Of a stretch of DNA of 64,000 nucleotides, positions 1 to 64,000 are shown in pieces. This DNA comes from Candidatus Latescibacterota bacterium (GTDB taxonomy: Bacteria > Latescibacterota > UBA2968 > GCA-2709665), in contig OZ241917.1 in the NCBI GenBank assembly GCA_965203805.1, forward strand, positions 4,256,001 through 4,320,000, in the 5' to 3' direction. The translations under genes were made by a program, and so were the position numbers. The notes beneath the pieces are model-generated. The model saw only the letters and a program-made list of their open reading frames with translations. It did no database searches and was not told the DNA's origin. Each line of letters starts with the position of its first letter. The stretch's first letter is position 1.

Positions 1-2
1 CG

Positions 3-272
3 CTCGACCACGCGCTGAAACACGGCGTGGCGACGTTCTGGAGTACGTCGCGCAACGAACTCTGGATCAAGGGGGCAACGTCGGGAGACATGCTCGAACT
101 GGTCGACGTGCGCGTGAACTGCGAGCAGAATTCCCTGCTATACATGGTGCGCCTGAAGGGCGAGGGATCGTGTCACACGAAGGAAAACGGCCGCGCCCGG
201 TATGGTTGCTATTACCGCAGCATCGACAACGGGAGTCTGGCGTTTGTGGATCCCGGAACCATCTCGGAGTAA
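3..272 (+). CDS. hisI: Phosphoribosyl-AMP cyclohydrolase (5'-truncated by window edge)
   Basis: FWSTSRNELWIKGATSG, SCHT and C-terminal CYY motifs; frame open from base 3; directly upstream of hisG. Confidence 0.85.
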   Translation, partial: LDHALKHGVATFWSTSRNELWIKGATSGDMLELVDVRVNCEQNSLLYMVRLKGEGSCHTKENGRARYGCYYRSIDNGSLAFVDPGTISE

Positions 273-275
273 TCC

Positions 276-1136
276 ATGAATTTCACACTTGGCCTGCCAA
301 ACGGCAGCATGCAGGGGCCGCTTTGCGACCTGCTCTCCCGGGTCTGCCTGGACGTTCGCCCCAGGGGACGCAACGGCCAGGTTGCGATGGACGGACTGGA
401 CCTCTTCGGTCAGGCCGTCTATATGCGTCCCCAGGATATTCCCTGGGCGCTCCTGAAGCAACAGATCGACTGCGGCATCTGCGGCCTGGACTGCGTTGTC
501 GAAACCGAACTCGCGCAACGGTCCGGATCCGACACACAGATTCGACGCCTGGCGGAACTGAATCTCAGCCGCGAGACCCGCACGCCCGCGCGCGTCGTTC
601 TATTCGGCCGGCCGGACAGTCGACTACTGTCGCAAAATGCGACAGTCACCATCAGCTCCGAATATCCGGCGATTACCCGCGCGCGCTATCCCCATGCGGA
701 GATTGATTTCTCGCACGGGAGCACGGAAATCAAGGTGGCGATGGAGCTCTTCGACTACGGTGTGGGGGTCACGATCACGGGCGACAGCCTGCGCGAGAAC
801 GGGCTCGAACTCGTTGAGGAGTTCATGGTATCGCCCGTCGTCATCATTGCGCGAGAATCCAGGACCGAATTCGCAGCCCTCGGAGACCTCATGGCGGGCG
901 CACTGGATGCCGAAAACTATCAACTCGTCAAATTGAACGTCGACAACGGGCACAGGCCCGCCGTTCTGAGTATCCTGCCCTCCCGACGCGCTCCCACGCT
1001 CAGCGCCCTGTCGGACAGCGCAAGCGCAATCGAGACCCTCGTCCCCAGATCACAGACGGCAGCCCTCCTGATCCGCCTCCGAACCCTTGGCGCGACGGAT
1101 ATCGTCGTCCAGGACATCAATGCGATCGTGGGATAG
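276..1136 (+). CDS. hisG: ATP phosphoribosyltransferase (long form)
   Basis: LGLPNGSM, RPQDIP, D-x-GICGLD, SHGSTE, TGDSLRENGL; C-terminal regulatory domain with APT. Confidence 0.9.
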   Translation: MNFTLGLPNGSMQGPLCDLLSRVCLDVRPRGRNGQVAMDGLDLFGQAVYMRPQDIPWALLKQQIDCGICGLDCVVETELAQRSGSDTQIRRLAELNLSRETRTPARVVLFGRPDSRLLSQNATVTISSEYPAITRARYPHAEIDFSHGSTEIKVAMELFDYGVGVTITGDSLRENGLELVEEFMVSPVVIIARESRTEFAALGDLMAGALDAENYQLVKLNVDNGHRPAVLSILPSRRAPTLSALSDSASAIETLVPRSQTAALLIRLRTLGATDIVVQDINAIVG

Positions 1137-1265
1137 GATCATCCGACCGGTGGCGTACGTGAAAGAGGCGAGGGCGGGTGATCGAAGGACAACAAAGCAG
1201 AGGAGGGAAACTGCGGAGAGTGCTAACGGGGAAGCAGCGCAGGGACGGGTCGCGAGGAACGGAGG

Positions 1266-2432
1266 CTACGCCGTTGGGACGATCGCGCCGTTCCAGAGAC
1301 GCTCCAGAAAATCCTGCCAGGGCAATATCAGGATGCCGTCGGTAGTCATCCTCGGCGACGAGTCCTGTGAAACGACGAGACATCGGGCGACGTCGAATTC
1401 CTCCTTGAATGCTCGGATACCCTTCAGGTGTCTGTCCTGGATCCGGGAGGTCGATTTCACTTCGATGGCGGCGTCGCCGTTTCCAAGGATGAAATCGACC
1501 TCGAAACCGGACGTCGTGCGCCAATATGTGATCGGATAGAACGACCCGGAATAGCTGGAATGAGCCGACACTTCCAAATAGATGAAGTGTTCGAACGCTC
1601 TTCCGAACAATTCCGATCCCGGCCGGACCTGCCCGCGGCCGGTGAGGTGCGCCACCACGCCAATATCGAAGAAATAGAACCGGGGCGCCCCGACAACGCG
1701 GCGTTTCGCGCGCCTGCGAAACGGAGATACATGGCTCCCGATTAACGTGTCTACCAGAATCTGAAAATATCCTCTCGCCGTGGGCGCGCTGACACCGCAT
1801 TCCGCGGCGATTGTATTGTAGTTTATCAATTCGCCGTTGGACATGGCCGCGATTTCGAGAAACCGACTGAAGGCAGGGATATTTCGCGTCAGCGCTTCAG
1901 CTGCGATTTCCTCACGCAGATAGTCGCCAACGTACGCTTGAGTCAACCGGCGCGGCCGATCGCTCCGATAGTGCCGCGGCAGCAGGCCGGCATTCAACGC
2001 GCGTTCGAGTGAGAAATCGGGAATCTCGGAATAAACCAGGGGATGTAACTGATAGCGAACGGCACGCCCGCCCAGCAGATTGCTGCCGCCCAGCCTCAAC
2101 TTTCGCGTGCTCGATCCACAGAGGAGAAAGCGCAATCCCCTGTTTTCCATGAGCCAATGCACTTCGTTCAACAGGTCAGGGATCCTCTGCACCTCGTCGA
2201 TGACGATCGGATCGACCTGGGAATCGCCGTCCAGTCGGGCTGCAAGGCACTCCTCGCGAATCATCTCAGGACGATCGATCAGCGCGCGGTACACGTCGGC
2301 AAGCAGGAGATCGTAACGCCTTGACTTCGGAAACAATGTCCGGATGAGCGTGGACTTTCCAGTCTGGCGCGGACCCCAGAGAAAACACGTCTCTTGTTCG
2401 ATAAAATCTAAATGTAATATTCGATTATACAT
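1266..2432 (-). CDS. AAA+ ATPase, AAA_14 + DUF4143 family
   Basis: Walker A GPRQTGKS, Walker B IDEVQ, CGSS, LGGRA, FYFFDIG, C-terminal EVDF...IEVK nuclease-like motif. Confidence 0.85.
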   Translation of the reverse strand: MYNRILHLDFIEQETCFLWGPRQTGKSTLIRTLFPKSRRYDLLLADVYRALIDRPEMIREECLAARLDGDSQVDPIVIDEVQRIPDLLNEVHWLMENRGLRFLLCGSSTRKLRLGGSNLLGGRAVRYQLHPLVYSEIPDFSLERALNAGLLPRHYRSDRPRRLTQAYVGDYLREEIAAEALTRNIPAFSRFLEIAAMSNGELINYNTIAAECGVSAPTARGYFQILVDTLIGSHVSPFRRRAKRRVVGAPRFYFFDIGVVAHLTGRGQVRPGSELFGRAFEHFIYLEVSAHSSYSGSFYPITYWRTTSGFEVDFILGNGDAAIEVKSTSRIQDRHLKGIRAFKEEFDVARCLVVSQDSSPRMTTDGILILPWQDFLERLWNGAIVPTA

Positions 2433-2469
2433 GAATATCTAAAATAGACATTTAGATATTCATTGTCAA
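2431..2469 (-). promoter_or_regulatory. Sigma70-like promoter overlapped by a 13-7-13 palindrome; probably leaderless
   Basis: Minus strand TTGACA-N17-TATTTT-8 nt-ATG; perfect inverted repeat ATGAATATCTAAA-N7-TTTAGATATTCAT at 2431-2463. Confidence 0.65.
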
Positions 2470-2622
2470 TCGGTATATTGGAGACCGTGCATGATTCGTT
2501 GGAGAGAGCCTTCGGCTGACGTACAACAGGTTGGGCGGGAGATAGTTCTGGAAATGACAGGTCGGCTGGTTGCCAGGACGTTCATCCTGAGGAGGCCGCC
2601 TGGCCGAAGAGAATCCGTGCCG

Positions 2623-3165
2623 TCAACTGGCCTTATAGAAGAGCCGCAGGGTATTTTCGTCTCCAAACAGGATATCCAGCAGCGCCTGTATCTCCGGGTC
2701 GACCTCTACCGAACCTCCGGACTGCCTGATCAGGTTCAGGTAACGCTCCTTGTTCAGGACAAGTGTCAGGTCGTCGCCGTCCACGGAGTACTGGCACTGA
2801 ATTGTAAATCCATCTTCGGCGACCATCGTCAGGACGTCGCCCTGCACCGACCATACGCCCGTCGTGCCTGCGTTGTCTTCGTACGTTCTATCGGCGTTAA
2901 ACCGCACAGTCGACAGCCCGGTGTCGCGGAAACCGGCTTCCATTTCGTTCCGGAATCCAGCGACCATTCGTTGTGCAGCCGTCAGGTTCCAGCCCAGATC
3001 CAGCAGGTAATTCTGCAGGTTTGCCGCTGCCGTGGAACCGAAATCGGTACCCCGGTAAGTCCACGACCCAACCAGATCATTGACCGGCTCCGTGGGTTTG
3101 TCGACGCCACAGGACATCGCAATCCCAACAAGCAGATTCAATCCGACCAGCGATCTCCGGCTCAT
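2623..3165 (-). CDS. Lipoprotein, lipocalin-like beta-barrel; paralogue of 3240-3782
   Basis: Lipobox-like IAMSC after hydrophobic leader, LVGSWT, GVWSVQGDVLT; start moved to ATG 3165. Confidence 0.65.
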   Translation of the reverse strand: MSRRSLVGLNLLVGIAMSCGVDKPTEPVNDLVGSWTYRGTDFGSTAAANLQNYLLDLGWNLTAAQRMVAGFRNEMEAGFRDTGLSTVRFNADRTYEDNAGTTGVWSVQGDVLTMVAEDGFTIQCQYSVDGDDLTLVLNKERYLNLIRQSGGSVEVDPEIQALLDILFGDENTLRLFYKAS

Positions 3166-3239
3166 CAGGACGCCCTTCGCCTTTGTCACAGACCCGGGCT
3201 CGTGCCCACAGCCGCCAACTGCTCGAAATCTCACGCCCG

Positions 3240-3782
3240 CTACCGGGCCTTATAGAAGAGCCGCAGCGAGTCGCCGTCGCCAAACAGGATATTCAGAAGC
3301 GCCAGTGTATCCGCGTCAAGCTCAACCGCACCCTCCGTTTGCCTGATGACGTTCAGGTACCGGTCCTTGTTCAGGATGAGCGTCAGGTCTTCGCCGTCCA
3401 CGAAGTACTGACATTGAATGGTGAGTCCATCATCCTGGACGATGGTGAGGACGTCGCCCAGGACCGACCAGATTCCCGAATTGCCTGAATTATCTTCGAA
3501 GGTCCGGTCCTCATTGAATCGCACGATTTCCAGGCCTGTCTCCCGGAATCCTCTATCCATCTCGTTCTTGAATTCTGCGACCAGTTGCTGCACTACAGCC
3601 TGTTCCAGACCCTGGTCCAGCAGGTGATTCTGCAGGTTGGTCGCCGCCGTCGAACTGAAATCGGAATTCTGGAATGTCCAGGACCCGACCAGATCCTGAC
3701 CCGGAGGCACGGGTTTGTCGTCACCGCAGGACAACACGCAAGCAATAAAGACTGCCAGACCGAAAATACCCGCCCGCCACAT
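3240..3782 (-). CDS. Lipoprotein, lipocalin-like beta-barrel
   Basis: Lipobox VLSC, LVGSWT, GIWSVLGDVLT; colinear with neighbour; GGAG upstream of ATG 3782. Confidence 0.65.
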   Translation of the reverse strand: MWRAGIFGLAVFIACVLSCGDDKPVPPGQDLVGSWTFQNSDFSSTAATNLQNHLLDQGLEQAVVQQLVAEFKNEMDRGFRETGLEIVRFNEDRTFEDNSGNSGIWSVLGDVLTIVQDDGLTIQCQYFVDGEDLTLILNKDRYLNVIRQTEGAVELDADTLALLNILFGDGDSLRLFYKAR

Positions 3783-3874
3783 AGAATCTCCCTGAATTAT
3801 CGTCAAAGCGACGTTGTTTGGCGCAACGGGTTCGCGCTACGCCCGTTCGGGCCCGGACAGATCAGCTGGAACGA

Positions 3875-5509
3875 TCAGAAGAGCGAGAATTCGATCTCCT
3901 TCGCCGTGATGAACTCCAGCAGCACCGGGACGCCTTCCTCCGTTTTTCTGATTCCCCGCTCGATGGCCGGCACGATGTCGTCGGGCGATTCCACGCGTTC
4001 GCCGTAGCCTCCGAACGCCTTCGCCATGTCGGCGTAGTGACCGGAAATGTCCGTGCTGCGGTATTTTTCCGTGGATACGGGCATTATCGGAAGCTCGATC
4101 GCCATGCTGAAATTGTTGAAGAGCACCGACAGTATGGGAATGCGCTCGCGCACGGCCGTCTCGAAGTCCATTCCCGTAAAGCCGATGGCGGCATCGCCCC
4201 AAACGTTGATGCACAGCTTGTCCGGGCTGGCCAGCTTTGCGCCCATGGCAAGACCCAGACCGTAACCGAGCTGGGTCGTCTTGCCCCAGCCGATGTATGA
4301 GAGCGGCGTATGGGACTCCCAGAACGGAGAAAGCTGGTCTCGGGGGCTGCCGGCGTCGTGTGTGATGATCGTGTTCGGGACGTCGACGGTCTGCATCAGG
4401 TCCCGGATCACCCGGTACGGCGAAAGCGGTGCTTCGTTCAGCGTCAGTTTCGGCATCCACTGAGAGAGCCATTCGCGCTTTACCGAGGCGATCTCCCGCG
4501 CCACCTGTTCGGCCCGGCCCCTGGGCTGTCCGTCCAGCCGCTCTCTGACTTCCTCCGCCAGGGCCTCCAGGGTGAGTTTCGCGTCACCCAACAGTGCGTG
4601 CTCGACTTCGACGTCTTTGTTGATATCCTCCGGATCCAGCGTGGCGTGGACGATCCGCTTACCATCGGGCATGGGCACCCCGAAATTGGTGCGTGAGAAA
4701 CTGCATCCGATCCCGAAGATCAGGTCCGCCTCCTGCAGGAAGTGGTGCACGGGTTTGGGAATGGACCTGCCGCCGGAACCCAATGACAGATGGTGGTTCT
4801 CCGGAAAGGCGCTCTTTCCCCCCAGACTGGTGGTGACGGGCGCCTCGAGCAGTTCCGCGAGGTCCCGCAGGGCCTCCCAGGCCTCCGCGTAGTGCACGCC
4901 CTGGCCCGCATAGATCACGGGCCGTTGCGCGTCCAGCAACATGGTTGCCGCCTTCTCGACCTCGCGAGGGTCCGGACCTGTCCTCAGCGACGGCGCCGGA
5001 CGGTAGTGGAGAGGCCCGGCAATCTCCTCGTCGAATACATCACCCGGGAATTCCACGAGCACAGGGCGGGGGCGGCCATTGCGCACCTGCGTGAATGCCC
5101 GCCTCATCACTTCAGGCACGGTTTCCGAAAGGATGACCTGCTCGGAAAGCTTGGTGACGTGGCGGTAGTTCAGCGCCGAGTTGAAATTCGGCTGCACGTT
5201 GGTCAGCCCTCTGGAATAACCCAGCGGCAGTACGAGGATCGGCGCCGAATCCCCGTATGCCTGTGCGACGCCGCCGAATGCGTTCTCGGAACCGGGGCCG
5301 CTCTGCATACAGAAGACGCCAATCTGCCTGCCGGACGTCATTCGGCTCAGCGCGTCGGCCATGTGCAGGCCTATCCGTTCCTGGCGGACGAGAATGGGCC
5401 GGATATCCACCTTGGCCGCGGCCTCGATGAGAGGATTCACCGGATAGGCGAACAGGTACTCCACGCCCTCCGCTTTCATGATATGGGCGACCACGTCTGC
5501 AACGTTCAT
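3875..5509 (-). CDS. Thiamine pyrophosphate-dependent enzyme (acetolactate synthase-like family)
   Basis: RQERIGLHMAD, QSGPGSEN, GRPRPVLVE, TPP motif GDAA...NN. Confidence 0.85.
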   Translation of the reverse strand: MNVADVVAHIMKAEGVEYLFAYPVNPLIEAAAKVDIRPILVRQERIGLHMADALSRMTSGRQIGVFCMQSGPGSENAFGGVAQAYGDSAPILVLPLGYSRGLTNVQPNFNSALNYRHVTKLSEQVILSETVPEVMRRAFTQVRNGRPRPVLVEFPGDVFDEEIAGPLHYRPAPSLRTGPDPREVEKAATMLLDAQRPVIYAGQGVHYAEAWEALRDLAELLEAPVTTSLGGKSAFPENHHLSLGSGGRSIPKPVHHFLQEADLIFGIGCSFSRTNFGVPMPDGKRIVHATLDPEDINKDVEVEHALLGDAKLTLEALAEEVRERLDGQPRGRAEQVAREIASVKREWLSQWMPKLTLNEAPLSPYRVIRDLMQTVDVPNTIITHDAGSPRDQLSPFWESHTPLSYIGWGKTTQLGYGLGLAMGAKLASPDKLCINVWGDAAIGFTGMDFETAVRERIPILSVLFNNFSMAIELPIMPVSTEKYRSTDISGHYADMAKAFGGYGERVESPDDIVPAIERGIRKTEEGVPVLLEFITAKEIEFSLF

Positions 5510-5550
5510 AGGTTACTCCTCGCGCTTACGTTTTTTTTCAATCTGATCGC

Positions 5551-6948
5551 TTATCGCTGCTTTCCGCGAAACGCATCGCCGTGACGTTCCCACTCCCCTC
5601 CGAGCGGCCGTTGTTGTCCGCTGCCCGTCACGCCGCGCTCGCGCCCGTCTTTCTCCGGGCTGGCATAGATTGCGAACCAATCTTCCAGCATTGCCCCCAT
5701 CTCCGCAACACGCGGCGCATGAACGGCTTCTCCAATCCGATTCGTGCGTTCATCGGGATCGTTCACGAGGTCGTAGAGTTCGTTCGGTCCATCCGGATGG
5801 CGGTGAATGAACTTCCATTCACGCGTCCTGACCATTCTGGTGGGGCCGTATTCGTCGTAGACCACCACTGACTCCCGGCCCGAATCGTCGCGGCCGAGCA
5901 ACTCGGGCAGAAAACTCTTCCCCGGCAGATTGCGACCCTCCGGAAGCGGCAGGTCCAGGTACTCAAGAAGCGTCGGCATAAAGTCATACGCGCTTACCAT
6001 CGCGGGCTGAACGAGTCCTTCAGGAATCCGTCCGGGATGGCTCATCACTGCGGGTACCTTGATCGAATTCTCGTACATGTTCAGGGGGCGCGTGCCGTTC
6101 CCTTTTCCCCAGAATCCGTGGTGCCCGCAGCTGAACCCGTTGTCGCTGACGAAGACAACCAGCGTCTCTTCACGAATGCAGTTTGCCTCCAGCCGGTCGA
6201 GAATCCGCCCCACGTCCGTGTCCATCGCGGTCACGGCCGCGAAATATCCCTTCAACATCCCGCGGTTGCCCAGGCATTGGTCCGTCAATCCGATGGCCCA
6301 TGGATGCCGGGGTTCCTGCGGGCAGGAGTCGAACGCGCAGTCGTCGTAGGAATCCACCACGTCCCGCGGATGCCCGGTCCATGGGCTGTGCGGCGCGGTA
6401 TAGTGGACGCTCAGGTAGAACGGGTCTTCATCGTCCGCGTGCCGGTCGATGAATGCCAGCGCGTCGTCCGTAATGACGTTGGTCACGTATCCCGGCGCAT
6501 CGATCAGCCTGCCGTCCCGCACCATTGGCGCATCGTTGTATTTGCCGCCGCCCCGCTGGTGCACGAACCAGTGCGCGAACCCGTGCTGCGGAATCCGGCT
6601 GTTGCCAAGGTGCCATTTGCCGCTGATCCCGCACGTCCATCCGTGTTCCGACAACACGTCCGTGTACGTGACTTCTTCCGCCAGGTAGGATGCCGCGTCC
6701 TCTCCGACGTTTCCACCGCTGATCCAATCGTGAACGCCATGCTGAGAGGAAATTCGGCCTGTAAGAAACGTCGCGCGGCTCGGAGAACAGACGGGCGTTG
6801 CCACGAAGAAGCTCTCGAAACGCACGCCGGTATTCGCGATCCTGTCGATATTGGGCGTGCGTATCTCGGGATTGCCGTAGCACCCCGCCGCCCAGACGCC
6901 CTGGTCATCGGTCAGAATGAACACGACATTTGGTTTTTCAGATCCCAC
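5551..6948 (-). CDS. Sulfatase (formylglycine-dependent)
   Basis: PNVVFILTDD, CSPSRA, GKWHLG, SDNG, ELYDL; GTG start at 6948 with GGAGAGG RBS. Confidence 0.9.
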   Translation of the reverse strand: MGSEKPNVVFILTDDQGVWAAGCYGNPEIRTPNIDRIANTGVRFESFFVATPVCSPSRATFLTGRISSQHGVHDWISGGNVGEDAASYLAEEVTYTDVLSEHGWTCGISGKWHLGNSRIPQHGFAHWFVHQRGGGKYNDAPMVRDGRLIDAPGYVTNVITDDALAFIDRHADDEDPFYLSVHYTAPHSPWTGHPRDVVDSYDDCAFDSCPQEPRHPWAIGLTDQCLGNRGMLKGYFAAVTAMDTDVGRILDRLEANCIREETLVVFVSDNGFSCGHHGFWGKGNGTRPLNMYENSIKVPAVMSHPGRIPEGLVQPAMVSAYDFMPTLLEYLDLPLPEGRNLPGKSFLPELLGRDDSGRESVVVYDEYGPTRMVRTREWKFIHRHPDGPNELYDLVNDPDERTNRIGEAVHAPRVAEMGAMLEDWFAIYASPEKDGRERGVTGSGQQRPLGGEWERHGDAFRGKQR

Positions 6949-7162
6949 AATCCTCTCCAGCTCCCGGATATACGCGACTGCGACTCCGGTTTTCCGGCCG
7001 ATCGGAACATTGCGCAACGGTGAGCCGCGCGTCGAAAAGTCCCCCGCAATCTAACGCCGGCGCACGAGAAAATCAACGCGAATGACCTCCGACCCCCGCC
7101 TCTTTTGTCCTTGCCTTTTCGAAATCTGCCCGATATTCTAAAACGGCGGGGAGACGGTAGAA

Positions 7163-7296
7163 AAAAGCGGTGAGACGGTAGACGTTAGACGGTAGATGAC
7201 ATCCTTGCCCGATTGAGTCTTCCCTTATGCCTCCGGCAAGAAATGATACCGAACAGGCACTCATGTCATCTCACGTCTCCCGTCTTACGTCTCCCC
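7163..7296. repeat. Dispersed ~130-bp intergenic element, copy A
   Basis: (AGACGGT)n left arm, (CGTCTCC)n right arm, conserved core aligning to 53893-54019. Confidence 0.7.
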
Positions 7297-7391
7297 CGGG
7301 GTTGAGGGGCTGCGGGGGGAAGCGCCCGAAGAATTGTGGAACAGTTCTGTGCAGGGAATCAAGAGCACATGCATAAGCTGGAGAAATCGAA

Positions 7392-8303
7392 ATGGATATC
7401 ACCTGCCTTGACCATTGCATGACGGACGAACAGCGGGACCACTTCGACCAGCAGGGCTTTCTGATCGTTGAAAACGCACTGAATTCGGAAATGCTGGATC
7501 GGATGGCGGCGGCCGGCGATCGCGTCGACGCGCGGGAACGCGAAAAACAGAGGCTCGGCTCCGGTCAACTCATGAACAGATTCCGAACCATTGTCGAAGA
7601 CGACGCCTTCCTTGAATTGCTGGATCTGCCGAAGACGTTCCCGCTTATCTGGGACATCCTGGGCTGGAACGTCCAGCACTATATTTCGCATTTGATCTAC
7701 TACCCGCCGGAACCGCACGACAGGGTCGATACGAAGACCGGCGGCTGGCACCAGGACGGCGGCCGCCCCGTACCGGAAATGGAGCGCCCGCATCCCCGGC
7801 TCTCCCTGAAGGTCGCCTTCTGGCTGACCGATACCCGCGAGCCCGACCGGGGCGGGATTCGTATCGTACCCGGCAGCCACAAGCGCGATATCCCGCCGGA
7901 CCGCTGGCCTGAAGATGGAAACGGGCCCTCCGGAACTGCGGGGTTCGAAGACATGATGCAGGTCCGGGTAAAGGCCGGAACGGCGGTCCTGTTCGACAGG
8001 CGTCTATGGCATTCCCGCGGCATGAATACGTCCGATACGACGCGAAAGGTGTTGTTCCTCGGATACAGCTATCGCTGGCTGAGAGGCCTGGACTACAACC
8101 TGATTCCGGACAATATTCTCGAAAAATGCGATCCGATCCGCCGCCAGCTTCTGGGGGACGGGGTGGACGTCAAGGGATGGTGGCAGCCGACGGATGCCGA
8201 CGTACCGCTCAAGGGATGGCTTTTGAAGCACAAGGGCGCGTCATACGTGGAAAGGATCGGACAGAAGCAGTGGGAACGGGAAAAATGGGCGGCTGTGTCC
8301 TGA
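7392..8303 (+). CDS. Phytanoyl-CoA dioxygenase (PhyH) family Fe(II)/2OG enzyme
   Basis: FDQQGFLIV, WHQD (HxD), VPGSH, distal LWH, RKVL. Confidence 0.85.
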   Translation: MDITCLDHCMTDEQRDHFDQQGFLIVENALNSEMLDRMAAAGDRVDAREREKQRLGSGQLMNRFRTIVEDDAFLELLDLPKTFPLIWDILGWNVQHYISHLIYYPPEPHDRVDTKTGGWHQDGGRPVPEMERPHPRLSLKVAFWLTDTREPDRGGIRIVPGSHKRDIPPDRWPEDGNGPSGTAGFEDMMQVRVKAGTAVLFDRRLWHSRGMNTSDTTRKVLFLGYSYRWLRGLDYNLIPDNILEKCDPIRRQLLGDGVDVKGWWQPTDADVPLKGWLLKHKGASYVERIGQKQWEREKWAAVS

Positions 8304-8661
8304 TTCCCGTTCCCCGTTTCAGAAGCTGTCTCAAAATTCCCAGCGGTCTTCGCACGGCTGCAAAAGTGCCGGTCGGCGTTGGTCAAATCCACCCGTATAG
8401 ACAAATATGGGCGGATTTTCCCGCCTTGACCGCCACTTTTTCGCTCGCGCTCGGGAACTCACCGGTAATTTTAAAACAGTTGTCATGCGCCCTCTGGGGC
8501 ACCCATAATGATGAAAATGGTTGCATTGCCAGGCTGACCTGCAACATTGTGGTTTTGCGCGTCTTGTGGCAATTAATATCAGCCACGGTTTTTTCGTTTT
8601 TTTCGCGTGTTTCGTAGTTTCCAATGTTATTTTCTAAGTAGCTTCTCAGGGAGGAAGCGTG

Positions 8662-10437
8662 ATGGACAGCGAATCGATGAGCCACGAAGAGAACTACTGC
8701 TTCGACGTCGCCGGTTACCTCATCGTCAGGGGCGTCCTGAGCAGAGGCGAGATTGCCGCCCTGAATTCGGCGATCGACGCGAGTGGGAAGTCGCAGGGCA
8801 TGCTGGGGTGGCCGCACCCCCTGCGCGAACCCTTTCGCGAACTGCTGGTCCATCCCCAGCTCGTCTGGTACCTGAATCAGATTGTGGGGCAGGGCTTCCG
8901 TCTGGAGACCGAACCGGAATTGCTTTACAACGCCGCGCGCGATCCGGATGCGCCCCTCGAGGGCGGCAACGAACCGCGGGATCCCACCCGGGCCTACTAT
9001 TACCAGAACGGACGCCGCTTCAGTGAGACGGTACGGGTCGTATGGGCCCTCGCCGACGTCGAGGCGGGTGCGGGCGGTTTCGCCATTGTGCCCTGCTCGC
9101 ACAAATCCAACGTGGAAACCCCGGACGACGTTCTCACCGGCAGTGACGATATGGGCCTCACGCTTCAGCCCGAACTCAAGGCGGGCGACCTCCTCCTTGT
9201 CGCCGGCGCCCTGCTTCAGGGCATGCGACCCTGGAATGGACGCGGTCAGCAGCGTCTTCTTTCATTTGATTTCGCGGGACGGGGCGCCATCCGCTCCGCC
9301 GGGACCGGGCCGAAAACCGGAGAAGCCCCCACGCCCGAATGGATGTCCGACCTTTCAGCCGAACAGCGAGCCTCGATCTGGCGGCCCGGATACCGAAGCA
9401 CGTCGCCTCCGCCAACGATCCATACGGACGGAGAGTCGGTGCGTCTCGACGAATCGCGGGACGTCTTCCATCCATCCATCTACGTCAGGAATCCCGACTC
9501 AGGCATCGACGAGAAGGAGTTCTATTTCTGGGACCTCTGCGGGCACCTCGTCCTCCGAAACGTGATGGACGAAGCGTGGCTGGAACAGGCCAACGAAGCC
9601 ATCGATCGATTCGAAGACAGGATCGAGGTGGGCGGGGAACTCTCCCGCGGATCGAAAGCGCTGGCCGGAACCGGCCGGCCGCTGCTGCCCGACCTGCTGC
9701 GCCTTCCGGAACCTCATTGCGATCCCTTCCGGCGCATGGTCGCGCACCCTGCGGTGGAGCACCGGCTCAACTGGATGGGCGCCAGCGGCGTAAGGTTCGG
9801 CGACGCCACCGCATTCTGTTCCGTGAAGGGCGGGTCGGGTCATTCCCTGCACGACGCGAACGAACCACTCAATCCCGGCCGGGGATATGTCTACCAGAAC
9901 GGCCGCAGCTATTGCGAGGCCGTGACGGTCAGCTGGCAGCTGAGGGACGTGCCCGCGGGTCTGGGCGGGTTCGCATGCGTACCAGGCAGCCATAAAGCCC
10001 AGTACCGCCTGCCCCCGGGGGTCCGGTCCTGCGATGACCCCATGGGCCTGGTCGTCCAGCCCGAAATGAAGGCCGGCGACGTGCTCTTCTTCATGGACGG
10101 GGGCCAGACCCACGGCGCCCTGGCGTGGAAGAACGAGATCGGCCGCCGTGCCATCCTGATCAAGTATTCATCCCGCAACTTCAACCGCAGCGGCGGCGAA
10201 ATGGTCCACCCCGAGAACCGATGGGGCGATCTCGTCGAGGATATGACCGACGCCCAACTGGCGGTTATGCGCGGACCTGACCGGGACGTCTTCAACCAGA
10301 ACGTCCCGCGGCTCGAAGTCCACGGCGGTCGCGTTTCGGTTTCCTATGAACGCGGCGGCGCTCTTTATAGCAGGGATGCCCCCACCGGTCCGGTCGCAAA
10401 ACGAGGCGGTGACGTATCCGGAAAGAGCACGGGATAG
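8662..10437 (+). CDS. Tandem two-domain PhyH-family protein
   Basis: Two homologous halves (FDVAGYLIVR / WDLCGHLVLR; VPCSHK / VPGSHK; KAGD); GGAGG RBS. Confidence 0.8.
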   Translation: MDSESMSHEENYCFDVAGYLIVRGVLSRGEIAALNSAIDASGKSQGMLGWPHPLREPFRELLVHPQLVWYLNQIVGQGFRLETEPELLYNAARDPDAPLEGGNEPRDPTRAYYYQNGRRFSETVRVVWALADVEAGAGGFAIVPCSHKSNVETPDDVLTGSDDMGLTLQPELKAGDLLLVAGALLQGMRPWNGRGQQRLLSFDFAGRGAIRSAGTGPKTGEAPTPEWMSDLSAEQRASIWRPGYRSTSPPPTIHTDGESVRLDESRDVFHPSIYVRNPDSGIDEKEFYFWDLCGHLVLRNVMDEAWLEQANEAIDRFEDRIEVGGELSRGSKALAGTGRPLLPDLLRLPEPHCDPFRRMVAHPAVEHRLNWMGASGVRFGDATAFCSVKGGSGHSLHDANEPLNPGRGYVYQNGRSYCEAVTVSWQLRDVPAGLGGFACVPGSHKAQYRLPPGVRSCDDPMGLVVQPEMKAGDVLFFMDGGQTHGALAWKNEIGRRAILIKYSSRNFNRSGGEMVHPENRWGDLVEDMTDAQLAVMRGPDRDVFNQNVPRLEVHGGRVSVSYERGGALYSRDAPTGPVAKRGGDVSGKSTG

Positions 10438-10540
10438 TCGCGCCCGCGCACGTTCCGAACACAGGTCGCCAGGACCGGATGTGCGCACGGAATGGACGTC
10501 CGCGCGCAAATACCCACAGCCGCCGGGAAGGACCCCGATC

Positions 10541-11218
10541 TTGACACCGCCCGTCACCACGATTTTCTTCGACGCTTACGAGACCCTTCTGGCGGGCGCC
10601 ATGGAAGAACTCCATGCCCTGTGCGACCGCATCGTCCGTGAACAGGACCTCGATTTGTCCGGGCAGGATTTCTTCGAGGCCTGGGACCGGTCGTTTTTTC
10701 CGCTTCTCCAGGGCGAGACGTTTTTTACGATGCGGCAAGCCCACCTCATCAGCCTCGAACAGACGCTCGAGAGCTTCGGCAGACACGTTTCTTTCGTGCA
10801 CTACACCGACGACCTTTTTGCGACATTCTCGGAGGTGCCCGTCTTCGATGACGTCATGCCCGCGCTGGCCGGTCTTGAGTCGTTCCGGACCGGGGTGGTC
10901 TCCAATGCCGACCACGGTCACCTGACCCGTGCGCTCAGGAAAAACAACCTGGCGTTTCCCGTGGTCGTCAGTTCCGAGTCCGCACGCGCCTACAAACCCG
11001 CGCCTGGCATCTTCCACGAAGCCCTGCGGCTGATCGGCAGCCGTCCGGAAGAGACTCTCTACGTGGGCGATTCCCAGGGCGACGATATCGTCGGCGCTCG
11101 GCGGGCGGGCATCCGCGTCGCGTGGCTGAACCGTAACGGTGAAGCACTCAGGCCGGACATTCCGGAACCGGACCACGAGATATCCAGCCTGCGGGAGGTT
11201 CCCGGTCTCGCTGCATGA
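10541..11218 (+). CDS. HAD-superfamily hydrolase (haloacid dehalogenase type II-like)
   Basis: Motif I FDAYETL, VVSN, YKP, YVGDS..DD; start approximate (TTG 10541). Confidence 0.8.
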   Translation: MTPPVTTIFFDAYETLLAGAMEELHALCDRIVREQDLDLSGQDFFEAWDRSFFPLLQGETFFTMRQAHLISLEQTLESFGRHVSFVHYTDDLFATFSEVPVFDDVMPALAGLESFRTGVVSNADHGHLTRALRKNNLAFPVVVSSESARAYKPAPGIFHEALRLIGSRPEETLYVGDSQGDDIVGARRAGIRVAWLNRNGEALRPDIPEPDHEISSLREVPGLAA

Positions 11219-11416
11219 ATCCCGGCGACCCGCAGGATTGTTCCGGCTTCCGTTAACCGGATCTCCCCGTTTCGCCTCTTGCCGCAAGTGTTTCCCAATA
11301 CGCGAAACGTAACGCCCCCTGCCCCGAAGCGTGCTCGTCACCAGCAAAAAGACAGCCTGCAACGCATCTCCAGGGGAGGCGCATCGCAGGCTGAAGGGGT
11401 TCGATTCAGAAGCCGG

Positions 11417-12052
11417 CTACTTGTTCGGCTGCGGGGTATACCTCAGGTACGGCTTGATGGTTGTGAATCCTTTGGGGAATTTTTCGACCGCCTCTTCGTC
11501 GGTCACCGCGGGAACGATGATGCAGTCTTCGCCGTCCTCCCAGTTGACGGGCGTTGCCACCTGGTGGTAGGCCGTGAGTTGCAGCGAGTCGATCACCCGA
11601 AGGATCTCGGCGAAGTTCCGGCCGGTAGACGCGGGATAGGTCAACGTCAGTTTGACCTTCTTGTCCGGGCCGATGACGAATACGGACCGTACCGTGGCCT
11701 TGTCGTCTTCGTTCGGGTGAATCATATCGTACATGCTGGCCACCGTCTTGTCCGGGTCGGCAATCAGCGGGAAGTTGACCGTGGTGTTCTGGGTCTCGTT
11801 GATGTCGCTGACCCAGCCCCTGTGGTCATCCAGCGGGTCCACGCTTACGCCGATTACCTTGACGTTGCGCTTTGCAAACTCCGCCTTCAGCTTGGCGACC
11901 ACACCCAGTTCGGTGGTGCAGACCGGCGTGAAGTCGGCGGGATGGGAGAACAGAACGCCCCAGGCGTCTCCCAGCCATTCGTGAAAGCGGACAGTACCTT
12001 CGGTTGTCTCCGCTGTAAAATCGGGTGCGTCGTCCCCCAATCGCAATGGCAT
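11417..12052 (-). CDS. 1-Cys peroxiredoxin (Prx6)
   Basis: HPADFTPVCTTE, YPASTGRNF, VATPVNW. Confidence 0.92.
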   Translation of the reverse strand: MPLRLGDDAPDFTAETTEGTVRFHEWLGDAWGVLFSHPADFTPVCTTELGVVAKLKAEFAKRNVKVIGVSVDPLDDHRGWVSDINETQNTTVNFPLIADPDKTVASMYDMIHPNEDDKATVRSVFVIGPDKKVKLTLTYPASTGRNFAEILRVIDSLQLTAYHQVATPVNWEDGEDCIIVPAVTDEEAVEKFPKGFTTIKPYLRYTPQPNK

Positions 12053-12283
12053 AGCATTCCTCCCTTTTTCGTGTGTGTCGTTGAGATGTTCCGGTGAAAC
12101 GAGAATTCCCGATAACCGGAACGCCCGCAACGCGTTTTCGCAACCCTGAATCAGGTATCGGATAGGATATTAATAAAAGGGTACTGAAATATCAATGTCA
12201 AGCGATTTATTGAAAATCGGGAGCGTCCCGTCCGTTCCGCGTCGCGGATCCTGCCGTCGTCCCGACTGATCGGAGAGGCCACC

Positions 12284-14734
12284 ATGCAAACCCACGCGCG
12301 CCTGGTTGTCATCGGCGCCGGCATCGTCGGCTGCAGCACCGTCTACCATCTCACGCGCCAGGGCTGGAAGGACATTGTGGTCCTGGACCAGGGACCCCTC
12401 TTCGATACCGGCGGGTCGACGTCCCATGCGCCGGGGCTGGTGTTCCAGACCAACTTTTCGAAGACAATGACCGACATTTCCAGGAACACGGTTGCCCTTT
12501 ACAACTCGCTGCGCCTGGACGGACAACCCTGTTTCCATCCTGTCGGAAGTTTCGAGGTCGCGTACACGCCCGAGCGGATGGAGGACCTGAAGCGTAAACT
12601 GGGCGTCGCCAAATCCTGGAACCTCGAAGCCTGCCTCACTTCGCCCGAAGAGACCCTGGTAAAGCTCCCCCTGCTGGATGCCGGCCGAATCCATGGCGCG
12701 TACTATGTGCCATCGGACGGCATTGCGAAGGCCGTGCGCGCCTGCGAAGCCATGGCGCGCGCCTCGGATCCCGGCGCCGCGTTTCACGGACGAACCACGG
12801 TGACCGGCATCGAAGTGAGGAACGGCCGCGTCCGCGGGATAAAGACCGACCGGGGGCGCATCGCCGCGGACCAGGTGTTGATCTGCGCGGGCATCTGGGG
12901 GCCGCGCATCGGGCGCCTGGCGGGCATCTCCATCCCGCTTACGCCCGTTCAGCATCAATACGCGCTCACGGCGCCGCTTCCGGAACTGGCGGGAGAAACC
13001 CGGGAAGTCGTCCACCCGATCCTGCGCCACCAGGACTCCGCCATGTATTTCCGGCAGCAGGCCGACCGGTACGGCATCGGGTCCTACAGGCACGAACCGC
13101 TCCTGGTGAGCCCGGACGACCTCCTCAGCCCGGATGAAGCCAGGCTCTCGCCGTCGATTATGGACTTCACGCCGGAACACTTCGCGGTTGCGCGAGAGGC
13201 CGCGGACGAACTTATACCGGCGTTGAAACACGCCGGTCTCGACTACAGGATCAACGGCCTCTTCTCCTTCACGCCGGACGGGTTGCCCCTGCTCGGTGAG
13301 TCCGTCGACGTTCGCGGGCTCTGGGTTGCCGAGGCCGTGTGGATCACCCACGGCGGCGGCGTGGGACAGGCGGTGGCGGAGTGGATGGAATCCGGCGCGC
13401 CCGAAATCGATCTCAGGGACGCCGATATCAACCGCTTCGGCCCGCACGTCCACACCCGTGAATACGTTGAAGCCCGGGGGGCGCAGCAATACCGCGAAGT
13501 CTACGATATCATCCATCCGCTGGAACAGATGGAGCATCCGCGCGGCCTGCGTCTCAGCCCGTTTCATCCCCGCCTGAAGGAACTGGATGCCGTGTTCTTC
13601 GAAGGCGCGGGATGGGAACGCCCGCAATGGTTCGAAGCCAACAATGTCGGGCTGGACGAAGAGAAGGGTCTGCCGTCGCGAACCGGCTGGGAGGCGCGGT
13701 ACTGGTCTCGCGTTCAGGGCGTGGAACACCGGGCCACCCGGAGCCGCGCGGGGCTGTGCGACATTACGCCGTTCACGAAGATCGAAGTCGCCGGCGCGGG
13801 CGCACCGGGTTTTCTTCAGCGCATGGCCGCCAACCGTATGGACCGCCCCGTCGGCAGGGTGATCTATACGGCCCTGCTCAATTGGCGGGGAGGCGTCGCT
13901 GCCGACCTGACCGTCACCCGGCTGGCCGCGGACCGCTTCCTGGTTCTCACGGGGGCCGCCTCAGGGATGCGGGACCTGGCATGGTTCTCCCGCCACGCCC
14001 GGGAGGAACGCGACGTTCGCATTGCCGATGTGACCTCCGCCTGGTGCGGCCTGGGCCTCTGGGGGCCCGAAGCCCGAGAGATCCTTCAAGGCGTCTGCAG
14101 CGACGATCTTACCAACCGGGGGTTCCCGTATTTTACCGCAAGACGGATTCAGATCGGGTCCATTCCCGCCCTCGCGCTGCGCATTTCCTACGTGGGGGAA
14201 CTGGGATGGGAAATCTATGCGCCCACTGAATTCGGGCTTCGGCTCTGGGACACGCTCTGGGAGGCCGGACGTCCGCACGGGCTCGTCGCCCTCGGCGGCG
14301 GGGCATTCGACGCGCTCCGGCTCGAAAAGGGATTCCGCCTCTGGGGCGCGGATATCCATACGGAGTACAATCCCTACGAAGCCGGACTCGGCTGGGCCGT
14401 CAGGCTCGACAAGGGTGACTTCCTGGGACGGGCCGCCCTGTTGAAAATCCGCGAGAAGGGAATCGACCGGAAGCTCTGCTGCCTCACCCTGGACGAACCG
14501 GGCGCGGTTGTGATGGGGAAGGAGCCCATTCTGGCCGGCAGCCGCGTACTCGGGTACGTCACCAGCGCCAACCACGGGTACACCGTCGGCAAGTTCATCG
14601 CGTACGGCTATCTCCCGCTGGAGTACGCAATGCCGGGAACATCCGTCGAAGTCGAAACCTTCGGCAATCGCCATCGCGCCACGGTCTCGAGCGAACCGCT
14701 CTACGATCCCCGCGGCAAAAAAATGAAAGTCTGA
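12284..14734 (+). CDS. FAD-dependent dimethylglycine/sarcosine dehydrogenase or oxidase (GcvT-family C-terminus)
   Basis: VIGAGIVG, GSTSHAPG, FSFTPDG, GWERP, SYVGELGWE, LRLEKG. Confidence 0.88.
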   Translation: MQTHARLVVIGAGIVGCSTVYHLTRQGWKDIVVLDQGPLFDTGGSTSHAPGLVFQTNFSKTMTDISRNTVALYNSLRLDGQPCFHPVGSFEVAYTPERMEDLKRKLGVAKSWNLEACLTSPEETLVKLPLLDAGRIHGAYYVPSDGIAKAVRACEAMARASDPGAAFHGRTTVTGIEVRNGRVRGIKTDRGRIAADQVLICAGIWGPRIGRLAGISIPLTPVQHQYALTAPLPELAGETREVVHPILRHQDSAMYFRQQADRYGIGSYRHEPLLVSPDDLLSPDEARLSPSIMDFTPEHFAVAREAADELIPALKHAGLDYRINGLFSFTPDGLPLLGESVDVRGLWVAEAVWITHGGGVGQAVAEWMESGAPEIDLRDADINRFGPHVHTREYVEARGAQQYREVYDIIHPLEQMEHPRGLRLSPFHPRLKELDAVFFEGAGWERPQWFEANNVGLDEEKGLPSRTGWEARYWSRVQGVEHRATRSRAGLCDITPFTKIEVAGAGAPGFLQRMAANRMDRPVGRVIYTALLNWRGGVAADLTVTRLAADRFLVLTGAASGMRDLAWFSRHAREERDVRIADVTSAWCGLGLWGPEAREILQGVCSDDLTNRGFPYFTARRIQIGSIPALALRISYVGELGWEIYAPTEFGLRLWDTLWEAGRPHGLVALGGGAFDALRLEKGFRLWGADIHTEYNPYEAGLGWAVRLDKGDFLGRAALLKIREKGIDRKLCCLTLDEPGAVVMGKEPILAGSRVLGYVTSANHGYTVGKFIAYGYLPLEYAMPGTSVEVETFGNRHRATVSSEPLYDPRGKKMKV

Positions 14735-14793
14735 CGCGACTATACGATGAGATATTGGCACGCAGGAAAAGGTTTTGTCAAGAGCAAGACAAA

Positions 14794-14823
14794 ACCCCCG
14801 GGCATATTGAATTGCCCGGGGGT
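14794..14823. terminator. Hairpin between convergent genes
   Basis: ACCCCCGGGCA-N8-TGCCCGGGGGT preceded by an A-run. Confidence 0.65.
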
Positions 14824-14851
14824 CATAAGTTTGTTGTGCAGAAGGATTGTG

Positions 14852-15313
14852 CTATTCCTCCTCGCTGCGCTCTCTTTTCAGCAATAAACAACCGGCTATC
14901 AAGTCGTGAAGGGCCTGTTTTCGTTCCGTAAAGGCCGCTAGAACATAACCAATGTATGCGGTCATTCTGGAGATTATCTTTGCAAAATGTCGTCCGGAAG
15001 CCCGCCCGAAGGAAATTCGGTTTCCTTCAAGGTCCGTGACTCTAATGCCGAGCGCCAACTTGCCCAATGTGGCTTGAAGATTGGATGACTCCAATATGGC
15101 ATAGTAGAGCCAATCGAAGGAGAAAAAGCAGATCAAGAACCCGATCACGACGGTTGTGAATAATGCATCTCCTACGAGAAATGTACCTGCTGTACCCGTT
15201 CCGAAGGCATAGAACCAACCGCCCAGAGCAGCATAGATTCCAGCAAATGCGCCGGTGATCAATTTATCGATGATCGCTGCTGCGAACCGCTGCCAGAATC
15301 TCGCATAGGTCAT
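14852..15313 (-). CDS. RDD family membrane protein
   Basis: YARFWQRFAAAIID, QATLGK, KQALHD. Confidence 0.85.
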   Translation of the reverse strand: MTYARFWQRFAAAIIDKLITGAFAGIYAALGGWFYAFGTGTAGTFLVGDALFTTVVIGFLICFFSFDWLYYAILESSNLQATLGKLALGIRVTDLEGNRISFGRASGRHFAKIISRMTAYIGYVLAAFTERKQALHDLIAGCLLLKRERSEEE

Positions 15314-15480
15314 TTTCGCCTCCTTCGATATCTGCTGCCACCCCAGACCGCGACTACCGCGAGATTAGACAGCACGATTTGATTATTGGTTTCAGGAATA
15401 AAACAGTCCCGCATTCTTCATACACAAAACGGTCCCGGTCCCTGGATCGTCCGTTTAAGTGAAATGCTTGTCTAAACTCC

Positions 15481-15516
15481 TTGACTCGACTGTAAATATA
15501 GTCTATATTGGACTAT
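15481..15516 (+). promoter_or_regulatory. Promoter and operator of the vapBC operon
   Basis: TTGACT-N17-TATATT; inverted repeat ATAGTC-N7-GACTAT over the -10. Confidence 0.6.
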
Positions 15517-15537
15517 TATTTAATGAAGGGAGACGAT

Positions 15538-15822
15538 ATGTCCATCCAATATCCCAAACCAGACCGGGTCTGGACTGTCGCGGAGGCCAAGGCGAGGCTG
15601 TCTGAAATTCTTCGTCTGTCCGAGGCGGAAGGCCCGCAGCGAATCGGCGCGCGGAAGGCTTTCGTTGTCGTGCCCGAGCATATCTGGAAGGCTCAGTCGT
15701 CACCGCGCAAGCCGCTTGGCCAGTGGCTGATCGACAATATGCCGCGCGGGACGAATCTCGATATACCTGTCGATCGAACGTCCCGGCGGGAGATCCCGTT
15801 CGCTGACGGAGATGCGGGATGA
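15538..15822 (+). CDS. Phd/YefM-family antitoxin
   Basis: WTVAEAKARLSEILR..GPQRI; ATGA overlap with PIN gene. Confidence 0.8.
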   Translation: MSIQYPKPDRVWTVAEAKARLSEILRLSEAEGPQRIGARKAFVVVPEHIWKAQSSPRKPLGQWLIDNMPRGTNLDIPVDRTSRREIPFADGDAG

Positions 15823-16238
15823 ACGGGTTTCTCGTGGACACCAACGTGGTCTCTGAACTCACCCGAACCGCGCCGGACGCGAATGTGATGGCATTTCTGT
15901 CTAAACCGCACGATCTGTGGCTGTCGGCGGTGGTGGTGCATGAGTTGGCGTTCGGTTTGCAGCTTTTGCCTCACGGACCACGGCGCGACGTACTGCGCGC
16001 GGCGCTGTCGGGGATAATCGCAGACTACCAGGACCGTATTCTTCCTGTCGACAGAGCGGGCGCGGAATGGGCGGCCTCTTTTCGAACGCAGGCGCATCGC
16101 GCCGGACGGGTTCTGGATCTGGGTGACGCGCTCGTCGCCGGAACCGCCAGGGCCCACGATCTGTCCGTTGCAACGAGAAACGTCACGGATTTCAACGGCC
16201 TGGACGTCGACGTCACGAATCCCTGGGAATCATCGTGA
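15819..16238 (+). CDS. vapC: PIN-domain VapC toxin
   Basis: LVDTNVVSE, HELAFG, DALVAGTA, TRNVTDF, NPW. Confidence 0.9.
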   Translation: MNGFLVDTNVVSELTRTAPDANVMAFLSKPHDLWLSAVVVHELAFGLQLLPHGPRRDVLRAALSGIIADYQDRILPVDRAGAEWAASFRTQAHRAGRVLDLGDALVAGTARAHDLSVATRNVTDFNGLDVDVTNPWESS

Positions 16239-16499
16239 CCGGGAAAGAAAGGGCGACCACAATGGAACCCGACAAGCCGCCGTGGGAGGAAACATACCGC
16301 GCCATGGCTGCCGCCGGCGAAGACTGGGGCGATTTCGACTCAACGGTAGCAGATGGTCTGGATTGATGTATGGATTTCCCAGGCGATGCCTGAATGACTG
16401 CGTCGACGAGACTGGATCGCGACTCTCTGCGGCTTGAAGTTCCAAAGAATCTGTATACTATCCGTAGGGATATGGAATAACCTGCCATATGGAGGAAAC

Positions 16500-16784
16500 A
16501 TGATCCGACCAACCGATGTCGAGCCGCGAAGTGGCCACCGAATCTGGCTTCGCTTCTCGGACGGCGCGGCCGGAGAAATCGACCTGTCTGATCTCGCCGG
16601 GCGCGGTGTCTTCTGGTCCTGGAACAGCCGGACGTTCTTTGAAACTGTACATATTACGAAGAACGGAAGCATCGCCTGGGGTAAGGACGTGGAACTTTGT
16701 CCGGATGCTCTCTATTTGCGGCTTACCGGCAAATCCGTTGAAGATGTAATGCCGGATGCAAAGGCGCTGTTGGAAGATGCCTGA
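16500..16784 (+). CDS. DUF2442-like protein (putative antitoxin)
   Basis: LRFSDG..GEIDL, GSIAW, ELCPDALY; GGAGG RBS. Confidence 0.7.
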   Translation: MIRPTDVEPRSGHRIWLRFSDGAAGEIDLSDLAGRGVFWSWNSRTFFETVHITKNGSIAWGKDVELCPDALYLRLTGKSVEDVMPDAKALLEDA

Positions 16785-16792
16785 ACTTTGTC

Positions 16793-16951
16793 GCTCCCGC
16801 GGGCTTAACATTGCAGACCTCACGGCGGATTCTGGATGTGTTGTGCGAAAGGGATGTCCTGCAGGTGTTTCATCAGGGCAGGGGCCGTAAGGCAGCCGTT
16901 CTTGTGTTTTCCGAACTGCTGAACGTTGCGGAAGGCAGAAAGGTGTTTTGA
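16793..16951 (+). pseudogene. 3' fragment of a fic paralogue
   Basis: 52 codons (RRILDVLCERDVLQVFHQGRGRKAAVLVFSELLNVAEGRKVF*) colinear with the end of Fic at 20118-20276; no start of its own. Confidence 0.85.
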
Positions 16952-17042
16952 CGGCCAATCATGTCCCACAATGCCATTTGTTGGTCAATAACGATAATAA
17001 GTGGCCAATAAGCTCATCTGTCGGCAATGGGTGGCCGACAAC
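16948..17042 (+). repeat. 95-bp six-box element, copy 1
   Basis: TTGACGGCCA-4-TGTCCCACAA-6-TTGTTGGTCA-14-TGGCCAATAA-6-CTGTCGGCAA-4-TGGCCGACAAC. Confidence 0.9.
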
Positions 17043-17147
17043 AACTGTCGATTCCGTCGAGTGCCCAAACGGTACCTATTGACGTGAATCCGTGAAATAA
17101 GACTCGATTTGTTATCGTTTCGGTAGAAAATCCGAAGGGAGTTCTCT

Positions 17148-18344
17148 ATGGATGGCAAGAGGCTGTTTCGAACAATTCGTCTGGACAACATATTGTCCTA
17201 CGGTTCCTGGGACGGCGAGTTTCAACTTGAGCCGTTAAATGTCCTGATCGGGCCGAATGCATCGGGAAAGTCAAACCTCATAGAAGTAATATCTCTACTC
17301 GCTGCCGCGCCTGGTGGGGATCTTCAGGCACCGATTCGCGAGGGAGGAGGCGTTATCGAGTGGCTATGGAAGGGAGCCACTCGCCTGGGCACGGCAATGA
17401 TCGACGTAACCGTCGAATTTCCGGATAACCGACCGCTCAGATACCGGCTGAGGTTCACTGAGACTGCGTCACGGTTCGAACTCGTGGGTGAGGCAATCGG
17501 GAATGATAGGCCTAAAAAAAAGAACGAAGATCCATTTCCTTTCTATCGAAATCAGGGGGGACGGGCGAGGCTCAGCGTGTTGTCTCCGGATGAGTCTCGG
17601 TCCAATCAACCCCTTACGCAGGAAGAGTTAAGTCAGGAACAGTCGATTCTCTCCCAGCGTCGCGATCCCAACACCTATCCAGAATTAACCTATCTGGCTC
17701 ACGCATTCGAACGTATACGCTTTTATCGAGATTGCAACTTCGGGCGCTCGAGTCCGCCCCGACTACCGCAACAAGCCGACATGCGGCAGGACATTGTGCT
17801 GGAGGACGCCTCGAATATTGGATTGGTTCTGAACAGCTTGCTAAATCAACCACCCGTTAAACGCCAGATCATGGATCGCTTACGGGCTTTTCACCAGTCG
17901 ATCGAGGACATTCTCTGCGTCTTTCACAGTAATACTGTCCAGATATTCTTTCACGAAGAAGGTTTGCATCACTCGATACCCGCCACACGGCTATCCGACG
18001 GGAGCTTGCGCTACCTTTGCCTCCTGGTACTACTGTGTGATCCCAATCCGCCGCCGGTTGTCTGCATCGAGGAACCGGAGATCGGCCTGCACCCGGACGT
18101 AATCCCGGAGTTGGCGGGGCTATTGGTTGAGGCGTCTTCCCGCTGCCAGATATTCGTGACAACGCACTCCGATATTCTCATTGATGCACTCACCGACACC
18201 CCGGAAGCCGTGATTGTCTGTGAGAAGTCAGAGGGAGCGACCAAACTTCGACGGCTGGACGCCTCGGAACTCGAGCTATGGCTTAAGGATTACCGACTCG
18301 GAGAGCTATGGATAAATGGGGAAATCGGAGGCAACCGGTGGTGA
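17148..18344 (+). CDS. ABC-type (AAA_21/AbiEii-like) ATPase
   Basis: GPNASGKS, signature LSDGSL, CIEEPE.GLHP, TTHS, C-terminal LGELW..G.IGG. Confidence 0.85.
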   Translation: MDGKRLFRTIRLDNILSYGSWDGEFQLEPLNVLIGPNASGKSNLIEVISLLAAAPGGDLQAPIREGGGVIEWLWKGATRLGTAMIDVTVEFPDNRPLRYRLRFTETASRFELVGEAIGNDRPKKKNEDPFPFYRNQGGRARLSVLSPDESRSNQPLTQEELSQEQSILSQRRDPNTYPELTYLAHAFERIRFYRDCNFGRSSPPRLPQQADMRQDIVLEDASNIGLVLNSLLNQPPVKRQIMDRLRAFHQSIEDILCVFHSNTVQIFFHEEGLHHSIPATRLSDGSLRYLCLLVLLCDPNPPPVVCIEEPEIGLHPDVIPELAGLLVEASSRCQIFVTTHSDILIDALTDTPEAVIVCEKSEGATKLRRLDASELELWLKDYRLGELWINGEIGGNRW

Positions 18345-18961
18345 AAATAAAGGTGTACGTGGAAGGCGGTGGCTATAGAAAGACCACAAGCAGCGCTTGT
18401 CGCAGGGGCTTTATTAGATTCATTGAGAGATCCGGATTGCAGGGAGAGATGCCGAAAATTGTTGCCTCCGGCAGTCGTACGAACACGTTCAGACGTTTTG
18501 CAAAGAGAAGCAAAGACGCTGCAAATGAAGAAGAATACGCTCTGCTCTTATTGGACGCTGAGGGGCCGCTCAGGAAACCCCAGCCGTGGCAACATCTCAA
18601 GGAATGTGACGGTTGGAATCCTCCCGAAGACACGAAGGAATATCAATGCCATTTGATGGTGCAAGCGATGGAATCATGGTTTCTTGCAGATCGTGCATCG
18701 CTTATGGAATTCTACGGTCAGGGTTTTCTGTCAAACGCGCTACCGCAGAATCCGCAGATTGAGGAAGTCCCCAAAGGCGATGTCATCAATGGAATACGCG
18801 GCGCTACCAGAAGTACCACAAAAGGACGATATGACAAGGGGTCCCATAGTTTCGAGATCCTCGCGAAGATAGATCCAGGAAAGGTTATGGCTGCGTCGGA
18901 CCACGCAAGACGATTTATCAACGTGCTGGTGGGGCTTGCGGAAGGCAGGGAAGTATTTTGA
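18341..18961 (+). CDS. DUF4276-like TOPRIM-fold protein
   Basis: KVYVEGG, LLDAE, MVQAMESWFLAD, YDKG; GTGA overlap with the ATPase stop. Confidence 0.7.
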   Translation: MKIKVYVEGGGYRKTTSSACRRGFIRFIERSGLQGEMPKIVASGSRTNTFRRFAKRSKDAANEEEYALLLLDAEGPLRKPQPWQHLKECDGWNPPEDTKEYQCHLMVQAMESWFLADRASLMEFYGQGFLSNALPQNPQIEEVPKGDVINGIRGATRSTTKGRYDKGSHSFEILAKIDPGKVMAASDHARRFINVLVGLAEGREVF

Positions 18962-19052
18962 CGGTCACTTATGTCCAACAACGCCACTTGTTGGCCAATA
19001 TCGAGAGAAAGTGGCAAACAAACTCATTTGTCGGCCATTGATGACCGACAAC
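18958..19052 (+). repeat. 95-bp six-box element, copy 2
   Basis: TTGACGGTCA-4-TGTCCAACAA-6-TTGTTGGCCA-14-TGGCAAACAA-6-TTGTCGGCCA-4-TGACCGACAAC. Confidence 0.9.
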
Positions 19053-19163
19053 GACCGTTTTATACCGAGCCAGCGGACATGGTACCCTGCCTTTTCCACA
19101 AAAGCGCCGCGATTTCACCCCGGGTTGCGGCCAACACACGCAACGAAAGCTTGGAGGCAATTA

Positions 19164-20276
19164 ATGGCGCCAGTACAATACCATGCCGGCCGGTTCCCTC
19201 CCGATAATCTCGACTGGCCAGCGCTTATTCCACTCATTGGTCCTGCTGCGACGGCTGTGGCACGTTACGACGGTACTCTCGCTGCGACTCCTAACGCCGA
19301 TATTCTGCTCGCGCCACTCACCACGCAGGAAGCTGTCCTCTCCTCTCGCATCGAGGGTACTCAGGCCACCATGGGCGAGGTGCTGCAGTTCGAGGCCGGT
19401 CGGGAGCCAGATTCTCCGACACGCCGTGAAGATATCCACGAAGTGATCAACTATCGCATCGCCATGCGGCGGGCGGAAGAAATGCTGGACAAGATACCTC
19501 TTTCCCTTCGGGTGGTCCGAGAAGCCCATAGAATGTTGCTTGCCGGGGTGAGGGGAGAGGGTCAGTCGCCGGGCGATTTTCGTCGCGTTCCCAACTGGAT
19601 CGGTCCGCCTGGATGCTCGATCGAACAAGCCACGTTTGTGCCGATAGGCGCAGACATGCTTCCCGAGGCCATGAGTTCTTGGGAACGATATATCCACTGC
19701 GAAGCGCCAGATCAACTAGTACAACTGGCGATTCTGCATGCCGAATTCGAAGCCCTTCACCCGTTTCTGGATGGCAACGGACGCCTCGGGCGCATGCTGG
19801 TGCCGCTGTTCTTGTGGCAGTGTGGCCTCATCAGAGCTCCCATGTTTTACATCAGCGCTTACTTCGAAGCCCACCGAGACGCGTACTATGACAGCCTGCT
19901 TGCCGTGTCCCGCGACAACGACTGGACGGGATGGTGCGGGTTTTTTCTTGAGGCGGTTCGAGTGCAAGCCCAGGACAACCTTACAAAGGCGCAGGGCATC
20001 ATTGACCTGTATGAGGAAATGAAGCGGCGTGTCGCCGATCTAACCCGCTCCCGCTACGCAGTGCATGCATTGGACTGGATTTTTGAACGTCCGATTTTCC
20101 GAAGTTCTGACTTTGCGGCTTCCGCAGGCTTTACTCATCGCACCGCGCGCCGGATTCTGGATGTCTTGTGCGAAGGGGATGTACTGAAGGTGTTTCATCA
20201 GGGCAGGGGCCGCAAGGCAGCAGTCCTTGCGTTTCCCGAACTCATAAACGTTGCAGAAGGCAGAGACGTATTTTGA
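19164..20276 (+). CDS. Fic family AMPylase with N-terminal inhibitory helix and probable C-terminal HTH
   Basis: HPFLDGNGRLGR, SSRIEG; GGAGG RBS before ATG 19164. Confidence 0.9.
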   Translation: MAPVQYHAGRFPPDNLDWPALIPLIGPAATAVARYDGTLAATPNADILLAPLTTQEAVLSSRIEGTQATMGEVLQFEAGREPDSPTRREDIHEVINYRIAMRRAEEMLDKIPLSLRVVREAHRMLLAGVRGEGQSPGDFRRVPNWIGPPGCSIEQATFVPIGADMLPEAMSSWERYIHCEAPDQLVQLAILHAEFEALHPFLDGNGRLGRMLVPLFLWQCGLIRAPMFYISAYFEAHRDAYYDSLLAVSRDNDWTGWCGFFLEAVRVQAQDNLTKAQGIIDLYEEMKRRVADLTRSRYAVHALDWIFERPIFRSSDFAASAGFTHRTARRILDVLCEGDVLKVFHQGRGRKAAVLAFPELINVAEGRDVF

Positions 20277-20367
20277 CGGTCACTTATGTCCCACAACGCC
20301 ATTTGTTGGCCAATATCGAAATAAAGTGGCCAACAAACTCATTTGTCGGTCATAGATGTCCGACAAC
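20273..20367 (+). repeat. 95-bp six-box element, copy 3
   Basis: TTGACGGTCA-4-TGTCCCACAA-6-TTGTTGGCCA-14-TGGCCAACAA-6-TTGTCGGTCA-4-TGTCCGACAAC; contains the fic stop codon. Confidence 0.9.
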
Positions 20368-20424
20368 GAATTGATTTCTCGGCGCGTCGCCATGGGTTGG
20401 CAATCGGGACGGACGAAGAGTGCG

Positions 20425-20519
20425 TTGACGGTCACTTTTGTCCCACAAACTCAGTTGTCAGACAAAAATGGTGATAAGTGACCAACAAAATACGTTGTCG
20501 GCCATCGATGACCGGCAAC
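20425..20519 (+). repeat. 95-bp six-box element, copy 4
   Basis: TTGACGGTCA-4-TGTCCCACAA-6-TTGTCAGACA-14-TGACCAACAA-6-TTGTCGGCCA-4-TGACCGGCAAC. Confidence 0.85.
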
Positions 20520-20654
20520 GGCCGTCTATTCATCAGGAGTTGATTTGTCCTACACAGCAGCAGGCGTCCGTGATGTCCCGTGTGATTAAATCGACACACA
20601 AACTCCGTCAACATCCGTCAATCCGGATTCACAGAATAGAGAGAACACTCCCGA

Positions 20655-23453
20655 ATGCGTCTATCCTGGAATGAAATCCGAGCTCGAGCGGCCCGATTTG
20701 CTGAGGAATGGAAGGATTCGGGGTACGAAAAGGGTGAGACCCAGAGTTTCTACAACGAATTCTTTGAGATCTTCGGCGTGAAACGCCGCACGGTCGCACG
20801 CTACGAGGAACACGTTCAACGTCTGGATGACTCCAGTGGATTCATCGATCTCTTCTGGCCGGGCGTATTGCTTGTCGAGCAGAAGAGTGCGGGCGTCAGC
20901 CTGAAGAAGGCACGAGAACAGGCGGACGCCTATTTCGACGCGCTGCAGGAGCACGAGAGGCCGCGTTACCAGTTACAGTGCGACTTCCAGACTTTCGATC
21001 TAATTGACCGGGATGAACGCGAGGAAGTGCGTTTCGCCCTGGCCGACCTTCCTGACCATGTCGAGAAGTTCGGCTTTATCCTCGGTGTTCAGAAGCGGAC
21101 CTTTAAGGACCAGGATCCGGTCAACATCGCTGCGGCCGAACGCGTCGGCCTTCTCCACGACGCGCTGGCGGCTTCCGGCTACACCGGACACGACCTGGAG
21201 CAATTCCTGGTTCGCATTGTTTTTTGCTTTTTTGCGGACGACACCGGCATCTTCGAACCGCGCGACATCTTTCTCGATTACCTGGAAAACCGTACGAGTG
21301 CTGACGGGACGGATGTCGGAAGCCGCCTTATGCACCTGTTCCAGGTTCTCAACACCCACCAAGAACATCGCCCTACCACGCTCGATGAAGACCTCGACCG
21401 CTTCCCATACGTCAACGGCGAGCTATTTCGTGACCCATTACCCATCCCGTCATTCAATTCTGAGATGCGCGACAGGCTAATAGACGCATGTAACTTCAAT
21501 TGGTCGAACATTTCTCCGGCGATATTCGGGTCGTTATTCCAGTCGGTTATGGACACGAACGAACGACGCCGACAAGGCGCACATTATACCACAGAGCAGA
21601 ACATCCTAAAGGTAATCGAACCCCTCTTCCTGGACGATCTGCGAGCGGAATTTCAACGCCTGAAGGCACGCCGGGACACCCGTCGCATTCCCGATCTGAT
21701 CGCCTTTCAGCAGCGACTCGGAAACCTTCGTTTTCTTGATCCGGCTTGCGGATGCGGGAATTTCCTGATCATCGCCTACAGGGAATTGCGCGAGTTGGAA
21801 ATCGAGGTCCTCAAGGAGATTCGCCCAAAGCGGCAGGTCGACGCTTTTGCAGAGTTGCTTTCGGTGGTAGACGTCGATCAGTTTTACGGTATTGACATAG
21901 GAGAGTTTCCGGCACACATCGCCAGAGTCGCGTTGTGGATGATGGATCATATCATGAATAATCGCCTCAGCCTCGAGTTCGGTCAGACCTACACCCGCAT
22001 TCCACTCGAGAAGTCGCCGCACATCCGGCAGGGAGACGCGCTCGAAATTGATTGGGGGAAACAGCTTCCGCCGGAACAATGTTCATATGTGCTGGGCAAT
22101 CCGCCGTTCGTGGGTGCCAAGTTCCAATCTCAGCTACAACGGGAACAGGTGAGGAGAATTGCCGCGCTGGGGAAGAGCGGCGGCACGCTCGACTATGTGA
22201 CTGCGTGGTTCATCAAGGCTGGGGAATACGTGAAGAATAGCGCGGCACGAATCGGTTTTGTGGCGACAAATTCCATCACGCAGGGCGAACAGGTCGCGCA
22301 ACTCTGGCCGATTCTGTTCGAGCGGCACAAACTGGATATCACATTCGCGCATCGTACGTTTGCGTGGGGATCGGACGCTCGCGGCATGGCGCACGTCCAC
22401 GTCGTCGTCATTGGATTGTCAAAACGTGACGATTCGCCGCGGCAAAAACGTCTGTTTTCCTACGAAACCCCGAAGAGTGATCCGCAACAGAGCCAACACC
22501 ACGCCCTGTCGCCCTACCTTTTCGACGCGGGAGGTTTGACGGATCCCAAAACGGTAGTAAAGGAAACGGCACACCCCTTGAATGGACTTCCGGCCTTGTT
22601 AAGCGGCTCGCAACCCATCGATAATGGAAACTACATTTTCAATGCCGATCAAAGGGTCGCGTTCCTTGCAGAAGAACCAGAGGCGGAGAAATTTATGCGA
22701 CCGTATGTCGGCGCACGTGAGCACATTCAAGGCCGAGAACGGTGGATTTTGGCTCTTCATGACGCGAGCCCCGCCGAACTCAAGGCGATGCCGAATGTCA
22801 TTGAGCGCATGAGAGCCGTCAAGGCGTTTAGGGCGAAAAGTAAACGCAAGAGCACCCTCGCCATTGCCGGCTATCCGGCGCAATACAACGTTAATGTCGT
22901 ACCTACCGCACCGTTCTTAGTCGTTCCAGAGGTAAGTTCCGAACGTCGAGAATACATCCCGATCGCTTGGCTGCAGCCGCCGGTAATTCCGAGTAATCTC
23001 GTCCGCATTGTCGAGAACGCCAGCAAACACTTATTCGCACTTCTCACTTCTGCAATGCACGTTGGATGGATGCGCAATATTGGCGGGCGATTGGAGAGCC
23101 GTTACCGATATTCTATCGGTCTGGTCTACAATACCTTTCCCCTACCACCGGTACCGCCAGAACGCCTGAAACGCCTTGAAACCCACGCCGACGCCGTTCT
23201 ATCCGCTCGCGCGAATCATCCTGACTCGACACTGGCAGACCTGTACGACCCAGACTTGATGCCTGCCGATCTCCGCAAAGCCCATCAGGCGCTGGACCGC
23301 GCCGTCGATAGGCTATACCGGCGCACTGGCTTCACCTCCGAGCGCGAACGTGTGGAACATCTCCTCGGGCTATATGAAAAAATGGTCGCGCCGCTTGCGG
23401 CAAAGGCGAAACCGAAGCGACGGCGAAGGGGTAGACAAGTGCCTGAAGAATGA
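20655..23453 (+). CDS. MmeI-family Type IIL/IIG restriction-modification enzyme
   Basis: N-terminal ID..EQK nuclease, GAHYT, DPACGCGNF, GNPPF, ATNSITQGEQ, RYS..LVYNTFP, LADLYDP. Confidence 0.9.
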   Translation: MRLSWNEIRARAARFAEEWKDSGYEKGETQSFYNEFFEIFGVKRRTVARYEEHVQRLDDSSGFIDLFWPGVLLVEQKSAGVSLKKAREQADAYFDALQEHERPRYQLQCDFQTFDLIDRDEREEVRFALADLPDHVEKFGFILGVQKRTFKDQDPVNIAAAERVGLLHDALAASGYTGHDLEQFLVRIVFCFFADDTGIFEPRDIFLDYLENRTSADGTDVGSRLMHLFQVLNTHQEHRPTTLDEDLDRFPYVNGELFRDPLPIPSFNSEMRDRLIDACNFNWSNISPAIFGSLFQSVMDTNERRRQGAHYTTEQNILKVIEPLFLDDLRAEFQRLKARRDTRRIPDLIAFQQRLGNLRFLDPACGCGNFLIIAYRELRELEIEVLKEIRPKRQVDAFAELLSVVDVDQFYGIDIGEFPAHIARVALWMMDHIMNNRLSLEFGQTYTRIPLEKSPHIRQGDALEIDWGKQLPPEQCSYVLGNPPFVGAKFQSQLQREQVRRIAALGKSGGTLDYVTAWFIKAGEYVKNSAARIGFVATNSITQGEQVAQLWPILFERHKLDITFAHRTFAWGSDARGMAHVHVVVIGLSKRDDSPRQKRLFSYETPKSDPQQSQHHALSPYLFDAGGLTDPKTVVKETAHPLNGLPALLSGSQPIDNGNYIFNADQRVAFLAEEPEAEKFMRPYVGAREHIQGRERWILALHDASPAELKAMPNVIERMRAVKAFRAKSKRKSTLAIAGYPAQYNVNVVPTAPFLVVPEVSSERREYIPIAWLQPPVIPSNLVRIVENASKHLFALLTSAMHVGWMRNIGGRLESRYRYSIGLVYNTFPLPPVPPERLKRLETHADAVLSARANHPDSTLADLYDPDLMPADLRKAHQALDRAVDRLYRRTGFTSERERVEHLLGLYEKMVAPLAAKAKPKRRRRGRQVPEE

Positions 23454-23635
23454 GAGCTATACAGGTCGTTAACGCCGAGCTTTCTTTATTCACGGTAGTT
23501 CGAAAACCCTGATGGATCACGTCTCAAAGGAGGTGGTTAAAAAGTGACAAAAGGGGTACACAGATAAAATCAATATATCCGTAGTCAAAATCAAAATTTC
23601 AGAACTGGCTCTCGCGTAAATAGGACGTACATGCG

Positions 23636-24535
23636 ATGACATACTCCGTGGTACAATACGCAAATACGGGAAGTGGAAAAATCACTGTGGGTGAATCTGG
23701 ACTTTGCAGATATTGCCAAAAAGAAAAACCAGAAGTTTCATTCTCAAACAGAGCCCATGCGATACCTCAGTTTATTGGCAATAACGAGATATTTTCTAAA
23801 GATGAATGCAACTCCTGCAATAAGTTCTTCGGAGCCGGGTACGATGATGATTTATCCAAATATCTCGGGGGAAGACGTACCGTTTCGCAAATGCGAGGGA
23901 GGACTGGTATTCCAAGTTACAAGACACATACGGAACTGTCGAGAATTGATGTAAATAAGTCCGGCATGAGAATGTTGGGTACCGAAGGTGACGACACAAT
24001 TCACTTAAACGAGGAATCAAACACTGTGGGCATCAAAATACGAAAGCAACCATACTCACCGTTGGGTGTGTATAAGTCTTTCCTCAAGATGGCCATCGCC
24101 TTGGCTCCTCGAACTCTCTTGTCGCCGCTTGACGTCACCAGGCAGTTTCTGATGCGAAAAGATAATATTAGATGCCCATGCTTTAGGCCCTTTTTGATAG
24201 AGACCTTCATCCCTGGACCATTGAACAACGAGTTATTCACGATGCTCTTGAAAAGATCAGAAGAGGTGGACATTCCATCACTGATGTTTCTTCTTTATGT
24301 ATCCAACTACTGCTTTCAAATAGTAGTGCCCTGCCCTGAATTGGATCAAAAGCTCGCTGGCCAGGACGTAAGGGTTCCCAGAATTACCCATCCGCTTGAA
24401 CATATGAATCATCCCTATGGCTCCTCGATATCACGAAAAGTTGATCTTTCGCAATTGGAGAAGGTTCGGGATCAATACGAAATCATTACGATGCACTATG
24501 ACCGTATTGTGCCCGAATGTACCGATACACAATGA
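23636..24535 (+). CDS. HNH endonuclease-domain protein
   Basis: CRYC, AHAIP..IGN, ECNSCN; low GC. Confidence 0.75.
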   Translation: MTYSVVQYANTGSGKITVGESGLCRYCQKEKPEVSFSNRAHAIPQFIGNNEIFSKDECNSCNKFFGAGYDDDLSKYLGGRRTVSQMRGRTGIPSYKTHTELSRIDVNKSGMRMLGTEGDDTIHLNEESNTVGIKIRKQPYSPLGVYKSFLKMAIALAPRTLLSPLDVTRQFLMRKDNIRCPCFRPFLIETFIPGPLNNELFTMLLKRSEEVDIPSLMFLLYVSNYCFQIVVPCPELDQKLAGQDVRVPRITHPLEHMNHPYGSSISRKVDLSQLEKVRDQYEIITMHYDRIVPECTDTQ

Positions 24536-24722
24536 GATAATTTCAACTCAGCTTTTATTGTTATAAATTCGGCGATGGGGGAGGGCATGAAATGCCAGAG
24601 AGAATGAATATATGAGACGATGGTAGGTGGAAATCGATGGTGATGGACGGGCGTAGACGGACGTCCAAGACCGAACCGAAAGCACAGGATTCGATGTAGG
24701 ATGCGAAACAATCGAGAACGAG

Positions 24723-25844
24723 ATGGAAATATCCGCTGAAATCGACCTTGGAAATCCACCAGCCGGCTACGTTCTTACATCTGGCAGAAAAGGCGAACAC
24801 GCTAAGGTCGCCTACCGTGAATTCACATCGACTGAGGACGGCCAACATTTCACTCTAAGGCTTGAAGGGTGGCCGAACAATATTCTAAATCGTCTGCCGT
24901 CACAAATTCGGCCGTCGGAAGTGGATCACATGCTTGCGATTTGCTATAGTGACGGCAGGGCGAATGTTTTCGTGAACAATCTTGAATTATCTGCTATGGC
25001 TCGTTTTAAGAGAACGATCCCATCAGGTTCCCCAATCAGTAGAGAGGACTACGCCGATGTGGAGCGACTTGAACTTGGCGTGCCCGTACCCACTGATGCT
25101 GGCTTCGTGTTCGTCTTTTCCGTCGGATGGCGAAAGGGGCTTTTTTACGATTTCGGCCCGATAGCCGGACCAGATCCTCCTCCGCGGCGATTTGACATAG
25201 GCGCAGTCTTGGGCCAAGCGTATTGTCATGTGTTATTTCAGGAAAGGTTTAGCATTTCCGATGCAGAATGGGACGCATTGTTGGAGGCACAATGGTTCCC
25301 ATTTGTCGGCCTTCGCCACGAGAGGATCGATGCCCTCATTGGTCATATTCGATCAGGATGGAATCTAGATGAAGAACTCGATAGAATCGTCTCGGAAACA
25401 AAGGTACAAGTAAGACAAATGCTGGATATCTGGCGTACCAAAACCTCATTTCGACCCCATATGAGGATCCTTGAACGTGCTGTCGAACGATTTCAAAGCG
25501 ACGATCACATTAGTTGTACCGGATTATTGATCCCTCGTATAGAGGGGATCCTACGCACTCATCACGCAAGTCTTGGTACTCAGGCGCCTCCATCCGCCAG
25601 CAACTTAACGCGTTCGGCGGTGGCGTCCAAATCCCAGAGTGACAGGAGGTTGTTGTTGCCGCTTCGTTTCTCAAAATACCTTCAGGGCGTATACTTTGCA
25701 GATTTCAAGCCTAATGTCAAGGATATCGACGTGTCGAGACACAGTGTTGCACACGGTGTTGCGGATGCAGGGAAGTTCGATCAGAAATCTGCAGTTGTCG
25801 GTATACTCACGGTTCATCAGTTGTCTTACTTCCTCCAAGACTGA
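24723..25844 (+). CDS. Hypothetical protein with C-terminal HEPN-like RxxxxH motif
   Basis: 373-aa ORF; PRIEGILR helix and RHSVAHG. Confidence 0.55.
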   Translation: MEISAEIDLGNPPAGYVLTSGRKGEHAKVAYREFTSTEDGQHFTLRLEGWPNNILNRLPSQIRPSEVDHMLAICYSDGRANVFVNNLELSAMARFKRTIPSGSPISREDYADVERLELGVPVPTDAGFVFVFSVGWRKGLFYDFGPIAGPDPPPRRFDIGAVLGQAYCHVLFQERFSISDAEWDALLEAQWFPFVGLRHERIDALIGHIRSGWNLDEELDRIVSETKVQVRQMLDIWRTKTSFRPHMRILERAVERFQSDDHISCTGLLIPRIEGILRTHHASLGTQAPPSASNLTRSAVASKSQSDRRLLLPLRFSKYLQGVYFADFKPNVKDIDVSRHSVAHGVADAGKFDQKSAVVGILTVHQLSYFLQD

Positions 25845-26007
25845 GTATCCAGCAGGGTAAGGAGGTACAATGGTGAGCGCATTGTTGCAGTAGAACATGC
25901 AACGATTGGCTGAAATCCTCGGTGCTCGAACCTCATGCACCGAGTATATTAGATACCGCGCTGTGGTTTGGCGATGCAAAAACAACAACCGGAACTGGGA
26001 CGATCGC

Positions 26008-26508
26008 ATGACCGCTGCGCTGATGACAGATTCCGACCAGAAAGAAGCGCTGTCTTTTGTCTATGTACGCGCGGTCGCGGCGCGGGCAGGTTATGTCATA
26101 GGCCGCTCTGAACTGGACCGGGACAGCATAGACTTGAGGATTGAATCGGGTGAGCCGATGCGCCCTGCGCTCGATTTGCAATTGAAAGCAACGGCAAATC
26201 TAAATGGACGGGATGACTGTTACTTTCGATTTACTTTGAATCGGAAGAACTACGACGATCTGCGCATACCAACTCAGACTCCGAGGTTGCTCGTGGTGCT
26301 AGACTTGCCGAGAAGAAGGGACCAGTGGGTGACGATCACCGAAGATAGACTGGTGCTTAGGCGCCGTGCCTATTGGTTGAGTCTGGTCGGTCGTCCGCAA
26401 ACGGACAACCAAGTGTCGGTGACGGTTCAGATACCGCGAAGAAATGTGTTTGACGTCAATGGTCTGCGAACGCTCATGGATCAGTCAAGAGAAGGGAGAA
26501 TCCAATGA
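26008..26508 (+). CDS. DUF4365-like PD-(D/E)XK nuclease
   Basis: QKE..S, DSIDL, LDLQLKAT, NYDDLR, AYW.SL; start approximate. Confidence 0.75.
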   Translation: MTAALMTDSDQKEALSFVYVRAVAARAGYVIGRSELDRDSIDLRIESGEPMRPALDLQLKATANLNGRDDCYFRFTLNRKNYDDLRIPTQTPRLLVVLDLPRRRDQWVTITEDRLVLRRRAYWLSLVGRPQTDNQVSVTVQIPRRNVFDVNGLRTLMDQSREGRIQ

Positions 26509-27641
26509 GGGTTAGCATTAGAGACCTCAAGCCGTTGAAAGAGATTTCGCCTGCGGCTCTGTCGACATATGCTCAAGCTGCGGGATGGACCCGCACGAGC
26601 AGCTATGGTGAATATTCAGACATATACGCGTCGGACGGATTACCCGAAATCATCTTGCCGCGGACTCAACACTTGGGTGATTATACCAGCGTCGTATCGC
26701 GACTCATTGGAATTTTCGCAGATGTCGCCGGTTCCGATGAACTTTCTCTGTACCGCGACCTGGTTACTGCCGACCGCGATCTCATTCGCGTGCGGGCAGC
26801 AGATGACGGCGAGGGAGCAGTGTCGATTGGCGACGGGATTGACCTTGTCTGTGGCGCATACGATATGATCCTGGCGGCAGCCTGTTCTCTGTATAATCCG
26901 AAGTCGGTTTATCGCCCGGGCGCCAACAAGCGGGCCAGAGATTTTGTAAAAGCTTTAAGCATGGGGCAGACCGAGCAGGGGAGCTTTGTTGTTACGCTGC
27001 TTACTCCTGTGGTCTCGCCGCCCTTGCAGCAATCCGGCATATCGGATTTGAGGCACAACGACGACCCACTTGAGCGGAAAATGACAAGACGTCTTGCTAC
27101 TGCGTTGCAAGCCACACGGCGCGCAACGGAAAGATCGGTCGGAGGAAACACCGACGCCTTCCCGCTGGCTGTGAACAATGGTGTAAGCGCGAATCTCTGC
27201 GAAGCGCTTGCAAGGTTGGTCGAACCCTTTGTGTCGCTGGATGTCAGTATGACCTGGGCACGCACATATCCGATGAATACGGCGCGGGAGGTGGTTCGCT
27301 TTGACAAGGGTGATGCCGTGACTCTCCGCGCGGCTGCGAAGTTATTCCGTGATCATAAACCGCGCCCCAACGTCCGCCTCAGTGGCCCGGTGCACAGACT
27401 AATACGCTATGAGCAGGATTTCGGTACTATCGCGCTACGAGCGTCTATTGACAACCAAATGAAGTCAGTGGTTGCCGTTTTGAATCAAGCCGATTACGCA
27501 CTGGCGATCCAGGCTCACATGGAAAAGGCCTCGATCGTTGTAGACGGCGACCTAGACCGCTATGGTCAGCGCTGGCACCTGATGAATCCGCGGGTCGTCG
27601 CCCTCAATCCGCAAGAAAACTTGCAGGAAGAGGGAAAATGA
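26505..27641 (+). CDS. Hypothetical protein coupled to the DUF4365 gene, possible C-terminal OB fold
   Basis: 378-aa ORF with ATGA overlaps at both ends; GQTEQGSF, GVSANLCEAL. Confidence 0.65.
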   Translation: MRVSIRDLKPLKEISPAALSTYAQAAGWTRTSSYGEYSDIYASDGLPEIILPRTQHLGDYTSVVSRLIGIFADVAGSDELSLYRDLVTADRDLIRVRAADDGEGAVSIGDGIDLVCGAYDMILAAACSLYNPKSVYRPGANKRARDFVKALSMGQTEQGSFVVTLLTPVVSPPLQQSGISDLRHNDDPLERKMTRRLATALQATRRATERSVGGNTDAFPLAVNNGVSANLCEALARLVEPFVSLDVSMTWARTYPMNTAREVVRFDKGDAVTLRAAAKLFRDHKPRPNVRLSGPVHRLIRYEQDFGTIALRASIDNQMKSVVAVLNQADYALAIQAHMEKASIVVDGDLDRYGQRWHLMNPRVVALNPQENLQEEGK

Positions 27642-29398
27642 GGTCAATCGATCCCGTCCACTCACTGGCATTTTCAATTCAGGCGAATCCCGGTGTCTAT
27701 GCCGTTCTTGTGGGCTCAGGCGTATCCCGGGCTGCGAAGATTCCGACGGGATGGGAGATCACGCTGGATTTGATCCGCAAGCTCGCGAAGCTTCATGGCG
27801 AGGAACCCGAACCAGATCCGGAACAGTGGTATCTGAAGGAATTCGATAAAGAGCCATCATACTCCGACTTGCTCGATGAACTCGCGAAGACGCAGGCCGA
27901 GCGACAACAGTTGCTCCGGGGATATTTCGAGCCGACTGACGAGGAGCGCGAGGAAGGGGCTAAAGCATCAACAGCAGCGCATCGGGCGATTGCCGCACTG
28001 AGCGCGAAAGGATTCGTAAGGGTCATCATCACGACGAACTTCGACCGACTCGTCGAAACCGCCTTGAATGACGTCGGGGTTGTACCTGCGATCCTCAGTT
28101 CGCCCGATCAGGTCAAAGGCGCCCTCCCGTTGATTCACACGAAGTGTTGCGTCTTCAAGGTAAATGGCGATTATCTCGATACCCGAATTCGAAATACCCC
28201 AGCCGAACTTGATGAGTATCCGAAAGAGTTTAACGAACTTCTGGATCGGATCTTCGACGAGTTCGGTGTTATCGTATGCGGATGGTCAGCGGAATGGGAC
28301 GGTGCATTGCGAAGCGCATTGATCCGAGCCCCCTCACGCCGATTTACCATGTACTGGGCGTCGAGGGGCGAACCAAGCGAAGAGGCACAACGGTTGATTG
28401 ACCATCGCCAAGCCAACTCGATTCTCATCGAAGATGCTGGTTCATTCTTCATGACTGTTCAGCAACACGTCGAATCCATTGAAGAATATTGTAAGCCCCA
28501 TCCGCTTTCCACCGAAGCTGCAGTGGCAAGTCTGGAACGATTACTTCCAGATCCTCGGTACCGAATTCAGTTGTCAAATCTAATCCAGGACGCAGTTGAG
28601 CGAGTTGTCAAAGTGACATCCGGCGAGGATTTCGCGGTGCAAGGTGGCCCGACTCCAGATCGTGAATCAGCCACTGCGCGTGTGCGAAAATACGACGACG
28701 CCTGCTCAACGTTGCTGGCAATGGCGACCGTGGGTGGTAACTGGGCGGAAGAGGAGCACGACAACATCTGGCAAAAGGCGTTGCAGCGTCTTGGTTCTAC
28801 TGAAACGACAGGTGGAGTTAGATTTTGGATTGAGTTAATGAAATATCCGGCCACGCTCCTGCTTTATGCGCTAGGGCTTGGTGCGGTTGAAGCCGGTCGC
28901 CTACGGTTTCTTGGAAATCTATTGGAGACTGAGATTTATAGACAACACGAAGAGAGTTTAGCTGCCGCACGGATGCTTCCACCATTTTGCATGTTTTATG
29001 AAGGCGGACAGATAATGCAGGCCCTGGAAGGCATGGGTGACCGCTACGCACCGCTGAACGACTGGATTCACGAAGTAATGCGAACACATGCCAAGCACAT
29101 CATCCCCGACGACAATCGCTACAGATTGGTTTTCGACAAGCTTGAAATTCTCATTGCACTTGGCTGTGCCTACCGAGACGATCGCGAGCCGGAATGGTAC
29201 TGGGCACCTCCCGGGGCATTCGGTTATAGAACTGAGAACATGCATCGGATCTTTAAAGAGATCAGACAATCCCTCTCGACCATGCAGAATGAATCCCCGT
29301 ATGTAAAGAGCGAAATTTTCGGAGAAACCTCGGATGAGTGTAAGCAGGGACTTGCGGATTTGGAGGCGTTTATATCGAAGTTGGGTTGGTGGAGATAA
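27638..29398 (+). CDS. SIR2-family (SIR2_2) protein with helical C-terminal domain
   Basis: VGSGVS, IPTGW, IITTNFD, KVNGDY, CGWS..WD. Confidence 0.85.
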   Translation: MRSIDPVHSLAFSIQANPGVYAVLVGSGVSRAAKIPTGWEITLDLIRKLAKLHGEEPEPDPEQWYLKEFDKEPSYSDLLDELAKTQAERQQLLRGYFEPTDEEREEGAKASTAAHRAIAALSAKGFVRVIITTNFDRLVETALNDVGVVPAILSSPDQVKGALPLIHTKCCVFKVNGDYLDTRIRNTPAELDEYPKEFNELLDRIFDEFGVIVCGWSAEWDGALRSALIRAPSRRFTMYWASRGEPSEEAQRLIDHRQANSILIEDAGSFFMTVQQHVESIEEYCKPHPLSTEAAVASLERLLPDPRYRIQLSNLIQDAVERVVKVTSGEDFAVQGGPTPDRESATARVRKYDDACSTLLAMATVGGNWAEEEHDNIWQKALQRLGSTETTGGVRFWIELMKYPATLLLYALGLGAVEAGRLRFLGNLLETEIYRQHEESLAAARMLPPFCMFYEGGQIMQALEGMGDRYAPLNDWIHEVMRTHAKHIIPDDNRYRLVFDKLEILIALGCAYRDDREPEWYWAPPGAFGYRTENMHRIFKEIRQSLSTMQNESPYVKSEIFGETSDECKQGLADLEAFISKLGWWR

Positions 29399-29435
29399 TC
29401 TCGATGCCTGTCCTGTGCCGGAGGATCGTGCGCAT

Positions 29436-30416
29436 ATGATACCTGAAAATTTGGGAAAACTGGAGCGAGTTGACCTTCGTGAAGTATGGCGGAATGAAGC
29501 TGATGATTTCACGCCATGGTTGGCGACGCAACGAAACCTGGAGGATCTCGGAGAAACGCTCGGTATGCAGATAGAGTTTCAGGCGCGTGAGGAAGCCGTT
29601 GGTCCATATGCCGCGGACATATTGTGTAGAGATATCGACGACGATAGTTATGTCGTTATCGAAAACCAGCTTGAGGAAACGAACCATGATCATCTTGGAA
29701 AGCTTCTTACGTATGCGGCGCACTTCAAGGCGTCAACGGTGGTCTGGGTCGCGAAAGCCTTTACCGATCAGCACCGAGCAGCGATTGACTGGCTGAATGA
29801 AACCTCGGCCGAGGGGACCCAATTCTTCGCGTTGGAAATTGAGGTCTGGCGAATCGGTGAATCCGCGTACGCGCCGAAATTCAATATCGTGGCCAAACCG
29901 AACAACTGGACGAGGGGAGGGAGATCAACTGTCGCAAGTTTGACAGATACACGGCGAGTTCAGCTTGAATTCTGGAATGGATTTAATGACCACGTTTCAC
30001 GGTTTGGACAGCAGGTCAAACTTACTGGGAGTCCCAAGGCGGGACGCAGTATGGCCGCTGGCGGTTTGGGCGTACCGGGCTTCCTCCTCAGCGCTGTGGC
30101 ATCGACGCATTCCGAGACCAGGGGTTGGAATGGCCAGGAATTAAGGGCGGAACTGCACATCAACCAGGGGGAACTCTCAGACCAATATCTCGATCTTCTC
30201 AAGTCTCAAAGGACCGAGATCGAACGTGAGATGGGCGGAGAGCTGAACTGGTACAGTCCCGAGGATGCCAATGCCTGCAGAATATACTCTCGTAAGGATG
30301 TGAATCTATACGATCCAGATGCCCGCAACGAACAATACTCGTGGCTAGTGGATCAACTTGAGCGCCTCCGTCGGGTCTTTGAAGGGCGCATCCAAGAACT
30401 GGAGCCTGCTTCCTAA
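29436..30416 (+). CDS. DUF4268-like protein with N-terminal PD-(D/E)XK domain
   Basis: LREVW..EA.DFTPWL, ADI..VIENQL, HDHLGKLLTYAA; GGAGG upstream. Confidence 0.8.
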   Translation: MIPENLGKLERVDLREVWRNEADDFTPWLATQRNLEDLGETLGMQIEFQAREEAVGPYAADILCRDIDDDSYVVIENQLEETNHDHLGKLLTYAAHFKASTVVWVAKAFTDQHRAAIDWLNETSAEGTQFFALEIEVWRIGESAYAPKFNIVAKPNNWTRGGRSTVASLTDTRRVQLEFWNGFNDHVSRFGQQVKLTGSPKAGRSMAAGGLGVPGFLLSAVASTHSETRGWNGQELRAELHINQGELSDQYLDLLKSQRTEIEREMGGELNWYSPEDANACRIYSRKDVNLYDPDARNEQYSWLVDQLERLRRVFEGRIQELEPAS

Positions 30417-30548
30417 TGCATCGGGATGACACACGATTTTTATAGACACCCGTATGATAACGCTCCGGATGTGAAATGGTCATTGAAACCAAACGATCTA
30501 AGGGGATATTGAGCATTCACAAGATGGTTAATTAAGGCAGAAAGACGG

Positions 30549-30998
30549 ATGGCAGACCTCGACCTCACTCAAGCAGAAGCAGACGCGTTGATTGAAATGG
30601 AAAAACACCGGGTAAATGATGACCAGGCAAGCTTCCCGATGGGTGGCGAGTCCGTTGTTATCCCACTTCAGTCGGTCGAAAGGCGAGAGCAGTTCCTGCT
30701 CGACTTGAGTCGCGCGAGCATCAATCTTTCAAAAGTCAAAATGCAGACTCGCGGGCGGCAAGTCGTCGTGCTGGTTCGTCTCGATCTGGGTGGTGCGCCA
30801 CATCGAAATCCGGATGGCGAAGAAATACCCGTACCGCACGTCCACGTTTACCGCGAAGGCTACGGCGACAAGTGGGCGGTAGTTGTCCCCACGGACGGGT
30901 TCCTTGCTGTCGGTGATGCCTGGACGATGTACGAACAGTTTCTGCAGTTCTGCAACGTCACGCGACCGCCGAATGTCGTAAGGGAGCTTTTTACATGA
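30549..30998 (+). CDS. DUF6978-like protein
   Basis: [21 protein letters not shown]...HVHVYREG. Confidence 0.6.
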
Positions 30999-31759
30999 TT
31001 CGAGAAATTCAGATTCTCATTGATGATTATTATGCTTGGCTCAAGGACAAGACAATCCTGAACCAAATCGACCAGTGGGTCGAGATTACCACGCCTTATT
31101 TGGATAGACACAACGACTACCTACAGATCTATGCGAGAGATGCGAACGGAGGCTTTGTGTTAACGGATGACGGATATACAATTGAGGATCTTGCCCAAAG
31201 TGGTTGCAATCTCGAAAGTCCCAAACGGCAAGATCTGCTGCAAATGACACTCAACGGTTTTGGAGTCCATAGAGACGGACGTGAGTTACAGGTCCTTGCA
31301 TCAGCCGACAACTTTGCGATCCGAAAACACAATCTCTTACAGGCGATGCTGGCCGTCAACGATATGTTCTATATGGCGGCACCCACGGTGGCGAACATCT
31401 TTTATGAAGATGTGGAAGCTTGGCTTGATCTCTACGATATTCGCCACACGCCAAAGGTGAAGTTTACAGGTCAAACGGGGTATGATCATCTCTTTGATTT
31501 CGTGATTCCGAAATCTCGGGAGCGGCCGGAGCGGCTCATACAGACAGTCAACCGCCCAAGTCGTTCAACCGCTCAGAACGTTGTACTTGCTTGGATTGAC
31601 ACAAAGGAAGTCCGCACGCCGGGGTCACGTGTGTACGCATTTCTGAACGATTCGGAAAGAAAGGTCGATCAGACAGTGATGGCCGCACTACGGAGCTACG
31701 ACGTCAGACCAGTGGTTTGGAGTCAGCGTGAAGACGCGAGAATGGAATTGGCGGCTTGA
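30995..31759 (+). CDS. DUF1828/DUF1829-like protein
   Basis: [25 protein letters not shown]; ATGA overlap with upstream gene. Confidence 0.7.
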
Positions 31760-31841
31760 ACATCGACGCGTGATTTTCGTCGTCGGTGCTATTGATTCAT
31801 CTCCATCTGCTCCATCACCCGCCGACTAAAAATCACTACCA

Positions 31842-31885
31842 TTTACTCAATGTATTGAGTATAATTACTCATTATGTTGAGTAAA
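31842..31885 (+). promoter_or_regulatory. Double palindrome over a -10 box; probably leaderless
   Basis: TACTCAA-N4-TTGAGTA and TTACTCA-N6-TGAGTAA; TATAAT 8 nt before ATG 31874. Confidence 0.6.
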
Positions 31886-33079
31886 TTGTCATATACGCGT
31901 CCGCACGCGGAGGATCTGCTGCGTCGATTGCGTGAGCCGCGGCGTTTTATTCAGGTTGTCGCCGGGCCGAGGCAGGTGGGGAAGACGACCCTGATCACAC
32001 AGGTCGCGGAGAGGTCCGGACTGCCGTATCGCTACGCCAGCGCCGACGAGCCCACGTTGCGTGGGCCGGATTGGATTGCGCAACATTGGGACGCGGCGCG
32101 GATTCTCGCCGGCGATGCGGGTGAGGATGGCGCCCTTCTCATCCTGGACGAGATCCAGAAAGCCCCGAACTGGTCGGAAACGGTCAAGAGGCTCTGGGAC
32201 GAGGATACGCTGAGCCAGCGACGGCTCAAGGTAGTGCTGTCGGGTTCGGCGCAACTCCTGATCGGCCGAGGGCTTACAGAGAGCCTTGCCGGGCGTTTCG
32301 AGCTTCTGCACGTTCCGCATTGGAGCCTGCTCGAAATGCGGACCGCTTTCGGCTGGTCTCTGGAACAGTTCCTGTTCTACGGCGCTTATCCCGGTGCGGC
32401 GCCGCTGGTGCGGGAGCCGGCCCGGTGGTCCCGGTACATCAGGGACTCACTCATCGAAACAACCATTTCGCGAGACGTCCTGCTGCTTTCACGCGTGGAC
32501 AAACCGGCCCTGTTGCGCCGGCTGTTCGAATTGGGATGCGCCTATTCCGGCCAGATCCTATCCTATTCGAAAATGCTGGGCCAACTCCACGACGCCGGAA
32601 ACACCACGACGCTGGCCCACTATCTCGATCTCCTCGCGGCGGCGGGAATACTCAGGGGATTACATAAGTACGCTGGAGCGGCCGTCCGGCGCCGGAGTTC
32701 CAGCCCGAAGTTCCAGGTCTTCAACACCGCCCTGATGACCGCGGGTTCGAGCCTCACCTTCGCCCAGGCGCGCGCCGATCACGAATTCTGGGGGCGGCTG
32801 GTCGAGTCAGCGGTAGGGGCTCACCTGGTGAATGCCGCTGCCGGCGGCGCGTGCGAGGTCTTCTACTGGCGTGACCGCCACAACGAGGTGGATTTCGTCG
32901 TTCGCTCCGGACGGACGGTCACGGCGATTGAAGTCAAGAGCGAGCGAACCGGCCGGAACCCGGCCGGAATGGCCGCCTTCGCCGAGGCCTTCCATCCGAC
33001 CCGCAGTCTGCTCATCGGAGGCGACGGCATTGCCCTTGAAGAGTTCCTTTCGAAATCGGTAGAGCATTGGATACGATAA
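31874..33079 (+). CDS. AAA+ ATPase, AAA_14 + DUF4143 family
   Basis: GPRQVGKT, LDEIQ, ESLAGRF, YGAYP, EVDFV..IEVKS. Confidence 0.85.
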   Translation: MLSKLSYTRPHAEDLLRRLREPRRFIQVVAGPRQVGKTTLITQVAERSGLPYRYASADEPTLRGPDWIAQHWDAARILAGDAGEDGALLILDEIQKAPNWSETVKRLWDEDTLSQRRLKVVLSGSAQLLIGRGLTESLAGRFELLHVPHWSLLEMRTAFGWSLEQFLFYGAYPGAAPLVREPARWSRYIRDSLIETTISRDVLLLSRVDKPALLRRLFELGCAYSGQILSYSKMLGQLHDAGNTTTLAHYLDLLAAAGILRGLHKYAGAAVRRRSSSPKFQVFNTALMTAGSSLTFAQARADHEFWGRLVESAVGAHLVNAAAGGACEVFYWRDRHNEVDFVVRSGRTVTAIEVKSERTGRNPAGMAAFAEAFHPTRSLLIGGDGIALEEFLSKSVEHWIR

Positions 33080-33149
33080 AGGCAGAACGTCCGACCTGAC
33101 TCATCATATGTCCCATTTATATCGGCGTTCCTTGCGGGAGCCCGCGTCT

Positions 33150-33225
33150 TTGAACCTTCGCCGACCCTTCGACCCTTCGACAAGCTCAGGGCACCGCATG
33201 CTCAGGGAGCGGCTCAGGGTGCCAG
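33150..33225. repeat. REP-like CCCTTCGAC / GCTCAGGG cluster
   Basis: CCCTTCGA twice and GCTCAGGG three times in the intergenic gap. Confidence 0.5.
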
Positions 33226-33304
33226 GTCAAAGGTGAATAATAATGTGGACTGCAGGGTGTTCCCTGTGAAATTACATTAACCATTTGAGCTACGGAGAAT
33301 TCCA

Positions 33305-34294
33305 ATGCCCGAGTCGATCCTGAAACAACTGGAAGGGGGCGTGGTGCTGGGCGACGGGGGGTACCTGCTCGCGTTGGAGAATCGGGGCTACGTCCAGGCC
33401 GGTCCGTTTACGCCGGAAGTGACCATTGAGAACCCGAACGCGCTGCTTGCGCTGCACGAGGAATTCGTGCACGCCGGCGCGGAAGTCCTGCAGGTGCTCA
33501 CGTTCTACGCCAGTGAAAACAAGCTGGCGCAGACCGGCTACGCGGGCAGGCTGGAAGAGATCAACCGCGCGGCCGTCAGGATCGCTCGCGAGGCCGCCGG
33601 AGACAGGGCGCTGGTCGCCGGGAACATCTGCCTCACGTGGAAGTACCCCGAATCGGAGGACGAATGCCGGCGCCTGTTCGACGCCCAGCTCGGCTACCAG
33701 ATGGCTGAAGGCGTTGACTTCATCATCGGCGAGACGTTTCTGCACGCGGGCGAGGCCCTGATCGCCCTCGAGCGCGTAAAAAAAACCGGCCTTCCCGCCA
33801 TGATTACGCTGGCGTTCGAAAGTCCGGAGACACGCGATGGAAAGACGCCGGGCGAGGCCGCGAAGATGCTGGAAGACGCGGGCGCCGACGTGGTTGGCGC
33901 CAATTGCTGGCAGGATCCCACCTTCATGCTCCCGGCCATCGAGCAGATGCGCGAAGCGGTGAATTGCCACGTGGCCGCCCAGCCGGTCGCCTATCGATGC
34001 ACGCCGGAGGTACCCTTCTTCACAGGTCAGCCCGGCTTTCCGGACAGGCTGGACGACTACAAGATCAGCCGCTATGAGATGGGCGACTTCGCCAAAACTG
34101 CTCTGGACCTCGGCGTGAACTATATCGGCGGCTGCTGCGGCTGCGAGGGATCGCACATCCGCCAGATGGCGCGCGCAGTCGGCAAAAAGCCCGTTGAAGA
34201 GCGCGAATGGGCCGCGGATTACGGGCAACCCCAGTCTGCGACCGAAGCGTACAAGGAAATCCGGGAGCAATCCGGCGCCGCTCCCGGAGGATGA
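33305..34294 (+). CDS. Homocysteine S-methyltransferase family (BHMT-like)
   Basis: LGDGG, F..AGA, GANC, GGCCG zinc ligands. Confidence 0.88.
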   Translation: MPESILKQLEGGVVLGDGGYLLALENRGYVQAGPFTPEVTIENPNALLALHEEFVHAGAEVLQVLTFYASENKLAQTGYAGRLEEINRAAVRIAREAAGDRALVAGNICLTWKYPESEDECRRLFDAQLGYQMAEGVDFIIGETFLHAGEALIALERVKKTGLPAMITLAFESPETRDGKTPGEAAKMLEDAGADVVGANCWQDPTFMLPAIEQMREAVNCHVAAQPVAYRCTPEVPFFTGQPGFPDRLDDYKISRYEMGDFAKTALDLGVNYIGGCCGCEGSHIRQMARAVGKKPVEEREWAADYGQPQSATEAYKEIREQSGAAPGG

Positions 34295-34328
34295 ACTGAC
34301 CTGGAATAAACGCGAAGATCCGGCGGGA

Positions 34329-35093
34329 TCAACCCGCACGCCACTCCCAGAACGTCATCCGGTATCCCTTCCCTTTCAGCGCCACGGCGCCAACAAAGCC
34401 GCACGCGGGCGCCATCGCCTGCAGGAACCACTTTGAAGAAGCCTCCGGATCGTCCCTTACGCTCAGCAGAGCCGCTGGCGCTCCGGGCGCGAGTGAAACT
34501 TCGAAAGCGTCCAACGGGTAGGCGAGGCCGTCGCCCAATGCCTTGATATATGCCTCTTTGCGCGTCCAGCAGTTGAAAAACGCCTCGAATTGGACCTCCG
34601 GAGGGAGGGACCGAATCACGGCGACCTCCCCAGGAGAAAAGAAACGCCCCGCGATCTTCAGGTGGTACTGGACCGCCCGCACCCGCTCCACGTCCACGCC
34701 GATATCCCGCGATCCCACCACCGCCAGCAGCGCGAGTTCGCTGGAATGAGACAGGTTGAAGCGAAGCGGGTTTCCCGGCGGATCGTTCTTCAGATATGGT
34801 TTTCCCCGATGCCCGTAGCCGAATTCCAGGCGTTCGGGCGCCCGCCCCAGATACCGGCCCAGTATTCGCCTGAGGGACGCCCGTCCCGCGATAAAACGGG
34901 CCCGGTGCTTATCGAAGACAAACCGGCCGGCGCGTGTCTTCTCTTCGGCGGAAAGCACGCCCTTCATGTCATCGATTTCCGAGGCCGGCAGGTCCAGGTA
35001 AATCCGCCAGACCTGAACATCTTCGTCCAACGCCACCGGACGATCGGGCGGCGGAAGCCAGGATTCGGACGCTGATCGGTCGACTGGATTCAC
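34329..35093 (-). CDS. Sfp-type 4'-phosphopantetheinyl transferase
   Basis: [26 protein letters not shown]; GTGA overlap with the upstream stop. Confidence 0.9.
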
Positions 35094-37078
35094 GAGGGCG
35101 TACCGCCGTTCAACCGGTTCACGATCGCATCGACGTCGTACACGCACCCTCCCCATGTGCCGCCGCCCACGTTCTGCAGGGCCGCCCACAGGCGGGTATC
35201 TTCCGGCAGGTCCGCGTCGGGCGCCAGGTCGGCGCGCGTGGCGCGGTCGGCCAGAATGCGGCTACCCTCATCGGGTCCGAAACGGGTCTGGCCCGTGCCC
35301 ACGAAGTCGATGCTGCCCGAAAGGTCCTTCCGGTCGATGACGATTTCCACGACGTCTCCATCCTCCAACTTGCCGATCGGACCGCCCGCCAGCGCTTCCG
35401 GACCAACGTGACCGATACAGGCCCCCGTCGAAAACCCCGAAAAGCGCGCGTCCGTCAGCACCGCCACATGTTTCCCGAAATCCAGGTACTTGAGCGCGGT
35501 GGTGATCTGCGCAATTTCTTCCATCCCGGCGCCCATCGGGCCGCGCCCGATCAGTACCATGACGTCTCCCGGTTTCACGCCCATCGGACCGGAATCCTTC
35601 AGCGCGGCGGCGGCCGCGCGTTCGGTTGTGAACACCTTTACCGGGCCGGTCATCCGGTACACGCCGTCGGCGTCGACGACCGATGGGTCGATCGCCGTGC
35701 TTTTGACCACGGACCCTTCCGGCGCGATATTCCCGGTGGGAAAACAGACGGTGCTGGTCAACCCTCTGTCCCGGGCGCGGCCGGCATCCATTATCACGCG
35801 GTCCGGGTCGATTCCGTCCTGATCGTACAACGCCGCCCTCAGCCTGGACCTTCGCTCGGATCCCTCCCACCATTCCAGATTCTCACCCAGTGTCCGCCCG
35901 GATATCGTGAGCGCGTCCGTTTCCAGCAACCCCAGGCGCCGCAGGTGCAGCATCACTTCCGGCACGCCGCCGGCCAGAAACGCCCGGACGGTCGGATGGA
36001 ATTCGGGACCGTTTGGCAGCACGTCCACCAGACGGGGAACCTGGCGGTTCACGTGGCTCCAATCGGCGACGGTGGGCCGGGAGAGCCCGGCCGCGTAGGC
36101 CACCGCGGGAATGTGCAAGAGCAGGTTGGTCGATCCGCCGAACGCGGCGTGCGTGACCATCGCGTTGCGGACCGCGGCATCCGTTACCACGTCGGCGGTC
36201 GTGAGTCCCGCAGCCTGCATCGCGAACACCGCGCGGGCGGATCGGAGCGCCATGTCCAGCCAGACCGCCTCTCCCGACGGCGCCAGGGCGGAATGGGTCA
36301 ACGCGAGACCCAGTGCTTCGGCCACCACCTGTGAGGTGGCCGCGGTGCCCAGAAACTGGCAGCCGCCGCCCGGTGACGCGCAGGCCCGGCAGCCCAGGTC
36401 CTGCACCTCGGAGATCGTCATCTCTCCGTGCGCCAGCCTGACGCCCACCGACTGAATCTTGCCGGCGTCTTCCCCGTCTTCCGGCGGAAGCGTCACGCCT
36501 CCCGGAACGATCGCCGTGGGCAGGGAGTGCATCGCCGCCAGGGCGATCATCATCGCGGGCAATCCCTTGTCGCAGGTTGCAACGCCGATCACCCCTTTGC
36601 GGGTGGGGAGGGAGCGGACCAGGCGCCGCAGTACCGTCGCCGCATCGTTGCGATACGCGAGACTGTCCATCATTCCGGTCGTGCCCTGGGTCCGTCCGTC
36701 GCACGGGTCGGAGCAATACCCTGCGAAAGGAATACCGCCCAGCCGGTGAATTTCCAGGGCGGCCTCCCGCATCAACAGCCCCACCTCCCAGTGTCCCGTA
36801 TGATATCCCAGCGCGACGGGGCGGCCGTCCGGCTCGCGAATGCCCCCCATCGTGCTGAGGATCAGAATTTCCGGCCGGCCCAACTCCGCTGGATTCCAGC
36901 CCATGCCGGCGTTCTGGCTGTACCCGAAGATATCCCCGCTGGGCGATTCGATCACGTGCTCTTCGGTGAGGGAAATCAGCCGCCCTTCGGGTCCCGGCGC
37001 CCGCGTCCGGACGTCGTAGATCGTTTTGTCGTCGGACTGCAGGACGGCGGCAAAGGACGGTTTGCTTACGGCGGACAT
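35090..37078 (-). CDS. YjhG/YagF-family sugar-acid (xylonate) dehydratase, IlvD/Edd family
   Basis: [47 protein letters not shown]. Confidence 0.88.
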
Positions 37079-37124
37079 ACGAATCCTCGCAACGGTACGA
37101 ACCCATGCGACGGGCTGTTAAGGT

Positions 37125-37895
37125 TTATTTCAGTCCCATGCTCTGAAGATTCCGCAGGCTGATTCCCAGGCTCTCAAACGGGTCCCGCTGGCATGTATCC
37201 TGTTCCACGATGAACCAAAGGGTGCCCGCGGCCTTGCAGGCATCCAGGATGGCCGGCCAGTTCAAGTTGCCCTCGCCCACCTCGGCGTAGAGCTGTTCCC
37301 GGCCGCGCATGGCCATATCTTTCACGTGAACCAGGTCCGCACGGCCCGCGGCCTTGCGAATCCACGCGGCGGGGTCGCCGCCGCCGTGCTGGATCCAGTA
37401 GGTGTCGATCTCGAGTTGAAAGACCTCGGGGTCGCTCTCTTCAAACAGGATCTGCAGGCCCGTGCGATCTCCGAAACGCTCCAGTTCAAAACTGTGGTTG
37501 TGATACCCGAAGGTGAGCCCTGCCGCCGCGAGCTTGCCGGCCACCTCGGACGCCTCCCGGGCGAACCGCCTGTAACCGTCGCCTCCATCTTCGCGATAGG
37601 TCTGTGGAAGCCCGCCGATTGCCGGGTATTTGCACCCCCACAACAGGTGCTCGTCGATCACGGCCTGGGTTTCGTCCCGCATGCGTTCGTAGCTGGTGTG
37701 GGTGGCGCAGATTTCGAGGCCTTCACCGTCCGCCAGGTCCTTGAGTTCCTGCGGGCTGATGTCTCCAAATGCCGATACCTGCATGGCATCGTATCCCAGC
37801 GCCTTCACCTTTTTCAGACTGGCCGCGACATCCGCGGGTGTTTGTGTGAATTCGCGCACCGTGTACATCTGCGCCGCCAAAACCGTACCGGCCAT
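37125..37895 (-). CDS. Sugar phosphate isomerase/epimerase (TIM barrel)
   Basis: QMYTVR, YHNH..E, EIDTYW, HVKD, VGEG, VEQD. Confidence 0.85.
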   Translation of the reverse strand: MAGTVLAAQMYTVREFTQTPADVAASLKKVKALGYDAMQVSAFGDISPQELKDLADGEGLEICATHTSYERMRDETQAVIDEHLLWGCKYPAIGGLPQTYREDGGDGYRRFAREASEVAGKLAAAGLTFGYHNHSFELERFGDRTGLQILFEESDPEVFQLEIDTYWIQHGGGDPAAWIRKAAGRADLVHVKDMAMRGREQLYAEVGEGNLNWPAILDACKAAGTLWFIVEQDTCQRDPFESLGISLRNLQSMGLK

Positions 37896-38161
37896 CTTCC
37901 GCTCCTTTCCACGATCGCCCATGCAACCTGAAAACGCGTGATTTCAAGTACAAAATACCAAAGGACCGCGGAACTTCCAAGCCAAGTTTTCCCATCGGAA
38001 AGCGAAAACCGCGTGGCGGCGGACGAAGGGATTTTTAGCTGGTTTTTTTCCGAAACCACTGTATTTTTAGTTCGCAGTTTCCGCTTCCCGACCCCTCCCC
38101 CGATCCGTTCGATCCCCCCCTGTTTCAACCGTACCCGCCTTCCTCGCAGAGGAGCCCGTAT

Positions 38162-40426
38162 ATGTCCGTACTGCAAGACGCGACCACTCAGCAGGAGCGC
38201 CGCAACCGCGCGCTGCTGGACGGTTCGCGATACCTGTCCGAATCCGTGACGTCGCAGGTTCTGCCACTGCAGATCGACATCCGGCATACCGATACACTGA
38301 CGGAAACGCAAGTTGACACCTTCACCTCCCTTCAGATCGAGGCCGCCCGTACCGCCGTACGTTCGCTGGCCTCCCTGGCCGAGATTGGTGAAGCGGACCA
38401 TCTGGGAGGCGGCATCGGCCTCATTCCGCCCTTGCTGCTTACCCTGGCGGTGGTCGACTTCGAACGTATCGAGTACACCATCGAACACGCCCACACCAGC
38501 GTCGGGTATTATGCGGCGCTTTCCGCCGTGGGATATGTCGATCCCGAACACGTCGTTTCCGATTTTCGCCGCGGTCTGGACCTTCCGGGCCACGTTTCAT
38601 GGCTGCCGGGGGGCACGCAGATGAACGGCGGACGCCTGGGCGTGATGATACCCGTTGCGGTCGGCAATGCGCTGGGCAAGCGCGGCACGTACGGCGAGGG
38701 ATCCTGGGTGGTTGCCCACTGCGGAGACGCGGGCTGGATCTCGGGCCAGGCGCTCAACGGCTTCAACGCCGCGCACGTTCACGGCGCGCCCATTACGTTT
38801 GTGATGGACCGGAACGGCATCCAGCTTTCCGGCAGCACGAAGAGCATTCTGGATAAGGACCCGCGGCCCATCATTGGCGCCATGGGCGTCGAGGTCCTCG
38901 AAATCCCGACACTCTTAGATCCCGCGTGCCTTTACACGGCGTACCGTGAAGCCTATCTCCTGGCGCAGGAAGGCCGTCCGAGTCTGATCTATCCTGTCGG
39001 CATCCGGTCCCGGAACGGAAGGCGGATCGACCTCTCGCATTTCGGCGAAGCCCACGGCATCCTCGAAGCGGTGGAAGCCTTTGCCGGCCGGCATGACGTG
39101 CCCCTGGACCGCGAGATCTGGGTCCCCGGATCGCTGATGAGCTATAGAGACGTGGAGCCGATGCTGGAGTGCCTTTTCCTCGTGAACGATCTGCCCGGCG
39201 GCGCTGGCCACCACGACGGTGGCATGAAGGACCGAAACGAAGCGAATGTGCTCGGCAACCCCATGTTCCAGGCCACGCCGGTCCAGTCGGAAGCGCTGGA
39301 GCATTTGAAGTCGCAACCGTCACGCGCGGTCAACACCCGGGCCCGGCCGGCCCCGGGAAGCCCGAACCTGGTGCTGCCTGAAGGCGCTGCTGCGAGCGTT
39401 TCCTTACCCGGCGCGGGTGAGATGAAGAGTGCCCGCGACGGTTCGGAAGCAGGTTACGCGCTGGTGGCCGAGACCTTTCCTGAAAGGGTCTTCGTGGTCA
39501 GCTGCGACCTGGACGCTTCCACGAAACTGGCGAAGGCGCGGAGTCACCTGGCCGGGAATCACCAGTTCGAAATCAGCATCGAAGAACAGGCGGCCACCCT
39601 GATTGCCAACGGCCTGGCCACCAGTACGCCGGGTTCGCAGCTGAACGTGGTGTCCACCTTTGCGGCCTTCTTCGAGGGCATTGCACGCGAAGGTTTCGAC
39701 ATGTGGCAGTACCAGCGCAACCTGACGGGCGTGAACGAGGGCCTCAACGTGACGTTTCATCTCTCTCACGTGGGCGCGTGTACGGGCCGGGACCACTTCT
39801 CCGGCTGGGGTCTGGACTGGATCAACGTGGGCCTCAGCTACCTTCCGTACCTGCACCGGTTCTACGCGCCGGCCGACGCGCGGTCGGCCTTTCTCGCCGT
39901 GATCGATCTGGCCGCCAACTATGGCGGGCACATCATCGGCATCCCCCGCGACAACCTGCCGGTCCTCGAAAAACAGGACGGTTCCGGGCCTCTTTGGGAG
40001 GCGGATGAGGCGTGGCAACCCCTCACGCCCTTCCGGTCCGTTGCGAACGCCGGTCACGCGATCCTGGCATTCGGCGCGCCGGCATTCCTGGCGGCGGAGG
40101 CCGCCGACGGCATGAATAGCCGGGGCGTTGGCGTAGACGTATATATCGTCAACGGCCTGCCCCTGCCGAAGGGGCACCTTGAATCGCTGATTTCGCAGTA
40201 TACCCGGGGTGTCGTCACGATTGAAGACGGAAAGATCGGCACATCCGAAACCGGACTCAGGGGGTTTGCGGGCCTGGTTGCCTCTGCGGCCTCCTCACGC
40301 GGCGTTCCACATGCGCACGTCGGCCTGACCGATCCGACCATCGCCCCGTCCGACGGGCATATGGAAACCTGGGCGCACTTCGGCATCACCACCGATGCGC
40401 TGGTCGATGCGGTTGAGCGTCTTTAG
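38162..40426 (+). CDS. Divergent transketolase-like TPP enzyme
   Basis: HLGGG, LPGH, GDAG...RNGIQLSG, DL.AS, IEEQ, STFAAF. Confidence 0.7.
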   Translation: MSVLQDATTQQERRNRALLDGSRYLSESVTSQVLPLQIDIRHTDTLTETQVDTFTSLQIEAARTAVRSLASLAEIGEADHLGGGIGLIPPLLLTLAVVDFERIEYTIEHAHTSVGYYAALSAVGYVDPEHVVSDFRRGLDLPGHVSWLPGGTQMNGGRLGVMIPVAVGNALGKRGTYGEGSWVVAHCGDAGWISGQALNGFNAAHVHGAPITFVMDRNGIQLSGSTKSILDKDPRPIIGAMGVEVLEIPTLLDPACLYTAYREAYLLAQEGRPSLIYPVGIRSRNGRRIDLSHFGEAHGILEAVEAFAGRHDVPLDREIWVPGSLMSYRDVEPMLECLFLVNDLPGGAGHHDGGMKDRNEANVLGNPMFQATPVQSEALEHLKSQPSRAVNTRARPAPGSPNLVLPEGAAASVSLPGAGEMKSARDGSEAGYALVAETFPERVFVVSCDLDASTKLAKARSHLAGNHQFEISIEEQAATLIANGLATSTPGSQLNVVSTFAAFFEGIAREGFDMWQYQRNLTGVNEGLNVTFHLSHVGACTGRDHFSGWGLDWINVGLSYLPYLHRFYAPADARSAFLAVIDLAANYGGHIIGIPRDNLPVLEKQDGSGPLWEADEAWQPLTPFRSVANAGHAILAFGAPAFLAAEAADGMNSRGVGVDVYIVNGLPLPKGHLESLISQYTRGVVTIEDGKIGTSETGLRGFAGLVASAASSRGVPHAHVGLTDPTIAPSDGHMETWAHFGITTDALVDAVERL

Positions 40427-40637
40427 TGGATTCACCTGCGAGGGATTGACACGGGTAAGGGAAGGGGAAACAAAAGGAAGGAAAGTCAATCCGCGTCAGC
40501 CGGCGCGGCGGACCCGCAATTTGCACCGGTGGGCGGAACAATACCTGATTTGGCGTGTGTCTTTGTGAGCAAAAAGAACCCGCAACACGCGATGACGCAG
40601 GCCATTCCCCTGATTCTGAAGCGGGATTCTTCCCGAA

Positions 40638-41789
40638 CTAGAATATCCTGAAACTCAGCCCCATATTGAAGCTTTGCCTGGCACCTTCGTCCCTTGCGAC
40701 GCGAAAGGACTCGGAGAGCGTCATGTTGAATTTGTTTTCGATGTAGAAGCTGAGCGCGAACGTGATATTCGAAATGACGTCGGCTCTTCTTTCCTCGCGT
40801 TTCTGCGCACGGATTGTCTTCAGGGTCGTGAACCGGATCCTGTTCGTCACCTCGTAGATGAAATCCGTTTTCCAGCGCAGGTTGTAATCCGTCCCGAAGG
40901 CCTTTGAAAAAGGCGTATCGTAGTGTAGATCGGTGTTGATCTGCGTGCTCCAGCTGATCGGGTGGGAGTACCGGATATTTATCAGCATTCCCGGCGGCGG
41001 ACGGTCCACGTCTTCGTAAGGATTCAACAGCTGAAACTGCACGCCGGTTGTAATGTCCCAACCATAGAATCTTTTGCTGATCTGCTCCTGTGTCAGCACT
41101 TCCTGTATCCGCACCAGGCCGAATCCGATCTCTTCTCCCAGAACCCTTCGTGATCTCCTGATCTCGGCAAGCATATCTTCGAACCAGTAGTTTTCGTACC
41201 GGTCTCCATGCTGTTCCTTGTACTGCCTTTCCCTGTCGATGATATGCGCCAGTTCGATCATCGTCTCCTTGGAGAAATGCTCGCCGATGATGCCCTCCTC
41301 CAGGAAGAATTCCTCGATTCTCCCGGCTTTTCGAAGCGCTGTGGCATCGATGAACCGTCCGTGGCCGAAGCCCAGTGTCATCTCGATGTCGGGTCGATCG
41401 TATCCGGAGTCCAGGTCCGAGTCCGTGCCCCAGGAGTAGAATAAGCTGCCTTCGTTCCGATGGTATTTCTTCAGATTCGTCCTCAAGTGGGTCAAGGCGT
41501 CGCGCTCGATTCTCTCGGTGATGATATTCTTCCTGATCGAACCCTGCCCGGTCGCGTCTACGGAATAAGCGTAGGGAAGCGACTCGTAGAAATTTCTGTA
41601 TACCACGGTCACATTTCCATTCAGTACAACGGTTTTGGTATCCTCTGTCACGTAGTTGAAGCTGAGCGCGTCGATGCGCAGGTTGTGCGCCCGGCTCACG
41701 GGCACAACGTAATCGGTAATGGATACGTTCTGCGCCGATGCCGTAGAGACCGTCATGAGACAGACCGCCGCCGGCCGTATCAGTAACAT
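40638..41789 (-). CDS. Exported hypothetical protein, probable outer-membrane beta-barrel
   Basis: Signal peptide ending ASA-Q, alternating beta strands, C-terminal LSFRIF; start approximate. Confidence 0.55.
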   Translation of the reverse strand: MLLIRPAAVCLMTVSTASAQNVSITDYVVPVSRAHNLRIDALSFNYVTEDTKTVVLNGNVTVVYRNFYESLPYAYSVDATGQGSIRKNIITERIERDALTHLRTNLKKYHRNEGSLFYSWGTDSDLDSGYDRPDIEMTLGFGHGRFIDATALRKAGRIEEFFLEEGIIGEHFSKETMIELAHIIDRERQYKEQHGDRYENYWFEDMLAEIRRSRRVLGEEIGFGLVRIQEVLTQEQISKRFYGWDITTGVQFQLLNPYEDVDRPPPGMLINIRYSHPISWSTQINTDLHYDTPFSKAFGTDYNLRWKTDFIYEVTNRIRFTTLKTIRAQKREERRADVISNITFALSFYIENKFNMTLSESFRVARDEGARQSFNMGLSFRIF

Positions 41790-41987
41790 CCGGAAAAAGA
41801 AGAGTACGTTAGCCAACGGACCGAAGCGTTGCGCCGGCAATCCCCCGCTTTCGGGAGTCGGCCATTCCGCGCGGTGCTTTCTTGTAGGACTATCGACGGA
41901 ATCCGCAGTGCCGCCCGCGCCCATCCTCGGCAACCGCTCCCGCCCAGATCCTGTTTTTCCTGTCATTGCGCTTCCCCCTGTCTTTGT

Positions 41988-42734
41988 CTACGGTTTCGCA
42001 TCGGGATCGCTATCCGATGAATGGGGCGACTCCTTCAAAAACGAAATATCGTCGTAATCCGCCTTGACGAGCGTCTTCGTATTGTCCGAATCCGTAAGCA
42101 CGGCAACGGCGCCGACGAGTCGCGGGTCGCTACCGAATAAGCGTCTGTAATCTTCGTATGCGTTAACCTCTTCCCAGATCCAACTGCCTGTCCTGCCGGA
42201 TCCGGATTGCAGGACAATCACCTTCGTACTTCCAGTGTGCGGGCTTTCCGTCTCGGTGCCCGGGGGAAGCGACGCACTCCACACGTACTTGAGTGTCTTG
42301 ATCCGCCTCCCGCGCCCGAATACAAGGCGCACGGCCGCCGCGCTGTCATTGGTCTTCTTGTAGTTTTCATTGGCGCCGGCGGGGAGGCTGTGCACTCGCC
42401 ACCGCCACCTGAGCTTCTTCCAGACACGCAAGTTGACTCTTACGGGCAGGCCCGCATTCGTCGCCCTGCCGACGGTCTCCGCTCTCAGAAAGTGGTCGCC
42501 GTTTTCGACCTGAATCGTGTAGTAGAGATCCTCCTTCTTGTTTGTCTTCCTATGGAACCAGCCCGATCTTCCTTCCCAGTTGCGGGGAAACCGCCCGATT
42601 TGACCGGGGTACTCAAATCGCTCAAGAGTCAGAACGGAATCTCCGGAAGGCGTATAAAAGTGGGCCGGCGGATCCGCCGCGTACGCGGCCGATCCGATCA
42701 GGATTCCCAGGAGGATTTTTTGGATTCGTATCAT
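41988..42734 (-). CDS. DUF3047-like exported protein
   Basis: Signal peptide, LRWRWRV, NDSAA, LKYVW, DY..LFG, TDSDNT. Confidence 0.75.
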   Translation of the reverse strand: MIRIQKILLGILIGSAAYAADPPAHFYTPSGDSVLTLERFEYPGQIGRFPRNWEGRSGWFHRKTNKKEDLYYTIQVENGDHFLRAETVGRATNAGLPVRVNLRVWKKLRWRWRVHSLPAGANENYKKTNDSAAAVRLVFGRGRRIKTLKYVWSASLPPGTETESPHTGSTKVIVLQSGSGRTGSWIWEEVNAYEDYRRLFGSDPRLVGAVAVLTDSDNTKTLVKADYDDISFLKESPHSSDSDPDAKP

Positions 42735-42990
42735 AAAGCTCAGGTTATTCCCGCTTCGTTAAGTGCCGCGGAACCGGGTAATCCGCGCGGAATACACCCT
42801 GGATCCGGACCCCCGGGGGCAAGCCGCGGTGTATTCAGAAAATATAGGAAATAGACTCTTCAAGGTGTACAAAAAAGCCCGGAAACAGACCTTCGCCCCG
42901 CCACCCGGACCGGACATAAAGATACCGCCACGGAATCCACTCCCGTGGCGGTGACAACTCCCTTCTTTGCCGCAAGCATTCACTGTTTCG

Positions 42991-44121
42991 TTACGTGCCG
43001 AACTCCTGCGCGAGTCGGACAAAATCGCCGAACCCGATGCGGCCGTCTCCGTCCAGGTCAAACCTTGTCTCGAAGTCCGGGTCCCCTGTTTCGGAACCGA
43101 ACGCCTTCGCGAAAATCAGGAAATCGCTGAAGTCCACCCGGCCGCTGCCGTCGAAATCCGCCGATTTGTCCCCGACGCTGACAGTCACCGCGGGCAGGAT
43201 GCCTTCGCCGTAGTTCCATCCGGTCCCCCATGTCACCGTCTTCATTTCCGCATCCGCAGATCCGACGTGGTACCAGAGATCCAAACTGTTGTGGGACTCA
43301 TGCACCTCCATGACGATTCCGTTGTCCAGCGCGACGCTGGGAGCGATACCCCGATCGAATCTTGTCGCTTTCCCCCACTCCACGGTCTTGCGTCCCGGAT
43401 CCAGGATACCCACGCGATACCACAGGCGAAGCCCGCTGATTGACTCATGCATCTCCACGACCAGGCCATCGTCCATATCCACGGAGGGCGTCCGGCCGCC
43501 ATCGTATTCCTGCGCGTCACCCCACGCGATAGACTTCGAAGTGGTATCCACGGCGCCCACATTGTACCACAGTTGCTCACCTTCTTCGGACTGGTGGACC
43601 TCCACGACCACTCCGTCAGACAACGCCACCGAAGGGAACCGCCCCCCGTCGAACTTCTCCGAACTGCCCCAGACAATCGAATCGGCCGCGGCATCCACGA
43701 TGCCCACGTGGTACCACAGGTTTGTGCCGATATGCGACTGGTGCATCTCCACCACGACCCTGCCGTCCAGCGCTACCATCGGGTACTGGCCCGCATCGAA
43801 CCTCCGCCCCGCGCCCCACCGGATCGTCTTTGTCTCCGCGTCGACCGTGCCGACCTTGTACCACAGATTCGTTCCCTGGTGGGACTGGTGTACCTCCACG
43901 ACAAGCCTGCCGTCCACGGCGACGGACGGGAACCGGCCGTCGTCGTGCGCGCCTACCTCACCCCAGTCGACGGTCTCTGACCGGGCGTCAATCACGCCGA
44001 CCCGGTACCGCAACTCCGTTTCTTCTTCCTCCTGGTGCATCTCCACAACCACGTCGGCCGCCGGAATCGAAAACCCCCAGAGGCACGCACCCAGAAAAAT
44101 CGCGAATCGAACGGCTCGCAT
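42991..44121 (-). CDS. Secreted six-repeat (49 aa) beta-propeller with C-terminal dockerin/EF-hand pair
   Basis: Six VVExH..LWYxVG..WG..PSV repeats; DFDGSGRVDFSDF and DLDGDGRIGFGDF. Confidence 0.75.
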   Translation of the reverse strand: MRAVRFAIFLGACLWGFSIPAADVVVEMHQEEEETELRYRVGVIDARSETVDWGEVGAHDDGRFPSVAVDGRLVVEVHQSHQGTNLWYKVGTVDAETKTIRWGAGRRFDAGQYPMVALDGRVVVEMHQSHIGTNLWYHVGIVDAAADSIVWGSSEKFDGGRFPSVALSDGVVVEVHQSEEGEQLWYNVGAVDTTSKSIAWGDAQEYDGGRTPSVDMDDGLVVEMHESISGLRLWYRVGILDPGRKTVEWGKATRFDRGIAPSVALDNGIVMEVHESHNSLDLWYHVGSADAEMKTVTWGTGWNYGEGILPAVTVSVGDKSADFDGSGRVDFSDFLIFAKAFGSETGDPDFETRFDLDGDGRIGFGDFVRLAQEFGT

Positions 44122-44206
44122 AACGTCCCTTCGTGGCATTGGAAAACCGGAGAATATCTTCAGAAGCTGTCTTTAAATCCCCAGCGGTCGGAGCGGTTCC
44201 CGGCGC

Positions 44207-44962
44207 CTATTTCAGGCAGAAGCCCCCGTCCACTTTCAGGATCGTACCCGTGATATAATCCGCCGCGTCGGAACAGAGAAACGTCGCCGCTTTGCCCAGG
44301 TCTTCAATGGTGGCCAGCCGGCCCCACGGCAAGCCCTCGGCGGCTTCTCTGATCTGCTCGTCCGTGGCGAATTGGCGTTCGCCGGGCGTGTCGGTATAGC
44401 CGGGTTCGATCACGTTGGCGCGGATCCGGTGCGGGGCGAGTTCAGCCGCGATAGTACGGCACATCTGGTTAATGCCCGCCTTGGCCGAATTGTACGCCAT
44501 GGACGTCGGCATCGGCACCTCCGCCAGCACGGAACTGATGAACAGGATGCTGCCGCCGCCACCCTGGTCCACCATCTGCCGCGCGCCGGCTTGGGCCGTG
44601 TGAAAGCTGCCCCACAGGCAGACCTCCCAGGTCCTCCGTACCGCCTGCGTCGACAGTTCCAAAAAAGGTTCGCGCTTGCTGTAATAGGCATTGGCCACGA
44701 CAGTATCGAGCCTGCCGAACCGGCTCACCGCTGCTTCCACCATCCGGTCCACCGCCGCCCGATCCGACACATCGGCCTGCACCACGATCGCTTCCCGACC
44801 CTGTGCGCGGACTTCGTTCGCAACGTCTTCCGCGTCTTCCGGATGCGAATGGTAATTCACGGCGATATCCGCGCCGGCACGGGCCATCTCCACCGCGCAA
44901 CCCCGTCCGATGCCCCTGGAAGACCCGGTTATCAATGCAACCCTGCCTGTCATATCGACCAT
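44207..44962 (-). CDS. Short-chain dehydrogenase/reductase
   Basis: TGSSRGIG, ISS, YNSAK, EPG, VDGG. Confidence 0.9.
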   Translation of the reverse strand: MVDMTGRVALITGSSRGIGRGCAVEMARAGADIAVNYHSHPEDAEDVANEVRAQGREAIVVQADVSDRAAVDRMVEAAVSRFGRLDTVVANAYYSKREPFLELSTQAVRRTWEVCLWGSFHTAQAGARQMVDQGGGGSILFISSVLAEVPMPTSMAYNSAKAGINQMCRTIAAELAPHRIRANVIEPGYTDTPGERQFATDEQIREAAEGLPWGRLATIEDLGKAATFLCSDAADYITGTILKVDGGFCLK

Positions 44963-45018
44963 AAGGACCCTTCCTGTTTCAAAATGCCGGCAGAATGGGA
45001 TGCGAGGGAACGGAAATA

Positions 45019-48000
45019 CTATCCTTCTGCGGACCCTCCTGGAGATCCCGCGCCCGCCTGAACGGGATCGTCCAACGTATCTCTCACGGTTCGTTCCACC
45101 TGCTGGCCCTGCGCTTTCTGCCGGCGGGTTTCCCGATGCGTTTCGCGATAGCGATCCGGAATCACCAGTTCGTCGCCATGGTCTGGCGCGTGCGGCGCAA
45201 CCTTCCAGAATTTGGGCAGAAATCTGTCCCATCGGGTGATGATGGCGCTCGCCCGGCGGCTGTTGGTGTTTTCGAGGTGCCTCCCGATCATCTTTTTCAG
45301 CAGGGCGACGTCGTCCGGCTGGCTGACGCGTTCGATGCGGACGAGTTGCGGGTTGTATCGGTTCACGAACGATCCCTCCTCGTCCAGCACGTACGCGGTC
45401 CCGCCCGTCATTCCGGCGCCGAAGTTCCTTCCCGCGCTTCCCAGAACGATCACAGCGCCCGCGGTCATGTACTCACATCCATGGTCGCCCACGCCCTCCA
45501 CCACCGCATGACCCCCGCTGTTTCGCACGCAGAATCTCTCGCCCGCGCACCCTGCGGCGTAGAGCACGCCTCCGGTGGCGCCGTACATGACCGTGTTACC
45601 GACGATGGCGTTCCTGTGGCTGGGAAACCCGGCGTTGCCCGGCGGCCGCACGATGAGTTCTCCTCCGTGCATGCCCTTGCCGACATAGTCGTTGGCCTCG
45701 CCCGTCAGGACCAGCCGAAGACCGCGAATGCAGAAGGCGCCGAAGCTCTGCCCCGCACTGCCGCGGAATCGACACTCGATCGTACTGTCGAGACCGCGGT
45801 CTCCGTAATGAAACGCGATTTCTCCGGCCAGCTTGGCGCCGACCGCGCGTCTCGTGTTCTTGATTTCGTAACTCAGTGTAATCGAACTGTTCTCTTTAAT
45901 CGCATCGATTGCGTCCTGAAGCAGCAGGTCGTCAATCGACGCATCCGGCCTGTCGTTGCGCTCCCGGGTGTGCAGCCTGGGCCGGGTGCCCGCCGGGTCC
46001 GGGTCGGCCAACAGATCGCTCAGGTCGATTCCCTGCCACCTCTGCTTCTTCGGGTCGACAGTGGCATCCAGAATTTCGGTCCGGCCGATCAGGCTTTCAA
46101 GCGACCGGTACCCCAGCCCCGCGATGACCTCACGGACCTCGCCGGCCAGATTGGTGAAATAGCGGACCACGTGCTCCGGCGAGCCATTGAATTTCTCCCG
46201 CAATTCAGGCTTCTGCGTGGCCACGCCGACGGGACAGGTATTCAAGTGACACTGCCGGGCCATGACGCAGCCCATAGACACCAGCGCGGCGGTGCCGAAT
46301 CCGTACTCCTCAGCCCCGAGCGCGGCCGCGACGACCACGTCCCTGGCTGTTTTCAGGCCGCCGTCCACGCGAAGCATCACGCGGCCGCGCAGGTCGTTCA
46401 TTACCAGCGTCTGCTGTACCTCCGCCAGACCCAGTTCCCAGGGTCCGCCGGAGTGTTTGATCGCGCCCAGTGGCGAGGCGCCCGTGCCGCCGTCGTGCCC
46501 GCTGATGTGGACCACGTCCGCGTACCCCTTGACCACGCCAGCCGCGATCGTGCCGATGCCGGCCACCGAGACCAGTTTGACGCACACCTTTGCCCGGGGA
46601 TTCACCCGTTTCAGATCGTAGATCAGTTGCGCAATGTCTTCGATACTGTAGATGTCGTGATGAGGCGGCGGCGAAATCAGCGTGACTCCCGGTACGGAAT
46701 GGCGGATGAGCGCGATTTCCGCGGAAACCTTGTGTCCCGGAAGCTGCCCGCCCTCGCCCGGTTTGGATCCCTGCGCCATCTTGATTTCCAGTTCCTTCGC
46801 CGAAGCCAGGTATGCGGGCGTAACGCCGAACCTGCCGGACGCCACCTGTTTGATGGCGCTGTTGGGCCAGTCTCCGTTGGGTCGTCGCCGATAACGGTCC
46901 GGGTCTTCCCCGCCTTCACCGCTATTGCTCTTGGCGCCAATGCGGTTCAACGCAATGGCCAGCGTTTCGTGCGCCTCCCGCGAAAGCGCGCCGTGCGACA
47001 TCGCGGAGGATACGAAGCGCCTGCAGATGGCTTCGGCAGGCTCCACCTCGTCGAGCGGGACGGCGCTTCCATTCCGGAATGCCATCAGATCACGCAGCGA
47101 AGCCGCGGGCCGCCCCTCGACCAAACGCGAGTAGGCCGCGAAATCCTCGTAGTTTCCGGATTTGGCCACACTGTGGATGGCCTTGAAGACCGGGGGATTG
47201 AAGGCATGGTACTCGCCGTCCCGCCGGAACCGGTAGATGCCCGCGTCGTTCATCGAGGGCGACCCGTCCGGCTGGAAGGCCAGCAGGTGTCTCTCGGCAG
47301 CGTCGTTCGCGATTTCCGCGAGTCCGATGCCGCCAACCTGGGATACCGTACCTGAGAAGAACCGGTCCACAAGGTCCGAGTGCAGGCCCACGGCGTCGAA
47401 GATCTGAGCGCCGCAATAGCTGCTCAGTGTGGATATTCCCATCTTGCAGATCACCTTCAGGATCCCCGCCTCCAGCGCGCGCCGGTAGTTGTCCAGCGCT
47501 TTCGCGTAGGTGATTTCGCCTTCCAGCCTGCCGGTCCGGATCAGATCGTTCAGGTTTTCGTATACAAGGTAAGGATTCACCGCGCTGGCGCCGTAACCGA
47601 TCAATGAAGCGATATGGTGGACTTCCCTGGGCTCACCCGATTCCACAATCAGGCTCGCCTGCATCCGCTTCCCTTCCCGGATGAGATGATGATGGACGGC
47701 GCCCACGGCAAGAAGCATGGGGATGGGCGCGTGGTTTGCGTCCACGCCGCGGTCGCTCAGAATCAGCAGGGTCTTTCCGGACTCGACCGCTCGCAACGCA
47801 CGGCGGCACATCCTGTCCAGTGCCCGTCGCAGGCCCTCGGCCCCCTCCGAGGGTACAAACAACGCAGACACCGATTCGCTTTCGAACGCCGGCAACCCGG
47901 AGCTTGCGAGCCTGCGGAATTCGGAATCCAGCAGCACCGGGGAGGGGATGCGGACCAGCCGCGCGTTCCCCGCCTTCTCTCGGAATATATTCCTCCGTCG

Positions 48001-49629
48001 CCCCAGCAGTAAGTCGAGAGACATCACCAGTTCTTCCCGCAGGGGGTCGATCGGCGGATTCGTGACCTGCGCGAACCGCTGCGTAAAGAAATTGTACAGT
48101 AGCTGGGGCCGCTCGGACAACATGGCCAGAGGCGTGTCATCTCCCATGGATCCGACCGGCTCCTTGCCGTCGTTCGCCATGGGTACCAGCACATATTCGA
48201 TTTCGTCGGCAGTATACCCGAATGCCAGTTGCCTCCGGGCCAGGTCCGTCTGTTCGCCCACCGGCACGGGCTCGTTTTGGGCGTCCGTCTGTTCGAAACT
48301 GACCACGTTGTCCCTCACCCATCGCCGGTAGGGCCGGCGGCCGGAAAATCGGGACTTGATCTCGTCGTTTTTCAACAACACGCCCCGCCGCGTGTCCACT
48401 GCGATCATCTGTCCCGGTCCCAGGCGCCCTTTCTCCACGACGTGGCGGTCGTCCATCTCGAGCATCCCGACCTCCGAACCCATAACGATCAGGCCGCTCT
48501 CCGTTATCTTGTACCGTGCGGGCCGCAACCCGTTCCGGTCCAACGTGGCGCCCACGACCGCGCCGTCGCTGAACGCGACAGCGGCGGGCCCGTCCCAGGG
48601 TTCCATCAGACAATCGTTATATTCATAAAATCCGCGAAGATCCTCGGGTATGTCCGGGATTCCGCGATGCGCCTCCGGAATCAACATCATCATCGCGTGC
48701 ATCGGATTCCGTCCGGCAACCACCAGCGTTTCGAAGACATTGTCGAGCATCGCGGAATCGCTGCGGGCCGCATCGACAATGGGCTTGATCCGATCCAGAT
48801 ACCGCCCCCATGCCCTGGATTTGAGTTCCGACTCGCGCGCCCGCATCCAGTTCACATTTCCCCGCAGGGTGTTGATTTCGCCGTTGTGGGCCAGATATCG
48901 GAACGGTTGAGCCAGAAACCAGTCGGGCAGCGTGTTGGTGCTGTAGCGCTGGTGAAGGACGGCCAGCGAGGTTTCGAAGTCGGGATTCTGCAGGTCCCTG
49001 TAAAACCGCGCAAGCTGCGCGGCAACCATCATCCCTTTGTAGACGATCGTTCGGTTGGACAGCGAACAGATGTAACAGCCCTCGATCCCGTGCCGACGCA
49101 CGGATCTCTCCACCTGCCGTCGAACCAGGTACAGCGCCCGCTCGAACTCCGCTTCGGACATCCGGTTTCCCCGGGCGATAAGCACCTGCTGAATATCGGG
49201 CATCAGTTCCGCGGCCCGGTCGCCGAGGACCGTACGGTTCACCGGCACCGTCCGCCATCCGATCAGCACAAGCCCGTAATGGTCCGTCGCTTCGTCGACG
49301 ATAATCCGATACCGGTCGTTCGTTGTCGAGTCCTGGGACAGGAACAGCATGCCGATCGCCAGGTCCTCCGCTCGCGGCGCACTGTATCCAAGCCGTTCCG
49401 CCTCACGTACGATCAATCGCCCGGGGATCTGGGTGAGTACCCCCGCCCCGTCGCCGGTTTTCGCATCGGCATCCATCGCGCCCCGATGGGTCAGATTGGC
49501 CAGTCCGAGCACCGCGTGCCGCATGATTTCACTATTGCGATTGCCCCTGATATCCGCGACGAACCCCACCCCGCAGGCATCGTGCTCGAATTCCGGGCGG
49601 TAAAGCCCTTTTGTTGAGGTTACTTCCAT
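45019..49629 (-). CDS. gltB: Glutamate synthase large subunit
   Basis: ACGVG, HQRYSTNT, HNGEINT, SNSGEGG, KMAQGSKPGEGGQL, 3Fe-4S motif CVMARQCHLNTC, C-terminal GXGXG domain. Confidence 0.95.
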   Translation of the reverse strand: MEVTSTKGLYRPEFEHDACGVGFVADIRGNRNSEIMRHAVLGLANLTHRGAMDADAKTGDGAGVLTQIPGRLIVREAERLGYSAPRAEDLAIGMLFLSQDSTTNDRYRIIVDEATDHYGLVLIGWRTVPVNRTVLGDRAAELMPDIQQVLIARGNRMSEAEFERALYLVRRQVERSVRRHGIEGCYICSLSNRTIVYKGMMVAAQLARFYRDLQNPDFETSLAVLHQRYSTNTLPDWFLAQPFRYLAHNGEINTLRGNVNWMRARESELKSRAWGRYLDRIKPIVDAARSDSAMLDNVFETLVVAGRNPMHAMMMLIPEAHRGIPDIPEDLRGFYEYNDCLMEPWDGPAAVAFSDGAVVGATLDRNGLRPARYKITESGLIVMGSEVGMLEMDDRHVVEKGRLGPGQMIAVDTRRGVLLKNDEIKSRFSGRRPYRRWVRDNVVSFEQTDAQNEPVPVGEQTDLARRQLAFGYTADEIEYVLVPMANDGKEPVGSMGDDTPLAMLSERPQLLYNFFTQRFAQVTNPPIDPLREELVMSLDLLLGRRRNIFREKAGNARLVRIPSPVLLDSEFRRLASSGLPAFESESVSALFVPSEGAEGLRRALDRMCRRALRAVESGKTLLILSDRGVDANHAPIPMLLAVGAVHHHLIREGKRMQASLIVESGEPREVHHIASLIGYGASAVNPYLVYENLNDLIRTGRLEGEITYAKALDNYRRALEAGILKVICKMGISTLSSYCGAQIFDAVGLHSDLVDRFFSGTVSQVGGIGLAEIANDAAERHLLAFQPDGSPSMNDAGIYRFRRDGEYHAFNPPVFKAIHSVAKSGNYEDFAAYSRLVEGRPAASLRDLMAFRNGSAVPLDEVEPAEAICRRFVSSAMSHGALSREAHETLAIALNRIGAKSNSGEGGEDPDRYRRRPNGDWPNSAIKQVASGRFGVTPAYLASAKELEIKMAQGSKPGEGGQLPGHKVSAEIALIRHSVPGVTLISPPPHHDIYSIEDIAQLIYDLKRVNPRAKVCVKLVSVAGIGTIAAGVVKGYADVVHISGHDGGTGASPLGAIKHSGGPWELGLAEVQQTLVMNDLRGRVMLRVDGGLKTARDVVVAAALGAEEYGFGTAALVSMGCVMARQCHLNTCPVGVATQKPELREKFNGSPEHVVRYFTNLAGEVREVIAGLGYRSLESLIGRTEILDATVDPKKQRWQGIDLSDLLADPDPAGTRPRLHTRERNDRPDASIDDLLLQDAIDAIKENSSITLSYEIKNTRRAVGAKLAGEIAFHYGDRGLDSTIECRFRGSAGQSFGAFCIRGLRLVLTGEANDYVGKGMHGGELIVRPPGNAGFPSHRNAIVGNTVMYGATGGVLYAAGCAGERFCVRNSGGHAVVEGVGDHGCEYMTAGAVIVLGSAGRNFGAGMTGGTAYVLDEEGSFVNRYNPQLVRIERVSQPDDVALLKKMIGRHLENTNSRRASAIITRWDRFLPKFWKVAPHAPDHGDELVIPDRYRETHRETRRQKAQGQQVERTVRDTLDDPVQAGAGSPGGSAEG

Positions 49630-49849
49630 GATGAACGTATTCTTCCTTCCTTGCAGATTGTAAAGTTCTGTTTAGCGATTACTAAGTTTCGATCCGTTCG
49701 AAATAGACTTTCAAGGGAAAGAGACATGATCCTGTCTATTACGAGGCCGAAACTGCGTTCCCGGCGGTTCCGAGCCTCAACTCTCCAATCACCTTTCTTT
49801 TTCTCCCTTAAATTCTCCCCACCCTCTAAATTCCCCTATTCCCCTGCCC

Positions 49850-50170
49850 TTTTTCTTGCTTCGCCCAAGAAAAAGGGCGAAAAAGAAGGGCGCCGCTCAA
49901 ACGCCGCGGGGCTGCTTTTCCGCGAACCGCCTTCGTGGTGGGAACGTGCGCAACTGCCCTGAAACCCTTGCAGGCGTTCCTGGACTTTCGTGCTGAACGG
50001 ACTCGCGCGGAAAAGCCCCCACTCCACCCTTCCGTCGACCTACCCCCTATCCCCCTTCCTGCGAGGAAGGGGGGAACGGTGATCCGCTCAGGGGCTCCCG
50101 GTTTTGCTTCAAGCTGTCTGCTCCCCCTCTCCCTCTGGGAGAGGGGGCCGGGGGGTGAGGGTCTCCCCGC
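49850..50170. repeat. Cluster of REP-like palindromes
   Basis: TTTTCTTG..CAAGAAAA; CCCCCTTCCT-GCG-AGGAAGGGGG; CCCCTCTCCC-TCT-GGGAGAGGGG followed by GGGGGTGAGGG. Confidence 0.6.
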
Positions 50171-50189
50171 TTTTTGCTGTTCCAAATTC

Positions 50190-50222
50190 AAAATGCCAGG
50201 ATCGGTTGGATCCTGGCATTTT
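50190..50222 (-). terminator. Intrinsic terminator after ferredoxin
   Basis: AAAATGCCAGGATC-N5-GATCCTGGCATTTT. Confidence 0.7.
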
Positions 50223-50260
50223 CTCCACGTCGCTTGAACGAGCGAAGAGCGTTCAACGCC

Positions 50261-50524
50261 TTACTCGAACGCCTTCGCATTGATTTCGATATATTCCTTC
50301 CATTCGTCAGGTGTATCGTCTTCCTCAAAAATCGCCTCGACCGGGCACTCGGGTTCGCACGCCCCGCAATCGATGCACTCATCCGGATGGATGTAGAGCA
50401 TCTGGCGTTGCTCGTCTTCCGGCAGGTTGGTTGCGTCGGGTTCGTAGATACAGTCGACCGGGCAGACCTCCACACAGGCCCTGTCCATCACGTCGATGCA
50501 TGGCTCGGCGATAATGTACGTCAT
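50261..50524 (-). CDS. Dicluster (7Fe-type) ferredoxin
   Basis: CIDVMDRACVEVCP and CIDCGACEPECP. Confidence 0.9.
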   Translation of the reverse strand: MTYIIAEPCIDVMDRACVEVCPVDCIYEPDATNLPEDEQRQMLYIHPDECIDCGACEPECPVEAIFEEDDTPDEWKEYIEINAKAFE

Positions 50525-50715
50525 TCTCTTCACCCCTTTCCTTGAGTCGGCCTACTGGTCAATCTTAAAGTGTGAAGTTCAGGTTCGTGAAGATCGAATC
50601 CGTCCGGAACGGGAATATCGGACAACTTCACGAGGGCGACCGGACTGCAATTGTCTTGGGCGCCAATGACACACGAAATATAGAACTTTCTTTCGGTTTG
50701 TCAAGCGTCAAAAAG

Positions 50716-51297
50716 CTAAGAAATCGCATCAAAATGTAGAAGTGAGAGAGCGACGCTATCCCGGTAGCCGGAACGGATTCTGAGGGTGAATCTTCGCCCT
50801 GGATCCGAATCGTGTTCAATGTCGAATCCGGCGCCATTGTAGAGTTTCGCCAGCACCTGCTCAAGGTCCGGCCGAACGGCCTCCAGCGTTTCAACCGAAT
50901 TCGGCGCCAGCAGCCGGTCGTTCAGCACAAACAGGACTTCATCCAGACGGAAACTCGCACTTCCGGCCAGTATGGGGTCGGTCTCCAGCCTCCGGCAGGC
51001 TTTCAGGGCTGAAACGAAAGCGGCCTTCAGCCGATTCGGGAAGCTGCCGTTTGACGGCTGTTTGCGGTCGTAGAGGAGCCCGGTTTTTCCGTCCGTCCGA
51101 TCGATACTGTAATTAGCCTCGTGTCCCACCAGCAGGGTGACCGGCCCATTGTGCACGTGGCTGTAATCCGCCACATCCACGAGCACCTCGTCCGTCGTCA
51201 CCGGAATCCAGGTGTTGAAGACCCGGAACCAGGTTTCCGGCGCGATGTCCTGCCCGCTTTCGAGGTAGAACTTGATCTGAATTCTATATGCGTTCAT
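50716..51297 (-). CDS. Hypothetical protein downstream of the siroheme reductase
   Basis: 193-aa ORF 30 bp after the reductase stop; DVADYSHVHNGP..LVGHE, NDRL.APN. Confidence 0.6.
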   Translation of the reverse strand: MNAYRIQIKFYLESGQDIAPETWFRVFNTWIPVTTDEVLVDVADYSHVHNGPVTLLVGHEANYSIDRTDGKTGLLYDRKQPSNGSFPNRLKAAFVSALKACRRLETDPILAGSASFRLDEVLFVLNDRLLAPNSVETLEAVRPDLEQVLAKLYNGAGFDIEHDSDPGRRFTLRIRSGYRDSVALSLLHFDAIS

Positions 51298-51326
51298 CGG
51301 TCAGAAACGTAAATCGGGAAATACCC

Positions 51327-53582
51327 TTAATTGCTGACGACGTTCATCCGCCCGTAGCATGCGTACGCGGCCTCGATAAAGAGCTGTGTTTCTTCGATGA
51401 ACCGGTGCGCGAGGTCTTCACTGTAGGTGTCGACGTCGCGTCGATGGGCATGAAAGAGATAATTGGCGAACTTGCCACGGGTTACGGGATTGTCGTGCAA
51501 CAGCCCGGTGTCGACGATCCTCGTGCGGAATTCGGACACGATTGTATCGGGGTCTTCCGGTACATCCAGAAACTGCGACTTTACCAGGGCCTTGGCCGCG
51601 TGAACCATGGCGCTGTATGCCTGATTGTATGCGTTTTCGTATTGGCCGTTATCCAGTTGCACCTGGGCCTCGAACGCCTCGCGTTCACAACTGGAGAGCT
51701 CGAATTGCACCAGCGGCACCACCTCGCCCGCGCACTCGCCCTTCCCCATATCTCCGGTTGTGAACACCCGGCTGTCTCCCCAGTCCATATAGAAAGAGGA
51801 GTCGATCTCGTAGGGAGGCACTTCGGTGAGGTCGTCCAGCATCCGCTTCACCTGCACCTTGCCGATTCGCCGGATGTAATCCTGAAAACTCTCGTCCTCC
51901 TCTCGTCCCTCAATGTAGCTCTGGCTGATTCGCGCCACCACGTCGGGAATCCGCTTGGATGGGACCGCGCCCATCGCCAATCCGAACGATGCGGCGTTGC
52001 CGGTCCACTGGCCTCCGAGTACCACCTGAAAATGCGGCACGGTGTAGCCGCTCACTTTACGGCTGATCCCGTAGAATCCCAGGTCCGCAACGTGATGCTG
52101 ACCGCAGGAGTTGAAGCAACCGCTGATCTTGATGCGCAGACCTTCCACGGCGGCGTCCATCTCCACGCCCTTTTCGGCAAGGTGCGTACGCAATTCGGCG
52201 GCAAGTCCGCGGGACGACGCGATGCCCAGCTTGCACGTATCCGTTCCGGGGCAGGCCGTCACGTCCGCGATGGTCCCGGCGCCGGGTTCGTTCAAACCGA
52301 TTTCCGCGAGCGCGTTGTAGAGTTCGGGGAGATCCGCCTCGCTCACCCAGCGCAGTACGATATTCTGCTCCACCGTGGCTCGAATCGTATCGTTCACGAA
52401 CCGTCTTGAAAGTCTGGCGAGTGCCCGCGTCTGGTCGGACGTGAGGTCGCCCAGCGGCAGCGTGACCGTAACCGCCGCGTAGCCGTCCTGGCGCTGCCGG
52501 TAGACGTTGGTTCGGGTCCACTCCTCGAATCCGCCTGCAACGACGGCGCCGTTGAGCGGCTGTGCGATCTTCAGCGGCTTCTCGTCGTAGGCGTGAAGGT
52601 CCGAAAGGTACGCCGTCCATTCCGGGTCGTCGGGCATCACCTTCCGTTCCTCCGTCACCAGGCGCTTGAATTCTTCCAGGCCCAATTTGGCGATCAGGAA
52701 CTTGAGCCGCGCCCGCGCCCGGTTCCGCTTCTCGCCGAGGCGGGCGAACACACGGGAGATCGCCTGGGAGACGGGGAGGAGTTCCTCTTCCGGCAGGAAA
52801 TCCTCGAACAGTTTTGCTTGGTGCGGCACGGCGCCCAATCCGCCGCCAACGTAGAACCTGAACCCGCGTTTCTCTGTGCCGTTGACCGACCTCGTCACCG
52901 CAATGGCGCCGATATCGTGCATATTGGCAAGCCCGCAGGCCTCGTGTTCGCATCCGGAGAACGCGATTTTGAACTTCCGGCCGAAGTCCTGCGCGTCGCT
53001 GTGGCCCAGGAGGAATTTCGAGCAGGCCCGGGCATAGGGCGTCACGTCGAATGTCTCGGTCCGGCACACGCCGGAAAGGGGGCAGGCGGTCACGTTACGG
53101 ACCGTATTGCCGCAGGCTTCGCGGGTTGTGATGCCCACCGAGGCCAGGCGGTACATGAGATCGGGCGTATCGTCGATGTGGACGTAATGCAGCTGGACGT
53201 CCTGGCGCGTGGTAATGTGCAGGATACAATCCGAATACTCCTCGGCAAGCTCGGCCAGCACATCCAGTTGATCCGCGGTCAGGCCCCCGAACGGAATCTT
53301 GATCCGCTGCATCCCCGGCGCGTCCCATACCGTATCCGGCCCCTTGACCAGGTCTCCGCTAGGAAACTCCAGGACCTGCGTATTGCTGCCGTCGAACCGT
53401 TTGCCGTTATCGTAACGCTGACCGTAAACACCGCGGCGCAGGCGGGTTTCGGCGAAAACGGTGTCGTCGATCTTGTCCTGTTTCCGCAGCTGGATCTGCG
53501 TGGCGAATATATCCACTTCCCGGCCCAGTTCGTCGGGTATGCGATCCGCGAGAACTTCCTTCCAGGTTGTCGATTCAGACAT
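51327..53582 (-). CDS. Ferredoxin-dependent nitrite/sulfite reductase (siroheme) with C-terminal HEPN-like helical domain
   Basis: RLRRGVYGQR, TTRQD, RKFK, ACPGTDTC, SGCFNSC; AGGAG RBS before ATG 53582. Confidence 0.88.
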   Translation of the reverse strand: MSESTTWKEVLADRIPDELGREVDIFATQIQLRKQDKIDDTVFAETRLRRGVYGQRYDNGKRFDGSNTQVLEFPSGDLVKGPDTVWDAPGMQRIKIPFGGLTADQLDVLAELAEEYSDCILHITTRQDVQLHYVHIDDTPDLMYRLASVGITTREACGNTVRNVTACPLSGVCRTETFDVTPYARACSKFLLGHSDAQDFGRKFKIAFSGCEHEACGLANMHDIGAIAVTRSVNGTEKRGFRFYVGGGLGAVPHQAKLFEDFLPEEELLPVSQAISRVFARLGEKRNRARARLKFLIAKLGLEEFKRLVTEERKVMPDDPEWTAYLSDLHAYDEKPLKIAQPLNGAVVAGGFEEWTRTNVYRQRQDGYAAVTVTLPLGDLTSDQTRALARLSRRFVNDTIRATVEQNIVLRWVSEADLPELYNALAEIGLNEPGAGTIADVTACPGTDTCKLGIASSRGLAAELRTHLAEKGVEMDAAVEGLRIKISGCFNSCGQHHVADLGFYGISRKVSGYTVPHFQVVLGGQWTGNAASFGLAMGAVPSKRIPDVVARISQSYIEGREEDESFQDYIRRIGKVQVKRMLDDLTEVPPYEIDSSFYMDWGDSRVFTTGDMGKGECAGEVVPLVQFELSSCEREAFEAQVQLDNGQYENAYNQAYSAMVHAAKALVKSQFLDVPEDPDTIVSEFRTRIVDTGLLHDNPVTRGKFANYLFHAHRRDVDTYSEDLAHRFIEETQLFIEAAYACYGRMNVVSN

Positions 53583-53782
53583 GGCAACGTCTCCTGGTGA
53601 CCGATTCCAAGCGCGACGGCGTTGTTCAGGCGGGTAATCTATCGAACTCATCCTGTGAAGTCAACGAATTTATCCGGAAACGGCAGCCGTTCCGATCGGG
53701 CAAAACGGGTCACCCGCAGATATTCTTGAGTTTTTCGATCAACAATATAATAAATAAACGGACAAATGGGAAACCTGTCAAC

Positions 53783-53810
53783 AAAAAGCGAGAGACCAGA
53801 GTCTCTCGCT
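53783..53810 (-). terminator. Intrinsic terminator downstream of moaA
   Basis: AGCGAGAGAC-CAGA-GTCTCTCGCT with a U-tail on the minus strand. Confidence 0.65.
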
Positions 53811-53892
53811 ACTCAAGTGGATTGGTGGATCGGCGGTTGATCGCTATACTGTGCCCCCTGGGAGCGAGGCCATCCTGCCCTCGAAACGCACT

Positions 53893-54019
53893 AAAAGCGG
53901 TAAGACGGTAGACGGTAGATGGCATCTTTGCCCGACTGGTTTCTCCTTCATGCCTGCGGCAAGAGATGATACAGAACGGGCGCCCACATCATCTCACCTC
54001 TCCCGTCTCCCGTCTCCCC
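53893..54019. repeat. Dispersed ~130-bp intergenic element, copy B
   Basis: Aligns to 7163-7296. Confidence 0.7.
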
Positions 54020-54028
54020 GCCTGTCGG

Positions 54029-55051
54029 CTAGCCCCCGATCTGGTACATTTCCACCTTGGATAATGACGGCACTTCCGCTGTCTCGGCCGTCCTCAGTTC
54101 GGAATACCGGTCGTCTCGACCCGCCCATATATCCGAGATCGCCGCCAGGAGTTCGTCGTCACTCGCCCCGTCGCGTAGAAGCCCTCTGAGATCCACGCCC
54201 GACCCGGCGAACAAACAGGTATACACCTTTCCGTCGGTTGAAAGCCGCGCGCGCGTGCAGTCGCCGCAAAACGGTTGCGTAACCGAGGCGATGACGCCGA
54301 TCTCCCCGTTTCCGTCCAGATACCGGAATCGTCGCGCGACTTCGCCCGGGTAATTCGGCGCCACTGCGGTGAGCGGCATTTCCTCATGGATGCGCTGTAC
54401 GATCTCTGCAGCGGGAACCACCTGATCCAGTCGCCAGCCGTTGCGGTTGCCCACGTCCATAAATTCTATAAAGCGGACGATATGCCCAGTACCGTAGAAA
54501 TGCCTGGCGAGATCCACGACGGTATGGTCGTTCACCCCGCGCTGGACCACCGCGTTGACCTTCAGAGGTGAAAACCCGGCCGCTTCCGCCTCCCGGATTC
54601 CCTCCAGCACCTCCGAAACGTGATATCCTCTCCCATTCAACCGTTCGAATACGTTTTCGTCCAGGGAATCCAGGCTGACCGTAATTCTGTCCAACCCGGC
54701 GTCCCTGAGTTCTCCGACCATCCTGGGCAGCAGATAGCCGTTTGTCGTAAGCGTGAGATCCTCCACACCGTCAATTGCCGCCAGACGCCGGATCAGCGCT
54801 TCGAGCTCCCTCCGGAGCAGGGGCTCTCCTCCGGTGATCCGGACCTTGCGCACCCCCAGATCCACGAAAAGCCTCGCCAGCCGGTCGATCTCCTCGAACG
54901 TGAGTATTTCCGCCCTGGGCAGGAAACTGTAATTCTCCCCGAAGACTTCCGCCGGCATACAGTACGGACACCGGAAATTGCACCGGTCCGTTACCGAAAT
55001 CCGAAGGTCCCTGAGCGGTCTGCCCAATCTGTCCGTCGCAACGTCCGTCAT
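54029..55051 (-). CDS. moaA: GTP 3',8-cyclase
   Basis: [32 protein letters not shown]-terminal IGG. Confidence 0.95.
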
Positions 55052-55079
55052 AGCGGGAATCTCTTCCGCATTTGCGCGT

Positions 55080-55661
55080 CTAATACGATTCCGCACGCGT
55101 AACGGCTGTCTCAAACTGTCTCTTGTCTACAATCGCGCCGCGAAGTCGCGCCTCGTAAAGGAATGCGCCGTTCAAATTGGCGCCCCGCAGGTCCGTTCCC
55201 CTGAAATCGGTCGCGCCCACCACCGCCGCTTCCAGGTCGGCGTCCTTGAAACTCGTCGGCCGGCCCGAAGGGTTAGGAAACGACGCATGCACCACGCCCA
55301 GCCGGGCCCGCTTCAGACTCGCGCCCGTGAATTTCGCGCCGCCGAGTACCGCGCCGGACAGAAACGCTTCGTCCATCATGGCGCCCGAGAAGTCCGCGCC
55401 GAGCAGGTCGGCCGCGACGAGGTACACCCGGTTCATTCGTGCGCCACTGAGGTCGGCGCCCTTCATGCTCGCGTTGTGAAACCGGGTCTCCAGGAGGGTT
55501 GCGTTTCTGAACAGGGCGTTGTCCAGCTTTGCGCCTGAGAAATCGACGCCGGAGAGATCCTCTCCCGATAAGTCGATCCCCGTGAGATCTTCTCCCGACA
55601 GATCCCCTGTTGTCCTCGCCCTGGCGATCAGCGCGTCCCTGTCGACATACGCGGCGGCCAT
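55080..55661 (-). CDS. Pentapeptide repeat protein
   Basis: Tandem A(D/N)LxG-type pentapeptides. Confidence 0.85.
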
Positions 55662-55680
55662 CCGGTATCCCTCTTTTCAG

Positions 55681-55797
55681 GTGGTCAGTGGACAGTGATC
55701 AGTGGCCGGCAAAAATCCGTTAACGTTTCAATCAAGCGATGTCAATTCGTGACTGCCTGGTTCTGGCTGACTGCTGAAAACTGATCGCTGATCGCTG
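55681..55797. repeat. Inverted heptamer arrays
   Basis: (GnnCAGT)n and (CTGAnnG)n flanking ~60 bp. Confidence 0.55.
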
Positions 55798-55876
55798 CTT
55801 CTCGTCGAAATATACCAAACTTCCCTTAGCGGTCAACCGGTATCCCCGCGGCGGGAACCAGGTTTTCGATCGGCGG

Positions 55877-57157
55877 TCAGGCCACCGCAATCGTCTCCCT
55901 GCGATCGGGACCGACGGACACCATGGCAATCGGCGTGCGGCTCAACTCCTGAATTCGGTCAAGGTACCGTCTGGCGTTTTCAGGAAGGTCCTCCCACCGC
56001 CTCGCATCGCTGGTGGGCGACTGCCACCCCGGCATCGATTCGTACACGGGCTCACATTCCGCCAGCATCTTCAGGTCGCTCGGGAAATGCTCGAGGCGCT
56101 TTCCCCTGCACAAATAATGCGTGCAGATCCGGATCTCTTCCAGCGGATCCAGTATGTCCAGCCGGGTCACCGCGATCCCGGAAAGCCCGTTCACCCTTGC
56201 GGCGAATTTCAGAATCACGGCGTCCAGCCAGCCGCACCGCCGCGGCCGGCCGGTGGTCGCCCCGTACTCGTGCCCGATTTCCCGGATCCGGTCTCCCATC
56301 GCGCCGGTGAGTTCGGTGGGGAACGGTCCGTTTCCCACCCTCGTCGTGTACGCCTTGACCACCCCGACGACCTCGGAAATCCGGGTGGGGCCGATTCCGG
56401 CGCCCGTACACGCGCCGCCTGCCGTCGTATTCGAAGACGTTACAAAAGGATAGGTCCCGTGATCGATATCCAGCAACGTGCCCTGGGATCCTTCGAACAG
56501 GACGTCCTTGCCCGCGTCGATCATGTCGTTCAGGTAGACGGACGTATCCGTCACAAACGGCGCGAGGCGCTCGCCGAACGCCAGATAGGCCTCGATGATC
56601 GGCGTCGCATCCAGCCCGTCCTCCCCGTACACGTTCTCAAGTATCTCATTCTTCTCGGTCACGTTCTCCCGCACCCTGGAAGGCAGCGCATCCGCGTCGA
56701 ACAGGTCTCCCACCCGAATTCCGGAGGACCGGTTGACCTTGTCCTGGTAGCACGGCCCGATGCCGCGAAGCGTGGTCCCGATGGCGCCCGCGCCGAACCT
56801 TGCCTCGCTGGCCTGCTCCACGCGTTTGTGATACGGCATGACCAGGTGGGTATTGGGACTCACAAACAGCCGGTTTGAAATGGAAATGCCCTTCGATTCC
56901 AGTTCCTCCACCTCCTGGAACAGCGCCTCGGGATCCATCACGACCCCGTTGCCGATCACACAGGTCTTGTCGGGATGCACGATCCCCGCGGGGATGAGAT
57001 GAAACACGAACTCCAGATCGCCCGCCTTGATGGTATGTCCGGCATTGGCGCCTCCCTGGAACCGCACCACGACGTCCGAGTCCGCCGTCATGTAATCCAC
57101 CACCTTGGCCTTGCCTTCATCGCCCCACTGGGCCCCGAGCACAATGCGCACGGACAT
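55877..57157 (-). CDS. purA: Adenylosuccinate synthetase
   Basis: GAQWGDEGK, GGANAGHT, GTYPFVTSS, GATTGRPRRCGWLD. Confidence 0.97.
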   Translation of the reverse strand: MSVRIVLGAQWGDEGKAKVVDYMTADSDVVVRFQGGANAGHTIKAGDLEFVFHLIPAGIVHPDKTCVIGNGVVMDPEALFQEVEELESKGISISNRLFVSPNTHLVMPYHKRVEQASEARFGAGAIGTTLRGIGPCYQDKVNRSSGIRVGDLFDADALPSRVRENVTEKNEILENVYGEDGLDATPIIEAYLAFGERLAPFVTDTSVYLNDMIDAGKDVLFEGSQGTLLDIDHGTYPFVTSSNTTAGGACTGAGIGPTRISEVVGVVKAYTTRVGNGPFPTELTGAMGDRIREIGHEYGATTGRPRRCGWLDAVILKFAARVNGLSGIAVTRLDILDPLEEIRICTHYLCRGKRLEHFPSDLKMLAECEPVYESMPGWQSPTSDARRWEDLPENARRYLDRIQELSRTPIAMVSVGPDRRETIAVA

Positions 57158-57178
57158 GATCTATCTCCTCAGGAAAGA

Positions 57179-57543
57179 CAGCGATCAGCAGTCAGCAATC
57201 AGCAGTCAGCTTAGATCCAACGTCAACTCACACGAAGACACAAAGACACAAAGGAAAAACAGCGATCAGCAGTCAGCGATCAGCTGTCAGCCGTCGGCAA
57301 TCAGCTTGAAACAAAGACGGAAAACCAAACACCGCAACCCGTTCAAACACAACACCGCAATGCCGGGGCCGGGTCGCGCGGCTCTCTCCCCGCTACAGCA
57401 TCACCGCTTTTTGCGTTTCCCTCTGTCGTCTCCCAGCCTCATTGGGTTTCCCACATCCCGACGCAGAAATCTCTGGATCACGTCGCGATGCTATATCGTA
57501 AACCGATTCTTGCTGAATGCTGAGAGCTAATGGCTGATGGCTG
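57179..57543. repeat. Heptamer/octamer arrays in the serA-purA gap
   Basis: Two (CAGCnnT)n arrays, (ACAAAGAC)n, and inverted (GCTGAnn)n at 57511-57543. Confidence 0.6.
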
Positions 57544-57569
57544 CTTTTCCCTCTCCCGTCTCACCGCTC

Positions 57570-59156
57570 TTAGAATCTCGCCTGTCTCACCCACAGGAAT
57601 TCCGGCGCTTCCGCGATGCGATTCAACACATCGTCCGGGGCCGGCGAATCCAGGCTGATCATCATAATGGCCTGCCCGCCCCGGCTGTCCCGTCCCAGCG
57701 CCATATCGGCGATGTTGAGTTTCTCCTCGGCCAGGAGCGACCCGATCCAGCCCACCACGCCGGGAACGTCCCGGTTGCAGCAGATCAACACGTCGCCTTC
57801 CAGTTTGGCCTTCACCTCGAACCGGTCGACGCGCACGACACGGGCGTCGCTGCTGCCGAATACGGTGGCCGATATAGAGGTCCTCCCCGCCGACGTTTCG
57901 TAATCCACCGTCATCAGATTGGTGTAGTCCTTGTGGGCGCTGCTCCGCGTCTCGTCGATCTTCACCCCGCGCTTCTGCGCGAAAAGGGGCGCGTTCACGT
58001 ACGTCACGAGTTCATCCGTCAGATTCGTAATGGCCCCCTTCAGGACAGCCGCCGTCATAGGTGATGTCGCGAATTTCAGGATATCTCCGTGGTACTCGAT
58101 CGCGATGCGGCGCAGATTGCCGCGGCTCAACTGCGCCTGCAATGCACCCACCTTCTCCGCCAGAAGCAGATACGGACGCACCTCCTCGAACAGCGACGGG
58201 TCCACCGAAGGCATGTTCACCGCCCGCTGGGCGGGCCTGTCCATCAGGACCTCGAGAACATCCTGCGCGATCTGGCGTGCCACGCGGTCCTGCGCCTCCA
58301 TGGTCGAGGCCCCCAGATGCGGCGTGCAGATCACCTCGCGCCGACGAAGGAGCGGATGGTCCCTGGACGGGGGTTCCTTCTCGTACACGTCGAGCGCGGC
58401 TCCGACCACCCTGCCCGACTCAATCGCGTTCAGAAGCGCCGCCTCGTCGACCAGTCCTCCCCGCGCGCAGTTGAGAATGCGCACGCCGGGTTTGCATGTC
58501 GCCAGCGACGACGCGGAAATCAGATGCCGCGTGGCTTCGTTCAGCGGCGTATGCAGCGTGATATAGTCCGCGGTCTCGTATATTTCCTCAAGAGACGTCA
58601 GCCTTACCCGGAATCTCGCCGCCATCTCTTCGGAAAGTAAGGGATCGTGGCCCAGCACCGTCATCCCCAGAGCCCCGGCCAGGCGGGCGACATGCTGCCC
58701 CACCCGCCCCACGCCTACTATGCCCAGCACCTTTCCGTTCAACTCCACGCCCGTATAGGACTTCCGTTCCCACGCGCCGCGTTTCATCGAAGCGGTCGCC
58801 TGCGGAATGTTGCGGCTCAGAGCGAGCAACATCCCAACGGTATGCTCGGCCGTGGCAATCGTATTTCCGCCGGGGGAATGCACCACCACAACGCCCCGCT
58901 CCGTGGCGGCGCCGATGTCGATGTTGTCCACGCCGACTCCCGCGCGGCCGATGACGCGGAGCCGGTTCGCCCCGGCCAGGACCTCCCGGGTCACATGCGT
59001 CTCGCTGCGGATAATCAACCCGTCAAAGGCGCCGATTTCACGCGCCAGCGCTTCCGGCGAGAGACCCGTCCGGACGTCCACCCGGACATCCGGCGCATCC
59101 CCGAACACGCTTTGCCAGCCGCGAGACAACGTATCTGCGATCAATATCCGCTTCAT
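57570..59156 (-). CDS. serA: D-3-phosphoglycerate dehydrogenase
   Basis: RAGVGVDNID, GVGRVG, NCARGG, TPHLGAST, C-terminal ACT domain (NRDVPG). Confidence 0.95.
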   Translation of the reverse strand: MKRILIADTLSRGWQSVFGDAPDVRVDVRTGLSPEALAREIGAFDGLIIRSETHVTREVLAGANRLRVIGRAGVGVDNIDIGAATERGVVVVHSPGGNTIATAEHTVGMLLALSRNIPQATASMKRGAWERKSYTGVELNGKVLGIVGVGRVGQHVARLAGALGMTVLGHDPLLSEEMAARFRVRLTSLEEIYETADYITLHTPLNEATRHLISASSLATCKPGVRILNCARGGLVDEAALLNAIESGRVVGAALDVYEKEPPSRDHPLLRRREVICTPHLGASTMEAQDRVARQIAQDVLEVLMDRPAQRAVNMPSVDPSLFEEVRPYLLLAEKVGALQAQLSRGNLRRIAIEYHGDILKFATSPMTAAVLKGAITNLTDELVTYVNAPLFAQKRGVKIDETRSSAHKDYTNLMTVDYETSAGRTSISATVFGSSDARVVRVDRFEVKAKLEGDVLICCNRDVPGVVGWIGSLLAEEKLNIADMALGRDSRGGQAIMMISLDSPAPDDVLNRIAEAPEFLWVRQARF

Positions 59157-59302
59157 AGTATTAGAGAAAGCATTCAGCAGTCAGCATAGAGCAAAACCGA
59201 AAACCAATCGACACATCGAGAAACCGGATCCGGGCCGCCGGGACGTATCCGTTTTTCGTATACCTTCCAACCGGCTATTGCCAGTTCGCAGGTTTCCGTG
59301 AT

Positions 59303-60454
59303 TTACGGCGTTTCAAGGCGGTTTTCGTTCAGCACGCGCTGCGCGGTCTCCACGCCGGTCCCCGCGTCAAAACCCCATCCGGCCTCCCGGAGTCCGGATT
59401 CGAACGCCGAGACGACCTCCAGGATGTCTGCGTCGGCCACGTGCCCCAGGTTGGATATCCGCACCATGCGGCCCCTGTAATCGCCCAGGCCGCCACCGAC
59501 AATGACGTTGAATTCACGCCGCAACCATTCCATCAGGGCGAGCCCGTCCACCTTTTCGGGCAGGACAATCGCGGTGAGCACGTTCGAAGGCTGTCGCGCG
59601 AAACATGTCAGTCCCAGCGCCTCCGCGGACATCCGTACGGCCCGCGCGTGCCGGGCATGCCGCTCCCAGACCCGCGGGATGCCCGCCTCCCGAAGCATCT
59701 GCAGCGCCACCCGCAAACCGGCAAGGAGCGTAACCGGAAGCGTGGCTGGGCCCCGCCCCTCCTCCAGCGACGTCCTGTATTGTCGCAGATCCCAGTAAAA
59801 CTTCGGCAGCCGGCAGTGCTCGCGCGCTTCCCAGGCCCGCGGGCCCACCGCGGCGAATCCCATCCCCGGAGGCAGCATCAGCCCCTTCTGGGACGCCGTA
59901 ACCGCGAGGTCCACGTTCCACGCTTCGAGGGGCAGCGGGTGAGCCGCTACGCTGGAGACGCCATCGACGACGAAGAGCGCGTCTCTTTCCCTGACCAACG
60001 CGCCGATGGCGGCAATGTCGTGCAAGACGCCGGTGGACGTCTCGCAGTGTGTGGCGAACACGACGCGAATATCGGGATCGTCCCGAAGCGCGTCGCCAAC
60101 AACCTGCGGGTCCACCGCCTCTCCCCAGGGAAACCCCCGTTCGACCACCTCGACGCCGTAAGCGCGGCAGAGGTCTGCCCAACGCCTGCCGAAATGCCCC
60201 GCCTCCAAAACAAGCGCCCGGTCTCCGGCGGAAAGGGTATTGGCTACCGCGGCTTCCATCACGCCGGTGCCCGAACAGGCCAAGACGAACACGTCAGCAG
60301 CCGTCGGGAAGACGTCCTGAAGGCCGTTGACCGCATCCCGAAGCAACGCGGGGAAATCCGGCCCCCGGTGGTAGACCGGTGGCCCGGCCATTGCGGCCTG
60401 AACCCGATCGGGAATGGGCGTCGGGCCCGGTGTAAAAAGCCGTCGCCGCCTCAT
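59303..60454 (-). CDS. Class V aminotransferase (serine-pyruvate/phosphoserine aminotransferase-like)
   Basis: FTPGP, SGTG.MEA, HCETSTG, DGVSS, SQKG; upstream of serA. Confidence 0.88.
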   Translation of the reverse strand: MRRRRLFTPGPTPIPDRVQAAMAGPPVYHRGPDFPALLRDAVNGLQDVFPTAADVFVLACSGTGVMEAAVANTLSAGDRALVLEAGHFGRRWADLCRAYGVEVVERGFPWGEAVDPQVVGDALRDDPDIRVVFATHCETSTGVLHDIAAIGALVRERDALFVVDGVSSVAAHPLPLEAWNVDLAVTASQKGLMLPPGMGFAAVGPRAWEAREHCRLPKFYWDLRQYRTSLEEGRGPATLPVTLLAGLRVALQMLREAGIPRVWERHARHARAVRMSAEALGLTCFARQPSNVLTAIVLPEKVDGLALMEWLRREFNVIVGGGLGDYRGRMVRISNLGHVADADILEVVSAFESGLREAGWGFDAGTGVETAQRVLNENRLETP

Positions 60455-60499
60455 CTCGATCGCCCATGAGGCAATCCGGTTTCCTGGCCGCGCGCGGAT

Positions 60500-61087
60500 C
60501 TATTGTTCGACAACATCCCGAATCCACTTCCAGACGTCATGGCGGCCATGGCCCGACACCGCCGAAAAAGGAACGAAATCAAACTCGCCCAGCCGCGATA
60601 GCAGGTTCCGAGTCCGGTCCAGCCGGGACTTCCGCCGGCTGCCCGGGAGCTTGTCGGCTTTCGTGGCGACCACCAGAAACGGCCGGTCGAATTGCCTGAG
60701 CCAGAGGGCCATCTCCACGTCGTGCGCCGTCGGATCGTGCCGGGCATCGACGAGATGCAATATGCCACGCAACGAGACGCGTGTCTCGAGGTATGCGTTG
60801 ATCAGGTCGGCCCACTGCCGGCGTTCCTGATGACCCCGCTTTGCGTACCCGTACCCGGGAAGATCCACGAAATGCAATGTCTCGTTGACGCGGTAGTAGT
60901 TGAGCGTGCGCGTCTTGCCCGGGGTTTTGCTGGTGCAGGCCAGTTGTCTGCGGTTCAGCAGCCGGTTCAGCAGAGAGGATTTACCCACGTTCGAGCGGCC
61001 GGCAAATGCAATTTCCGGCAGGCCTTCCATCGGAAGGCGGTCCGGATGGGCGATGCTGGTCACAAAATCGGCGGAACGGATCTGCAT
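60500..61087 (-). CDS. engB: Ribosome biogenesis GTPase EngB/YsxC
   Basis: GRSNVGKSS, SKTPGKT, DLPGYG, TKADK. Confidence 0.93.
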   Translation of the reverse strand: MQIRSADFVTSIAHPDRLPMEGLPEIAFAGRSNVGKSSLLNRLLNRRQLACTSKTPGKTRTLNYYRVNETLHFVDLPGYGYAKRGHQERRQWADLINAYLETRVSLRGILHLVDARHDPTAHDVEMALWLRQFDRPFLVVATKADKLPGSRRKSRLDRTRNLLSRLGEFDFVPFSAVSGHGRHDVWKWIRDVVEQ

Positions 61088-61172
61088 AGCTGGCAACAGT
61101 CTATCGCAAACACATAGAAAACCGGGGCAATGGACCCCGGTTCCGAAGGCGGAGGAAAGGATAAGGGTGAGG

Positions 61173-62414
61173 CTAAGCGCTCTTTTTCTCTTCGATGTGA
61201 AGCCGTGGTTTTGACCTTCCGGCGACCATCTCTTTCGTGACCACGACCCGCGTGTGATCCGGATTGGAGGGGAGGTCGTACATCAGGTCGTTCATGATGT
61301 CCTCCAGAACGGACCGCAATCCGCGGGCGCCCGTTCCCTTCTGGACGGTTCGCCGCACCACCTCCTCCAGGGCCGCGTCTTCGAATTCCAGTTCGGCGCC
61401 ATCCATTTCGAAAAGCTTCTGGTACTGCTTGGTAATCGCATTTTTAGGTTCTGTCAGAATCTTGTACAGCGCCCGTTCGTCGAGGTCGCTGAGGGAACAG
61501 GTGATCGGCAGCCTGCCGACCAGTTCGGGAATCAGCCCGTACTTGATGAGGTCCTCAGGTTCCACCTCGGCAAACAACGCGCCCGCGTTCCGCTTTTCAT
61601 CGGGACCGTCCTTCGCGCCGAACCCGATGGTCTTGTCGCCGATCCGGTTGCCGATGATTTCTTCGAGGCCGTCGAACGCCCCGCCGCAGATGAACAGAAT
61701 ATTGCGCGTATTCACCTGGATCAGCGGCTGCTCGGGGTGTTTCCTTCCTCCCTTCGGCGGTATGCTGGCCACGGTACCCTCGAGAATCTTCAGTAACGCC
61801 TGCTGAACGCCTTCGCCGGATACGTCCCGGGTAATCGAAGGATTGGCTGCCTTCCTCGATATCTTGTCGACTTCGTCCAGGTAGAGAATGCCCATCTCCG
61901 CCTGCGCCACGTCGTAGTCGGCCGCCTGCAGCAGCCGCACAAGGATATTCTCCACGTCTTCGCCCACGTATCCGGCTTCAGTGAGAATCGTTGCGTCCGC
62001 GATGGAGAACGGAACGTCCAGGATGCGCGCGAGCGTTTGGGCCAGCAGGGTCTTCCCGGTGCCGGTGGGCCCGACGAGCAGGATATTGCTCTTTTCGAGT
62101 TCGACGTCGTCCGTGACAACCCGGGACCGGATGCGCTTGTAGTGATTGTAAACGGCTACGGAAAGCGTGCGTTTGGCCGCTTCCTGACCGATCACGTAAT
62201 CGTCGAGGCGGGTCTTGATCGTTGCCGGTTTGGGCAGCTTCTGCCGGGCCGAGACCGGCTTCTGCCTGGCGTCCTCCTGAAGCACTTCGTTGCACAGCTT
62301 GACGCAATCGCTGCAAATGTGCACCGAGGTCCCGGTGATGATCTTGTCGACCTGGTCGTTGCCCTTGTCACAGAAAGAGCAACGGACCTCAGCCCTTGAA
62401 GTTCGCCGTTTCAT
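61173..62414 (-). CDS. clpX: ATP-dependent Clp protease ATPase subunit
   Basis: CSFC..CSDC zinc finger, [34 protein letters not shown]. Confidence 0.97.
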
Positions 62415-62476
62415 AACTCACCCATGATTTCCAGACCGTGGAAAGATGATGTCTTCGTCCCCGCCACCGCGGAATC

Positions 62477-63091
62477 CTACTCGTCGTCTTCGATCGCGAG
62501 ACTGTCATCCCCGCTGGGCATCAACACCTCATCGATCAGTCCGTACTCCAGGGCCTCGTCAGCGGACATAAAGAAGTCCCGATCCGCGTCTTTGGCAACC
62601 CGGTCGATCGGCTGACCCGTCTGCTCCGCCAGAATCTCGTTCAGCTTGTCCCGCCACTGAAGGATCTCCTTTGCGTGGCGTTCCACGTCCGAAGCCTGTC
62701 CGCCCGCGCCGCCCATGGGCTGATGCACCAGGATACGGGAATTCGGCAGGGCGCGCCGCTGCCCCCTGGTGCCTCCCGCAAGCAACACGGCGGCCATGCT
62801 GAATGCCTGGCCGACGCAGACCGTTTCGACTTCGTTGGGCACGTACTGCATGGTATCGTAAATGGCCAGGCCCGCGGTAATGCTGCCTCCGGGCGAATTG
62901 ATGTACAGCCGAATCGTCTTTTCCGGCGATTCCGAACTGCAAAACAGCATCTGCGCGATCACCAGGTTTGCGATGGTGTCGTTAACGGGAAACCCGATGA
63001 AAATGATGTTGTCCCTGAGAAGACGGGAGAAAATATCGTAGGAACGTTCGCCGAACCCTGTCTTCTCCAATACCATGGGTACCAGTGCCAT
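62477..63091 (-). CDS. clpP: Clp protease proteolytic subunit
   Basis: [25 protein letters not shown]. Confidence 0.97.
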
Positions 63092-63131
63092 AAGATTTCA
63101 TTCTCCTTAACTTTCCGAACCCGGATCCACC

Positions 63132-63998
63132 TTACGAGTCCGCCTTTACCTCTTCGATATCCGCATGTTCAATCAGCAGATCGAACGTCTTCCCGGTCAG
63201 CAGGTCCGACTCGATTTGCTCGATCTGGTCCGACCGCTTGAGTATCCGACGGATTTGCTCCCGTTCCGTATTGTATCGACGCGCCATGCCGTCGAGATGA
63301 CGGTCCACGTCCGTCTCTTCCACCGCCAGGCCTTCCTGTTTCTGAATTGCCTCCAATAGTAGATGACGCTTCAACCCTCGAATGGTGCCCTCGCGGCTTT
63401 CCCGGCGAATCGCTTCATCATCGACGTCTTTTTCGTCTCCTTCGTGTTCCTTCCTCTGGTTTTCCACGAGCGTGTCCAGGGCATTTTCGACCATGGCTTC
63501 GGGAAGATCGAACGCGTTCATTCGAATCAGTTCGTCTACAATGTGGCCTTCGAGGTAGCGCCGTGAGGCGAGATCGGCCTGCGCCTGGAGGTCTGAACGG
63601 ATCCGGGCCCTGAGTTCTTCCAGCGACGCGAACTCACCCTGGTCCCTGGCGAATTCATCGTCCAGTTCCGGCAGCTTGCGTTCACGGATCTCCCTTGCGG
63701 AAAACATCATGCGGATCTCCCGGCCGTCCTGATGCAGGGAACCGCGACCCTGGTCCTGGTTTTCTCCTTCTTCCGTGTGCGTCAGCCGGATCTGCCGGGT
63801 TTCGCCCGTGGAAATGCCCACCAGTTGGTTGTCGAGGTCGTGATTGGCATTCCTGCCGCCGATGTGAATCGGGCGTTCTTCCTGTTTGCGACCGATAATC
63901 GGCAGCCCGTTCTCATCCAGCTCCTGAAGGTCCGCAACGACGACGTCGCCCAATTCGGCGGGCCGATGGACTTCCTGCTCCGTGGCGTTCTGTTCCCG
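63132..63998 (-). CDS. tig: Trigger factor (5'-truncated by window edge)
   Basis: GDVVVAD, LPELDDEFA, LEELR; canonical tig-clpP-clpX order. Confidence 0.88.
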   Translation of the reverse strand, partial: REQNATEQEVHRPAELGDVVVADLQELDENGLPIIGRKQEERPIHIGGRNANHDLDNQLVGISTGETRQIRLTHTEEGENQDQGRGSLHQDGREIRMMFSAREIRERKLPELDDEFARDQGEFASLEELRARIRSDLQAQADLASRRYLEGHIVDELIRMNAFDLPEAMVENALDTLVENQRKEHEGDEKDVDDEAIRRESREGTIRGLKRHLLLEAIQKQEGLAVEETDVDRHLDGMARRYNTEREQIRRILKRSDQIEQIESDLLTGKTFDLLIEHADIEEVKADS

Positions 63999-64000
63999 CA

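Follow-up and report, generated by a model that had tools for sequence, protein, structure and literature searches.

The window, by which we mean the whole 64-kb stretch of DNA that was analysed, contains a row of defence genes separated by copies of a 95-bp element composed of six 10-bp boxes. Pfam and PADLOC annotation agreed with the neighbour genes that a previous, sequence-only reading had placed around the copies. That reading also held that the sites mark cassette borders, and an array is indeed present at every cassette boundary of the window. The features, all on the + strand, are as follows.

16775..16948, +, fic 3'-end remnant (residues 313-370, 74% identical to the intact Fic by tblastn) that abuts copy 1; part of the 258-nt repeat D2 (16785-17042 versus 20110-20367)
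16948..17042, +, six-box array copy 1; 105 nt from the array end to the HEC-01A start codon
17148..18344, +, HEC-01A, AAA_21 ABC-type ATPase (Pfam AAA_21; PADLOC HEC-01A, E 1.3e-162)
18308..18961, +, HEC-01B, DUF4276, TOPRIM-like (PADLOC HEC-01B, E 9.7e-72); its last residues (..AEGREVF) and TGA stop are a fused fic tail
18936..18957, +, 22-nt fic-tail-like 5' extension of copy 2 (repeat finder, alignment)
18958..19052, +, six-box array copy 2; 111 nt from the array end to the fic start codon
19164..20276, +, fic (PADLOC SoFic, E 4e-108; PDB SoFic 3eqx, E 2.4e-34, residues 26-350); stop codon inside box 1 of copy 3
20273..20367, +, six-box array copy 3, beginning at the fic stop codon
20403..20424, +, degenerate fic-tail-like extension ahead of copy 4 (repeat finder, alignments)
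20425..20519, +, six-box array copy 4, the most diverged; 135 nt from the array end to the MmeI-type gene
20655..23453, +, MmeI-type IIG restriction-modification enzyme, 3' of the last array (Pfam, PADLOC)

Box 1 positions 2-4 serve as the TGA stop of both fic and HEC-01B. At their other end, the arrays terminate 105-135 nt before HEC-01A, fic, and the MmeI-type gene. Copy 2 ends upstream of fic; no promoter was callable. The Pfam SoFic-like_C match of the window Fic lies under the cut-off (16.9 versus 27 bits), and evidence for the winged helix comes from the PADLOC SoFic model and from an alignment with PDB SoFic that reaches residue 350. The protein also matches PDB chain 7cb8 (E 2.1e-23).

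A six-box element with one locus in this genome

The four direct-orientation copies were confirmed by sequence inspection and by a repeat finder (family D1), which returned units of 119 nt beginning at 16926, 18936, 20251, and 20403. The cores align without gaps, and the boxes (offsets 0, 14, 30, 54, 70, and 84) and spacers of 4-6-14-6-4 bp are the same in 4/4 copies, as had been described. The six half-sites make up three dyads, 10-4-10, 10-14-10, and 10-4-10, while boxes 2-3 and boxes 4-5 form 10-6-10 cores. All six boxes share one common sequence, of which every box position has its own favoured variant. Measured against copy 2 (100%, the reference), copies 1, 3, and 4 are 80%, 91%, and 68% identical, so copy 4 has drifted furthest, again as claimed. 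On its right the repeat breaks off sharply at box 6; on the 5' side it is about 22 nt longer than the core, the added stretch being left over from the 3' coding end of fic.

The four copies in the window are the sole copies in this 5.87-Mb genome. The 24-bp dyad pattern TTGTCGGNCANNNNTGNCCGACAA, at up to 3 mismatches, matched the window 8 times, always inside the four copies (0.02 expected from 100 shuffles). At up to 2 mismatches it matched the same 8 places alone in all 5,865,457 bp, with 0 matches for the reversed control, and a whole-genome BLAST search with copy 3 returned no further copies. A sequence-blind geometry scan of the window found exactly four arrays, scoring 51-52 of 60; the shuffled window gave none at 42 or above. 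The marks of REP/BIME or MITE elements (many dispersed copies, TIRs with target duplications, a RAYT or transposase) were not found for these four copies at one locus, and the two partial Y1_Tnp matches in a genome-wide profile search lie >210 kb away.

Within the genus, tblastn detected a fic 3' remnant attached to each array copy. The genus unit is "fic tail + array": arrays lie on both sides of an intact fic, and the place of a lost fic body is taken by the HEC-01 pair. The remnant bordering the HEC-01 cassette varies in length: it covers residues 350-370 in genomes G004 and G007, and in the window some 7-12 residues are left, fused to HEC-01B. Sister species differ in which cassettes they carry. 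Identical inter-site genes in all relatives would have spoken against mobile cassettes, and both content and order were found to differ: the order is HEC-01 then fic in the window and fic then HEC-01 in G013, other genomes have one of the two, and G010 has none. On a 12-genome flank-gene tree, fic presence changes at least 5 times (Fitch count by hand). There is no array at the HEC-01/MmeI border in G008, G011, and G013, and truncated copies occur at L043 site 2 and L049 site 3. Spacer lengths are constant in the 24 full copies.

Linkage to fic and covariation of the boxes with Fic clade

The same architecture occurs beside SoFic-type fic genes in Latescibacterota, in a Gammaproteobacteria MAG, in a Ca. 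Marinacidobacterium (acidobacterial) MAG, and on alphaproteobacterial plasmids. When metagenomes were searched from the site, 27/29 loci had the six-box architecture. A SoFic-type fic (40-90% identical) adjoined the array in 17/29, and in 15/17 of these the array lay 0-110 nt past the fic stop codon. The other 12/29 had no Fic match beside the site; several of these are short contigs, two are probably chance matches, and loci L074, L095, L076, and L096 have neighbours other than fic. Among the lineages examined, no gene other than fic was found as a common neighbour.

Similar results were obtained when the search started from Fic in another class. All 14 homologues with at least 47% identity and a 3' flank had a 3' geometry score of 42 or more, and in 13/14 the array lay at -32..+56 nt from the fic stop. 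The upstream scores of the same homologues (34-39) were at the level of the null (35-41, 20 shuffles). Loci L109-L113, of the window's phylum, showed the same 3'-side array behaviour. The array is normally 3' of fic in the window's Fic clade; on plasmid p2 of Novosphingobium sp. ES2-1 and on a plasmid of Shinella sp. PSBB067, on the other hand, it lies about 55 nt upstream. By crude ORF calls, only 10/18 loci have an ORF of 100 aa or more that runs in the same direction and starts no further than 400 nt past the array. Fic paralogues at about 40% identity, including the second Fic of this genome, have a single upstream 10-N14-10 dyad of unrelated sequence. As in a fic operator, then, inverted repeats of about 10 bp adjoin a fic that encodes a C-terminal (w)HTH.

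In the sequences compared, the boxes track Fic clade and not host taxonomy. Those beside fic in the Gammaproteobacteria MAG (Fic 74% identity) and in the acidobacterial MAG (67%) are nearly as in the window, while other Latescibacterota fic genes (Fic 53-55% identity) have TTGTTGCTAC, TTGTGGCTCA or TTATGTCTCA. Between lineages all six boxes change jointly. Comparison of the recognition helix with the box sequence gave hints only and no clean code.

Candidate roles of the array

The earlier claim of a multi-subsite site of the protein-binding type is supported, and what had been offered as the alternative, an operator array read by the C-terminal HTH of Fic, fits best. This reading draws on the linkage to one Fic clade across phyla, on boxes that track that clade, and on the published DNA binding of related Fic proteins. 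The element is most likely the place at which Fic docks with its own DNA-binding domain, not a site dedicated to recombination. The fuller proposal, that it is a multi-dyad binding array for Fic dimers which doubles as a recombination-prone repeat, strikes us as somewhat better than an even bet.

We infer that the array is most likely contacted by Fic dimers, by way of the winged helix. Since the more distant Fic paralogues carry the central 10-N14-10 dyad only, that dyad would be the ancestral unit. Bound Fic could regulate transcription that passes through the arrays or starts at them, or the DNA-bound state could set the activity of the Fic enzyme, or both. The direct "fic tail + array" units of about 120 bp would be the spots where general recombination swapped, added, and removed cassettes.

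It could be speculated that some other protein, perhaps a host factor or a regulator of the island, binds the array, and that Fic is merely its most frequent neighbour. Within the genus, box conservation is the same without a cognate fic (0.870) as with one (0.869), and in five fic-less genomes (one of them 100% complete) no other winged-helix-region homologue was found; fic-tail remnants alone were present, in 2/5. Some sites also lack an adjoining fic. Rapid turnover of fic may account for the conservation in fic-less genomes. This explanation is unlikely, however, as no other gene is a common neighbour, box sequence follows Fic similarity and not host phylum, and each paralogous fic has its own dyad. 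With respect to docking by Fic itself, the 3' end of a regulator's own gene is a non-classical operator position, and the equal box conservation without cognate fic, the sites without fic, the sub-cut-off Pfam match, and the lack of a clean recognition code also count against it.

Another possibility is a dedicated site-specific recombination site of a res-, Xer/dif- or integron-like type. A recombinase with its gene elsewhere would act there to capture, excise, and reorder defence cassettes. The position of the arrays at cassette boundaries, the variation of content and order by species, the repeated changes in fic presence, the sharp edge at box 6, and a mosaic look of the sites between copies are all consistent with this, and the dyads of 24, 34, and 24 bp resemble the three subsites of a Tn3-type res, with 10-6-10 cores besides. 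The claim that the window holds no recombinase agrees with a genome-wide search for three Pfam families, which gave no match there. In the whole genome (99.8% complete, one contig) there were 0 matches to the serine recombinase family PF00239, for which a control search gave matches in 12/14 known genomes, and the three tyrosine recombinases (PF00589) are 0.9-2.9 Mb from the arrays. In no lineage examined is a recombinase a conserved neighbour. The three dyads are thus present without a cognate serine resolvase next to them; neither an integrase with attI nor the four R/L boxes of attC, folding with extrahelical bases, were found. Boxes 2-3 and 4-5 form 10-6-10 cores, as do the inverted arms around a 6-bp centre in Xer/dif-type sites. 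Box sequence follows Fic clade across phyla, for which a host recombinase would not account. The right-hand HEC-01 junction falls inside the fic remnant of varying length and not at a fixed point of the site, and in three genomes the HEC-01/MmeI border has no site at all. Adjoining sites with no gene between them are unlike the outcome of resolution, and a lone array beside fic is the rule elsewhere. No excision junction was seen in the contigs of four runs, although contigs cannot reveal rare forms. Integron-like capture and excision by a recombinase, the main inference of the sequence-only reading, is thus not supported, and we regard a recombination site of any of these kinds as quite improbable.

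We are equally doubtful of a structured RNA or an ssDNA/cruciform form (three hairpins, one long imperfect hairpin, or alternative pairings) acting as terminator, insulator, stabiliser, or switch. In favour of folding, the "stems" are conserved while the "loops" vary at fixed length, and each window copy has a more stable predicted fold than its shuffled versions (z -2.7 to -4.5). No trans factor would be necessary, which would suit box conservation in fic-less genomes. However, no Rfam family was matched at E up to 1, and neither a covariance-model match nor covariation for one fold was found. Out of 10 positions, the outer pairs 1:2 and 5:6 are complementary at 7.0 and 7.4, no more than the cross pairs 1:4 and 5:4 (8.0 and 8.4). 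There is no excess of G.U over A.C mismatches (8 versus 8, 13 versus 17, and 1 versus 3), and pair 1:2 shows transversion-type mismatches in 68/240. The predicted minimum-energy folds disagree among the four copies, and all six boxes share one sequence.

Nor do we give much credence to the arrays being inert relics, the remains of decayed tandem fic-array units that are now functionless in this island. There is a fic remnant on every copy, two copies elsewhere are truncated, and copy 4 has diverged more than the other three. Across the species of the genus, however, boxes are 87% identical versus 53-60% for spacers, and together with the unchanged spacer lengths of the full copies this is not what neutral decay would produce.

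The least probable proposal is that the arrays are junctions of a new modular exchange of defence genes. Either a Fic-array nucleoprotein complex or a host recombinase that uses the 10-6-10 cores would then promote the targeted insertion, excision, and reordering of cassettes (HEC-01, fic, and others) before the restriction-modification gene, and through the same arrays each incoming cassette would come under Fic control; if true, this would be a platform that resembles an integron but lacks the integron integrase.

Significance and comparison with known systems

Winged-helix Fic enzymes (SoFic, CccR, CbFic2) are actively studied as toxins, phage-defence proteins, and regulators. To our knowledge, a DNA ligand has been defined for CccR only. 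We found no description of the six-box element in the accessible parts of the literature searched, including a paper on embedded defence genes, and consider it a previously undescribed element that accompanies one Fic group in several bacterial phyla. A fixed array with lineage-specific boxes is a concrete, testable DNA partner for one Fic clade. It raises a question of stoichiometry (three dyads, possibly three dimers), and its boxes form a ready-made data set from which the recognition code might be read. Since the array is usually at the fic stop codon, often in restriction-modification operons, a role beyond plain autorepression is suggested: the array may link its occupancy by Fic to the defence genes nearby, or AMPylation may be controlled by the DNA. 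The repeated "fic tail + array" units also illustrate the swapping of defence cassettes between sister species.

The res site of Tn3/gamma-delta has three dyad subsites with differing spacers in about 100 bp; here, in contrast, the outer subsites are symmetric, the surroundings are not those of a transposon, and the genome has no resolvase gene. Integron attC sites are imperfect palindromes of about 60-140 bp at the 3' end of the cassette ORF, in cassette arrays that vary among relatives. They have four boxes where the window element has six, and here we found no integron integrase or attI nearby and no strand-specific fold signature; the element goes with one gene family and not with every cassette. 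The pdif (Xer) modules of Acinetobacter plasmids are exchangeable modules flanked by short sites with inverted arms around 6 bp. Whereas pdif sites alternate in orientation, all copies here are direct, with 10-bp arms and boxes that vary with Fic clade and not with the host dif.

Among regulators found together with defence islands, the WYL-domain BrxR family resembles the present case in that it reportedly pairs one DNA-binding protein with inverted repeats before defence genes (PMC9122601); here, however, the candidate regulator doubles as an enzyme/toxin, and its site, a six-box array of fixed layout, often follows the gene on the 3' side. SoFic of Shewanella oneidensis belongs to the same family as the window Fic. 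As far as its preprint was accessible, the SoFic dimer binds specific DNA near its own gene, with binding narrowed to a 100-bp upstream fragment and the operator sequence left undefined (bioRxiv 10.64898/2026.07.09.737422). For CbFic2, activity is reported to be switched by HTH-mediated DNA binding (PMC10628234). [quoted passage not shown] Compared to that one dyad with a 26-bp spacer at a promoter, the window element has six boxes spaced 4-6-14-6-4, unrelated in sequence to those of CccR, and the arrays of its clade mostly lie at the 3' end of fic.

Architecture and confinement of the array

The four 95-bp copies of a six-box site that the sequence-only reading had placed at 16948, 18958, 20273 and 20425 were borne out by a repeat finder, which returned one family of four direct 119-nt copies from 16926, 18936, 20251 and 20403 (80, 100, 91 and 68% identity to copy 2, respectively), and by a gap-free alignment of the four cores. 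In every core the 10-bp boxes begin at offsets 0, 14, 30, 54, 70 and 84, which gives spacers of 4-6-14-6-4. A six-box geometry scan of the window that was blind to sequence recovered exactly these four copies, at 51-52 of 60, and a shuffled window gave nothing at or above 42. On its 5' side the repeat continues for ~22 nt beyond the core, reaching the tail of the upstream ORF, and fic and HEC-01B alike take their TGA stop from positions 2-4 of box 1. Box 6 (TGTCCGACAA; window 20357-20366 and equivalent positions) includes TCCGAC, which would fit TCCRAC, the sequence that MmeI itself recognises.

The copies are confined to this locus. The outer dyad pattern matched 8 times in the window, always within the copies (0.02 expected), and in the 5.87-Mb single-contig genome it matched only at those 8 places (reversed control 0). 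BLAST and a search with the central 10-N14-10 dyad likewise returned the four copies and no others. This copy number, four at a single locus, rules out a REP or MITE element.

Genes in and around the locus (window positions)
15819-16238: PIN-domain protein (toxin-antitoxin), upstream of copy 1
16434-16784: DUF2442 protein (toxin-antitoxin), upstream of copy 1
17148-18344: HEC-01A, ABC-type ATPase, AAA_21 (PADLOC)
18308-18961: HEC-01B, DUF4276
19164-20276: SoFic-type Fic
20655-23453: MmeI-type IIG enzyme
23636-24535: HNH_5 protein, downstream defence island
24723-25844: 373-aa ORF without family, downstream island
25897-27641: PDC-M02A/B, downstream island
27638-29398: SIR2-type PDC-S65, downstream island
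29334-30416: PDC-S11, downstream island

In the window the array is present in several copies, which mark the borders between defence cassettes. Residues 26-350 of the window Fic align with solved SoFic structures (E 2.4e-34). HEC-01 is named in a paper on embedded defence genes, which reports that it did not protect against the phages tested there. The defence island continues 3' of the MmeI-type gene (23636-30416), a dimethylglycine-dehydrogenase-like gene also lies upstream of the locus, and the small genes at 15819-16784 vary among species of the genus. A promoter and terminator scan of 16700-20800 gave 1 promoter-like site against 2.7 expected and was unusable.

Linkage of the array to SoFic-type genes

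The array was followed beyond the genus both from the site and from the Fic protein. When one genome per species was scanned with the pattern, hits came from the genus itself and from three records outside it, namely a Gammaproteobacteria MAG, a Ca. Marinacidobacterium MAG and a 3.8-kb contig labelled Alphaproteobacteria, which may be mis-binned because its MmeI gene is 81% identical to that of the window. A looser geometry pattern gave 29 metagenome stretches, 27 of which match the site model; their sites keep the 4-6-14-6-4 layout while the box sequences differ (for example TTGTGGGTCA). In 17 of these stretches, and in both MAGs, a SoFic-type fic gene directly adjoins the site; the array lies 0-110 nt 3' of the stop codon in 15 of the 17. 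Digester-type contigs have a methylase gene, read as hsdM from its NPPY-type motif, upstream of fic and in translational coupling with it, and the array, sometimes of eight or more boxes, stands between fic and the next gene. Such extended arrays, seen in the digester-type loci L094, L097, L075 and L095, combine as many as three kinds of box (TTGTGGGACA, TTGTGCGACA, TTGTGTATAC) and retain the 4/6/14-15 spacer rhythm. In the Gammaproteobacteria MAG (L061), the fic stop is followed by a tandem of three complete or partial arrays (5363-5720) in ~114-144-nt steps with gene-free intervals, and a fourth (7012-7107) lies upstream of a MazE/PIN pair.

The remaining 12 metagenome stretches had no Fic match. 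Chance probably accounts for two of them, and the rest are short contigs or lie beside DinB/nitroreductase, ParE, DUF499 or lipid A acyltransferase genes; one (L074) has an apparent Fic tail (..AEGDR), as judged by eye.

Starting from Fic, we found matches in 80 of 168 Latescibacterota genomes and scanned 25 loci. In five of them (L109-L113, 49-55% identity) a six-box array stands at the stop codon, and the boxes read TTGTTGCTAC, TTGTGGCTCA, TTATGTCTCA and TTGTTGCTAA; two (L106 and L114) have partial arrays, and L115 has a 10-N14-10 dyad upstream, as do the paralogues L116 and L119 (roughly 40%), where the dyad is single. Fic matches came from 72 of 400 genomes in the class to which the gammaproteobacterial MAG belongs, and 27 of the 29 new loci (L148-L176) were analysed; a locus of an unpublished genome and a partial match were left out. 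All 14 Fic genes that reach 47% identity and have a 3' flank scored 42-51 on that side (null 35-41), 13 of these arrays lying at -32 to +56 nt from the stop, and the upstream regions of the same 14 genes scored at the null level. At 41-44% identity the array was found upstream instead (4 of 6 scoring at least 46), and at 40% or below there were at most single dyads, also upstream. Among L148-L176 the position of the array depends on the Fic clade: 3', upstream, or a single upstream dyad.

On the Novosphingobium sp. ES2-1 p2 and Shinella sp. PSBB067 plasmids a six-box array stands ~55 nt upstream of fic. A Thermus thermophilus plasmid Fic (43% identity) had no six-box array scoring 42 or more, and a 10-15-10 dyad was seen upstream by eye. 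The second Fic of the window genome (G000:C1:3692729-3693748, L138; 39% identical) has its own upstream dyad, ATTATTATCG-N14-CGCTAATAAG, and similar dyads occur in two relatives (G001 and G014) and at other paralogues. The array thus accompanies winged-helix Fic genes. Box sequence tracks the Fic clade and not the phylum of the host, and the core shared by all is the 10-N14-10 dyad.

Cassette turnover and the recombination reading

The relatives compared are Candidatus Latescibacterota MAGs, some labelled Gemmatimonadota. Of the 14 genomes of the genus, 13 carry the element, as does one of two from a sister genus; a search of the remaining 85 relatives did not find it. Across the genus the locus is syntenic, and a comparison that the sequence-only reading had called for found that the content and order of genes between sites differ.

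Order of sites and genes in genomes of the genus
G000 (window): site-HEC-01-site-fic-site-site-MmeI
G013: site-fic-site-HEC-01...MmeI
G001, G004: site-HEC-01-site-MmeI
G002, G006: site-fic-site-MmeI
G009: site-fic-site, MmeI missing
G010: single site alone
G012: site, then another gene, then MmeI

The boundary from HEC-01 to MmeI has no site in G008, G011 and G013. In front of several sites the 3' end of a former fic gene can still be recognised, covering residues 313-370 at copy 1, 347-369 in G001, and 350-370 behind HEC-01B in G004 and G007. The repeated unit is therefore "fic tail + array". Both the window and G001 have a shorter fic tail fused onto HEC-01B. In the window the HEC-01B frame enters this tail at 18936-18961, so the last residues of HEC-01B (..AEGREVF) and its stop derive from fic; the native HEC-01B of G004 and G007 stops ~50 nt sooner. 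The HEC-01 pair thus sits where a fic body was lost, and its right junction falls within fic coding sequence, at no fixed point of the site. On a tree of a conserved flanking gene (12 of 14 loci; the gene is split in the other two) species with and without fic are interleaved, requiring at least five changes by Fitch parsimony, counted by hand. Cassette turnover is real and fast.

The earlier reading had inferred an integron-like protein-binding or recombination site that shuffles these cassettes. Variable cassette order would suit such a site, as would the sites of diverged relatives from two sponge-metagenome runs, which align as mosaics of the window copies; both, together with the ~120-bp direct repeats, are expected from general recombination through repeats and flanks. 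The genome has no serine recombinase (PF00239), its three tyrosine recombinase genes (PF00589) lie 0.9-2.9 Mb from the locus, and no recombinase recurs beside the element in the other lineages examined. Two partial matches to the Y1 transposase family PF01797 (G000:C1:4533812-4534033 and 4547970-4548200) occur ~215-230 kb downstream of the window, one within a 1252-aa open frame. The window has no tRNA gene as an integration landmark. The sequencing runs listed for the stretch include none of RNA. Two runs containing the whole stretch showed the window arrangement with no joint at the sites, and no excision junction was seen in contigs of four runs, although contigs cannot show rare forms. A dedicated mechanism acting at the arrays is improbable, and the operator that the earlier reading had offered as its alternative is the better interpretation.

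A fold in RNA or DNA as what reads the boxes is unlikely: Rfam has no match to the array, box pairs 1:2 and 5:6 are no better matched than cross pairs, no pairing has an excess of G.U over A.C, and the minimum-energy folds differ among the four copies.

Fic as candidate reader of the boxes

Within an array all six boxes have a common sequence, which varies in concert from lineage to lineage, and between species the boxes are 87% identical and the spacers 53-60%. This points to a reader that acts in trans and moves together with the element. Fic is the sole neighbor shared across the lineages examined. Its recognition-helix region varies between box types, and two unrelated "AAR"-helix Fic genes share the box core TGTCTC; there is no clean code, and a correspondence of helix and box is suggestive only.

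In genomes of the genus without the cognate fic, the boxes are as conserved as in those with it, and five such genomes contain no other homologue of the winged-helix part. The paralogous Fic does not account for these sites, having its own, unrelated dyad. Given the fast cassette turnover, the losses could be recent, or fic could be polymorphic within species. For an operator the 3' position is unusual, and by crude ORF calls only 10 of 18 loci have a co-directional gene behind the array. The array may therefore exert DNA-dependent control of the Fic enzyme as much as transcriptional control.

The element is best read as a widely distributed variant of a Fic operator in which six boxes form three dyads and which goes with a single SoFic clade. 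We found it described nowhere in the literature searched, including the accessible part of the paper on embedded defence genes. Fic as reader would fit three reports: the dimer of CccR protects an inverted pair of 10-bp boxes with 26 bp between them (PMC9755527), a SoFic dimer binds within the 100 bp that lie upstream of its own gene (bioRxiv 10.64898/2026.07.09.737422), and in CbFic2 HTH-mediated DNA binding switches between activities (PMC10628234).
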